From: Macrostomum hystrix
Lineage: Eukaryota > Animalia > Platyhelminthes
Assembly (NCBI GenBank): GCA_950097015.1
Contig: CATNEN010000003.1
Span: 5,518,001-5,582,000, forward strand
Direction: 5' to 3'
DNA length: 64,000 nucleotides
The translations under genes were made by a program, and so were the position numbers. Shown piece by piece: positions 1-64,000 of this stretch. The notes beneath the pieces were generated by a model. The model saw only the letters and a program-made list of their open reading frames with translations, was not told the DNA's origin and made no database searches. The stretch's first letter is position 1. Every line of letters begins with the position of its first letter.

Positions 1-86
1 CGAACCAATGACGCATTGTGGACAGCGAAGCTACGACTGCTAATTAACATCAAAGTTGGAAGTCTCTGCTTATAATAATTTTTTAA

Positions 87-663
87 CAGTAGGACTACCA
101 AGCCATTTTGCCACCCGTTTTTATACCAAGGTAAAGAGAATTTTTGGCAGCGCATGAGTTTTACCATCGTTGGGTGGTGACTGATTGGTTGACAGACTAG
201 GCGATGGTGTCCTGTGGTTGAGCTAATATTTTGGCTTGATCAGTGAAATTTTAGAAATTCGCGTCACGGTGTCCATAGTTGCCTATTTCCACCTGTTGTA
301 GCCCTTGAAGGTCCAGCAGTCCGTCTAGATAAAGGTAGGTGACAACCGAAGACAAAGATGATGCACGCACAGTCGAGTGACATGCTGAGAAATTTTGAAG
401 GCTTGGCAAGGCCGCACTGGCGCAGTGCTAATTCTTGCATTGGGGTGTATCAAATACACTAGCGCTTATGCGAAAAATCAGACCTTCGGCCAGAACCGTT
501 GAATATCTCGATGGTCTGAAGAGCTGGCGACTTGATTCTTGTTTCAGAAGATGCGCAACAAAAAGTTAGCCCGTGTTCTTGAGTTCCATATGCTTTCGTT
601 GCTCCGTTCGGGTACAGCACAAAAATAGTATTGGGGAAAATCTGCAACTTGGTAGTTCTACTG
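87..663. mobile_element. Non-autonomous DNA transposon (MITE) with ~16-bp TIRs
   Basis: Ends CAGTAGGACTACCAAG / CTTGGTAGTTCTACTG, preceded by TTAA. An inverted homologous copy lies at 20990-22005. Confidence 0.75.
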
Positions 664-902
664 TCACGATAAATCCTAAATGTGACTACAACATTTTTTA
701 TTTATTTAGTAAATGACCTTATTTTTTAGAGTTTATTTTGCTTTTCTTGTTTTAACTTCTTCCTAAATCACATGAATTAACATGACATTAACTGCACCAA
801 GATGATTGGTGTAGCTTATGAAATACAACCCTTATTTTGTTGGGATTTTTAAACTTCGAAACCATTAAAAGTACTGGAACATAAGACCTCCTCTTGTCAC
901 GT

Positions 903-1168
903 TGGTTGGTGGCAGAGTGGTTAACGCATTTGCCTCTCGCACCAAGGTCCCTGAGTTCGATTCCGCGGCGAGGCCACATTCGTTCAGGGCGCAGCCGCAG
1001 AGAGAAGGCTTGGGGGCTTAAGTGAGAGTGTACACTGTCTGACGATGAGAAAGTCATGGAATATGTACACACCTGAGTGAGTGTGTGCCTGCGTACAGTA
1101 TCGGTGTGAGCGTGTGCTCAGGAGTCATTGTCACCAAGTGAAGGTGCCTGCAGCCCTCCTGCAATTAT
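903..1168 (+). mobile_element. tRNA-derived SINE, family A
   Basis: A-box TGGCAGAGTGG and B-box GAGTTCGATTCC. Body shared with copies near 9.65k, 10.4k, 55.8k and 56.9k. Confidence 0.8.
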
Positions 1169-1809
1169 TTTAACTTTTTGTATTGCATAATCGAGAATGA
1201 GTTAGCAAAAATTATATAAATCGATATAAAAAATTAACTCGTCGTGATTATTTTTAGCAATTTATCTATCTTTTTTCACCGCCTCTATCTATTGCCAATA
1301 AAGTTTTAAAAAATTCATTTCCTGCTTATCAATTTTTGATGCTTTCAGCGTCGACCCCATTATCTCGACGAACAATTTTTTGTCATTTTCTCATTCTTTG
1401 ATAAAATTGCAAGGATTCTAATCGCCCCTAGGGGCAGAAAATTATTTAATTCCGGCTAACAAACAAGGCAGGGATGTGTAAACTAACCTTCAGCGTGGGT
1501 CATTGGTACAATATTGTATGCAATAAGTTTAGAATGTCTTCGTTTTTTTCTATTCATACAGAGAAGTTATCTTTGAAAGCATTGCGTGGGCATTCCATCG
1601 ACTTCTGCTGTTAACTAATTAGTTTCTACCAGTAACGTCTGCAGCAACTGCTACCTGTGTGAACCCTTCCACTCGCTAATCTTAACTACAAGCTGACAGG
1701 GTCATCTGTCATACCGGTTATTTCTTTAGTAAAGAATTATCTGAAAATGCACTTTTAAATTTCTGTAGAGAAGAATTAATTGCTAGAATAAATTGCTTAC
1801 TCTCCTAAG

Positions 1810-3035
1810 TCCCACAATTTGTCACTCTCCCTCATTCACTCCCACAATGTGTCACTCTCCCCCATTCACTCCCACAATTTGTCACTCTCCCCTATACACT
1901 CCCACAATGTGTCACTCTCCCTCATTTAATCTGACACTTTGTCACTCTCCCTCATTCACTCCCACACTTTGTCACTCTCCCTCATTTAATCTGACACTTT
2001 GTCACTCTCCCTCATTCACTCCCACAACTTGTCACTCTCCCTCATTCACTCCCACAATTTGTCACTCTCCCTCATTCACTCCCACAACTTGTCACTCTCC
2101 CTCATTCACTCCCACAATGTGTCACTCTCCCTCATTCACTCCCACAACTTGTCACTCTCCCCCATTCACTCCCACAACTTGTCACTCTCCCTCATTCACT
2201 CCCACAACTTGTCACTCTCCCTCATTCACTCCCACAACTTGTCACTCTCCCTCATTCACTCCCACAACTTGTCACTCTCCCTCATTCACTCCCACATTTT
2301 GTCACTCTCCCTCATTCACTCCCACAACTTGTCACTCTCCCTCATTCACTCCCACAACTTGTCACTCTCCCTCATTCACTCCCACAACTTGTCACTCTCC
2401 CTCATTCACTCCCACAACTTGTCACTCTCCCTCATTCACTCCCACAATTTGTCACTCTCCCCCATTCACTCCCACAATTTGTCACTCTCCCTCATTCACT
2501 CCCACAACTTGTCACTCTCCCTCATTCACTCCCACAACTTGTCACTCTCCCTCATTCACTCCCACATTTTGTCACTCTCCCTCATTCACTCCCACAACTT
2601 GTCACTCTCCCTCATTCACTCCCACAACTTGTCACTCTCCCTCATTCACTCCCACAACTTGTCACTCTCCCTCATTCACTCCCACAATGTGTCACTCTCC
2701 CTCATTCACTCCCACAACTTGTCACTCTCCCTCATTCACTCCCACAACTTGTCACTCTCCCTCATTCACTCCCACAACTTGTCACTCTCCCTCATTCACT
2801 CCCACAACTTGTCACTCTCCCTCATTCACTCCCACAACTTGTCACTCTCCCTCATTCACTCCCACACTTTGTCACTCCCCTCATTCACTCCCACACTTTG
2901 TCACTCCCCTCATTCACTCCCACACTTTGTCACTCTCCCTCATTCACTCCCACAACTTGTCACTCTCCCTCATTCACTCCCACAATGTGTCACTCTCCCT
3001 CATTCACTCCCACAACTTGTCACTCTCCCTCATTC
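1810..3035. repeat. 30-bp minisatellite (CTTGTCACTCTCCCTCATTCACTCCCACAA)n
   Basis: About 40 near-identical tandem units. Confidence 0.97.
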
Positions 3036-3489
3036 AGAGTGGCTTATATTAAACGCACACTTGTTCAAATTTACTTTGGTATATCCATGCGAAGGCATGT
3101 ACTTTGCGGGCAAACAATTTTACAATCCTGAAGCAAATATCTCTTATAAATCCTTATCTATTGATTTAACTTTACGTGATCGTTTGCAAAGCAAAACATA
3201 CTTTGCCCTTTTCCATTATCTGATGCCGATGGTATAGCTCTGTGACTTTATGACACTGCAGTTTAAGTGTCCGTGTGTTTCTTTTTCAGGTTCAAGAATA
3301 TATTAGTAATTCGACCTGATGGGACAATATTTGAATTAGGTCTGACTGCGTGGAATCAGTTTGTACCGGAAATAAATATATTAGATACGATAACAAAGTA
3401 CTATATGCTAGGAGAATTGATGCGAAAATAATTTGTTTGATAGTTATAAACATGATGAGAATGATTGGATAAGATAATAATATATGCGT

Positions 3490-3838
3490 GAGATTTAGAT
3501 GAGATAAGAATGGATGGGGTGAGATTTAGATGAGATAAGAATGGATGGGGTGAGATTTAGATGAGATAATAATATATGCGTGAGATTTAGATGAGATAAG
3601 ATTGGATGGGGTGAGATTTAGATGAGATAAGAATGGATGGTGTGAGATTTAGATGAGATAAGAATGGATGGGGTGAGATTTAGATGAGATAAGAACGGAT
3701 GGGTGAGATTTAGATGAGATAAGAATGGATGGGGTGAGATTTAGATGAGATAAGAATGGATGGGGTGAGATTTAGATGAGATAAGAATGGATGGGGTGAG
3801 ATTTAGATGAGATAAGAATGGATGGGGTGAGATTTAGT
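3490..3838. repeat. ~31-bp minisatellite (GTGAGATTTAGATGAGATAAGAATGGATGGG)n
   Basis: About 11 tandem units. Confidence 0.95.
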
Positions 3839-5002
3839 AGATAGGTAGACAACAAGATAATTGGAGAGGTGGATAATAGGAGAAGGTATCTAGAAAGTAG
3901 AGGTAGATAAGGATATAATGGTAGAGGTAATAGTATGAAGATAGCATGTGGTATTTTTGTTCCCCAGTCAAGATGCTAGCTGTAGAAGTCCATGAAACAA
4001 GCTATCGAATTTTTTTAACTTCCTTTCCAAGTGGAAAAAACTGACTTGCGTGAATGTGTTGTGCGTTGTGCAAGTGCGTAGGTAAACTTCCTACTGGCTC
4101 TAGCTAGAAGAATTTGCTTTAGAAGTCAAGTTGAAATCATGTTAAATGAAAAGTGCATCAGCTATAGCGGAACTGAATTTTCTTGTGGGTCCAGTTAAGT
4201 TGAAGTTTTCCAAGAAATAACACGAACGGAATTCGGTAAAATAAAGCTAGTCCAGCACTTTGTCTTGCGCAATGTCAAAGACGTCCGACTCCCGCACCGA
4301 CAGTCCCAAGTTCGAATCCGGAGCGAAACCACATTATAAAAAATTTATGCGAAGCTAGTCACAGCAAAAATCCTTGTGGTGCGTTTATGTACCGTCTCCT
4401 CAATCACTAGCTTGTTACTCAATTGTCGAAAATATTGTGTGCTATTGACTTTCCTAGAAAACTACATGATTATGATTATCCAAGCCGATACTAAATCACT
4501 TATCTATAATAGAACCAACCGATATGTATCGAAAATTGCAATTTTCTAATTCGCATCAAAAAACGAAATTTTTGCGCATGCTACAAAATTCTATGCTAAA
4601 TAAAAAAATAACGCATATGAAAGTACATTCCAAATAAATTTTTTGTTTGACACAACTGAAGCTACCGGAATTTTGAATTCTAAGAATGATATCAAGAACT
4701 AATATTGTTTTAAGGTCGCACACTGGTATTTCTCAATGCTCAGTGAAAAATGTATATTTAATCAATTAGCACGTGGATCTATTTGAGAATATTTTTCGAT
4801 TGCGTTTAATTGGATAATTTTTTTCTAGCAATTACATAATTTATTAAAACAAAAGCCATTATCGCAATCTTCCTCCAACTGTCTCCAAGAGACCAAGCAT
4901 TTCTCTGAAAATGTCAATCTCGTGCACTCTGTCAATAATACTAATTATTGATTTCGGCTGAAAAACTGGGTCAGCAACAGTAGCTATAATTGCGCGGCGC
5001 AA

Positions 5003-5190
5003 TTGTACGGCTGTTCAGTCCATGGACTGGGGGACGCCACACCCACCCTCAGTTACCCCAGCTGGGTAAGCTGAAACATTTCGGAGTTAAGTGCCTTGCT
5101 AAAGGACACAAATTATTCTGGTGGAGTCGAGAATCGAACCCCCGACCTTCAAGTCGTGAGTTTAATGCCCTAACCACTAGGCTACAAACC
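5003..5190 (-). mobile_element. SINE fragment, family B
   Basis: Reverse tRNA-like head (GGTTCGATTC on the minus strand). GTACGGCTGTTCAGTCCATGGACTGGGG is shared with 27833-27960. Confidence 0.6.
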
Positions 5191-5268
5191 CTTTCTTTCA
5201 AATCGTTCAAATATCTGTGCTGATGGTCGGGAGTTCGAATCGCAGCCAATCGAAAAGCAAAGACAGTA

Positions 5269-5859
5269 TCTATCTATCTATTTGCAGGGGGCCCGGGGCA
5301 CTTGTCGCACAAGCGACGGAGCGGCACGCCCCCAGACCGGCGAACTAGGCGCTTTTGCGCCCATCGCGCCGCCTCCCCTGAGCAGGCGCCACACACAGCA
5401 GCACAGACCAGCCGGGGAGGGCAGGAGGCACCCAGAATAGGCAGCAGTGTCCCCCACCCCCGCCCCACACGCACATAGCAGACGAACCGGGGCGGAAGGC
5501 TGATAAGAAATCAGTCCTCAGGGGGAGCCGGGTGATGAGTGTACACTTATCCAATCGCGCTGACGGAAGTCCAGAAGGCGCGCGGCGGTGTACACCCGCC
5601 CTCCAGCCACCCTCCGCAAGGTCTCACGCCCCAGCGCCAACGCACACAACTCACACAACGCAGAACAGGCACACAGAAGGTAGGAGCGAAGCTATTATTT
5701 CAAGCTTTGATTGCACGAAATATGGTGCACCTCCGCCGGTCGCTACTGTCCAAACCCCCAACAAGTCCCGAAATTAATCGTGACTTGAAGGGTGAATCGA
5801 ACTAGCGTCCTTTGGAGTGCGAGGCAGCGACGTTAGCCGCTCACCCACTCGCCCCCTTT
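5269..5859 (-). mobile_element. Full-length tRNA-derived SINE with (ATAG)n tail
   Basis: 13-bp TSD AGCAAAGACAGTA at 5256-5268 and 5860-5872. tRNA-like head at about 5785-5855 on the minus strand. Confidence 0.8.
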
Positions 5860-6669
5860 AGCAAAGACAGTAGGCGTGTCTCCTATTAAATAGAATCACA
5901 CTGAACTAAGCACCAATGGTCAACAATCAAAACATCCTTAAAAATTATACTCGTAATAACATAATAATATGTCAAAGAAAGTCAAACAAGAGCCTTATAT
6001 AATTTATAAATATTTGTCTACTTTACTAATTACTAATTACGTTTAGGGCCTGGATTTAAAGTTATATATATCGTATTAATTGTCCAATCAGCATAAAACT
6101 TTATCTGATTCTAACAAATAGTTTTCAATTACAGCAAGTCTATTAGAAATAATGAACAATTGTTTATAAAAATTGTAAACAAAATTTCAAGCACACTTAA
6201 AAACTGTTTATTTTAATCTGCAATCTAATAGACCGTTGGAGTGCTTGTTGAGTGTGTTGATGAATTTTCAAATTTGTAGTAGATTCTTAATATTTATGCT
6301 TGGTTTTTTAAAACATTTTTCCTACGTAAATGACGTACTAAAATTCTAATTTGGCTACTGGAATATTAGGACTTCACAAATTTTTATTACAGTTTATATT
6401 TTAACTGACTACTAAGAGTAGGGATTCTAGTTAAAATTTAAAGAAAAACTAGCATACTTTAAGCTATTCTACAAGTCAATCTACTCGAAATCTATCGAAA
6501 TTAGCTATTTAGCCGTAGTGCATAGATTTTATTTTGAAGGCTACTTCTAGTTTAGTCTAGGATTTTCCTATTTTAAACATTCCTTTTTTTGTAAAAAAAC
6601 ATGTTACAGATATCTTTTAGAATATCCATTGGTTTTCTGCTAAGAGTTTCTAAAAGTTAGGGAAAAAAC

Positions 6670-7285
6670 TCGGGCTCTCCTCTGTCACGTGATTCGGCTC
6701 CCTCGGTCACGTGATTCGGCTCCCTCGGTCACGTGATTCGGCTCCCTCGGTCACGTGACTCGGCTCTCTTTGGTGATGTGACTCGGCTCTCCTCGGTCTC
6801 GTGACTCGACTCTCCTCTTTCGCTTGACTAGGCTCTTCTCGGTCACGTGATTCGGCTCCCTCGGTCACGTGATTCGGCTCCCTCGGTCACGTGATTCGGC
6901 TCCCTCGGTCACGTGATTCGGCTCCCTCGGTCACGTGATTCGGCTCCCTCGGTCACGTGATTCGGCTCCCTCGGTCACGTGACTCGGCTCTCCTCTTTCG
7001 CTTGACTAGGCTCTTCTCGGTCACGTGACTCGGCTCTCCTCTTTCGCTTGACTAGGCTCTTCTCGGTCACGTGATTCGGCTCTCCTCGGTCACGTGATTC
7101 GGCTCTCCTTGGTCACGTGATTCGGCTCTCCTCGGTCACGTGACTCGGCTCCCTCGGTCACGTGATTCGGCTCTCCTCGGTCACGTGATTCGGCTCTCCT
7201 TGGTCACGTGATTCGGCTCTCCTCGGTCACGTGATTCGGCTCTCCTTGGTCACGTGATTCGGCTCTCCTCGGTCACGTGACTCAA
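6670..7285. repeat. 21-22-bp minisatellite containing GGTCACGTGA
   Basis: Tandem (GGTCACGTGATTCGGCTCCCTC) units with roughly 20 or more intact CACGTG. Confidence 0.95.
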
Positions 7286-8275
7286 CTCGACGTCGAGCAA
7301 ATACTTCGACGCAAATTTCGACAAAATTTTGTCGACTTCAGGAAATATATAAAGAAGAAACATCATGAATGTCGAATTGCTAAAACTGTGTCAGTGCAAA
7401 TGTTTAAGAAAACAAGTCTGTAATTAGATTTTAGGAGGGATATACCTTAAAAGAGAAATATAGCGACGTAAAATAGAAATACTTCTGTAATTTTACTGTA
7501 AAGGCAACTCGGGTAGAAGCAAAAACTTCTATTAAACTTTAAATCCAGTTTAAGAAGCCAAAAACTTGTTTTTCAGTCGATCAAATTGATTTGCATGAAG
7601 CTATTAGAATATTTTCTGTGCCAATAACAACATTGCTTTAGTAAGGCAAAGCAAAATGAAGCTAGTGAAGCTACAAGCTCCAAAGTTACAGGGTCGAAAT
7701 TAAGGTTCTATATTTTTTCCCATAGCTATACGAAACGAAACAGGTAAACAGGTAAATTTATTAGCAAAGTCAGTACATTTCAATCCCATTTTCAAATCAG
7801 AGGATCATCCGACTGCTGGTAAACACAAAACAGGAGATAGCAAATGGTGAAGTTCCTTTCGCACTAGCAAAATTAGATTTTGGAAGATCAGCTGAAGCTT
7901 GAAGAGTCAGCTGATGCGATGCGACCCTCGAGATACCAGTCAGCTGACGGTTCCTGCGTCCATCCGTAAACCATCTCCCCCCATACGTGCTCCCTATATA
8001 GTACATATTCGTCCATTCGTCCGCGCTATAGCCCTGATCGTTAGTTTCGCATCCCGTGACTGTACCAGGTTTGAAAACAGCGGATCGCAGCGACCCCAGA
8101 GTGTTAATCAAGGTCAGGATGTACACAACCCTGGACAAGCGAGCGTGGAAGACTTGGAAGAAGAAAACGGTTTTAAGGTCGAACGAAAATGTTGCAGAAA
8201 AGATAGTTTAGAAATTTACCATCGACCTGGAATTAACAGAGGGCGCACGATTTGAAATCAATCGAAAGACAAGCA

Positions 8276-10338
8276 ATGGAAGCGGCCGATTTTACAAAAC
8301 TATTTGCCTACGCTGTGCGCAGCGACAAGTCTGCCACCGACTTGCAGATGCTGCTGGCCAGCGGGCGGGTCTGTCTCAGCCAGATTCGAGTCAAAGGCAT
8401 GTCTGTGGTGCATTACGCTGCTCACTTTAACAAACTTCAACTGTTGCAGCTGCTTATCAAACACGGCTGCAATCTGAACTGCGCCAACGAGGAGGGCCTG
8501 TCGCCGATTCACATCGCGGCCAGACGCGGCAACACAGGGGCTCTCGTAGCCCTGGCCGAAGCCGGTGCCAGACTGCACTGGCAGAGGCCGAGCTGCTATG
8601 ATAGACTCGACGCCGACTTTGGCGACATACCGGCCGAGGACACGGTTGAAGATCCTCTCTCCTATGCGGTTGAGAACGGTCACCTACTATGTGTTGAAGC
8701 TCTGTTGAGGCTGGGAGCGAATCCCAATTGCCGCTACTTCATGGGCGACCTCATCTCCGTGATGAGCCTGGAGAATCTGCTCTGCCTGGAGCTGCTGCTT
8801 CGAGCCGGAGCGAATCCCGACACATTCAACCGCTGGGGCCTCAGTCCGCTGATGCGCGCCTGCAAGGAGAGCCGCCTGGAGGCAGCCATGGTGCTGCTCT
8901 GTCACAAGGCCAAAATAGATCTGCGATCGTCGCTATCGTTTGGCGGCAAATCGGCCATGTTTTACGCCATGAAGAATCGTCGCACGGACCTGATGCAGCT
9001 ATTGCTAAATAGCGGCGCCGATCCGAACCAGTTCGTCCAGAATGACACCACAGCCATGGAGCTGGCCATCAAGCTGAACAGCCCGCCGATGCTGTGCTGC
9101 CTGCTGCGCAACCGGGCCGATCCGAACAAGCCCAATGAGTCCGGCCGATACGAGATCTACCCGCTGCAGTTCCTGTGCTCAATTGTACGCCTCGAGAATA
9201 GGAACGTGCTGCTCAAAATGCTGCTGGATGCTGGAGCTAAGCCAAATCAGCACAGCAGCCTCAGGGACAAGATCTGCTTGGATTCTCCCTGCCTGCCGCC
9301 ACTCGTTGAATACCTCGGCTGCAACGAAGAATTAGACGCTTTCACCGTCTACTTGCTGGTGCAGTTTGGTGCCAAAGTCAACCTATGTCAGGGTGCCTGT
9401 GGCTACAGCTTGCTAGACAAGTGAGTATAGTAGCATTGCTTGCGTGCTTGCGTGATCTGCAGGATTTTCGACTGACTTTTCAAATACTGAAACATAAAAC
9501 TTCAATCGTTTTGAGAATTTTTTGAATCCTTGAACATAGCCCTGGGATCAAGCATTGAACACTACCCCGAAAAGATTTTCTCTGAATATTTTGACACAAT
9601 TGATAAATTTTTTTCCTAAATAGTTGAAATTAAATATAAATAAATTAAAATAATTGCAGCAAGGCTGCCGGCAGTGGCACATCATGGTGACACTAGACCT
9701 GCAGCTAGCAAGGAGGCAATTCTGCCCATTTCGCTGACTCCTGAGCACACACGCACACAGATACAGTACGCAGGCACACGCTGACACAGGTGTGTACATC
9801 TGCTCTGAATTTCTCATCGTCAGGCAGTGTACACACTCACTGCGCCTTGGAGGTTGAACCTCAAGGGTGTAAATTGCACGAAAAGCCCCCAAGCCTTCTC
9901 TTCGCTGCTGCGCCCCAAATGAATGTGTGACCTAGCCGAGAAATCACAGATTCTAGTTACTATCGGGAGTAAAAGTGCAAAACTTTTCGTAGTTTTTTAA
10001 ATCGAGGTGAAATACTCACTTAAAATTTCCTGACCCGATCTAGATTCGGTATCCAAGGCCATCTTGCTAGAGTGCTCAACAACCCAGAGAATGCTCAATT
10101 AGCCGAACTTCTGTTGGACGCCACGGTGAAGGTTGACAGGCCGGCCATTGCCAAGATGTCCCGCATTGGGCCGGAGCAGAAGGCGCTGGTGTTCAGCCTG
10201 ACCGAGAGCTCACTGTTACGACTGTGTCGAGTGGTGATTCGGGACCAGTTGCCGGCTCCGCTACCAAAGTCTGTGGCTCAACTGCCACTGCCGAAAGTGC
10301 TCAAGAACTACCTGCTGTTTGATAGTCCGATGTGCTGA
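8276..10338 (+). CDS. Ankyrin repeat and SOCS box protein (ASB family); exons 8276-9420 and 10044-10338
   Basis: Multiple ankyrin motifs (GMSVVHYAA, GLSPIHIAARRG, GLSPLMRAC). Phase-2 GT-AG intron joins in frame. C-terminal SOCS box SLLRLCRVVIR...LPLPKVLKNYL. Confidence 0.92.
9650..9945 (-). mobile_element. SINE family A, intronic copy
   Basis: Reverse-complement match to 903-1168 and 56920-57240. Confidence 0.8.
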
Positions 10339-10374
10339 TGACACGTAATTTATTTGAGATTAATTACAGATGTT

Positions 10375-10720
10375 GATTGCAGGAGGGCTGTGGGCAATGG
10401 CACATCATTTGGTGACACTAGACCTGCATCCAGCGTGGAGGCAATTCTGCTCATTTCGCTGACTCCTGAGCACACACGCACACAGATCCCGTACGCAGGC
10501 ACACACAAACTCAGGTGTGTACATCTGCCCTGACTTTCTCATCGTCAAGCAGTGTACACTCTCCCTAGTACACTGCCTTGGGGGCTTGGCCCTCAAAGGT
10601 GTAAATATCAAGCCTTCTCTCCGCGGCTGCGCCCCAAATGAATGTGGCCTCGCCGCGGAATCGATCGCTTAGGGACCTTGGAGCGAGAGGCGAACGCGTT
10701 AATTGCTCTGCTGCCGACTC
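10375..10720 (-). mobile_element. SINE family A, just 3' of the ASB stop
   Basis: Reverse-complement match including the tRNA-like head. Confidence 0.8.
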
Positions 10721-12174
10721 CTAACTACAGGATTTAAAATTATAGCTTTAAGGACTATTGGATTTAACCTCACAATATCAGTTTTTAAGTTATCTTTGTA
10801 AATCTTTGTCCGGTTTGTTAATTTTATTTTCGTCGTGAAACTTTTGAACCAATTCTCGAGCCGATGAAAATTTTTTCAACGTCTTTAAACTCTGATCAAA
10901 ACTTCCCTCACAGAGCCGAAGTCTGCAAAAAGCCTGAACTCCGCCTCGTCACTGAACTCCAAAATCTTCTACGAGTACAAATTTTACAGATTTTTTTGCA
11001 AAAGTCCTTAAGCTATTTTATCGAGTGATTTAAAAAAACAGCATGTCTGCTGATAGTTTTGATATCTGATATGACTGTTTTTTAATTTTCACACCAATTT
11101 TTTGACGTCTTTGACAAAAAATGGTAGATTTAAACCAAAACACAGAATATAATACCGAACTGAGTGGCGTGATTGAAGCTAGCTCCACCAGAGAAAATTT
11201 GTTTTACTTTGCTTTTGTGTCCGTCAGTGCGTTTATATTATTTATAAGATTTTTTAAAAACGTTATGACGTTTTTTAACGCAAAAGGCACATTGTAAATG
11301 ATTATTCAAGCGTACAAAATATTAGCTGTTCGTCTTTTCATAACGTAAAAATTTTCCTTACGGTTTTTATAAAAAATCGAATTCAAAGGATTTTTAACGG
11401 GTTTTCCCGATTAGTTTCTCACAAACATTCAACTGTACAGAGATCAGCGACTCATTTAAATCATGCATTTGTAATTTTTTACGTTAAAACAAACATTTTC
11501 CTTTTTAGCATTGAACACTGCAATATTTACAGCGGTTGTGTAAATCAATTTGGCTTTATTCAAGACTGTAAATAGTAAGCTTGTATAAAAAAGATTTGTT
11601 AATGTAGAGTACCCGTGATTTTTTAGTTTTTTGTTGTATTCTGCATCAGCATGCAGCGCTTAAGTTTCTCGTGTATTTTTTAAAGACAGAATTGGTTTTT
11701 TTATTTATTCAGGTTTGACATGATTGTATGACTTCATGTTCTTTAATATATGTTAATGCGATTTTTTAAGAAGAGCCAATATGCATGGCTTTTACACGTA
11801 GTACCTTTACGTAGTAATTACTTTTTAAATTAACAGTTCTTTGTTTAAAAGCAAACAAAGTATTTGACACAAATGGCAGTACCAGCTACTGAGTTTGCCT
11901 GCGTAATTGAAAATATTGTCACTATTAATTTGGTTAATCAGTTCTGATGACAAAAACAGCTCTTTTCTTTTGCTCTTTTAATTTTGCCAGGTGCATTAAA
12001 AAGTTGTGAGAAAAAATATTTTTAATGTCATTTATTTAGTTTCTCAACTGCAGGCTTTCAGATAAAAGTATATTTTTTACTTATCAAAGCATTCACTAAA
12101 AGTTTTAAATCCTGTTATTACTCTTAAGATACTCTTTATTCATTTGTGTCGAGTGGCGACTGACGTGTCTTGAG

Positions 12175-12530
12175 GTGACGTGCAGTCATGTCTAGATGCG
12201 ACAGTCTTGTCTAGATGTGACAGTCATGTCTAGATGCGACAGTCTTGTCTAGATGTGACAGTCGTGTCTTGATGTGACAGTCATGTCTAGATGGGACAGT
12301 CGTGTCTAGATGCGACAGTCTTGTCTAGATGTGACAGTCGTGTCTAGATGTGACAGTCGTGTCTTGATGGGACAGTCGTGTCTAGATGGGACAGTCGTGT
12401 CTAGATGGGACAGTCGTGTCTAGATGGGACAGTCGTGTCTAGATGGGACAGTCGTGTCTAGATGGGACAGTCGTGTCTAGATGGGACAGTCGTGTCTAGA
12501 TGGGACAGTCGTGTCTAGATGTGACAGCTA
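12175..12530. repeat. 19-bp minisatellite (GTCGTGTCTAGATGGGACA)n
   Basis: Tandem units. Confidence 0.95.
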
Positions 12531-12879
12531 GTCCATTGAAGTATCAATTGGTGGTGCCGCAGACAACATTATAAATGAAGTTTGAAACTTCTCCGGTTTT
12601 ATAATACCAAAGCAAAAGCTGCATATGTTTAAATTGTATTTTTTTTCTTTCCTTTGTTTCTTCACAGGAACAGAAAAACAAACATATAGAAGAAAATTAT
12701 ACTTTTAATTTGGATTAGTCGTTGTGTGGTAAATTGCTTGAAAACACGGTTTTGTTTAACCAATAACAAATATCGGATACAACATTTTTAAACAAATAAA
12801 TCAACTAGTTGATCCAGCTAAGATTGTTCAATAACTATTTCCTGTAATTTTTTTGCAACAATTTAGTCCCGCAATAGAA

Positions 12880-13143
12880 TCAGCGCCTGCCGTAGCGCAG
12901 GATATTGTGCCAACGCGGTCGCATTCCGAATGTCCATTGTCGCCAATAGTTCGGATTGAATTTAGGTCCAATAGACTCGCTGTTCTCCAACAATGGTTGA
13001 TATGACAGCTGGGAGGAGGTCAGGATGGTAAGCAGACGCTTCCTGATGGTCATTCGATCATTGCTAGTAGCCGCGGCGTCAACATTCAATGGCTGAGACG
13101 CTAGCGCGCTGGCAGAAGTCGCCAGTAACAGCAGCAGCAACAT
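12880..13143 (-). CDS. Neuropeptide precursor with C-terminal ...HNILRY-amide
   Basis: Leu-rich signal peptide, RKR cleavage site, C-terminal LRY-G-RR amidation/cleavage signal just before the stop. Confidence 0.8.
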   Translation of the reverse strand: MLLLLLLATSASALASQPLNVDAAATSNDRMTIRKRLLTILTSSQLSYQPLLENSESIGPKFNPNYWRQWTFGMRPRWHNILRYGRR

Positions 13144-13516
13144 TTAGTCAGATATTCTTTCAAATGCTGATCAGACAGACACAGCTAGACTATAGAAAGG
13201 TAGAACTTATAGCCCTATTCGCTGTAGATTCACAGACAAAAATCTTCCTTATATTTTTACTAAAAAAACCTCACCGTCAACTTCTCATTGTGATTGGACC
13301 GTGAAAGACGGGCTCAGCATCATCATCGCCATTATCATCATCATTTATTCGACTGGAACTCGAAGCGGCGATTAAATAGGCTCGCCTTTGTGCGGGTAGC
13401 AACCAAGAAGTCCAGGTGCAACGCAAGAAGCGATTAAAATTACCCGTCTATTGAGTTTCGTATAGCACCACTATTGAACATCAGCTGAAAACAGGTGATT
13501 CAAAACACTGTACAAA

Positions 13517-14025
13517 TCAGTAGAGACTCACACCTGCCTGACTAGAAGTCACTCCTGTAAGACAGTAGAGAGTCACTCCTGTAAGAAAGTAGAGAGTCAC
13601 TCCTGTAAGACAGTAGAGAGTCACTCCTGTAAGAAAGTAGAGAGTCACTCCTGTAAGACAGTAGAGAGTCACTCCTGTAAGACAGTAGAGAGTCACTCCT
13701 GTAAGACAGTAGAGAGTCACTCCTGCAAGACAGTAGAGAGTCACTCCTGTAAGAAAGTAGAGAGTCACTCCTGTAAGACAGTAGAGAGTCACTCCTGTAA
13801 GACAGTAGAGAGTCACTCCTGCAAGACAGTAGAGTCACTCCTGTAAGACAGTAGAGAGTCACTCCTGTAAGACAGTAGAGAGTCACTCCTGTAAGAAAGT
13901 AGAGAGTCACTCCTGTAAGACAGTAGAGAGTCACTCCTGTAAGACAGTAGAGAGTCACTCCTGCAAGACAGTAGAGTCACTCCTGTAAGACAGTAGAGAG
14001 TCACTCCTGTAAGACAGTCACTCCT
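13517..14025. repeat. 24-bp minisatellite (GTCACTCCTGTAAGACAGTAGAGA)n
   Basis: Tandem units. Confidence 0.95.
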
Positions 14026-14790
14026 ACCTGTTAGAAAGCATTGTTAGTCCACAAATTATAACAGAAAATAACAAGGAGGCAGTTGACGTACATTTAGTAA
14101 TTTGTCGGTTTAAAAAATAATTAATATTTCCATTGACAGGTACAGTTGTCATGTTGACAACTGTAGCAAAATGTTGCGTTTGTAAATGTATATATGAGCT
14201 ATTAATAGCCTACAAAGTAAATGTAGAATCATTTGTCGTGTGATAAACATATTCTATCTGTTATCAGTATAACAATAGCAATGTTTATTAACAGAGATAT
14301 TTATATCGACCTGTTACACAACAAACACCAATATATAAACATAAAACAAAATAGTGCTGAACTCAAGGGATAAAAAATCCGAAATAAAATAGACATAATT
14401 TCAAAATAATATATAGCACAGCCGATTAAGGTGAAGAAATAAAATAATTGATATATTCTAATACGGAATACAATAAATATGAAGGAAAAAGAATACGAGA
14501 TTAAAATTCTAGACAAATATTTGTCTTGGCAATTATAATATGCAAAAGGTAAAAAAACACATTATAGGCAAATTACTCGTAATATAACACATAACTTAGG
14601 ATTTGAAATAAACATCCGGCACATACTACTAATAATCTGGTGTAAATAAAACTTCTAACGAGAAATGACAGATGATATGATGAAATTAGATTTAAGTTGT
14701 GTTTTTTCTAGAATAAATTTATGAAATGAAATTCTATATCAGCTCATAAATATACTTTGTAGAGATTTCTTTTCACTTGTAAAGAACCAG

Positions 14791-20872
<6,082 letters not shown>

Positions 20873-20989
20873 CTAAAATTTGAAGATTATTGTTAATTAA
20901 AATGAGAATTAAAGTTTATTAAGGTGGCTTTTCTGTATGTACGCATTACAAATACTATGTTATTTTAGTTGTATTAGTTTGCTCTTTAA

Positions 20990-22005
20990 CAGAAGTACTA
21001 TAAAGGAGGGATTTCTCGCCTGAGAATTTTTCACCCCACCCGAACGGAGCAACGCAAGCACACGAAACTCAAGAACAAGGGCCAACTTTTTTGCGCATCT
21101 TTTGAAACAAGAATCAATTCGCCAGCTCATTAGACCATCGGGATATTCAATGGCTCTGGTCGAAGGTCAGATTTTTCCAATAAGCGCTAGTGTATTTTAT
21201 AGACCCCTAATACACGAATTAGGGCGGATAGCTCGAGGGGCGGTTAGCTCAGTCAGTAAGGTGTCGGACTCTGGATCAGATGGTCCTGGGTTCGACTCGC
21301 GACCTAGTCTAGAACTATTCGTGCAGCCTTTGGCAAGCTGCTTTGCCCTGATGTGCACACAGTCTACTCAGCTGCAAATGAGTACCGAAATTTCGTCGGG
21401 TAATAATAATTCCAAGTGGCGTGAAATAAAGCAGTTCTGTGCGGCAATTCAGTGGGGTTCGGATGCTGCCGATATGTTTGGAAAAAATAAATTCCATTGC
21501 TGACACGCGGCTGTCAACCGGTGTCCGAGAGAGCCAGGGAGTACATTAGGTGTGCAGTCCCCACCTGCTAGTGTGCTTGACACACAACACCTGCACTGGC
21601 CCTTGGGTCTAGTGTCATTATTATTATTAATACACGAACTAGCACTGCGCCTCAGTGCGGCCTTGCCAAGCCTTCAAAATTTCTCAGCATGTCACCCGAA
21701 TGTGCCTGCATCACCTCCGTCTTCGGTGGTCAGCTATCTTTATCTAGACGGACTACTGAAACTTAAAGGGCTACAACAGGTGGAAAAGGCCACTATGGAC
21801 ACCCTGACGCGAGGTTTTCTAATTTCACTGATCAAGCCTAAATATTAGGCGCAGCTCAACCACAGGACACCATCGCCTAGTCTGTCAACCAATCAGTCAC
21901 CACCTAAAGCTGTGATTATGACATTATGACGCTGCAAAAAACTTCAGGGGGAGAAAACCCGCTTGGTTAAAAAACGGTGGGCAAAAAGGCTTGGTAGTCC
22001 AACTG
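20990..22005. mobile_element. MITE (same family as 87-663, inverted) flanked by TTAA and interrupted by a SINE
   Basis: TTAA|CAG...CTG|TTAA ends. Both halves match the reverse complement of 87-663. Confidence 0.75.
21219..21627 (+). mobile_element. tRNA-derived SINE with CORE-like domain, nested in the MITE
   Basis: A and B boxes (TAGCTCAGTCAG, GGTTCGACTC), (ATT)n tail, TSD TAATACACGAA. Absent from the 87-663 copy. Confidence 0.8.
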
Positions 22006-22834
22006 TTAAAAGTACATAGAATTTGTGCTTTTTGTTAAGTACACATATTAAATTACACCAGGAACCCAACGTGATTTCTTAATTTGAATGTTTTTTCACA
22101 ACTTCATATGATATAAAATAAAAACTCAGTACGACTGAGGCCAGTATATTGAGGGATTTCAACAGTTCCGGGTAATGTTGGTATATTTTTACAATTTCTT
22201 AGGAACAAAAAAATAATCAATGTAGAAAAATATGATTTAAAAGACACGAAAATTTCTGCAACACAAGAAAATAAAAAAGGAAGGAAGAAATACGCTCGTA
22301 CAGTACAGAAATGGTGCCTTCAGAAAATACAAAAATCATGAAATAGGGAAACATTATAGTCTCTTCCTTAGCGGAAAAAGGATTACAAACCGATTAAAAT
22401 TCTTACTTAAATCTGAAAAAACACCGAAAGCAAAAAATGAAGTTAAAGCAAGCAACACAGTTGCTTTTTTAAACATTTATGAAATATATATTTGTTCAGA
22501 GAACTGGTTTATCTAGAAGAGACAACAAAAAAACACAAAAATTCGAATTTTCTTTATAAAAAACGATTCATATACTACTTCTCTACTGATGATGCCTTTT
22601 TGGCAGACAAAATTTACAAACCTTTCGATACTTTCGATATCAAAGACAATATACTCTAAAGTGTTCGGTAATTCCAAGAAATCAGCGAATTATCCTAGGC
22701 ATTTATTTAAACAAAAAGCAAAACTAGCTGCGACGCTAAATATTTCATTTCTTTGTTCTCCGTTAGTAGAAAAGACGCGGAAAAGCTAAATTAAAGAATC
22801 GAAATACTGTCTGTCAAAACTAACCAGTTGAGAC

Positions 22835-23093
22835 CTATAAGCCCGCGGTGTACCTGCCAGAGTTAAATGTTGGTCCACCTGGTGCAGCTGAGAGGCTATT
22901 GACTGGCGTTGGCGAACCGATAATCTCCAGATTAGGCCTATTGTGATATTCGCTACTATTTAGAGCAGCTTTATCGCCGTAATAGAAGGTTTTTGAGTCC
23001 GCCAACTGGGCCGCTTCGCGCAACGCCTGCGACTGTGGCGGCGGCGGCTGTGGTTGAACTTGTGCGGCCGGTGTTGGACGAAGCTGCTGCTGT

Positions 23094-23126
<33 letters not shown>

Positions 23127-23675
23127 GACATTGGCGGAGGTGGAGGCGGCGGTGGCGGTGGCGGTGGCGGCGGAGGCAACTGCTGAATAGGATAGCCTCC
23201 TAAAGGCGGACGAGTGTTTCTACGCTGAACTGGTTTCTGCTGCTGCTGCTGCTGCTGCTGTGACATTGGCGGAGGTGGAGGCGGCGGTGGCGGTGGCGGT
23301 GGCGGCGGAGGCAACTGCTGAATAGGATAGCCTCCTAAAGGCGGACGAGTGTTTCTACGCTGAACTGGTTTCTGCTGCTGCTGCTGCTGCTGCTGAGACA
23401 ATGGCAGCAGCTGTCGCTGTCCCAGAAGTGGCTGCTCAGATTGATTGAACTGTTGAGCAAGGGCGCGCACTTTACCAGTTCGTATGGGATTGGATTCCAA
23501 CGGTGCAGGATTATAGGAATAGGTAAGGTGACGCGGCTGACGATTCTCTGAGTACCAGAACGCTTCAGAATTGTCGCCGGGATCTTTCAATGGTTGAGAA
23601 GATGGCTGCTGTCTCTGCCGTTGCTGCTGCTGCGGCTGGACCTGTGGCTGCGTCTGCGGTGGCGGCGGCGGTGGC

Positions 23676-23706
<31 letters not shown>

Positions 23707-25708
23707 GCTGCTGCATCGGCTGCTGCTGTTGCATTTGTCCGTGGCCATTTCCAAGCCAATTCTCGATTCGTTGAGTAGTGTGTCTAGGCTGAGGCTGATG
23801 CGGCTGCTGCTGCGGTTGATAGTGATGATACTGCTGCTGGGTTTGCCGCCGTCGCTCTGAAGCTGGAACAGCGCGCAGAATAGCATTAGCAACCTCTTCG
23901 CCAGTGGGACTAGTTGGAAGCGTCTGTGATGATGCGGAAGAAAATCCGGGCGACAATTCCAGTGCATTTGGCCGGCGACGGTAATGATTGGCGGTGGAAA
24001 CAGGCAGTGGAAACGTCTGTGTAGCTTTGTCATTGCTGCACTGCGCAGCTGGTTCATTGCGTTGCTGCGACCTGGAGCGGGAACGATAACTTCGCCCATT
24101 TCTTTCAGTATCTTTGGCATCTTCTGTGTCCCACAGTCGACGCAGTGCATCGTCCACGGCAGCTGCCGCAGCTTTGGCGGCGGCACCAGCGGCGCGAGAA
24201 CTTCTACGCGGCCTGAGAATTTCAGTATCAATCGAAGAAGCCGCGTCGCCATTGTTGTCGTAGTGATTATGAGGAGGCTCTCTAGGATTGTGTCGGGAGT
24301 CGAGATTTTGCGAATACTGCTGCTGAGGTCGTGCGCTTTGACGTCGCTCATAGGTATGACTGCTGACGTCTACTTCGTCGTCGGAAATCGGCTGCGGCGG
24401 AGGCGGCTGCGGCTGCTGCGACTGAGTAAGTGGTCGACTGTTTCCTGCGGCGCCAGCACGCTGGGGCGAACTGGCAGCGCTTCGATAGCCCGATGTGGTG
24501 GTGCGACTTGGCTGACGCTCGTCTGAGTCCTTTCGTTGCAATGGCGGCGGCTGTGACTGCTGCTGATGCTCTTGCATCACTGCCGGTTGCGTGGGTGGCA
24601 ACGTTGAAGGCGGAGGCGATACCGGACTGTCATTATCATAGCCGCCATCGTCGAAATCGTCAATCAAAGACGACTGTCGCCGAAAGTCTGAATGCGAACG
24701 GCCGCTGCGACGCGTCTTGGCGATGCAGGCCGGTCGGCGAGGCACGAGGCGAATCTGCGGCGGCGGCGACGTTGACGCGGGCTGAATCGAACGCCGAAAC
24801 TCCGCCTTGGGCTGCGGTGAAGTCGACGATGTTCTACGCCTACGATGATCAAGCTCATCGCGGCTTCTGTAGCCGATGTCCTGACGGTTATCATCGTCCT
24901 CCTTGTAGTTGTGGGAGCCTTTCGATGAAGGCAGGCGAACTTCAAATGCAACCGGCGACAGCAGAATCGGCGACGTAGCCGTGTCTACTAATGCCTGACG
25001 CGGTGGCGAATACCTTCGACGGCCGTGCTGCGGAGGCGAATTCTGCGACTGACCGGACGGAGGCGGAGGCCACACTAGGCCTTCGTCTGACGTGCCGACA
25101 CAGCGATGCTTTAGCTCCGGCTGATAATGATGACGCTGCTGCTGCTGCTGCTGCTGCTGCTTTGGTTGTCTTGGCTGCGGTGGCGGAGAATGCAACGGTG
25201 ACATTGACGGAGATCGAGTTTGCGACGTAGTCGGCGGTTTACGAGTTTCACTGCGACTTCTTCTGCGACTATGCAACGCTTCATCTAGTTGATTGTTATC
25301 ATTTTCATAGTCGTCGTCTTCGTAGTCAAAATCCGTAGCCCAAGGAGGCCTGCTGCCGTACAGGCTGTGGACTTTTAAATGTCGACGCTCTTCAACGCGC
25401 GGCGGCGCGTTGATCATTCGATCAGCTGAATGGCCGCGCTGTTGCTGACCGCGTCGCAGCGGTGAACCGTCGGTTTGCGTTGATGGCTGCTGCTGCTGTG
25501 TCTCAACCTGCGCCGCCGCTGTTGGCACCACCGGCTGCGACGGCCTTGGATTTGGCAAAGCCGACTTAGCTGCCGCGCTTTCCCGACGAAGATTTGTAGT
25601 GCGATTCGCAGTCAGACTGCGCCCAGTTGAAGCGGCGGCATGCTTTGGCGGTACAGGTTTAATACCGAACTGTTTGGGCTTGCCACCAGCCCCCGAGGCG
25701 ATGGGCAT
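22835..25708 (-). CDS. 957-aa Pro/Gln/Ser-rich disordered protein or large alternative exon of the LIM gene
   Basis: Uninterrupted GC-rich 2.9-kb ORF in AT-rich surroundings, with poly-Pro and poly-Gln tracts and an in-frame stop upstream of the ATG. Confidence 0.75.
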
Positions 25709-26177
25709 GGCTCTTATTTGAGCTTGGAACTTTCAATAATTATCGGCGAGTCTGCGATGAAATCTAAAATGCAAATTAATGCGCGGAAAGTCGTCTGAGT
25801 CGCGAAAACTTGCTGTCAGATTTAGTAACAATGAATAAACATTTTTCAGCTAAAACATTTAAAACTGCAAATACCAAAATGAACTGTCTACGCTCGTATA
25901 ATTACCCCTGGTTAAGCTGAAGATAATTACCCCCCTTTTAGCTGTCGATAATTATCCCAATTCAGCCGACGATAACTATTCAAATTGAGCTGTAAATAAT
26001 TACGACATTTTAATTAATTACCCCATAATTACCCCAGCTATCGGTAATTACTTCCTTTGAGCTGTCGACGAAAGTGGATATTACAACTACCTATCTGATG
26101 CGACGAAATCAAAGTTGTATTCATTTAAACCAATTATTAACAGCTATTTATAGAAACAATGGTATGCTATAACTCAC

Positions 26178-26261
26178 CTTAGAGACTGATATAAGTCCAC
26201 CGATAGATGAAAGCAGCGCTTTAGAGTTGGAATCTTCAGTTATCAGACTAACTGAGCTCTT
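26178..26261 (-). CDS. Candidate upstream exon of the LIM locus (coding or 5' UTR)
   Basis: TTTTTTAG acceptor and GTGAGT donor. 84 nt, open in phase 0. Confidence 0.45.
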
Positions 26262-28987
26262 CTAAAAAAATTAATCAATTCAGAGAGAAAATAGAAATAA
26301 GTTCTGAGCTGTTGAGACATTGGTTCTTGTTTAGCCACTAGAGGAGTCGATCAGCCCAGCAAAATATCGATTTCCATTTCTACTCACAATTTCCTTCCCT
26401 CACTGCTTGTGGGTAAAACTATTTTTTTCTATTTCCTAATGTACACCGCCACTTCCCGTACACTTCCAGAAATTGCGAAACGGACACCGCCCCAGGATCA
26501 GAATCGATTGGATCGAGGTATGATTTGGAGCAGCTGAAATTCTCTACCCCTGTCTACTTTTTTCTTTACTTTAGAACAGTTTTCTCAAACGCCCCGATAG
26601 GCTAAAGCTAAAACATGCGTTCTTGTGCCTTAGAAAAATTGCTGCCAAGTAAATAGGATCATATCTGTGTTAGGCATTGGTCCGTCAATAAGAGCGTTCA
26701 CTTTACATTTTAACGGATCATAGAAACACACCAACTTTACTTTTTGTTAACTTTTTAACGACTTTTCATTCGCGTTTTTTTTTCAATTTAACGACTGATC
26801 GGTCCGTCAACTTTTGTCAAAATCAATTTTTTCTTAGACAAGCGGAAACTCAACTGACAATAAACATTGAAGCAATGAGCCAAAACAGTTTTCAATTTAA
26901 TAACATTTACAATCGCTACTCTCTGCTGCATTACAGTTTCGTCCCAAAATAAATTTAACTTTTCTTAACGATGAAAAGTTACCTCGATCCCATTACTTTT
27001 TTGTTTTCCAAGTAAAAACTCGTTCATTTCAGAAGTTAAAAATAGTTTTAACGATGTCCAATATAATAAGTAGTGAATGAGTGTCGCTTATTACTTTTAA
27101 GAAGGTAGAGTAGCCTATGTCAGAGAATCTATGCTCAGAGAGTATAGACTAGTGGTGGGTTGACTAAAATCAATAGTAACTTGTCAATTGTCTAACAAAT
27201 TTCCTATACAACATACTCTGCATGCGTTGAAAGGTTTCATACAAAGAGTAAAAATTCACAATGACTAAATAAAAGTTGGAAAAGTAAGTCGATCTAGAGT
27301 CACATATATATAGAAGTAGCAAGCACTAAAGCTTATATGCATATTGATCTCGCCGCTTAGAAATAACTGGCTTAATTCAATTATGCTACTGAAATTAAGT
27401 AGTAAAGACAGGTAACTTTCTTTCGATCTTGTCCTAAAGTAATCGATTGTAACAAGAATTCTGAGAGATATACTAAATCAGCTAACTACTATAAACTTAA
27501 AAAGTTTTTATGACACAAATAAACGTCATATAGCTATTAAAAATCCGTGAAAACTTTTTATTACATGCTTCTCAAAGAAAGGACCATGCACTAGAACTAC
27601 AAGACAGTTTGTCCTTTAGGAATCAATTATGTAAGGCTATCAAAAATAATATTCAAATGAATCTATAAAAGATTAGTAATTTATACTCGTAGTAGCAATT
27701 AAACACACTATTACATGGACTTCTTGAAAGCACAATCACCTGTACAATGGAGATTTTGACATCCAGAAAAATATTATGTACAACTGTTATAATTATTTAA
27801 TTTATTACGACTAACCTAACTGGACTAGGTGGGTACGGCTGTTCAGTCCATGGACTGGGGAGACGCCACACCCATACTCTGCAGTTACCCACCTGATGCT
27901 GGCACCCATTAAACAGCTGGGTAAACAGAAGCAATGCAGAGTAAAGTGTCTTGCAAAACCATGCTAAGCCTTAAAGTTGTGAGTTCGATTGCTAGGCAAC
28001 AACCCATAACATAAAATGCCTAGGCTGTTACTATTCAGATGTACTTTTGGGTCAGGTGTACAGTTGGGTCAGATGTACAGTTGGGTCAGTTGTGCAGTTG
28101 GGTTAGATGCATGGATAGTGGCAGAGCTGCAGCTATTGCACATAAAATCTAAAGTAAAATGTATATCAGCCAGTCAAAAGACAGGGAAGGTCATCCTCCC
28201 TTCCACTAAAATAGTGCTAAGATTCGAACTCAGGACCTCTAAGTCCAAAGCACAAAGCCCAAACCACAGGGCTCAACTTTGTTTAGTGATAAAACCTGTC
28301 ATCAATACAGAATAAAATTAGTAACACTTAAAAAAATGATTTTAAACTAAATAACTTCAACTAAAAAAATGTAAAACTGACTTACACTAGAACTATCAGA
28401 AAGTGAAGATGGACAGAAATCCAAATCTAGTGACTGATTATTTGCAGTTTTCTCTCCAAGGCCTGGCGTTGACTGCATGTAGTTTAATGTCTAATGTAAA
28501 TATGTCAGACATTTTTTGGTGTAACAAAAATGATGAGTACTGAAATATTATGTAAACTATAAAATCTGTGACTACATACCTCTGGTGACTGAATATCATG
28601 ACCAGAATTTTCAAATTCGAATAGATCACTGGTATCTGTCATGCTTTTAACATGGACTCAATAAAAACTGAAATAAATAAGATATCATTCAGGTCATTTT
28701 TAAAAAAGAACAGGATAACAAAAATAACAACGGCAAGCTATTTTTGTTAAAAATAAATTGCGTTTACTTTACTTAACTAGCTTTTATGGTGTTAAAGTAA
28801 CAAAAAATACTAGAAAGCTAACTAACCAAGAAATGCTAGAGCAAATTATTATCTTAAATATTTACAGTAGCTTTACAAATGCAAAGTTTACAACAGTTTT
28901 TCAGCATATCAAAGAATTACAAATGGGCTATTTTTTACCTATTTTTATAACATAACCTTTTTACTGATTTTTTAATCAAGAAAATCT

Positions 28988-29129
28988 GAAACTCTCATAA
29001 AGACCTTCACTAATGACCTACAGGCCATCAACCTCACTCTGCTTGAGGCTACTTCCTGCCCCTCTGAGCTTTTTCGTGAGCGTGTGAGCACTAAGGGTCT
29101 CTGACTCTTCAGCGTCTTAATAATAATTA
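28988..29129 (+). mobile_element. 5'-truncated non-LTR retrotransposon (RTE-like) 3' end
   Basis: 15-bp TSD TAATCAAGAAAATCT on both sides, (TAA)n tail, short residual ORF end (TLIKTFTNDLQAINLTL). Confidence 0.6.
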
Positions 29130-31411
29130 TAATCAAGAAAATCTTAGACCAGCCATGCTTCATCAACCCCAAAAAAAGTCCTAGATTTTAATTCAAATAC
29201 CCTGAAGCAGTTTGTAGACTTAGTGAAGCTAAGGCTAGTTATTAAACTTCTAAAAATCAAATCATGCTAGAAAGGACATGACTAAAGCCCAACAGTTAGA
29301 TATCTGTATTGGGCCTAGTTAAATAAATGAGTATAGATATATTTGTAATGTTATTTTTATAAAAATAATTATACTTAGATAGCTATTATATAATTAAGAT
29401 AATAGGTAAAAGTAGCTAGGAAAGCCAACTTCATTTTTTTAATGTTCCAGGCCAACTTTTTTTTGTACTGCTCCTTTTGGAATAAGTTAAAATCATTAAG
29501 ATATTCATTGGGTCTAATCTAAAATTAAAGTTAGAAATTACAAGCTCATTAACAAAAAATGAGAACTAATTGAATTGTTTGTTTTACACATTGAATTTAT
29601 AAATTATAAATTATAAATATAAATTTAGCTTTTTTTCATAAATGAGTATACAAATGAAAGCATATTTGCATTTAAACTTTAGCTACTTTACAAAGCCAAA
29701 AATACTGATATGCTAAAAGCCAAATCATATTATTCTTAATATTAGAGACAAAAAAATATTTTTTAAACCTTAACAATAGGTCGAAAAGGGAAGTAAGTCC
29801 CAGGAAGCGCATGTAGAGGTTGAGCTTTGTATTTTTGGTAATGGATGTTTAATACCTAATTGATTATGGTCATTCACAGACTCACAGTCTTTAATTGACG
29901 CACTACAATCGCAGCTCCTTACTCCTTACAACAAGTACACTACAAGACACGCACGATATCTAAAAAAATTGTTTTTGAAATCGCTCTGTAGTTATCGCAT
30001 TTAAAAAAGTGCCATTACAGCAAAACAACAACGTGTAACAACATACTTTTTGTAAAGCAAAAAAACAAACTACTGAGACTAATGCGGCAGAATAAGTAAG
30101 TAAATCAAGTAATATGAGTCTAGGTGTGGTATATTTTATGTGACACATCAACACTCCACAATAATTGATCCAGAATAGAAGTCACGTAGAAGTCCTAAAA
30201 AGAGTAAAATTGACTTGAGGTGCATACCATGGATAGACCTCTACTACACTACCACATAGTAGTAATACTACAGCTTTACTTTCTTAGATTATGTAAGATG
30301 TATATAGATATCAACATGTGTATTTTAGAAGTGCCGTCGTTTTACTTGCTGCGTCGTTTCAATAGTTGATTAAAGCGTTTCCAATTTTTCTAATTCAGTT
30401 AGCACTGAATTAAGATTCCATTGATCAAGACTTCTAATATAGTTATATAGTTATCTAATATAGTTAAATTAGTTGAATCGGCTAAGCTATACTTTAATTT
30501 TTTTGCCTGGCGACATTTTCAAGTGTTATCAAGCAGGAGTACGGTAGCCTTGCGTGGTTATACAGCTAGTCCTGCATGATCGAATATACATAACATCTGC
30601 TAGATACCTAAAATTAGCTTAATACGATTAACTTTAAGAACAAAGAATTTTGCACTTTTGTCTGAGTCGTTGTTAGAATTGATCGACATCAAAGCACAAC
30701 ATTAATTCTAGTATTGGTCACCCTTATTTTATCTCGACTGAATTATGAGAGTATATAGTACGTAAAACCGCATACACTTTCAGTTTGTTTAAGAGTACTT
30801 TTCAAAGCAACGAATCTCTTAAATTACCTACAAGGATAGCACAGATTTGCCCATTGCTCTCCATCTCCAAGACGATAGCCCCCGTAATCCCCTCCACTCC
30901 TGCCCATTGTCCAAAAATTTCCAAAACTATAGTCCCTCCTAATTCCCTGCCCTGGCTCCATTGTTAAAATTTCCCGGTCTTAAGCCCCTCTGCCAAATTT
31001 ACATGCATTTGCCCCTCCCGCTAAGTCCCTCCACCGTCAAGAGACCCTCGCGCACGTTGACTCCTCGGCCCGCCCTATGCATTCGCCTCGCGCACCCACT
31101 AATTGCCTCCAAACACAAACACTCCTATTGCCCAGCTCGCACCTTGAGCCCTCGTGCCCAGCCCAGCCAAAACACCCTTTCCCTCTCTAACCCAAACCCG
31201 ACCCATTGGCTCCCCGGCCCACCCTTGCCCAAACCAATACCGACCCCTTCCTCCTTTCACTCATTACTCTGACCCTATGCGGACCCTCATTTTTTCTCCC
31301 ATTTGTCAGTTTGTTACCCCTGCTCAACTCCCATTTGCCAACTGTAACCCCTACCCTCTTTTCATTCGCTCCCGACCCTTGCGCCTTTTAATGTAATTTT
31401 ATTATTATATA

Positions 31412-33622
31412 TGATGTGGAGTGTGCTGCAGGAATCGAGTGGGGATGTTAGCCAGCAGAATTTTTCGAAATTTTAGGCAGTTAATAATCGCGACCCAACT
31501 AGCAGCTGGCCACAAAAGCAAGTTCATTAATCTTATATAAGGCCGGGTTTGGGGCGGCGGTGATTTAAGTAGCCACCGAATCCCCTCTCCCTGGATCTGT
31601 CTAGACCCTTGTAGGAATGACTGATCGCAGCCATAACTTTATTGTATGAACTAGTTTAGGTCATAATTCCCCTCCAAACCGCGATCAGATATCGGGAATC
31701 ACTCGGGCATTATGAGTGATCATTAATTCTTCATGTCCCCTCTTCTTTACAGTATTCGAGCCCAGCTCGACTTTAAGACCTTCTCCCTTTTAGATACGAG
31801 CCGTACATGTAAATGTCACTGTAGGCAGGTCGGCGCCTGCGCTTCCCATTGTCCTGGCAGAGTAACAATCATTGGCCGACTGCCGGCGGCTGCTCGCGAG
31901 GAGCATCTGTCGTTTCCCGCCGCCGGTTCATTGGGTAATCAGGGCGGCCTATCGCCGCCCTGATACCTCGTTGACAGGCTGGCGCGAATGTGGGTTGTTT
32001 TGATGAATGTCGAGGTTGGCGTGCTGCAGGACTATTTAAGAAAGCGCGCTGCGCTGCTCCCCCTAGGACCTCCACCCAGAGACTTAACCGGCTTGCGGAC
32101 CCGTCTTCCCCGACGGACCCTCCGGACTTATCTCTCCCACTTAGGGCTTAGACCCTAGAGCTATAAGCTTAGCTAAGCGCTCACAGGCTCATTGCCTGCT
32201 CCTAATCCCCTAATAGCGCAAGCCACCTCTTTAGGTGAGCTCTCAAATTGAGCCACTGAGCTCCACTGGTGCGTTGGCCCCTGCCAGCTCGCAATTAGCT
32301 TTCCCCCTTCTCTGCCTTGTCTAATTTTGCCTTACCTCTCCCCCGAGAACTGCAGGACTGCAGCACGCGGCCGATCGGCGTTCAGATAAGTAACCCGCGC
32401 AGCGGTTATTGATTGTTATTCCAAAGGGACTTTTCTACTAGTTGGGCGGCACTTTAGTGGGAAAGGGCACTGGGACTTTTGGCTTAATATAAAGTTCGTC
32501 ACTAGCCAATCAAACTACTTTAGGCCAATTTAAGTACAATTAAATCTTTTCATTCTGTGTCCGCCTCTATTTTTATTTCTCTCTTAGACAGCCCTCAGCC
32601 ATGAGCGGCTAATTCACTAGGGGGTGGGCTCTGGTGATGCTGAGCTGAAGTTTGCGGCAGGAAGACAACTGTCAGCGCGCATAAGAGTAATAGGGCGGGC
32701 CCAAAGTGTACGTGCCGAACTCCCTTTCCAATGGAATTTCCCCCCTGTCCCCCTTTCGCAACCGCGGCCACGGGAGCGAGAGTGATGATCTAATAATCTA
32801 TCGCTTGCATAATCACTCAGCCAGTGTTCTGCTCAATCTCTCCAGCCTCTGATTTCCTTAACTCACACAGATGTGTAGGCTGCAGTCTAATGTATAGAAT
32901 GTGTCTGATGTCTTATGAGTAGGATTTCGGCTATGGATTCTCATTCAAGTTCTTAGTACCACCTTTCTAGACCCCTGTAGCGCGAATTCAGGAATCCCAT
33001 TTTGAGGCGTGTCTCGATCCATTCTGGGGCTCTCACCCCAGTCTAAAACGGAAGTTGCAGAATGCCCTATTTTTCGGCTTGTCTAGATCTGCGTGATAAA
33101 CTGGGAGCTGTGTTACTCCGGGGACCCAAGTTCCCAAATGTCTGCGGTGGCAACGTAGGCGCATTGGGTGGTGGCGCTACCCTCGATCATCTATCCGCTT
33201 TGCCGATAGCCCTTCCGCTTTTCTATGACAAGAGCCTAGGCCGATTCGACCACCGCTACCAAGGTTAGGAGTCAGTTGCGCACGTACTACTGACGACAGT
33301 AGACTAACCAGCCCTGTCCTGTCCGATTCCGGATAGTCGGACACCTCTCCTTAGACTTTTAGCCGGTTTCGAGCACTGCTTGGGGTAGGCACGGCAGTCA
33401 TGCCTGTGGCCTATGGGACGAGTGGGACTGGCCAGCCTGAGGCCGATAGGACCACTCCCTGCATCCGCTGAACCTCCCTTCTCTCTCTCCCTTCATCTCC
33501 TCCCTCTCTCCGCAACATCTCGCGAGTAGCTAGGCGGATATTTAAGTCGACTCTGTCGCCCGCCTTAGGAATCTTCTCTCATGAGGGCAGGTCAGCGGTT
33601 GCAAAACACCCAAACCATTACA
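31412..33622. mobile_element. Solo LTR (Gypsy-like), ~2.2 kb
   Basis: TG...CA termini, 4-bp TATA TSD, no long ORF. The empty site is at about 40945 in copy 2. Confidence 0.75.
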
Positions 33623-33662
33623 TATATTCAAATATACCCGCCTTAGACTCTTCACTTATTCA

Positions 33663-33700
33663 GCTCTTGATAAAGGTAAACCCGCCGAAACGCGTCGAGC
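33663..33700 (+). ncRNA. Minimal type I hammerhead ribozyme (U3-A8 core variant), Penelope-like pLTR
   Basis: GCTC-TTGATAA-A-GGT(AAACCC)GCC-GAAA-CGCG-TC-GAGC gives stems I and II plus a palindromic stem III loop. Confidence 0.7.
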
Positions 33701-34574
33701 ATTTTAAAATCGAATTCCGTTTGTCTCCCTCTTAGACTTTTTTATTAGCAGTCGACCGGAATTGGATCGGTTCCTAACTCCTAACCCTAACCCTAACCCT
33801 GATCTCTAGAGTCAGAGGCACCTCCTATTGGAGGTCGCTATTTGTAGACTTTACTAGACCGACTGCCAGCCGACTACGGCAGCAGATCCATCAACGGGAT
33901 TAACGACATCCGACGCGACATCTATTGACCTACCCGACAACGTCAGTCTCATTTCTCTAGATGAGGTAGTTTTCAAATGGGGTCCGCTCAAAGTCGATAC
34001 CCCCCTGCCTGTCGAGTCTTGTCATTTTGACGTGGGTACCACTGACTAAAGTGATTTCGGGATGCCACTTAATATCTGTAAGTAAGTCTGCGGCGTCCAG
34101 AATATTGCCGCAATTGTAGTGTATCTTCCCTATGTATTTCGTCAACTTCTAGGAAACTTTCCAGGTTAATAAAATCGAGTAGAATTCATTTAAAATCATG
34201 AAACCAACTCAGTCGCGTAGAAAATTATTTGTAGATTGATATCCTATCGAATTCGACTCGGGTAGACTGTGCTCAAATCTATTGGGCCACCCGTATATTA
34301 CTGACAGTAGTCAGAGCCGAAAAATGACGAAAGAGTAAGAAAATGTCGTCGTCAGCTACCCGGATTCTACTCTAGTCCTAACCCTAACCCAAACCCTAAC
34401 CCTAACCCTTTGCAAAATTGTCCATGTACATTTGGGGTAAAGACTTGCACTCCGTCCCAGCCAATAGGAGCTAGGTGAGTCTACTGTGGGTCAGATTTTC
34501 GACACTTAAATAAGGGCCTGGCAATCTAGTTCTATATATAATCTTTGGCCCCCACACCCCGGCTACACTTCAAA

Positions 34575-34650
34575 TTAGTGGTCTCGCCGGGGTGCGAACT
34601 TGTGCCACTGGCGCTTGAGTCGGACGCGCTGCCGCTACGCCACTCCCCCC
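34575..34650 (-). mobile_element. tRNA-like SINE head (second copy at ~41295-41366)
   Basis: A-box TGGCGTAGCGG and degenerate B-box AGTTCGCACCC on the minus strand. Confidence 0.55.
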
Positions 34651-34759
34651 TGCTGACAATTGCTAGTTGACAGGTTTATGCAGGCCGACACATCGACACT
34701 GGATCGGCCGCTTTGGTGTGCCCAGCAGCCTCACGCCGGAGTGCTGCGTCCTTCTAGGG

Positions 34760-35193
34760 CAGGGGTAGGCAAACATATTTGCTGGCGGGCCAAAGAGAGA
34801 ACCTAAAAGACGACAGCGGGCCGCATTGACTGTATAAATATGAAATAGGGGAGAGATGAGACACGGGAGAGATTAGACACGCGAGAGATTAGACACGCGA
34901 GAGATTAGACACGGGAGAGATGAGACAGGGGAGAGATTAGACACGGGAGAGATGAGACACAGGAGAGATGAGACACGGGAGAGATGAGACACGGGAGAGA
35001 TGAGACACGGGAGAGATGAGACACGGGAGAGATGAGACACTGGAGAGATGAGACACTGGAGAGATGAGACACGGGAGAGATTAGACCGAGAGAGATGAAA
35101 CAGGACACTGTAGATGTCAGAAGGGGCAACGGGCCGGATTTGGGAGCTTCGAGGGCCGCATCTGGCCCGCGGGCCGGAGTTTGCCGACCCCTG
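34760..35193. mobile_element. Non-autonomous hAT element carrying a 17-bp internal minisatellite
   Basis: TIRs CAGGGGTAGGCAAAC / GTTTGCCGACCCCTG, 8-bp TSD TTCTAGGG, empty site at about 41470. Confidence 0.9.
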
Positions 35194-35643
35194 TTCTAGG
35201 GCAATATAGTAGTCCTTGGCATGAAATCCAAAACGATGCTCTGGTATATTTTTGTAGTATTTATTCTCAGTAGTTGAGAGACAGAATAGCTAACTTTTCG
35301 TTACTTGGAAATACATTTACAGTATCTCTGAGATCGTGGGCTGGTAAATCAATCAACTTAGAAACAACGGTAAGATTTAAAAAGCTTTAGGGGTGTCACA
35401 AGATACGTTCTAATAAACAAATCAAACGTTTTTTATTATTAATGTTCACAATTGAGGGCGAGCCAATTAAAAAACGTTACATTTTATGGTTGCAACTTAG
35501 GACTTAGGACATTAAGTTTAATGAAGAAGGCTCCGAAACTACAGAGCTTTTCATAACCAAAGCCTCCTCTTCATGTTTTGTCCAGAATATTTTTTTCACT
35601 CGTAACTTCAGTTGGCGAGAAAGCGTTGCGGCATGCGCCAGTT

Positions 35644-35941
35644 CTAGGTGCAACCATCCTCCCAGGCGAAGCAGTCGCAGTTGCCTGAAAATGTCGGTTG
35701 AGTTTGTCCACTTAGAAACATGACCGCATGGTTGATTACAGGATTTCTCTCAAGCACAATGTCACTCACATCCACCCGGGTAGGGGCACCATCTGCCACC
35801 GAAAATTGTCCCAATGACCTTGCAGGCGTTGTAGTGGGTACAGCGCAGCGTACAGGACGCGCTGATTCCGGCCTCGGACTGCGGAGCCTGCAGAGCGAGG
35901 ATCAGCAACGAGAGCCCGACGGTCAAGAAGACGGAGCGCAT
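35644..35941 (-). CDS. Secreted cysteine-rich peptide, paralog 1 (70 aa, 8 Cys); exons 35941-35770 and 35684-35644
   Basis: MRSVFLTVGLSLLILALQAPQSEA|GISASCTLRCTHYNACKVIGTIFGGRWCPYPGGCNCDCFAWEDGCT*. 85-nt GTGAGT...TTTCAG intron, upstream TATAAA, downstream AATAAA. Confidence 0.85.
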
Positions 35942-36041
35942 GATCGAAACTGGTCAGATGAAATCAAGTCAAAGCACGACTGTTTGGTTTGTTCAGTGTC
36001 TCGGTTTGAGAAATTAAGGATGAAAGCTCCAAAAATCAGCG

Positions 36042-36053
36042 GTATTTATAAAG
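36042..36053 (-). promoter_or_regulatory. TATA box of peptide paralog 1 (equivalent at ~42316-42326 for paralog 2)
   Basis: TATAAATA about 100 bp upstream of the ATG in both copies. Confidence 0.55.
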
Positions 36054-37789
36054 CTAGGAGGGTTGGTGTTGCAACACTATCAGTAGCAGGCGCTCATATC
36101 TATTTAGCGGAAATTTTTGTTTCCATACTAAGCCATAGTTAGCATTGGAATTTTTTCAAGATACGAGTCCCAGATTTAGCTTATGGAAACAAAATTTAGC
36201 TTACTAAAGCAAAAAAATTAAACAACCTTATCATGAAATTGTTTTCGTTTAAGTAAAAAAAGCAAACTGCACTGTAGAAGTTCACGGCTCTGAGAGCAGC
36301 AAGAAGAAGAGGAATAAGAGAGTAGAAATAGAAGCATCTTCCACCAATTTCACGTGTTTTTTATTTGCGTCCGATAATTAGGCGAGTCTCATTGTCTGGA
36401 CAGCCGTCTCTTGCGTTGAAATTGCATTAAACTAATGAGTTACGAGTACAAAATATTCATTTTGTATTTAGTTGAATTCGTAAGCTTAAATCAGAAACCA
36501 AGCGTCTGCATCGTGCAAGCGACGAAATGCCTCGCAAAGAGGCTCTCCAGGTTTGTCAACGGAAGTCGCGCCATTTTAAATTCGCTCCGACCACTTTTAC
36601 AGCCTCCGAGTATTTAGGTTCGATGCTGTCATACAGATACATCGGGTCATGTTCGAATTTTATTTAATTGTTCATTATATTTTAAAGCTACTGCATATTG
36701 TTACGGTCCTAGTGACAATAAATGATGTTTCAATATAACAAAACGACATAATTAAAAAGGAAAATGAAATCTGATCTTGCGTATCATAATCATTCAGCTG
36801 GGCCAGAAGGTATATGATAAAGACAGAAAGATGCATGAATTAATAAAGCTAGTTAGTTAAGTTAAGTTAAGATTGCAGGGGGCTGAAGGCTTTGCCGAGA
36901 CCATTTTGGCGACAGTCAACCCTCAGCCAGCGGGGAGGCAATTCTATGCCCATTCCGCTGACCCCTGAGCACACACAGGCACACAGATACGTACGCAGGC
37001 ACGTACGCATCCTCCGCGCAGCATCCGCCGCTGAAACTTTCAAGCCTCCCTCCCATTCAAGCCTGCTGCCAGCATAATTGTATATATAGAGTTAGACCCT
37101 CCCACTATCTGTTATCCAAGAGTTACTATTAAAGCTGTTCAATTTTCTGGAGTTCAATAACTACTACGCATTCTTAGCACTTTCTGCCTGTCCTCACGTA
37201 GCTAGCTAAGCAGAGGTTGTTGAAAATTTTGCAGTCGCTTTTAATTGATCGACAAGCAAATTTCACTGCCAGTCATTCAGCAGTCAGTCAGCCAGTCAAG
37301 CTGTCAGCCTCGAAACTCTAGCCGCGTAACCATGGAATCATGAATCGATGCAAAAACACAGCCGGAAAAATTTGCTTTAGTGAGGGCTTTAACACTGTAT
37401 GAACTCCTCAATTGAGCGGATGAACGCTTCCAGCTGCAGTAATTTTCTCGTTCCTAAAGATGTATACAGAGAGTTATATGGTGGATGGATGCAGCACTGG
37501 ATGATGTAGCTGGAAGCGAAACTTTGCTGCAGCCTGCAGCTGAGTGAAGCATGAAATTCACAACCCAGCTGTGTACTTGTATTCCGTTTTGTCACTAAAG
37601 CGCTGGGTTTTACTCGTAGTTTTTGTTAAATGAAATGGCTACAGCCCCGGGTCTTTGGCGAAGATTTTCGCCGCCAACTGACCCCCAACTTAGCCTAATG
37701 AGGCGATCCAGGCTGGGTCGAAAAAAATATAATTTAAGCGGCTTCTCTGGACTATGGCGAGTAACGACAGATGGGACGGAGAATATGAG

Positions 37790-38275
37790 ACATCGTCTAC
37801 TCCATTCAGAAGCGATACGAGACGAAAGGACAGCGAAATCGGCGTCCGCCTGGTGGAACTCGCGGCGCAAAGCTGGGCGAGGAACAGACAGAGTGGCTGG
37901 TGCAACATCTTGACCGGAACCCAATGATGACGCTGGCAGAGATAGCACGATCGGTACAAGGTAGATTTGAAGGTCTTCAAGTTAGCACTGCTACAATCAG
38001 TCGAGCTTTAGACAAGCAGCTTATCACCCTGAAATGTCTGAGCCGGGATGCCGACATTCCTGCAGCGCACTTTACTCCGGAGAATCGACTTCGAAGGCGC
38101 GAATTCGCGCCTGCCACCTCTGGACACTCCACTGTGGCAGCGGCGGATTCTGGTGCTGCACAGGATTGCAGAGGAGGCCACTGGTGAGGTGACTCCTGCC
38201 AAATTCGGCGGCTGGTTCAGGCAGATGCTGCGACGAGTTCCGGCCTGCTTGGCAGGGCAGCCGATTGACGACTGA
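37790..38275 (+). pseudogene. Internally deleted Tc1/IS630-like transposase remnant
   Basis: Matches 46036-46872 with the catalytic core deleted. Confidence 0.8.
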
Positions 38276-38450
38276 GTGTTACGCCTCTTTGCGAGTAACG
38301 CCGGACACTTTCTGTGTTTCACTGTTCCCTTTAAATGTTTGAATCTTGCGTTGCATTCAACTTTTGTCGATGCATAAAGTTTAGTTAACAGTTTAATTAA
38401 TCAAAGCGTAGCATTGATAAAAAGCGTCAAAACAAAGACAATATTGTTTC

Positions 38451-38723
38451 TTGATATTGATGAATACGAAGAATATTCTAATCAGAAGTAAACTCAGTCT
38501 TGATTGGGTATTTCAGGGAAAGCGAATGAATATTTTGCACAGCATCCCAAACTTTACTGCTGGAGGACAGATGCTGGTAGAGAAACCTAATCCAGTGAAA
38601 AGAGTTGTATTGAGTAATAAGGAGATTCACGAGATTGTGCTGCAGTTTGAAAATGAAGATGGTGCTGGCATTGATTTCAACGGTGAAGAGTTTGTGCAGA
38701 CGTTGATCATTGAGAGAATTTGA
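38451..38723 (+). pseudogene. Possible Polinton/adintovirus minor capsid (penton) C-terminal fragment; copy at 47051-47323 has a premature stop
   Basis: ILHSIP...G.MLVEKP...I.EI.L.FENEDG..IDFNGEE pattern recalled from Polinton penton C-termini. Not verified by search. Confidence 0.45.
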
Positions 38724-40991
38724 GAGAAAATGTACATAGAGAGCCGTCTTCCTAAATCGAATTTTGAGCTCTATATCCAATAGAGGGGAGTGCATGTGGA
38801 GTACGCCTCTCGTCCCCGCTGTACTCTGAATTCCTGTCTTAAAGGTAACGTTTTGCATTGCACGCGCCCAGTAAAGAAATGGGAAGACTGTTGAAAGAGC
38901 TTGGGGTTGAGAAGGCAATTGAACCCTGGGCTAAAAATAGCCTCAATAGCCTAAATTTGTTTTATTAAGGAGCAAAGCTTTTTCGCTCATTTCAAGCAAC
39001 ATTTTTTCTCCGCGCGCGTGGATCAAGCGAAAAAATTTTGCTCCTTAAAAAAACATTTTTTCCGGGTTTTTTGGGTTTTTCTAACGTGTCTATTAATGGC
39101 ACTCTGAAATTAGAGACAGAAATTTTGAGAAAATCTCTTTTCTCTGAGAATAATTTTCGTCCCAGAATACTACTCACAGAATAAGGTATGTTATGTTGCA
39201 AATAGCAATTATTAACAGTGAATTATAATATTGTTAACTGATTACATATGTAAGTAACATCAAAATTGCTAGATTAATTTTTGTATTGTATAACACAACA
39301 TAGCCCTATTCAAATATGGTACTAATCTAGACACCTTGTTTTGCCTCAACTTGATAAAATTGATTGAAAAGCTTTAGGCAATTTTGTTTCCAGTCTTAAA
39401 TATTAAAATGAGTTTGGATTTTTACTTAGCTTTAAAGTGATAGTACTGCCATTGGCCAAAGCATAACACAGTAGTTACTATAGAAAATATAGTACTTTCT
39501 TGATCAGCCTAATTGATAATGCTTTAATTTAAAACCTGCTTTTTATTACATATTAATTATAGTTAAATTATTTTAAGATAAGTAATTGTAAATTCACTAA
39601 TAATGGCGCTGACACTGCTATCAAAAACGTCACAACCACTTTGCTTATAAGGGCATCTTAATTATCAGTGACAAACATTAACGAAATCTAGAGAGCAATT
39701 CCGTTTCATGGAGACTTCATGGAGCTCAGTGCGCTACATTACACGCATGACATATTGAAGATAAACGTTTTGTAGTTTGGATTAAACTAGCTGTGAGAAC
39801 AAAGCCATACGGGTCAGATAAAGTTCAATCGCAAAGCTAGAAAACATTGACTAAAAAGCCATGAGACCTATATAAGAACAGGAAAATTTCAATTAGCTTG
39901 ACATTTGTAAGCTTATCGCATGCCACAAGCCTGCGATCAAACTTCACTTTCGAGTACGTGCAACAGCGCACGCATGCAGGCATAGAAAGAGCAAATTGCA
40001 CGTCTGCACATTTTTAAATCTGGTTAGTAAAACAAGTATGTAGAGATACCCAATAATGATGAGAAATGTGATTAACACATAGCGAACAATATTAAATCAA
40101 ATTATTACTACAATGTTTTATTGTGGGCAAAAAATAAAATGTACTTTTATATAAATCAGCGTTGTTTTTGTGGCATACTTCCAACTAATAGACAACGCCT
40201 CCCTAACCACAACGCTAATCAACGCTAAATCAACGCCCACTCAATAATGGCGTATTTTACTAGCAAGGACGCCATTTCTATTTGTATGCAATAGGTAGTA
40301 AGAAAAAAGGCACGTTTTCTTTAAAAACGGAAAAATACCGCACTCAACGGTGATACAACTAACAACGGTCAAACAACGTTGTTCCAACGACGGCTGTCCC
40401 ACTGGGTATAGTCCCTCGTAATCCCCTCAATTTTGCCCATTGTTAAAATTTCCAAAAATATAGTCCCTCCTAATTCCTTGCCCTGGCCCCATTGTTAAAA
40501 TTTCCTGGCCTTAAGCCCCTCTGCCAAATTTACACACATTTGCCCCCCCCCGCTAAGTCCCTCCACTGTCAACAGACCCTCGCGCACGTTGACTCCTCGG
40601 CCCGCTCTATGCATTCGCCTCGCGCACCCACTAATTCCCTCCAAACACAAACACTCCCATTGCCCAGCTCGCACCTTGAGCCCTCGTGCCCAGCCCAGCC
40701 AAAACACCCTTTCCCTCTCTAACCCAAACCCGACCCATTGGCTCCCGGCCCACCCTTGCCCAAACCAATACCGACCCTTCCTCCTTTCACTCAGACCCCA
40801 CTCTGACCCTATGCGGACCCTCATTTTTTCTCCCATTTGTCAATTTGTTACCCCTGCTCAACTCCCATTTGCTAACTGTAACCCCTACCCTCTTTTCATT
40901 CGCTCCCGACCCTTGCGCCCATCTTTTTAATGTAATTTTAATATTATATATTCAAATATACCCGCCACACCCTAGACTCTTCACTTATTCA

Positions 40992-41029
40992 GCTCTTGAT
41001 AATGGCAAACCCGCCGAAACGCATCGAGC
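40992..41029 (+). ncRNA. Minimal hammerhead ribozyme (U3-A8 variant), copy 2
   Basis: GCTC-TTGATAA-T-GGC(AAACCC)GCC-GAAA-CGCA-TC-GAGC. Confidence 0.65.
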
Positions 41030-41884
41030 ATTCTAAAATCAAATTCCGTCTGTCTCCCTCTTAGACTTTTTTATTAGCAGTCGACCGGAACTGGATCGGT
41101 TCCTAACTCCTAACCCTAACCCTTTGCAAACTTGTCCATGTACATTTGGGGTAAAGACTTGCACTCCGTCCCAGCCAATAGGAGCTAGGTGAGTCTACTG
41201 TGGGTCAGATTTTCGACACTTAAATAAGGGCCTGGCAATCTAGTTCTATATATAATCTTTGGCCCCCACACCCCGGCTACACTTCAAATTAATGTGGTCT
41301 CGCCGGGGTGCGAACTTGTGCCACTGGCGCTTGAGTCGGACGCGCTGCCGCTACGCCACTCCCCCCTGCTGACAATTGCTAGTTGAAAGGTTAATGCAGG
41401 CCGACACATCGACACTGGATCGGCCGCTTTGGTGTGCCCAGCAGCCTCACGCCGGAGTGCTGCGTCCTTCTAGGGCAATTTAGTAGTCCTTGGCATGAAA
41501 TCCAAAACGATGCTCTGGTATATTATTTTGTAGTATTTATTCTCAGTAGTTGAGAGACAGAATACCTAACTTTTCGTTACTTGGAAATACATTTACAGTA
41601 TCTCTGAGATCGTGGGCTGGTAAATCAATCTACTAAGAAACAACGGTAAGATTTGAAAAGCTTTAAGAGTGTCACAAGATACGTTCTAATAAACAAATCA
41701 AACGTGTTTTATTATTAATGTTCACAATTGAGGGCGAGCCAATTAAAAAACGTTACATTTTATGGTTGCAACTTAGGAATTAGTTACATTAAGTTTAATG
41801 AAGAAGGCTCTGAAACTACAGAGCTTTTCATAACCAAAGCCTCCTCTTCATGTTTTGTCCAGAATATTTTTTTCACTCGTAACT

Positions 41885-42215
41885 TCAGTTGGTGCGACAC
41901 TCTTGCGTCTCTTGCCAGTTCCTGATGCAATCTTCATCCCAGGCGAAGCAGTCGCAGTTGCCTGAAAATGTCGGTTGAGTTTGTCCACTTAGAAACATGA
42001 CCGCATGGTTGATTACAAGATCTCTCTCAAGCACAATGTCACTCACATCCACACGGGCAGCGGCACCCGCCACCGATAATAGACCTAATGGGCTTGCAGA
42101 CGTTGCAGATGGCACATTGCAGCGTACAGTACGCGCTGATTCCGGCCTCGGACTGCGGAGCCTGCAGAGCGAGGATCAGCAACGAGAGCCCGACGGTCAA
42201 GAAGACGGAGCGCAT
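41885..42215 (-). CDS. Secreted cysteine-rich peptide, paralog 2 (81 aa, 12 Cys); exons 42215-42047 and 41961-41885
   Basis: Same signal peptide as paralog 1, then GISAYCTLQCAICNVCKPIRSIIGGGCRCPCGCNCDCFAWDEDCIRNWQETQECRTN*. Same phase-1 intron. Confidence 0.85.
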
Positions 42216-43931
42216 GATCGAAACTGGTCAGATGAAATCAAGTCAAAGCACGACTGATTGGTTTGTTCAGTGTCTCGGTTTGAGAAATTAAGGATGAAAG
42301 CTCCAAAAATCAGCGGTATTTATAAATCTAGGAGGGTTGGTGTTGCATCACTATCAGTAGCAGGCGCTCATATCTATTAAGCGGAAATTTTTGTTTCCAT
42401 ACTAAGCCATAGTTAGCATTGGAATTTTTTCAAGATACGAGTCCCAGAGAGGCTTGTTTTATCAATTCGGGTTACAAAAAAAATTTAGCTTACTAAAGCA
42501 AAAAATTAAACAACCTTATCATGAAATTGTTTTCGTTTAAGTAAAAAAAGCAAACTGCACTGTAGAAGTTCACGGCTCTGAGAGCAGCAAGAAGAAGAGG
42601 AATAAGAGAGTAGAAATAGAAGCATCTTCCACCAATTTCACGTGTTTTTTATTTGCGTCCGATAATTAGGCGAGTCTCATTGTCTGGACAGCCGTCTCTT
42701 GCGTTGAAATTGCATTAAACTAATGAGTTACGAGTACAAAATATTCATTTTGTATTTAGTTGAATTCGTAAGCTTAAATCAGAAACCAAGCGTCTGCATC
42801 GTGCAAGCGACGAAATGCCTCGCAAAGAGGCTCTCCAGGTTTGTCAACGGAAGTCGCGCCATTTTAAATTCGCTCCGACCACTTTTACAGCCTCCGAGTA
42901 TTTAGGTTCGATGCTGTCATACAGATACATCGGGTCATGTTCGAATTTTATTTAATTGTTCATTATATTTTAAAGCTACTGCATATTGTTACGGTCCTAG
43001 TGACAATAAATGATGTTTCAATATAACAAAACGACATAATTAAAAAGGAAAATGAAATCTGATCTTGCGTATCATAATCATTCAGCTGGGCCAGAAGGTA
43101 TATGATAAAGACAGAAAGATGCATGAATTAATAAAGCTAGTTAGTTAAGTTAAGTTAAGATTGCAGGGGGCTGAAGGCTTTGCCGAGACCATTTTGGCGA
43201 CAGTCAACCCTCAGCCAGCGGGGAGGCAATTCTATGCCCATTCCGCCGACCCCTGAGCACACACAGGCACACAGATACGTACGCAGGCACGTACGCATCC
43301 TCCGCGCAGCATCCGCCGCTTAAACTTTCAAGCCTCCCTCCCATTCAAGCCTGCTGCCAGCATAATTGTATATATAGAGTTAGACCCTCCCACTATCTGT
43401 TATCCAAGAGTTACTATTAAAGCTGTTCAATTTTCTGGAGTTCAATAACTACTACGCATTCTTAGCACTTTCTGCCTGTCCTCACGAGCTAGCTAAGCAG
43501 AGGTTGTTGAAAATTTTGCAGTCGCTTTTAATTGATCGACAAGCAAATTTGACTGCCAGTCATTCAGCAGTCAGTCAGTCAGTCAAGCTGTCAGCCTCGA
43601 AACTCTAGCCGCGTAACCATGGAATCATGAATCGATGCAAAAACACAGCCGGAAAAAGTTGCTTTCGTGAGGGCTTTAACACTGTATGAACTCCTCAATT
43701 GAGCAGATGAACGCTTCCAGCTGCAGTAATTTTATCGTTCCTAAAGATGTATACAGAGAGTTTTATGGTGGATGGGTGCAGCACTGGATGATGTAGCTGG
43801 AAGCGAAACTTTGCTGCAGCCTGCAGCTGAGTGAAGCATGAAATTCACAACCCAGCTGTGTACTCGTATTCCGTTTTGTCACTAAAGCGCTGGGTTTTAC
43901 TCGTAGTTTTTGTTAAATGGAATGGCTACAG

Positions 43932-45214
43932 CAGTGGTTCTCAACCTGTGGGTCGCGATGCAGACGATGCAACCCAGTGGGGTCGCGTGACCATTTTCTG
44001 GGGGTCGCAGTTAAAAGTGTGCGTAGAATCTACGCTACGATTCTACGCTAAGAATGCGTAGTAGTTATTGAACTCCAGAAAATTGAACAGCTTTAATAGT
44101 AACTCTTGGATAACAGATAGTGGGAGGGTCTAACTCTATATAAACAAATAAAAATATGTATTTTTTGGGGAGAACTCTTTAGAGATATTAGAGTAAAACA
44201 TTTTTAGTAAAAGTAAAAGTAAGTCAAAGTCTGTTAGCTACATTGCAATGGCTATAGCACTAGCGGCCTAGCACTTAACTTGAAGTCACAACACAAAATA
44301 TGCACGCAGTCGCAAGCTAAGCCTGTTCTGCTAGATATGGGCTGAGTCACACGACACCACACGACAAGCAAAACAAACTTTCCTTCTGTCTCCCTTCTAC
44401 CTTGTTACCCCAGCGAATTTAAAACGAACAATCGCAACTCCTTACCCAGAGGAGGAAATCCTCTCACCAATCCACCCCTACATTCAAACGCATTCCCGTT
44501 CCTTTTGGCTTAGCCGATTGGAGGCACAATATCCTGCTTATGATTAGGGTTAGATTAGGATTAGAGAGGCATCTGCCCAGATATTCAATCTCATCTGTTG
44601 TTAATGGCATCGTCTGAAACTCGCCTAAGCGCAGTTATAATGAAGCATTTCTTGAGTTAGGTTTCACAACTGCGAATGAAAAACCACAATGTGTTATCTG
44701 CGAAGTCACATTGTCAAAGGAGTCAATGAAACCAAAAAACTCAAGCGCCATCTGCAAACCCAGCACCCTGAAGTTGCGACTAAGCCACGCGAGTATACTT
44801 TGTGGAGAAGTTAAGGCGTCAAATTCCATCAGTTGGTATCACTGAACCAGCGTGCACAGGCAGCGTGCACAGGACAGAACAGTGGTGCTGTGAAACGCAT
44901 CCAAGATGTCGCGCCTGATGCTAGCTGGACACTGCTTCATCCATCGTGAAGCACTGGCAGCCAAAGACTTGTCAGCTGAACTCCACGCCGTCTTGACAGA
45001 CGTTTCCGTGGTGAATTTCATCAAAAGCCGACCTCTGAATCATCGACTGTTCACGGCACTGTGCGAGGAAATGGGGGCTGAGCACAGTTCCCTCCTCCAC
45101 ACCGAAGTTCGCTGGCTATCGCGTGGTCGCATGCTTATAAAAGGGGTCGCAAACAAACAAAAAAGATGCAAGGGAATAAATTAGGGTCGCCTGAAAAAAG
45201 GTTGAGAACCGCTG
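43932..45214 (+). mobile_element. Deleted hAT (Buster/Charlie) transposon
   Basis: TIRs CAGTGGTTCTCAACC / GGTTGAGAACCGCTG, 8-bp TSD GGCTACAG, remnants PQCVIC...KRHL (BED finger), HCFIHREALAAK and HTEVRWLSRG. Empty site at about 37640. Confidence 0.92.
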
Positions 45215-45835
45215 GGCTACAGCCCCGGGTCTTTGGCGAAGATTTTCGCCGCCAACTCACCCCCAACTTAGCCTAATGAGGCAATCAAGGCTAGGTCGAA
45301 AAAAATATAATTCCGTATTTAAGCGGCTTCTCTGGACTATGGCGAATAACGACAGATGGGACGGAGAATATGAGAAAGTTCTAGAACAAGAAAGTAATAA
45401 AATCTGGTCACATTGGCTGCACCTGAGTCGCATCAGTCTCATACCGCTATTTGTTTTGTCAGAGGCAATAACATAAAATTATCCCATGCTAATACCCAGG
45501 CACGTGATGACTCCCGAGCAACGCTACGAAAACATGATTTGGGGTTGGGAAAAATATCCCTGTTTATCTGCACGATCTTAGAAAAAAAGACAAAAGGTTC
45601 AATGCTCCTAAATATATCAAAGAGCTCTTTGCCCAGACTCTAGATTGGATTAATGATTTAAAACAACGACGGAAAATGGCTTTATTGAAAGTCACGGGCT
45701 AGAAATATCCAAAATTACATTCCGCTTTTTTGTTTTAAAAGCAGACAAATCTGTAAGAAAACAACCCGCTTGCCCTCCAATACTCCCGATCTATATTTAG
45801 TCCTTTTGATTTGCGCTGCTTAAAATCTCACTGCC

Positions 45836-46872
45836 ATGAGCGATCAGGAGCTTCTATATGGTGACGAATCAAGCCGCCAATAAAGCTACGAAACTGCTCC
45901 AGATGAACAGGGAGATGGACTGCGCCGAGGACCGTACGTTAGAATTAGCGATGAGCGGTACAACCTCGTTGTGGATGCTTTAGAAAGAGGCGAGCTTCCG
46001 GCGGATATCGCGCGCTGGCTGCAGCTCAACAAAAACATCGTCTACTCCATTCAGAAGCGATACGAGACGAAAGGACAGCGAAATCGGCGTCCGCCTGGTG
46101 GAACTCGCGGCGCAAAGCTGGGCGAGGAACAGACAGAGTGGCTGGTGCAACATCTTGACCGGAACCCAATGATGACGCTGGCAGAGATAGCACGATCGGT
46201 ACAAGGTAGATTTGAAGGTCTTCACGTTAGCACTGCTACAATCAGTCAAGCTTTAGACAAGCAGCTTATCACCCTGAAATGTCTGAGCCGGGATGCCGAC
46301 ATTCCTGCAGCGCACTTTACTCCGGAGAATCGACTTCGAAGGCGCGAATTCGCGCAATGGCTGATCGAATTGCCACTCGATCATCACCCTGTCTTCATCG
46401 ATGAAACAGGTTTTAATTAATGGACTCGAAGGTCAAAAGGGCCCAGCAGACGTGGGCAATGAATGAGAAGGGTCGTTGTCACTCAGCGAGGGGTCCAGGT
46501 GAATCTGGTACAGGCCGTGTCACCAACGGCAGGTCTTCTGCATCACAAGATTGTAGCAGCATTCCGGAGCAGTACGCAGCAAACTGGAGGGCCGTAACGC
46601 TGCCTCCCTACTCGCCCTTCCTCAGCCCTGTAGAAAATGCACATTCCTGCGTGAAAGCGGCGATCAAGCGCGTGCTTTCCCAGCCTGAAGTGCAGAGAGA
46701 GCTGGACCTGCCACCTCTGGACACTCCACTGTGGCAGCGGCGGATTCTGGTGCTGCACAGGATTGCAGAGGAGGCCACTGGTGAGGTGACTCCTGCCAAA
46801 TGCGGCGGCTGGTTCAGGCAGATGCTGCGACGAGTTCCGGCCTGTTTGGCAGGGCAGCCGATTGACGACTGA
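45836..46872 (+). pseudogene. Tc1/mariner-IS630 superfamily transposase, frameshifted
   Basis: HTH (DIARWLQLNKNIVYSIQKRY), VFIDETGFN and LPPYSPFLSPVENA motifs. Stops, frameshift and a missing middle Asp region. Confidence 0.85.
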
Positions 46873-48134
46873 ATGGTGTTACGCCTCTTTGCGAGTAACG
46901 CCGGACACTTTCTGTGTTTCACTGTTCCCTTTAAATGTTTGAATCTTGCGTTGCATTCAACTTTTGTTGATGCATAAAGTTTAGTTAACAGTTTAATTAA
47001 TCAAAGCGTAGCATTGATAAAAAGCGTCAAAACAAAGACAATATTGTTTCATGAAATTGATGAATACGAAGAATATTCTAATCAGAAGTAAACTCAGTCT
47101 TGATTGGGTATTTCAGGGAAAGCGAATGAATATTTTGCACAGCATCCCAAACTTTACTGCTGGAGGACAGATGCTGGTAGAGAAACCGAATCCAGTGAAA
47201 AGAGTTGTATTGAGTAATAAGGAGATTCACGAGATTGTGCTACAGTTTGAAAATGAAGATGGTGCTGGCATTGATTTCAACGGTGAAGAGTTTGTGTAGA
47301 CGTTGATCATTGAGAGAATGTGAGAGAAAATGTACATAGAGAGCCTTCTTCCTAAATCGAATTTTGAGCTCTATATCCAATAGAGGGGAGTGCATGTGGA
47401 GTACGCCTCTCGTCCCCGCTGTACTCTGAATTCCTGTCTTAAAGGTAACGTTTTGCATTGCACGCGCCCAGTAGAGAAATGGGAAGACTGTTGAAAGAGC
47501 TTGGGGTTGAGAAGGCAATTCAACCCTGGGCTAAAAATAGCCTCAATAGCCTAAATTTGTTTTATTAAGGAGCAAAATTTTTTCGCTCATTTCAAGCAAC
47601 ATTTTTTCGGGTTTTTTGGGTTTTTCTAACGTGTCTATTAATGGCACACTGGAATTAGAGACAGAAATTTTGAGAAAATCTCTTTTCTCTGAGAATAATG
47701 AGAATAATTTTCGTCCCAGAATACTACTCACAGAATAAGGTTTACAGAATACTACTCTGAAATTATTAAAGTAGAGAATTTAGAATTTGGAGACAGATTT
47801 TGTGAGTTGTGACCTTTTTTCCTGATCTCTTTGCAAATAATAAAGTTAATATGGAGGCTACGATAATGTTTGTCCTAGAATACTATACTCACAGAGTACA
47901 ACACACAAACTGATCTGGAATAATAAAAGTAGAGAATTTATAATATAGAGACGAAGCGGCGAGAATTTTATGGAAGGGCAAGGTTTTTTTGGAGAGGCAA
48001 TGAACCTTTTTCCCTGATCTCTTCTGTAATAATAAAGTCAACAGATTATGGATTATGGAGACTGCGTAAACAATAGGTAGCACCAAGGAGCTGGAGAATT
48101 ACTTTAATAATTCATATTAAATTTAGGGCTAGAC

Positions 48135-48580
48135 CGTCCTGTTGTACAACGCCGAGATGTGGACGCTGACGGATTCGCTAGAACAGCAAGTCAACGCGGC
48201 GCACGCTGGCCTGCTGCGTGCCGCCTTTAAGATCAGCGACGAGCGGATCACTAACGCGGTACTCTATCGCCGCGCCGGCCTGGCCCGTCCAAGTGAGCTG
48301 CTGCGACTTCGGCGACTCCAGCTGGCAGGCCACATCATCCGCGCCGAGTCCTACTGCCCGCAGCCGGTGCAGGAGGTGCTGCTGCTAACGCTGCAGGCAC
48401 CCTACCGGCGCGGCCAGGCCCGAACTCGGCGTTTCTTCGACTGCCTGCTGGCCGATGCTGGCGCCCCCGGACACTGCCGGCGGTGCGGCCTTTGTTCGCG
48501 CCCAGGCTCTGAAGCGTGCACTGTGACGCTGCCTTTTCCACCTGACAGCGTACTTTGTTGTTGTTGTTGTTGTTGTTGCA
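48135..48580 (+). mobile_element. RTE-clade LINE 3' fragment
   Basis: LLYNAEMWTLT...RLQLAGHIIR...RRGQ motifs and a (TGT)n tail. Confidence 0.85.
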
Positions 48581-49855
48581 TCCGAAAAAAACGAAATAAG
48601 CGTCTAAGATGTGTGACTTTTGAATCGAAGAAAGAATAGCACAGTAATTTTTAATTGTCAAACATTCTAAGGGTGCCTAACTGACCAGCCCGTATCGCTT
48701 CGAAAACACGTTTTCCTGCCTCGTGCATCTTTATGTTGAGGCAGTCTAAGGAATGCAGGGTGCGTCAAATCTAGCTGCTCCAGACCAAACTACGCTGCGC
48801 GTGTTTAAGTAGCGGTGTCTACATTAAAAATATACTATCCAAGCTCAGAAACGAGATGAACACATTTTTATGCCGTCACATTATCTAAAGTAGTTGGGAA
48901 ACAATTCTTTGCTACCCGTGTAAAGCAACATTCGAGTTTTGCCGGGTACGAAGTAGAAATTTTTGACAACTATAGACAATACGCGCTCGTACATAAATTT
49001 TTGACAATTCTCCGTGCCAGCGACCGAGAATTAGAAAAATTTCTCGAATAGGAGCTTTTAACTCGCTGAAACAATTATAAATAGTCTTGCGCCAGTTATA
49101 AAACTAATATACATTGCATATTAATAAACTTCTCAGCTTTATTTCAGGTTTATGCTTCGTAGGTTGCGCTACAAATACTTATGCAGGAAGTCTACGAACT
49201 ACGAGTATCGAGACTAATGAGTTTAGTTTTACCTATTGTCAACTGCAGTCGCAGAGTCGTGTCAAGCCTAGTCTTTTGTTAAAGTCATCAGATTCGACTC
49301 GTAAAATGATATCGTTTTTACAAAATTACCTCGCAACTTTAATTTTCATCGGTTGAAACGGTTTTCATCGGTTTAACATGCAAGAAAGCTTGGAATAAGG
49401 GTAATAAGGAGGCTGCGTTAGAATGAGAAAACTGAGTTACTCGTATAAGATTTTGCATGCCGCTAGTGGCAATGACAATTAAGCTTCACGAATACAGCGC
49501 GAATAAATAGGGTAGGCAAAACCTACCCTAGTCTCCATTTGTTTGATGGACTCGTTTTCTTTCTTGCCCATTCGAGCATCGCTGGTATTCTATAGAAAGG
49601 AGGCTGAATGGTATTGCATTTTCAGTAGGGTTGTTGGCCCTGACACAGAGTCGGTGATAAAGTTCTGGGTTATCTACACATAAGAAGAGAGAAACTGAAG
49701 CGAAGCAAGTGCTCTGCCCACTACACTTAGCCCGCGGCCTTGACCAAATCAATCTTTGCAAAGAGACTCTGGACTATTATAAAGCTGTGCAGCTCTCATT
49801 CCTCTCCCAAACTGAGTCAACAAAGCAGAAGCCCGGAAAAATTCTGTGACTGAAG

Positions 49856-52739
49856 ATGCAATCGGAAGTTTCAGAAACGTGCTGGTAAGTGTCTGAAAAT
49901 TAGAGGGTTTAATTCAACTTTAAACTCAATTTAAACTCAAAACGGCCTGTTCTATAAAATTTGCGGATCCTCAAAGTTTCAACTTAAAGAAAATTTATAC
50001 TGCTGAGATACGAGTGAAGGAGCGAGGATCCAATTTATTTTACGAAAGCTTTATATAGGACGACACTTAGCGACTTCATATAAAAATTAAATAGAGAAAA
50101 CTCAGAATCAACATTTAAATTTTCTTAGAATTTTTCCAATGCATTTCGACCACAATCGGTCATCTTCAGGGCAGACACATCAATTAAACACACAGAACCA
50201 AGTTGTATATATATTTTTTTTAAGAAATGAAAACTGTACATTGCAAAGTGCGAATCAAATTCGGTCCAGTCCGGTTAACAAGAGAAAAAAAACAACAACC
50301 AAATAAAGTTCAACGACGCTTCTAACATAGCTAAAACACATTGAGTTGGCGGCTTGCACCCCCCAACTTTATTTGGTTGTTGTTTTTTTTTCTCTTGTTA
50401 ACCGGACTGGACCGAATTTGATTCGCACTTTGCAATGTACAGTTTTCATTTCTTAAAAAAAATATATATATATACAACTTGGTTCTGTGTGTTTAATTGA
50501 TGTGTCTGCCCTGAAGATGACCGATTGTGGTCGAAATGCATTGGCAAAATTCTAATAAAATTTAAATGTTGATTCTGAGTTTTCTCTATTTAATTGTTGT
50601 CAAGCGAGCTACTCTACCTGAATTCATATAAAAATGTTGCGTTAATAAGTAAAGCGCCACAAACATTTTACAGAATCAAACACTCATTATTCATCTAGGA
50701 GGGCCTCAGCAGATAAAGATTCAAAAACCGTGAGCGTGAAGGATCCAGTGGAAAGGAAAATGAAGCAAACCAGGGCAAGACTTTTTGTTGTTTTTATTGT
50801 TTAGGACTGTCTAGCTCTTGGTTGTTTGAGGTACATGGGTACATGCATGCGCATGCATATTTACAGGACCCGCAGTCGCACAGGATAATTGAGAAGAGGC
50901 GCCGTGACCGAATGAACAAATCGCTGAGTGATCTAAATCGCCTAATTCCATCCGCTTACTTAAAGCAGGTAAACCAATAAATCTACGAGAGTAGGTCGTT
51001 CTTTCATTTTCAAATTCAGAACTCGATTCTGAGATTCATGAATGCACTTTAAGTGTATCTAAATCGATCGAAAAAAGGATTAATGCAAAGGATTGATAAT
51101 GAATATTATTACATAACTTATGCTGCTTTTAATAATAAACGTTACAGGGTCAGGGTCGAGTAGAGAAGGCAGAAATAATAGAATTGGCAACACAGCACAT
51201 GGTGGCGCTTTCAGCCCAGCTGAAGAAATGTGAAGGTAGCGGCGAATACATAGTAAATAAATTTGGACTGAAAAATCTATGCTTCATGGACGATTGAAAG
51301 ATAACTTTCCATTATTTCAGCTATCATGGGCAATGATTTTCCTGGCTCTGAGGGCGCTTGCTGCATCGGAAAATTTTACTTAGGCTTCAGGGAGGCCAGC
51401 AAAGCAGCTGTGTCATTTCTCATCGAGCAAGGGGGCTTTAGCAGCAACGACCCTGTGTGCAGCGAGCTGCGAGCCAACCTACATAGTCTCTCCGAACGAC
51501 TTTTGCCCGGTAAGCATTAAAAATATTTTTGCTTAATTTTCGTTCTACCTTAGTACTTGAACACTGCAAGCAAGATCTTCAGCTTTGGTTAGAGATAAGA
51601 TTAGATATATCATCTATAGATACTCGTAAAGTTTGCTATTGCTTGTTATCTGTATGTGTATGTATTACTATCAGAGCGTAATAGTTAAACCTTAATGCAA
51701 TCCCAGATGACACAAATCAGCAGAAGCTGCAGCAGCAGCAGCAGCCAAATTCAGATGAGAATACGTCAGAGCTTTCCGAGCCGACCGGTCAGCCGTCTCC
51801 GGAAATGTCCTGTTACTCCACCGACGAGGCTAGAAGCGAGGCGTCCTTTGAGGCCGGCGGGAGAGACTGTGCCACTAGAGGCACTGGCAGACACAATCAA
51901 AAGAGTAGTTTTAATTCGCGGCTGGAGGTGAGGTCGGAAAATATAGCTGCAATATATACTTACACCATTTAGTTGCTGTTGAGAAGAAGTGCACCGTACA
52001 TTTAATAACTCATAACTTATATCTCATATAAAGCTCGTTCATTAACATATATGTATTGCAAGTACAATATACTTTTAATATGCTAAAATGAAGTGTCTAT
52101 ATGTCAATTCAGTCTTACGTATACATTTCTAGTATGTACTATTATACTATGCATATACACACTATAATATTTATATTCTGTATCATTATCTATATAGATT
52201 TTTGCCACTAGAAATATAAAATACTGCATTTCCAGTTTTAATGTAGCTGTTTTATCCATATTTAACATATAAAATACTATTTACATCTAAACACGGTGTG
52301 TCGGTGATCAGAGTACCAATCTGTTAATAATGAGTTCGAAAACCTAACTCCTAGCTGCTATTGGACCAAAAACTAGGCGAACGTGGCCGAAAACCGCACA
52401 TGTACGTTAAGTCGAAAGCGCCGGGCAACGTCACCCCTTCCTGACTCTGGAGGTCCGACTTCTCAATACACAGATAGTGTCGGTTTGTTAGGATCACATG
52501 ACGAAGCTGTCAAAGACGCAGTGGAGGCTGAGCCAGCCCAAGAGACAGAGGCCTTCTTGCCAGGCTTTGTGCTTCACGAGTCGGGAACTTACTACGAACC
52601 TGTGGTGATCCCTCAAGCAAGTCTGGGGGAAGAGAGGCTAGGCCGGTGTCGCCAGCCGCTGCACCCGGTGTCCATCCCGGTTAATTTCCGGACTACGCGG
52701 TTCATTCGCACTGACCAGTCGGCTGGGTCGGATGCCTGA
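49856..52739 (+). CDS. cwo: bHLH-Orange repressor clockwork orange. Exons 49856-49884, 50699-50729, 50867-50968, 51148-51235, 51321-51509, 51707-51927, 52377-52739.
   Basis: [28 protein letters not shown]...[14 protein letters not shown] bHLH, Orange domain ([16 protein letters not shown]), cwo-type C-terminal [12 protein letters not shown] and [10 protein letters not shown], no WRPW. Splice phases are consistent. Confidence 0.85.
50088..50622 (+). mobile_element. Penelope-like element remnant (inverted pLTR pair) in cwo intron 1
   Basis: ~230-bp near-perfect inverted arms with a ~45-bp spacer, 13-bp TSD TTCATATAAAAAT, hammerhead motif in each arm. Confidence 0.8.
50507..50546 (+). ncRNA. 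Minimal type I hammerhead ribozyme
   Basis: TGCC-CTGAAGA-T-GACC(GATTGT)GGTC-GAAA-TGCA-TT-GGCA. Antisense copy at ~50136-50175 has a stem I mismatch. Confidence 0.75.
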
Positions 52740-53559
52740 CCGAACACCATTGAGAGAGAACTGCGCAAAAAGAAGGAATGATGAGAATTGAAAAATAATT
52801 AAATTATCATTATTGAATTAATTACCAATTGAAATCAATATTCATACAGTATGACAGCAGCATACCTTTTTTATTCGCCATACGCGCTCGTAAATAATAC
52901 TGCATGCTTATTTGGTATTTGTGCGTACATGTTATATTTCCTGCCAGGTTCCTTTAATTTAAGCCTATAATCCGCGTCCTGAGCCGTGAAGTGCTTCTTT
53001 ATAATGCTATATGAGTGAACTGACATCTATTGAACATGCATGTTCTGCCCCAAAAATACCTGAACTATAACCTAGCCCAAACCATGCCCATTGCGTATTG
53101 TATGATTTCTCTAAAACTGCAGCATATATTTATTATTGAGAAGTGCGATTGAATTTCACTGAATTCTCTAAAGCGGATTTTTACACTGAATCTGGAGGGA
53201 ATTAAATACAGGTGACCCTAGACTGTGGATGTGTAAGATAACTAACTGTATGTGGCGAATAAATACATTGCGGACAGCGTTTTCATTGGCCGTACGTTAG
53301 GTTGCCTTAAAATCACACTGGAATTTTATTAGGTGTTCACTTTTGTCACTTTTGTGTTTTAACCGGCCACACGCTTCGTTGCCCTGCCCCCTCAGTGCAG
53401 TCTCCTCAGTCTCTTCAGTGGCCGCATTCAAAGGTTCCGAATCCGATTTCACCGAAGTGCTTCTTGCCTCTTCGAACGACATTACTAACCGCTGATCAAA
53501 AGGCAATTACGTACCCGCCAGATAAATCAGTCATAATTGACGCGAAACAGTTTTCAGCT

Positions 53560-53830
53560 AACGGGCAACGGGCAACGGGCAACTAAAGCTGCGGTGTCGC
53601 GCAGGGGGATCCGGTGATGATGGGAGGACCGCAGCGCGGTCCTCCTCCGGAGAGTCCAGGAGGTGGAGAGTTGCTCGCCCGGTGGCCCTTAGGTAACGGA
53701 TGAGCTGGCAGATGTTCTCAGGCCTGAAAACGTCGGGGAGATCCGGGTTTGGGCCGAGATAGGTGAGCCTGTCTTGAGTGAAGGCGGGGCAGTCACAAAT
53801 AAAATGCTCTGCATCCTCAACATAGGAAGA
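53560..53830 (-). mobile_element. Non-LTR retrotransposon 3' fragment (C-terminal Zn-knuckle region)
   Basis: [13 protein letters not shown]...R...YLRATGR followed by a (TTGCCCG)n tail. Confidence 0.75.
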
Positions 53831-55799
53831 GGCAGAAGGGGCATTCCTCACTGCGGATTTTGCCTTGCAGGAAGCGGTGCCTGGCGAAACAGCCATGGCC
53901 AGAGAGGGCCATGGTAACTGCCCTATTGGAACACTATGAAGTCTAGAAGTTATAACGTTGTCTTATAAAGTTCAATTCATGCTTTTATTACAAGCCCTGC
54001 ACTGCAGAATCGCAACTGCGTATAACAACAGCTCACACGATGTAGCACAGCCTCATGCAGATTAACTTTCTCTCTAAGCATAAATTGCTATGCTAAGATA
54101 AATTGTCTGAATCACTGCAGTTTAAGCGATATGAATTAAGTTTTACATCAGATGCGTTTATTCTGACATGTTTGTTTGCTTTGATCAATCCTCCAATCTG
54201 ACCTAAGGAAGACGGTGTCACGGTAGCTTAGAATTAATAGTGATGACCTTGAAGAATAGACAAATACTCGATGTTGAGCCTACAATACGTAATTGTCTGT
54301 TTTCTATTAGAAGTCAATCTATAACTGTTGACTAACTAACTGTTTTTTGTTATATTTTTAGGTTTGTTCCAGTTATCCATGCCTAGTCCGAGTTGTGTAC
54401 GAAAATAACGAGAGTTTGGCGCCTATTTGAATACAATATAGAATGATACAAATCCTAAACAGCATGTAAAAAATTAATGCTATTTTTAAACAAGCTTCGA
54501 TTGTATTTTTTTTGACTGACGCAATTCCTAACTATGATGGTGAGGGAGTCAATCAATCTGAGTGACATCAAATCCTTGTCTAGGTATGAAATCTGATTCT
54601 TGAACCTGTCCGTTTTGCAGCAAGAAAAAAAAGCTTAAATGAATCTTTAAAACGTCAGTCAACTTTGTGGAGTATAAAATCTACGATGGAAAATCAGAGT
54701 CCTGAAACTAGAATTTCGAACCGATCAGGAAGAGATTATTGAAAATCTTAAAAATAAAACGATCAAAACGAAAGCATAATTTTTGCCAACTATGAAGTAA
54801 ATTTTTACATTTATGGCAGCTTAAGCAGATTTTTTTATAAAAAAATAATTTTTGTTATATTCTCTAAAATTTATCATCAACTTACAATGCAATACCCTTC
54901 GCAATAGCCAGTCTTTATTGCCATTGGTCTATAATGCAATAATTACAAGGTCACCTGCATTTATAATGACCGCAAAAGTTCTATGGACAGCTAGCAGGCA
55001 TTAATGAACGCCATCAATGAATGACCGGTTTCAATGTCTATGGCAGAAGTTAGTCCGAAGCTCGACCAGCCTATCCATATTGGTGTTGTAGTTAGCGGGC
55101 GTGAAACGCGTTTCACGGCCCACCCGCAGTGCAAAAAGACCCAATTTGATTGTAGTTAGTCTACACGTGTTGAAACGAGGTTGAAACTAACGGCAGCCCG
55201 CCCTCTGCTGTTGTCTATGGTCGAATTCCATTTCACCCCCGCTAACAACATACCAATATTGATAGGCTGCAGAGGGCTGAAACGAGGTAAAACGTGGAGG
55301 CGCGTAGCAGGTATATTGCAACCTCAACTTGATACTTATATCTACGAGCGTAATCGTCAAGTTTTCAGAAGTGGTTCCGTCAAGCCTTGAACTAAACCAG
55401 ATGCATAATGATTTTATAAATGTATTAAATATTGTATAATATAGACTGTCGCATAATCATGTCGCATTAGGTGCAGCATTGACTCTTTGCACAAGCGAGC
55501 GCGCCTGACGCGGTCTTCTGTCCTGCCCGCCCCATTTTGGCCACTTTGTGGTCGGCGCGTGCCGTTTAATTCAATAGGAAGTAAAATTAAAAAAAACTAA
55601 AATACTCAAATACACACCCGCTTGGCTTTGAATTCTTAAGGTTAGCCCATTCAGTTTTCTGTAATAGAGTCCACATGTTCGAGAAAATGCTCGTTAAGCC
55701 AAATCAAAATTAAAGGAATAACTGATTGTTTTTAATCTTCAATCTGCATAAAATAGTTTTGAATGTATAATAAAAATAATAGGAGGAGTAATATGCCCT

Positions 55800-55975
55800 G
55801 ATACTCTCATCGTCAGGCAGTGTACACTTCACTGTGCCTTGGAGGTTGGCCCTCAAGGTTTGACCTTCTCTCCGCCCCAAATGATATCGCATTGTGGCCT
55901 CGCCGCGGAATCGAGCACAGGGACCTTAGTGCGACAAGAAAACGCGTCTAACCGCTCTGCCACTCACCCCCTCGC
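55800..55975 (-). mobile_element. SINE family A, truncated
   Basis: Reverse-complement match to the head and hairpin region of 903-1168. Confidence 0.7.
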
Positions 55976-56032
55976 CTTATCTTAGGAAATGACACATTCA
56001 TAGACATTGACCTATAAAATAAATTTCTTAAC

Positions 56033-56101
56033 TAGCCAATAGGGCTTTAATTCTGGAACTTGGTTAGCCAATCATAGAACAGGAGTGAGTGCTATAAAAA
56101 A
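56033..56101 (+). promoter_or_regulatory. Two CCAAT boxes plus TATA box
   Basis: AGCCAAT twice, then CTATAAAAA about 130 bp upstream of ATG 56225. Confidence 0.6.
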
Positions 56102-56224
56102 GTCGAATCCTAGGATAAGATCCATGCATTCTACTAGAAATCTACCGATTCTAGAACACTGCAAAAAGATATAACGCAATCTGAATACATATTATTACAG
56201 CAGCATCAAAAACTGACTTTCACA

Positions 56225-56551
56225 ATGAGACGCTTTCTTAGCTGCACTCTCATCGCCATCAGCCTAATGATCACCTGTCAGACTAATCTGAGCGCAGCCG
56301 CTCCGCCAGCTGCAGTCTCAAGCGACATAAAGTCAAGTAGGGCCATAGACAGTGGACGGCTAGCCGCGAATGAGGACCTATCAGTGATGTGCAAGAGGCT
56401 GGGGTGTTACTGGCACCGCATGGCAACTAGCTGCAGCTGTCCAAAACAGCAGCATCGTCTATCGAACCGTCAGAACGAAGACTTTGAAGAAGACTTAATG
56501 TCGAACTACATCAAACGCTCGCCGCCGCGTAAGCCGCCAGGAATCTGGTGA
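56225..56551 (+). CDS. Secreted peptide prohormone-like precursor (108 aa)
   Basis: Signal peptide, four-Cys segment, acidic spacer, KR site releasing SPPRKPPGIW, canonical promoter upstream. Confidence 0.75.
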   Translation: MRRFLSCTLIAISLMITCQTNLSAAAPPAAVSSDIKSSRAIDSGRLAANEDLSVMCKRLGCYWHRMATSCSCPKQQHRLSNRQNEDFEEDLMSNYIKRSPPRKPPGIW

Positions 56552-56919
56552 TGAAGATTCGAGCGAACTTCGGTCCTAAGCAATATCCTGCTTGTGATCG
56601 AAAAAACACTGAATAACAATCCAAAATATGCTGCGAAAAAATGTTCTTAATTGACACTTACAGACAAAGTTTTGTCTTGCAAATATAAGCTTCGAAAAAT
56701 TAAGTACGAAGAGCTGATTGGTTTTCTGAAAATTATTGCGTGTGCAACAAGGCTGACGCAACTCTTGTATAATCGTTGCTCGTTTCTTCATCTACTGAGT
56801 CTTTTACTTAAGATATTTGCTCGTGAATATAGTTTTAATCATGGGGGTAACAATGCAAATAAAGACCCGTAAAATTAAGGGTATAGTCATAATCTATTTT
56901 CTGAGCTAACAGAAAGTAT

Positions 56920-57240
56920 GCTAAGGCGTTTGCACCCCCTCGTACCAAGGTCCCTGAGCTCGATTCCGCGGCGAGGCCACATTCATTTGGGGCGCAGCCG
57001 CGGAGAGAAGGCTTGGGGGATTGTTGTGCAATTTACGCCCTTGAGGTTCAACCTCCAAGGCACAGTGAGAGTGTACACTGCCTGACGATGAGAAGTCAGG
57101 GTACACACCTGTATGAACGAGTGCCTGTGTACGGTATCTGTGTGCTCAGGAGTCAGCGAAATGGGCAGAATTGCCTCCTCGCTGGCTGCGGGTCTAGTGT
57201 CACCAAATGACGGGCAATAGTCTTCAGCCCTCAGCAATTA
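56920..57240 (+). mobile_element. SINE family A
   Basis: Matches 903-1168 and the reverse copies. Confidence 0.8.
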
Positions 57241-57772
57241 TTATTCCTATATTTTCATCTTTGGCGCACAACTACATGTAGCAGCTTCAAATACATTAAA
57301 TACATAGGTTTGGGTCATAGACATTCCAACAGGTCATAATGAGGTCAATAATTTATTCACGAAGAGACAGTCTATGGGCTAAACCCCCATCTTTGCCACC
57401 ATTGATTTCTATGGGTGGCTGAGATTGGATGCTCGTAGGCTGAGATAGGTTAAGAAATGGAATATTATTTGCTTTGGCAACCCAATTTACCATTATTATT
57501 TAGCTACGAATTTAATTAGCATATTGTTACAATAATCATGCAATAAATATGATTATACGGTACAACGAATGCAAAATAGTCCACTTAGACCATTATTGAA
57601 TTGCTTGCATCAAACACAATGGGGCATTACGTGACACAGTTAGAAGTGGTTGACGACACGAGATTAGATTTGTGGTGACTTGCCAATTCAATCGGCATTA
57701 AGCCACGATTAATGAGTACACTCAGGGCGCCATTGCAAAACTTACAGTTTTAACTAGCTTTATTCTAGCTGG

Positions 57773-58720
57773 GCTCCTGAAGCAAATCTAGTTTTGGCCC
57801 CTGAAGCGAATCTAGTTTTGGCTCCTGAAGCGGATCTAGCTACTGCTCCTGAACCGGATCTAGCTACTGCTCCTGAAGCGGATCTAGCTACTGCTCCAGA
57901 AGCGGATCTAGCTACTGCTCCTGAAGCGGATCTAGCTACTGCTCCTGAAGCGGATCTAGCTACTGCTCCTGAAGCGGATCTAGCTACTGCTCCAGAAGCG
58001 GATCTAGCTACTGCTCCTGAAGCGGATCTAGCTACTGCTCCTGAAGCGGATCTAGCTACTGCTCCTGAAGCGGATCTAGCTACTGCTCCTGAAGCGAATC
58101 TATTTTTAGCTCATGAAGCGAATCTAGTTTTGTCTCCTGAAGCGGATCTAGCTACTGCTCCTGAAGCGGTTCTAGCTACTGCTCCTGAAGCGGATCTAGC
58201 TACTGCTCCTGAAGCGGATCTAGCTACTGCTCCTGAACCGGATCTAGCTACTGCTCCTGAAGCGGATCTAGCTACTGCTCCTGAAGCGGATCTAGCTACT
58301 GCTCCTGAAGCGGATCTAGCTACTGCTCCAGAAGCGGATCTAGCTACTGCTCCTGAAGCGGATCTAGCTACTGCTCCTGAAGCGGATCTAGCTACTGCTC
58401 CTGAAGCGGATCTAGCTACTGCTCCTGAAGCGAATCTATTTTTAGCTCATGAAGCGAATCTAGTTTTGTCTCCTGAAGCGGATCTAGCTACTGCTCCTGA
58501 AGCGGATCTAGCTACTGCTCCTGAAGCGAATCTATTTTTAGCTCATGAAGCGAATCTAGTTTTGGCTCCTGAAGCGGATCTAGCTACTGCTCCTGAAGCG
58601 GATCTAGCTACTGCTCCTGAAGCGGATCTAGCTACTGCTCCAGAAGCGGATCTAGCTACTGCTCCTGAAGCGGATCTAGCTACTGCTCCTGAAGCGAATC
58701 TAGCCACGTCTTCTGAGGCG
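57773..58720 (+). repeat. 24-bp tandem repeat (GCTCCTGAAGCGGATCTAGCTACT)n, open as (APEADLAT)n
   Basis: About 40 units with no frameshift. Coding status uncertain. Confidence 0.9.
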
Positions 58721-59120
58721 AATCCGGTAATGGTTTCTGAAGCTTTTATGTCTTCATGTGATGTGCGAGACTTTTAGCTCCAGAAATTTTTTTAAGAAAA
58801 AGACAAAAAATCGAGTTTGCAGCTTTATGCGCATTTTTTGCAGTTGTTAGAAGGTAAAAGCCAGTTATAATTGTCTGTAAATTATTTTTAAGATTTTAGC
58901 ATTGATGTACCGTTTGAAGAAAAAAAAGTGGACAGTTTTTGTGAAGTGCATTGTTTTCTTAAATGCAAGAAATGCTACGAAATACAGTTTGATATCGCAT
59001 TTACTCTACTTTAAGCAGTGGGCATGGAGTTTTGTTTCAATTTTAGGTCAGCTTTTTTATCGGTAGTAAAAAGTAAAAACAAGAGATTTAGACTGGCTTG
59101 ACGCTGTTCATTTTCGAAAG

Positions 59121-59399
59121 TTAATTTTTAGACACAAGCCCAGGTTCTTCAATCGCAGCGCTCGACATGGTTGTTGTAAACTCCGCATTGCTTTTCTGTG
59201 GGACAGAATTTTGCTTGTGAACTTTGCAGACAAATCTGTACCTTCGATAACACCGCTCACTGCGAAGACCTTCGCTAGAGAATGTGGCACAGTTCGTGCG
59301 ATTAAATTCTTGGTAATCTGGCACTTGTTCCAGGTGGCCGCTAGCCCAATGAGGATAGCTCGACAGCTCACCCGACAGATCTGTCCACCGGTAGCAAGC
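59121..59399 (-). CDS. Terminal exon of a C-type lectin-like domain protein
   Basis: CTCCAG acceptor, then ACYRWTDLSGELSSYPHWASG...NCATFSSEGLRSERCYRRYRFVCK, the C-terminal half of a CTLD. Upstream exons are outside the window. Confidence 0.7.
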   Translation of the reverse strand, partial: ACYRWTDLSGELSSYPHWASGHLEQVPDYQEFNRTNCATFSSEGLRSERCYRRYRFVCKVHKQNSVPQKSNAEFTTTMSSAAIEEPGLVSKN

Positions 59400-59424
59400 C
59401 TGGAGATCGGAGAATGAGTCAATT

Positions 59425-62400
59425 TGACATGAGACAGTGCCAGTCTCATGTGAGACAGTGCCAGTCTCATGTGAGAGAGTGCCAGTCTCATGTGAGACAG
59501 TGCCAGTCTCATGTGAGAGAGTGCCAGTCTCATGTGAGAGAGTACCAGTCTCATGTGAGACAGTGCCAGTCTCATGTGAGAGAGTGCCAGTCCAATGTGA
59601 GAGAGTACCAGTCTCATGTGAGAGAGTACCAGTCTCATGTGAGAGAGTGCCAGTCTCATGTGAGAGAGTGCCAGTCTCATGTGAGAGAGTGCCAGTCTCA
59701 TTTGAGAGAGTGCCAGTCTAATGTGAGAGAGTGCCAGTCTCATGTGAGAGAGTGCCAGTCTCATGTGAGAGAGTGCCAGTCTCATGTGAGACAGTGCCAG
59801 TCTCATGTGAGAGAGTGCCAGTCTAATGTGAGAGAGTACCAGTCTCATGTGAGAGAGTACCAGTCTCATGTGAGAGAGTGCCAGTCTCATGTGAGAGAGT
59901 GCCAGTCTCATGTGAGAGAGTGCCAGTCTCATGTGAGAGAGTGCCAGTCTCATGTGAGAGAGTACCAGTCTCATGTGAGAGAGTGCCAGTCTCATGTGAG
60001 AGAGTACCAGTCTCATGTGAGACAGTGCCAGTCTCATGTGAGAGAGTGCCAGTCTCATGTGAGAGAGTGCCAGTCTCATGTGAGAGAGTACCAGTCTCAT
60101 GTGAGAGAGTGCCAGTCTCATGTGAGAGAGTACCAGTCTCATGTGAGACACTGCCAGTCTCATGTGAGAGAGTGCCAGTCTCATGTGAAAGAGTACCAGT
60201 CTCATGTGAGAGAGTGCAAGTCTCATTTGAGAGAGTGCCAGTCTCATGTGAGAGAGTGCCAGTCTCATGTGAGACAGTGCCAGTCTCATGTGAGACAGTG
60301 CCAGTCTCATGTGAGACAGTGCCAGTCTCATGTGAGACAGTGCCAGTCTCATGTGAGACAGTGCCAGTCTCATGTGAGACAGTGCCAGTCTCATGTGAGA
60401 GAGTGCCAGTCTCATTTGAGAGAGTGCCAGTCTCATGTGAGAGAGTGCCAGTCTCATGTGAGAGAGTACCAGTCTCATGTGAGAGAGTGCCAGTCTCATG
60501 TGAGAGAGTGCCAGTCTAATGTGAGAGAGTACCAGTCTCATGTGAGAGAGTACCAGTCTCATGTGAGAGAGTACCAGTCTCATGTGAGAGAGTGCCAGTC
60601 TCATTTGAGAGAGTGCCAGTCTCATGTGAGAGAGTGCCAGTCTCATGTGAGAGAGTGCCAGTCTCATGTGAGAGAGTGCCAGTCTCATGTGACAGAGTGC
60701 CAGTCTCATGTGAGAGAGTGGCAGTCTAATGTGAGAGAGTGCCAGTCTCATGTGAGAGAGTGCCAGTCTCATGTGAGAGAGTGCCAGTCTCATGTGAGAG
60801 AGTGCCAGTCTCATTTGAGAGAGTGCCAGTCTCATGTGAGAGAGTGCCAGTCTCATGTGAGAGAGTGCCAGTCTAATGTGAGAGAGTACCAGTCTCATGT
60901 GAGAGAGTACCAGTCTCATGTGAGAGAGTGCCAGTCTCATGTGAGAGAGTGCCAGTCTCATGTGAGAGAGTGCCAGTCTCATGTGAGAGAGTACCAGTCT
61001 CATGTGAGAGAGTGCCAGTCTCATGTGAGAGAGTACCAGTCTCATGTGAGACAGTGCCAGTCTCATGTGAGAGAGTGCCAGTCTCATGTGAGAGAGTGCC
61101 AGTCTCATGTGAGAGAGTACCAGTCTCATGTGAGAGAGTGCCAGTCTCATGTGAGAGAGTACCAGTCTCATGTGAGACACTGCCAGTCTCATGTGAGAGA
61201 GTGCCAGTCTCATGTGAAAGAGTACCAGTCTCATGTGAGAGAGTGCAAGTCTCATTTGAGAGAGTGCCAGTCTCATGTGAGAGAGTGCCAGTCTCATGTG
61301 AGACAGTGCCAGTCTCATGTGAGACAGTGCCAGTCTCATGTGAGACAGTGCCAGTCTCATGTGAGACAGTGCCAGTCTCATGTGAGACAGTGCCAGTCTC
61401 ATGTGAGACAGTGCCAGTCTCATGTGAGAGAGTGCCAGTCTCATTTGAGAGAGTGCCAGTCTCATGTGAGAGAGTGCCAGTCTCATGTGAGAGAGTACCA
61501 GTCTCATGTGAGAGAGTGCCAGTCTCATGTGAGAGAGTGCCAGTCTAATGTGAGAGAGTACCAGTCTCATGTGAGAGAGTACCAGTCTCATGTGAGAGAG
61601 TACCAGTCTCATGTGAGAGAGTGCCAGTCTCATTTGAGAGAGTGCCAGTCTCATGTGAGAGAGTGCCAGTCTCATGTGAGAGAGTGCCAGTCTCATGTGA
61701 GAGAGTGCCAGTCTCATGTGACAGAGTGCCAGTCTCATGTGAGAGAGTGGCAGTCTAATGTGAGAGAGTGCCAGTCTCATGTGAGAGAGTGCCAGTCTCA
61801 TGTGAGAGAGTGCCAGTCTCATGTGAGAGAGTGCCAGTCTCATTTGAGAGAGTGCCAGTCTCATGTGAGAGAGTGCCAGTCTCATGTGAGAGAGTGCCAG
61901 TCTCATATGAGAGAGTGCCAGTCTCATGTGAGAGAGTGCCAGTCTCATGTGAGAGAGTGCCAGTCCAATGTGAGAGAGTACCAGTCTCATGTGAGAGAGT
62001 ACCAGTCTCATGTGAGAGAGTGCCAGTCTCATGTGAGAGAGTGCCAGTCTCATGTGAGAGAGTGCCAGTCTCATTTGAGAGAGTGCCAGTCTAATGTGAG
62101 AGAGTGCCAGTCTCATGTGAGAGAGTGCCAGTCTCATGTGAGAGAGTGCCAGTCTCATGTGAGACAGTGCCAGTCTCATGTGAGAGAGTGCCAGTCTAAT
62201 GTGAGAGAGTACCAGTCTCATGTGAGAGAGTACCAGTCTCATGTGAGAGAGTGCCAGTCTCATGTGAGAGAGTGCCAGTCTCATGTGAGAGAGTGCCAGT
62301 CTCATGTGAGAGAGTGCCAGTCTCATGTGAGAGAGTACCAGTCTCATGTGAGAGAGTGCCAGTCTCATGTGAGAGAGTACCAGTCTCATGTGAGACAGTG

Positions 62401-64000
62401 CCAGTCTCATGTGAGAGAGTGCCAGTCTCATGTGAGAGAGTGCCAGTCTCATGTGAGAGAGTACCAGTCTCATGTGAGAGAGTGCCAGTCTCATGTGAGA
62501 GAGTACCAGTCTCATGTGAGACACTGCCAGTCTCATGTGAGAGAGTGCCAGTCTCATGTGAAAGAGTACCAGTCTCATGTGAGAGAGTGCAAGTCTCATT
62601 TGAGAGAGTGCCAGTCTCATGTGAGAGAGTGCCAGTCTCATGTGAGACAGTGCCAGTCTCATGTGAGACAGTGCCAGTCTCATGTGAGACAGTGCCAGTC
62701 TCATGTGAGACAGTGCCAGTCTCATGTGAGACAGTGCCAGTCTCATGTGAGACAGTGCCAGTCTCATGTGAGAGAGTGCCAGTCTCATTTGAGAGAGTGC
62801 CAGTCTCATGTGAGAGAGTGCCAGTCTCATGTGAGAGAGTACCAGTCTCATGTGAGAGAGTGCCAGTCTCATGTGAGAGAGTGCCAGTCTCATGTGAGAG
62901 AGTACCAGTCTCATGTGAGAGAGTGCCAGTCTCATGTGAGAGAGTGCCAGTCTCATGTGAGAGAGTACCAGTCTCATGTGAGAGAGTGCCAGTCTCATGT
63001 GAGAGAGTGCCAGTCTAATGTGAGAGAGTACCAGTCTCATGTGAGAGAGTACCAGTCTCATGTGAGAGAGTACCAGTCTCATGTGAGAGAGTGCCAGTCT
63101 CATTTGAGAGAGTGCCAGTCTCATGTGAGAGAGTGCCAGTCTCATGTGAGACAGTGCCAGTCTCATGTGAGAGAGTGCCAGTCTAATGTGAGAGAGTACC
63201 AGTCTCATGTGAGAGAGTACCAGTCTCATGTGAGAGAGTGCCAGTCTCATGTGAGAGAGTGCCAGTCTCATGTGAGAGAGTGCCAGTCTCATGTGAGAGA
63301 GTACCAGTCTCATGTGAGAGAGTGCCAGTCTCATGTGAGAGAGTACCAGTCTCATGTGAGACAGTGCCAGTCTCATGTGAGAGAGTGCCAGTCTCATGTG
63401 AGAGAGTGCCAGTCTCATGTGAGAGAGTACCAGTCTCATGTGAGAGAGTGCCAGTCTCATGTGAGAGAGTACCAGTCTCATGTGAGACACTGCCAGTCTC
63501 ATGTGAGAGAGTGCCAGTCTCATGTGAAAGAGTACCAGTCTCATGTGAGAGAGTGCAAGTCTCATTTGAGAGAGTGCCAGTCTCATGTGAGAGAGTGCCA
63601 GTCTCATGTGAGACAGTGCCAGTCTCATGTGAGACAGTGCCAGTCTCATGTGAGACAGTGCCAGTCTCATGTGAGACAGTGCCAGTCTCATGTGAGACAG
63701 TGCCAGTCTCATGTGAGAGAGTGGCAGTCTAATGTGAGAGAGTGCCAGTCTCATGTGAGAGAGTGCCAGTCTCATGTGAGAGAGTGCCAGTCTCATGTGA
63801 GAGAGTGCCAGTCTCATTTGAGAGAGTGCCAGTCTCATGTGAGAGAGTGCCAGTCTCATGTGAGAGAGTGCCAGTCTCATATGAGAGAGTGCCAGTCTCA
63901 TGTGAGAGAGTGCCAGTCTCATGTGAGAGAGTGCCAGTCTAATGTGAGAGAGTACCAGTCTCATGTGAGAGAGTACCAGTCTCATGTGAGAGAGTACCAG
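59425..64000. repeat. 21-bp satellite (GTGCCAGTCTCATGTGAGAGA)n, >4.5 kb, with higher-order structure
   Basis: More than 200 units running off the window end, with recurring blocks of variant units. Confidence 0.98.

Follow-up and report, generated by a model that had tools for sequence, protein, structure and literature searches.

What do two neighbouring genes of the flatworm Macrostomum hystrix encode, which share an identical signal peptide and differ strongly in the cysteine-rich peptide behind it? Both are two-exon genes on the minus strand of the 64-kb window (the whole stretch of DNA that was analysed), and they are all the copies found inside it. The upper copy, a long form, is called gene 1 (ATG at 42215) and the lower copy, a short form, gene 2 (ATG at 35941); their features are collected in Table 1. 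The gene 1 precursor has 81 residues, with a mature part of 57 residues and 12 cysteines, and that of gene 2 has 70, with a mature part of 46 residues and 8 cysteines. A sequence-only reading had extended gene 2 to 35608. Instead, the gene stops at TAG 35646-35644, which makes it 11 residues shorter, and its tail region differs from that of gene 1 at 11 of 33 nt. A sequencing error can be discounted, since two contigs carry this TAG with 0 differences: one from the DNA run X1 (35591-35744), which looks independent although the window itself may come from X1, and one from X10 (35589-35684). We favour the explanation that a recent duplication gave rise to these two spliced genes, whose small cysteine-rich peptides are predicted to be secreted and would act as disulfide-locked defence effectors; to this we give a probability of about 0.4.

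Table 1. Positions in the window of the two genes and of the blocks that carry them.
Feature	Position	Strand	Basis or remark
Gene 1 predicted signal peptide, codons 1-24	42144..42215	-	Sequence; hydropathy peak 3.0; cleavage site by eye
Gene 1 coding exon 1, 169 nt, signal and hypervariable mature part	42047..42215	-	
Gene 1 intron, 85 nt, GT..AG, phase 1, interrupts Cys codon	41962..42046	-	
Gene 1 coding exon 2, up to TGA	41885..41961	-	
Gene 1 TATA-like box, ATG 109 nt downstream	42319..42324	-	Sequence
Gene 1 AATAAA, candidate poly(A) signal	41708..41713	-	Sequence
Gene 2 predicted signal peptide, same as that of gene 1	35870..35941	-	Sequence
Gene 2 coding exon 1, 172 nt	35770..35941	-	X2 and X5 contigs match with 0 differences
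Gene 2 intron, 85 nt, GT..AG	35685..35769	-	Absent from X2, X5, X9, X10 contigs; retained in DNA run X1
Gene 2 coding exon 2, up to in-frame TAG (35646-35644)	35644..35684	-	TAG in X1, X10 contigs
Gene 2 untranslated remnant of C-terminal tail (tail codes in gene 1)	35608..35643	-	
Duplicated block with gene 2	35194..37645	.	In larger tandem unit ~30875-39187
Duplicated block with gene 1	41468..43932	.	In larger tandem unit ~40408-47741
Gene 2 TATA-like box, ATG 109 nt downstream	36045..36050	-	Sequence
Gene 2 AATAAA, candidate poly(A) signal	35432..35437	-	Sequence

Contigs from six public runs (X1, X2, X5, X9, X10 and X11), none recorded as RNA, were compared with the window. The 85-nt GT-AG intron is missing from the contigs of four of them (X2, X5, X9 and X10, from three studies), which bears out the earlier proposal of two spliced genes. 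Spliced run contigs show that the short form (gene 2 type) is expressed. Spliced long-tail forms were seen in X10, while splicing of the exact copy of gene 1 was not seen; gene 1 was unmatched in the X2 and X5 contigs, which says nothing on its absence, and the X11 contigs cover the 3' flank only. Both genes are real and spliced, and their products are predicted to be secreted. Beyond the two window copies, the runs add four or more variants: X1 has a third copy, X9 a variant of exon 1 and X10 two more. At least six are therefore known, all built on the same 8-Cys core. Different individuals or strains have different variants.

The two blocks are 96.3% identical over 2470 columns. As had been claimed, the 24 signal codons are identical (0 of 72 nt differ), the introns differ at 2 of 85 nt (98% identical) and there is a one-codon indel. 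Of the 45 mature-region codons that both copies share, 18-19 differ, depending on gap placement, rather than the roughly 17 first counted; each is a residue change, as had been stated, and between the two copies purely synonymous codon differences amount to 0. The mature region has changes at 22 of its 107 nonsynonymous sites, compared with 32 of 1471 sites in noncoding parts of the duplicate (P 3e-13) and 2 of 85 in the enclosed intron (P 7e-5). With flanks that diverge by only 1.5-2%, an identical signal peptide is unsurprising; at this divergence it has a P of 0.2-0.3, a chance level, and it was rejected as a sign of constraint. A special mutational bias was also rejected (about 9 transitions and 13 transversions in the mature region, counted by hand, and 12 and 17 in the flanks).

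Positive selection with dN/dS far above 1 had been predicted for the mature region. A maximum-likelihood omega of 3.0-6.3 agrees with it in direction, with P from 0.02 to 0.09 depending on gap placement. The significance is less secure: one gap placement gives P 0.07-0.09, the counting method gives a Fisher P of 0.08-0.11, and against the third copy from X1 pN/pS falls to about 1.7 by hand count, with synonymous changes present. These values, together with flanks that are not a clean clock, also speak against the defence explanation. Another possibility is that there is little or no adaptive signal, the mature regions being older, relaxed or allelic, with flanks homogenised by conversion, or the two copies being uncollapsed haplotypes. 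One flank tract does look converted (1 of 730 nt different, compared with 2.2% elsewhere, P 3e-5) and therefore the flanks cannot serve as a clean clock; the mature region is changed at about 2 of 28 synonymous sites, synonymous changes occur in the third copy, and one copy has lost its tail. Nevertheless, an old neutral region predicts about 3.5-5 silent codons in simulation and 0 were observed (P 0.004-0.025), the eight core cysteines are kept in both genes, and the intron lying within the variable region has hardly diverged. The three variants of X1, which have equal depth (79-84), and the finding of both short and long forms in two other labelled organisms also tell against this possibility. 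It therefore seems improbable that selection is absent, and we regard positive selection on the mature region as moderately supported.

The sequence-only reading had compared the peptides to the CS-alpha-beta fold, whose framework is Cys1...Cys2-X3-Cys3...Cys4...Cys5-X-Cys6 (PMC5234102). CxxxC and CxC, motifs of these defensins, are both present in both copies. The canonical framework nevertheless fails, because no cysteine lies upstream of CxxxC: in both copies the CxxxC cysteines (30/34) are the first two of the mature peptide. In gene 2 the CxCxC lies at 58/60/62, and gene 1 shares this core, which has the spacing 3-5-11-5-1-1-6. The variants have 8, 10 or 12 cysteines, the additional ones coming in pairs atop the core; such paired gain or loss in very young copies makes the family well suited to the study of changing disulfide frameworks. 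Most CS-alpha-beta defensins are cationic and amphipathic, whereas the net charge here is -1 and 0, near neutral (K, R, D and E counted), with +3 in exon 1 and -3 or -4 in exon 2. The CS-alpha-beta fold combines a helix with two strands through Cys1-Cys4, Cys2-Cys5 and Cys3-Cys6 bonds. A model of the 35-residue exon-1 fragment has a helix at 4-23 carrying CxxxC (pLDDT 70, pTM 0.36). This helix speaks for a defence peptide, while the lack of cationic charge and of the CS-alpha-beta framework speaks against one. The fragment model had no Foldseek match, and its top VIA-align hit (Z 3.9) was to unrelated helices.

If the peptides are defence effectors, selection from microbes or parasites would drive their diversification. 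The signal would be cut after residue 24, and the 8-Cys core would form four disulfides, in which a helix bearing the N-terminal CxxxC would be bonded to the C-terminal CxCxC; a fifth bond would come from the cysteine pair 37/54 and a sixth from 56/79, which goes with the acidic tail. The variable residues between the cysteines may form a binding surface, and, because the net charge is only 0 to -1, binding of a protein or surface target is likelier than plain membrane lysis. The repertoire would be renewed by duplication, conversion between copies and selection. Splicing in the four runs, the lack of silent codon differences in the mature part and the different variants of individuals or strains count in favour of this reading.

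The same evolutionary pattern is described for mussel myticins, and this likeness favours defence. Myticins and mytilins have a signal peptide and a mature region of 8 cysteines that includes CxxxC, and they show positive selection and individual repertoires (PMC7356231); myticin charge is low, near neutral (-2 to +4), and pseudomyticins lose Cys1 and Cys5, a paired loss as here. In the flatworm genes, by contrast, CxxxC supplies the first two cysteines, the spacing is different and the cysteines number 8, 10 or 12. Their coding sequence is split into two exons by a phase-1 intron that falls within a Cys codon, and the searches gave no hit by sequence. Mytilus CRP-I (MgCRP-I) is alike in being lineage-restricted, secreted and cysteine-rich, with a conserved signal and a hypervariable, positively selected mature part. 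MgCRP-I has a propeptide, six invariant cysteines as C-C-CC-C-C and usually a positive charge; when its peptides were assayed, neither antimicrobial nor toxic activity was seen (PMC4558851), so that a similar pattern with inactive peptides tells against defence. The flatworm peptides have 8-12 cysteines and no propeptide, adjacent CC or dibasic site. A survey that covered M. lignano reports flatworms to be without the canonical groups of lophotrochozoan antimicrobial peptides and expects them to possess others (PMC10414684); an expressed, selected small cysteine-rich family is a direct candidate for these undiscovered peptides.

Alternatively, the peptides may be products of the prostate glands that reach the partner during mating and evolve under sperm competition or sexual conflict with a partner receptor. 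This seminal-fluid function is a serious competitor, though we hold it unlikely on balance, and defence and seminal roles are inseparable here. A near-neutral charge suits a receptor ligand, and reproduction-related genes are reported to evolve faster in Macrostomum (PMC8662610; PMC7336406). M. lignano has 76 prostate-limited transcripts, of which 31 have no BLAST hit, and 38 of the 65 translated have a signal peptide (PMC5977470). In contrast, the 30 rows covered, out of 76 in the prostate table, hold transcripts that are WSC-domain, fibrinogen-like or glucanase-like or that lack a hit. The words cysteine, defensin, toxin and antistasin have 0 occurrences in the file; this argument is weak because the file holds ids and BLAST labels without sequences. 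If the peptides are seminal, sexual conflict in hermaphrodites could be tested with a short ligand, and RNAi and in situ methods exist for the genus.

A signalling, recognition or protease-inhibiting role (a pheromone, a self-recognition cue, or an antistasin-like peptide with a CxxxC reactive-site loop) is considerably less probable. The peptides are near-neutral, polymorphic and disulfide-rich, the interior of CxxxC varies among copies, and the spacing of CxxxC and CxC resembles that of the antistasin subdomain. Against this, the flatworm spacing has one extra cysteine, and CxxxC and CxCxC lie 17-23 residues apart. Pfam searches with exon-1 and exon-2 pieces (E up to 1 or 10) gave 0 real hits to antistasin or any other family, although such a domain would span the intron; a DUF6069 match to the signal region (E 0.12) was rejected.

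An offensive or anti-predator ion-channel toxin from rhabdite or pharyngeal glands is the least probable reading. In conotoxins and other venom peptides a conserved signal precedes a hypervariable mature region in which the cysteine frame is kept; conotoxin-like precursors consist of signal, propeptide and Cys-framed toxin, and are expressed in the venom gland. The precursor architecture and omega recall venom peptides, and the ESM Atlas returned termicin, lycotoxin and conotoxin clusters at 0.77-0.78. These scores lie below the 0.9 lead threshold, and shuffled proteins reach them too; the best Atlas score, 0.80, was taken as a lead only, and no usable hit came from the mature part by itself. 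The flatworm precursors differ from conotoxins in lacking propeptide, dibasic site, matching framework and Pfam hit, and the Macrostomum host is not known to be venomous. None of the Macrostomum papers found on toxins, rhabdites and secretion deals with such peptides by title or abstract start. Of the effector roles first suggested (antimicrobial, toxin or seminal), the toxin has nothing that points to it specifically.

The homology searches covered exon pieces of the genes. Protein searches with gene 1 exon 1 and with a two-sequence exon-1 alignment gave one candidate each and no hit (30-104 aa proteins), and PDB sequence searches gave best E values of 0.26, 1.4 and none. None of four sequences was present on exact look-up in a protein collection; 591 pattern matches in metagenome contigs yielded 0 confirmed members; three short peptide motifs had no occurrence in the literature, and the topical papers found do not describe the family, judging by titles and abstract starts. 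The pattern of a conserved signal with a hypervariable Cys-framed mature part is already well known, but the family itself is probably undescribed, in support of the earlier proposal of an undescribed, diversifying cysteine-rich family.

More speculatively, and doubtful at present, this may be a flatworm-specific hypervariable immune (or mating) family whose diversification extends beyond residue change to the number of disulfides (4, 5 or 6) and to the gain or loss of an acidic tail. Its CxxxC/CxCxC scaffold may be a permuted, independently evolved defensin-like fold, in a phylum that reportedly has no such peptides. A motif search of the Irvine 2023 flatworm table found no member among the matches listed. 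By eye, the M. lignano fAMP-LP groups 61, 149 and 504 (Irvine et al. 2023; for example BOX15_Mlig016917) are likewise secreted, with CxxxC, one middle cysteine and CxCxC. They differ in having six cysteines, a propeptide ending in KR and an unrelated signal peptide, and are themselves computational predictions. In group 61 the initial 3-5 spacing appears, again by eye, to be the same as in the M. hystrix pair.

The two-gene peptide finding is real. A tandem duplicate carries both minus-strand genes, gene 1 (the upper, long-form copy) and gene 2 (the lower, short-form copy), with 6.3 kb between them, and a search of the 64-kb window for a third gene copy found none. The product of gene 1 has 81 residues and 12 cysteines, that of gene 2 has 70 residues and 8 cysteines. 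The sequence-only reading had extended gene 2 to a TGA at 35608, overlooking the in-frame TAG at which it ends. In both genes a TATA-like box lies 109 nt before the ATG and an AATAAA is found downstream. By hydropathy, with the cleavage site placed by eye, residues 1-24 of both peptides resemble a signal peptide, and the precursors contain neither a propeptide nor a dibasic site. An IS630/Tc1-like transposase interrupted by a stop (HTH_32, weak DDE_3) was also observed at 45884-46872 on the plus strand; its counterpart in the other unit of the duplication (37790-39187) carries an internal deletion.

Positions of the duplicate blocks and of the exons and introns of the two genes
Feature	Position	Strand	Remark
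Duplicate block with gene 2	35194-37645		96.3% to 41468-43932
Duplicate block with gene 1	41468-43932		96.3% to 35194-37645
Gene 1 exon 1	42215-42047	-	
Gene 1 intron	42046-41962	-	85 nt
Gene 1 exon 2	41961-41885	-	
Gene 2 exon 1	35941-35770	-	
Gene 2 intron	35769-35685	-	85 nt
Gene 2 exon 2	35684-35644	-	closes at in-frame TAG 35646-35644

Thirteen public runs contain part of the window, none of them recorded as RNA, and six were compared in detail; the proposed splice junction is evident in four of these six, from three studies. In X2 and X5, runs from two studies labelled with the window's own organism, one contig each matches gene 2 exon 1 over 182 nt, identically, with exon 2 directly attached, and cover in the gene 2 intron is zero. 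Because the intron is missing and the run is small, we infer that X2 is RNA, though its record suggests DNA. Gene 1 itself was unseen in the X2 and X5 contigs, whose cover cannot demonstrate absence. X9 lacks a stretch of exactly 85 nt bounded by intron ends; spliced variants also occur among the X10 contigs, one being the spliced long-tail form. X1 acts like DNA, without a splice joint, and X11 covers the 3' flank only.

The peptide family is apparently without a name. Searches with exon pieces, not the whole peptide, found no relatives in the protein collection, the PDB sequences, the ESM Atlas or metagenome contigs and no Pfam match, in agreement with the earlier failure to recognise a named family; a distant tie to a known family may nevertheless exist. 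No published description was found in the literature searched, most subscription papers lying outside its coverage. A fragment model gave a helix across CxxxC (pLDDT 70) and no meaningful match to known folds. The likeness of CxxxC...CxC to the CS-alpha-beta fold, suggested previously, does not extend to its canonical framework: according to PMC5234102 that framework requires a cysteine ahead of CxxxC, which both peptides lack.

Between the two genes the signal-peptide codons (0/72 nt) and introns (2/85 nt) differ exactly as the sequence-only reading had counted, and all noncoding parts of the duplicate differ at 33/2201. In the shared mature region (after the predicted signal peptide), 18 or 19 of 45 aligned codons differ, rather than about 17, but every one does change the residue and a one-codon indel is present, as claimed. 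The counting method gave dN 0.22-0.24 and dS 0.055-0.093 (Fisher P 0.08-0.11); the pairwise codon model gave an omega that depended on where the gap was placed, 5.9-6.3 (P 0.02) in one alignment or 3.0-3.4 (P 0.07-0.09) in the alternative. When the 22 changes were scattered neutrally, 20000 times per setting, 0.4-2.5% of the trials yielded no silent codon. Nonsynonymous mature sites differ at 22/107 versus 32/1471 in noncoding DNA (P 3e-13), and synonymous ones (2/28) are not clearly above noncoding DNA (P 0.13). The tail beyond the gene 2 stop differs at 11/33 nt versus 11/414 in the remaining 3' flank (P 3e-8), an excess that most likely arose when the tail was still part of the coding sequence.

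Weighing against selection, the upstream segment 36230-36959 v 42518-43247 differs at 1/730 nt, compared with 2.2% for the rest of the noncoding DNA (P 3e-5). This points to gene conversion, and the segment is likely a recent conversion tract or a constrained regulatory region. The signal-peptide identity is likewise nothing special, being expected by chance (P 0.2-0.3), and a third copy (a further exon-1 variant from X1) gave pN/pS of about 1.7 (16/71 v 3/22, P 0.28) in a hand count that omits aligner gaps around codons 50-51 and may misalign codons 43-47. Taken together, positive selection on the mature region has moderate support, and non-adaptive or assembly explanations are improbable.

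In X1, exon 1 occurs in three variants of equal depth (79, 83, 84), namely gene 1, gene 2 and the third copy, which has 21 substitutions and a two-codon insertion. X9 exon 1 mixes gene-1 and gene-2 states, with short and long tails, and X10 adds two variants, making at least six mature sequences in all. Where covered, no change is listed at core cysteines 30, 34, 40, 52, 58, 60, 62 and 69 (gene-2 numbering, by hand). Additional cysteines occur pairwise. Gene 1 has Cys at positions 37 and 54, where all four other fully read variants have Tyr at both, a co-change that amounts to one event and so counts for little. The second pair, Cys 56 and 79, is complete in gene 1 and in one X10 contig, whereas the other contig and gene 2 have neither (4/4 phased cases, the X10 codon 79 reading being provisional and resting on the listed rows of the difference table). 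X9, unphased, could be a counter-example: its single exon-1 contig has no listed change at codon 56, yet a long tail is present. The pairing suggests putative added disulfides 37-54 and 56-79.

The peptide would most likely be a secreted, disulfide-locked binder whose inter-cysteine residues may follow a fast-changing partner, the variant set being replenished by duplication, conversion and selection. This evolutionary pattern is already familiar: mussel myticins (PMC7356231) and CRP-I (PMC4558851) are alike in it, as far as the accessible parts of these papers go, but the present peptides are not members of either. A role in defence is our tentative preference (probability roughly 0.4). Net charges of the two peptides are -1 and 0. 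CRP-I reportedly showed neither antimicrobial nor toxic activity (PMC4558851), which cautions against reading a defence function from the pattern. A role in seminal fluid, though somewhat less likely, is a real rival, since 31 of 76 prostate-limited transcripts of M. lignano have no BLAST hit (PMC5977470, accessible part). Signalling or protease inhibition would be rather unlikely, and a toxin the least probable role.

Elsewhere in the window, an ORF at 56168-56551 (plus strand, single exon, 127 residues) has a signal-peptide-like start, four cysteines (spacing 4-8-1) and a KR site; without a Pfam match and absent from the protein collection, it is predicted to be a second unnamed secreted peptide or a neuropeptide precursor. 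A 965-residue open frame rich in Q/P/S/R (22835-25732, minus strand; no Pfam match) probably represents one large exon of a gene for a low-complexity protein. An ankyrin-repeat/SOCS-box gene at 8279-9421 (plus strand) is 92% identical (350/381) to M. lignano BOX15_Mlig009209g2, the next of 14 matches reaching 35%; by this likeness the window would come from a near relative of M. lignano within Macrostomum, probably a different organism. At 59121-59450 on the minus strand lies a partial C-type lectin-like domain, its C-terminal half (PF00059, E 0.076), adjoining a 21-nt tandem array that runs from about 59283 almost to the window end, and a long near-perfect inverted repeat at 50082-50598 (arms 140 and 87 nt) is MITE-like.
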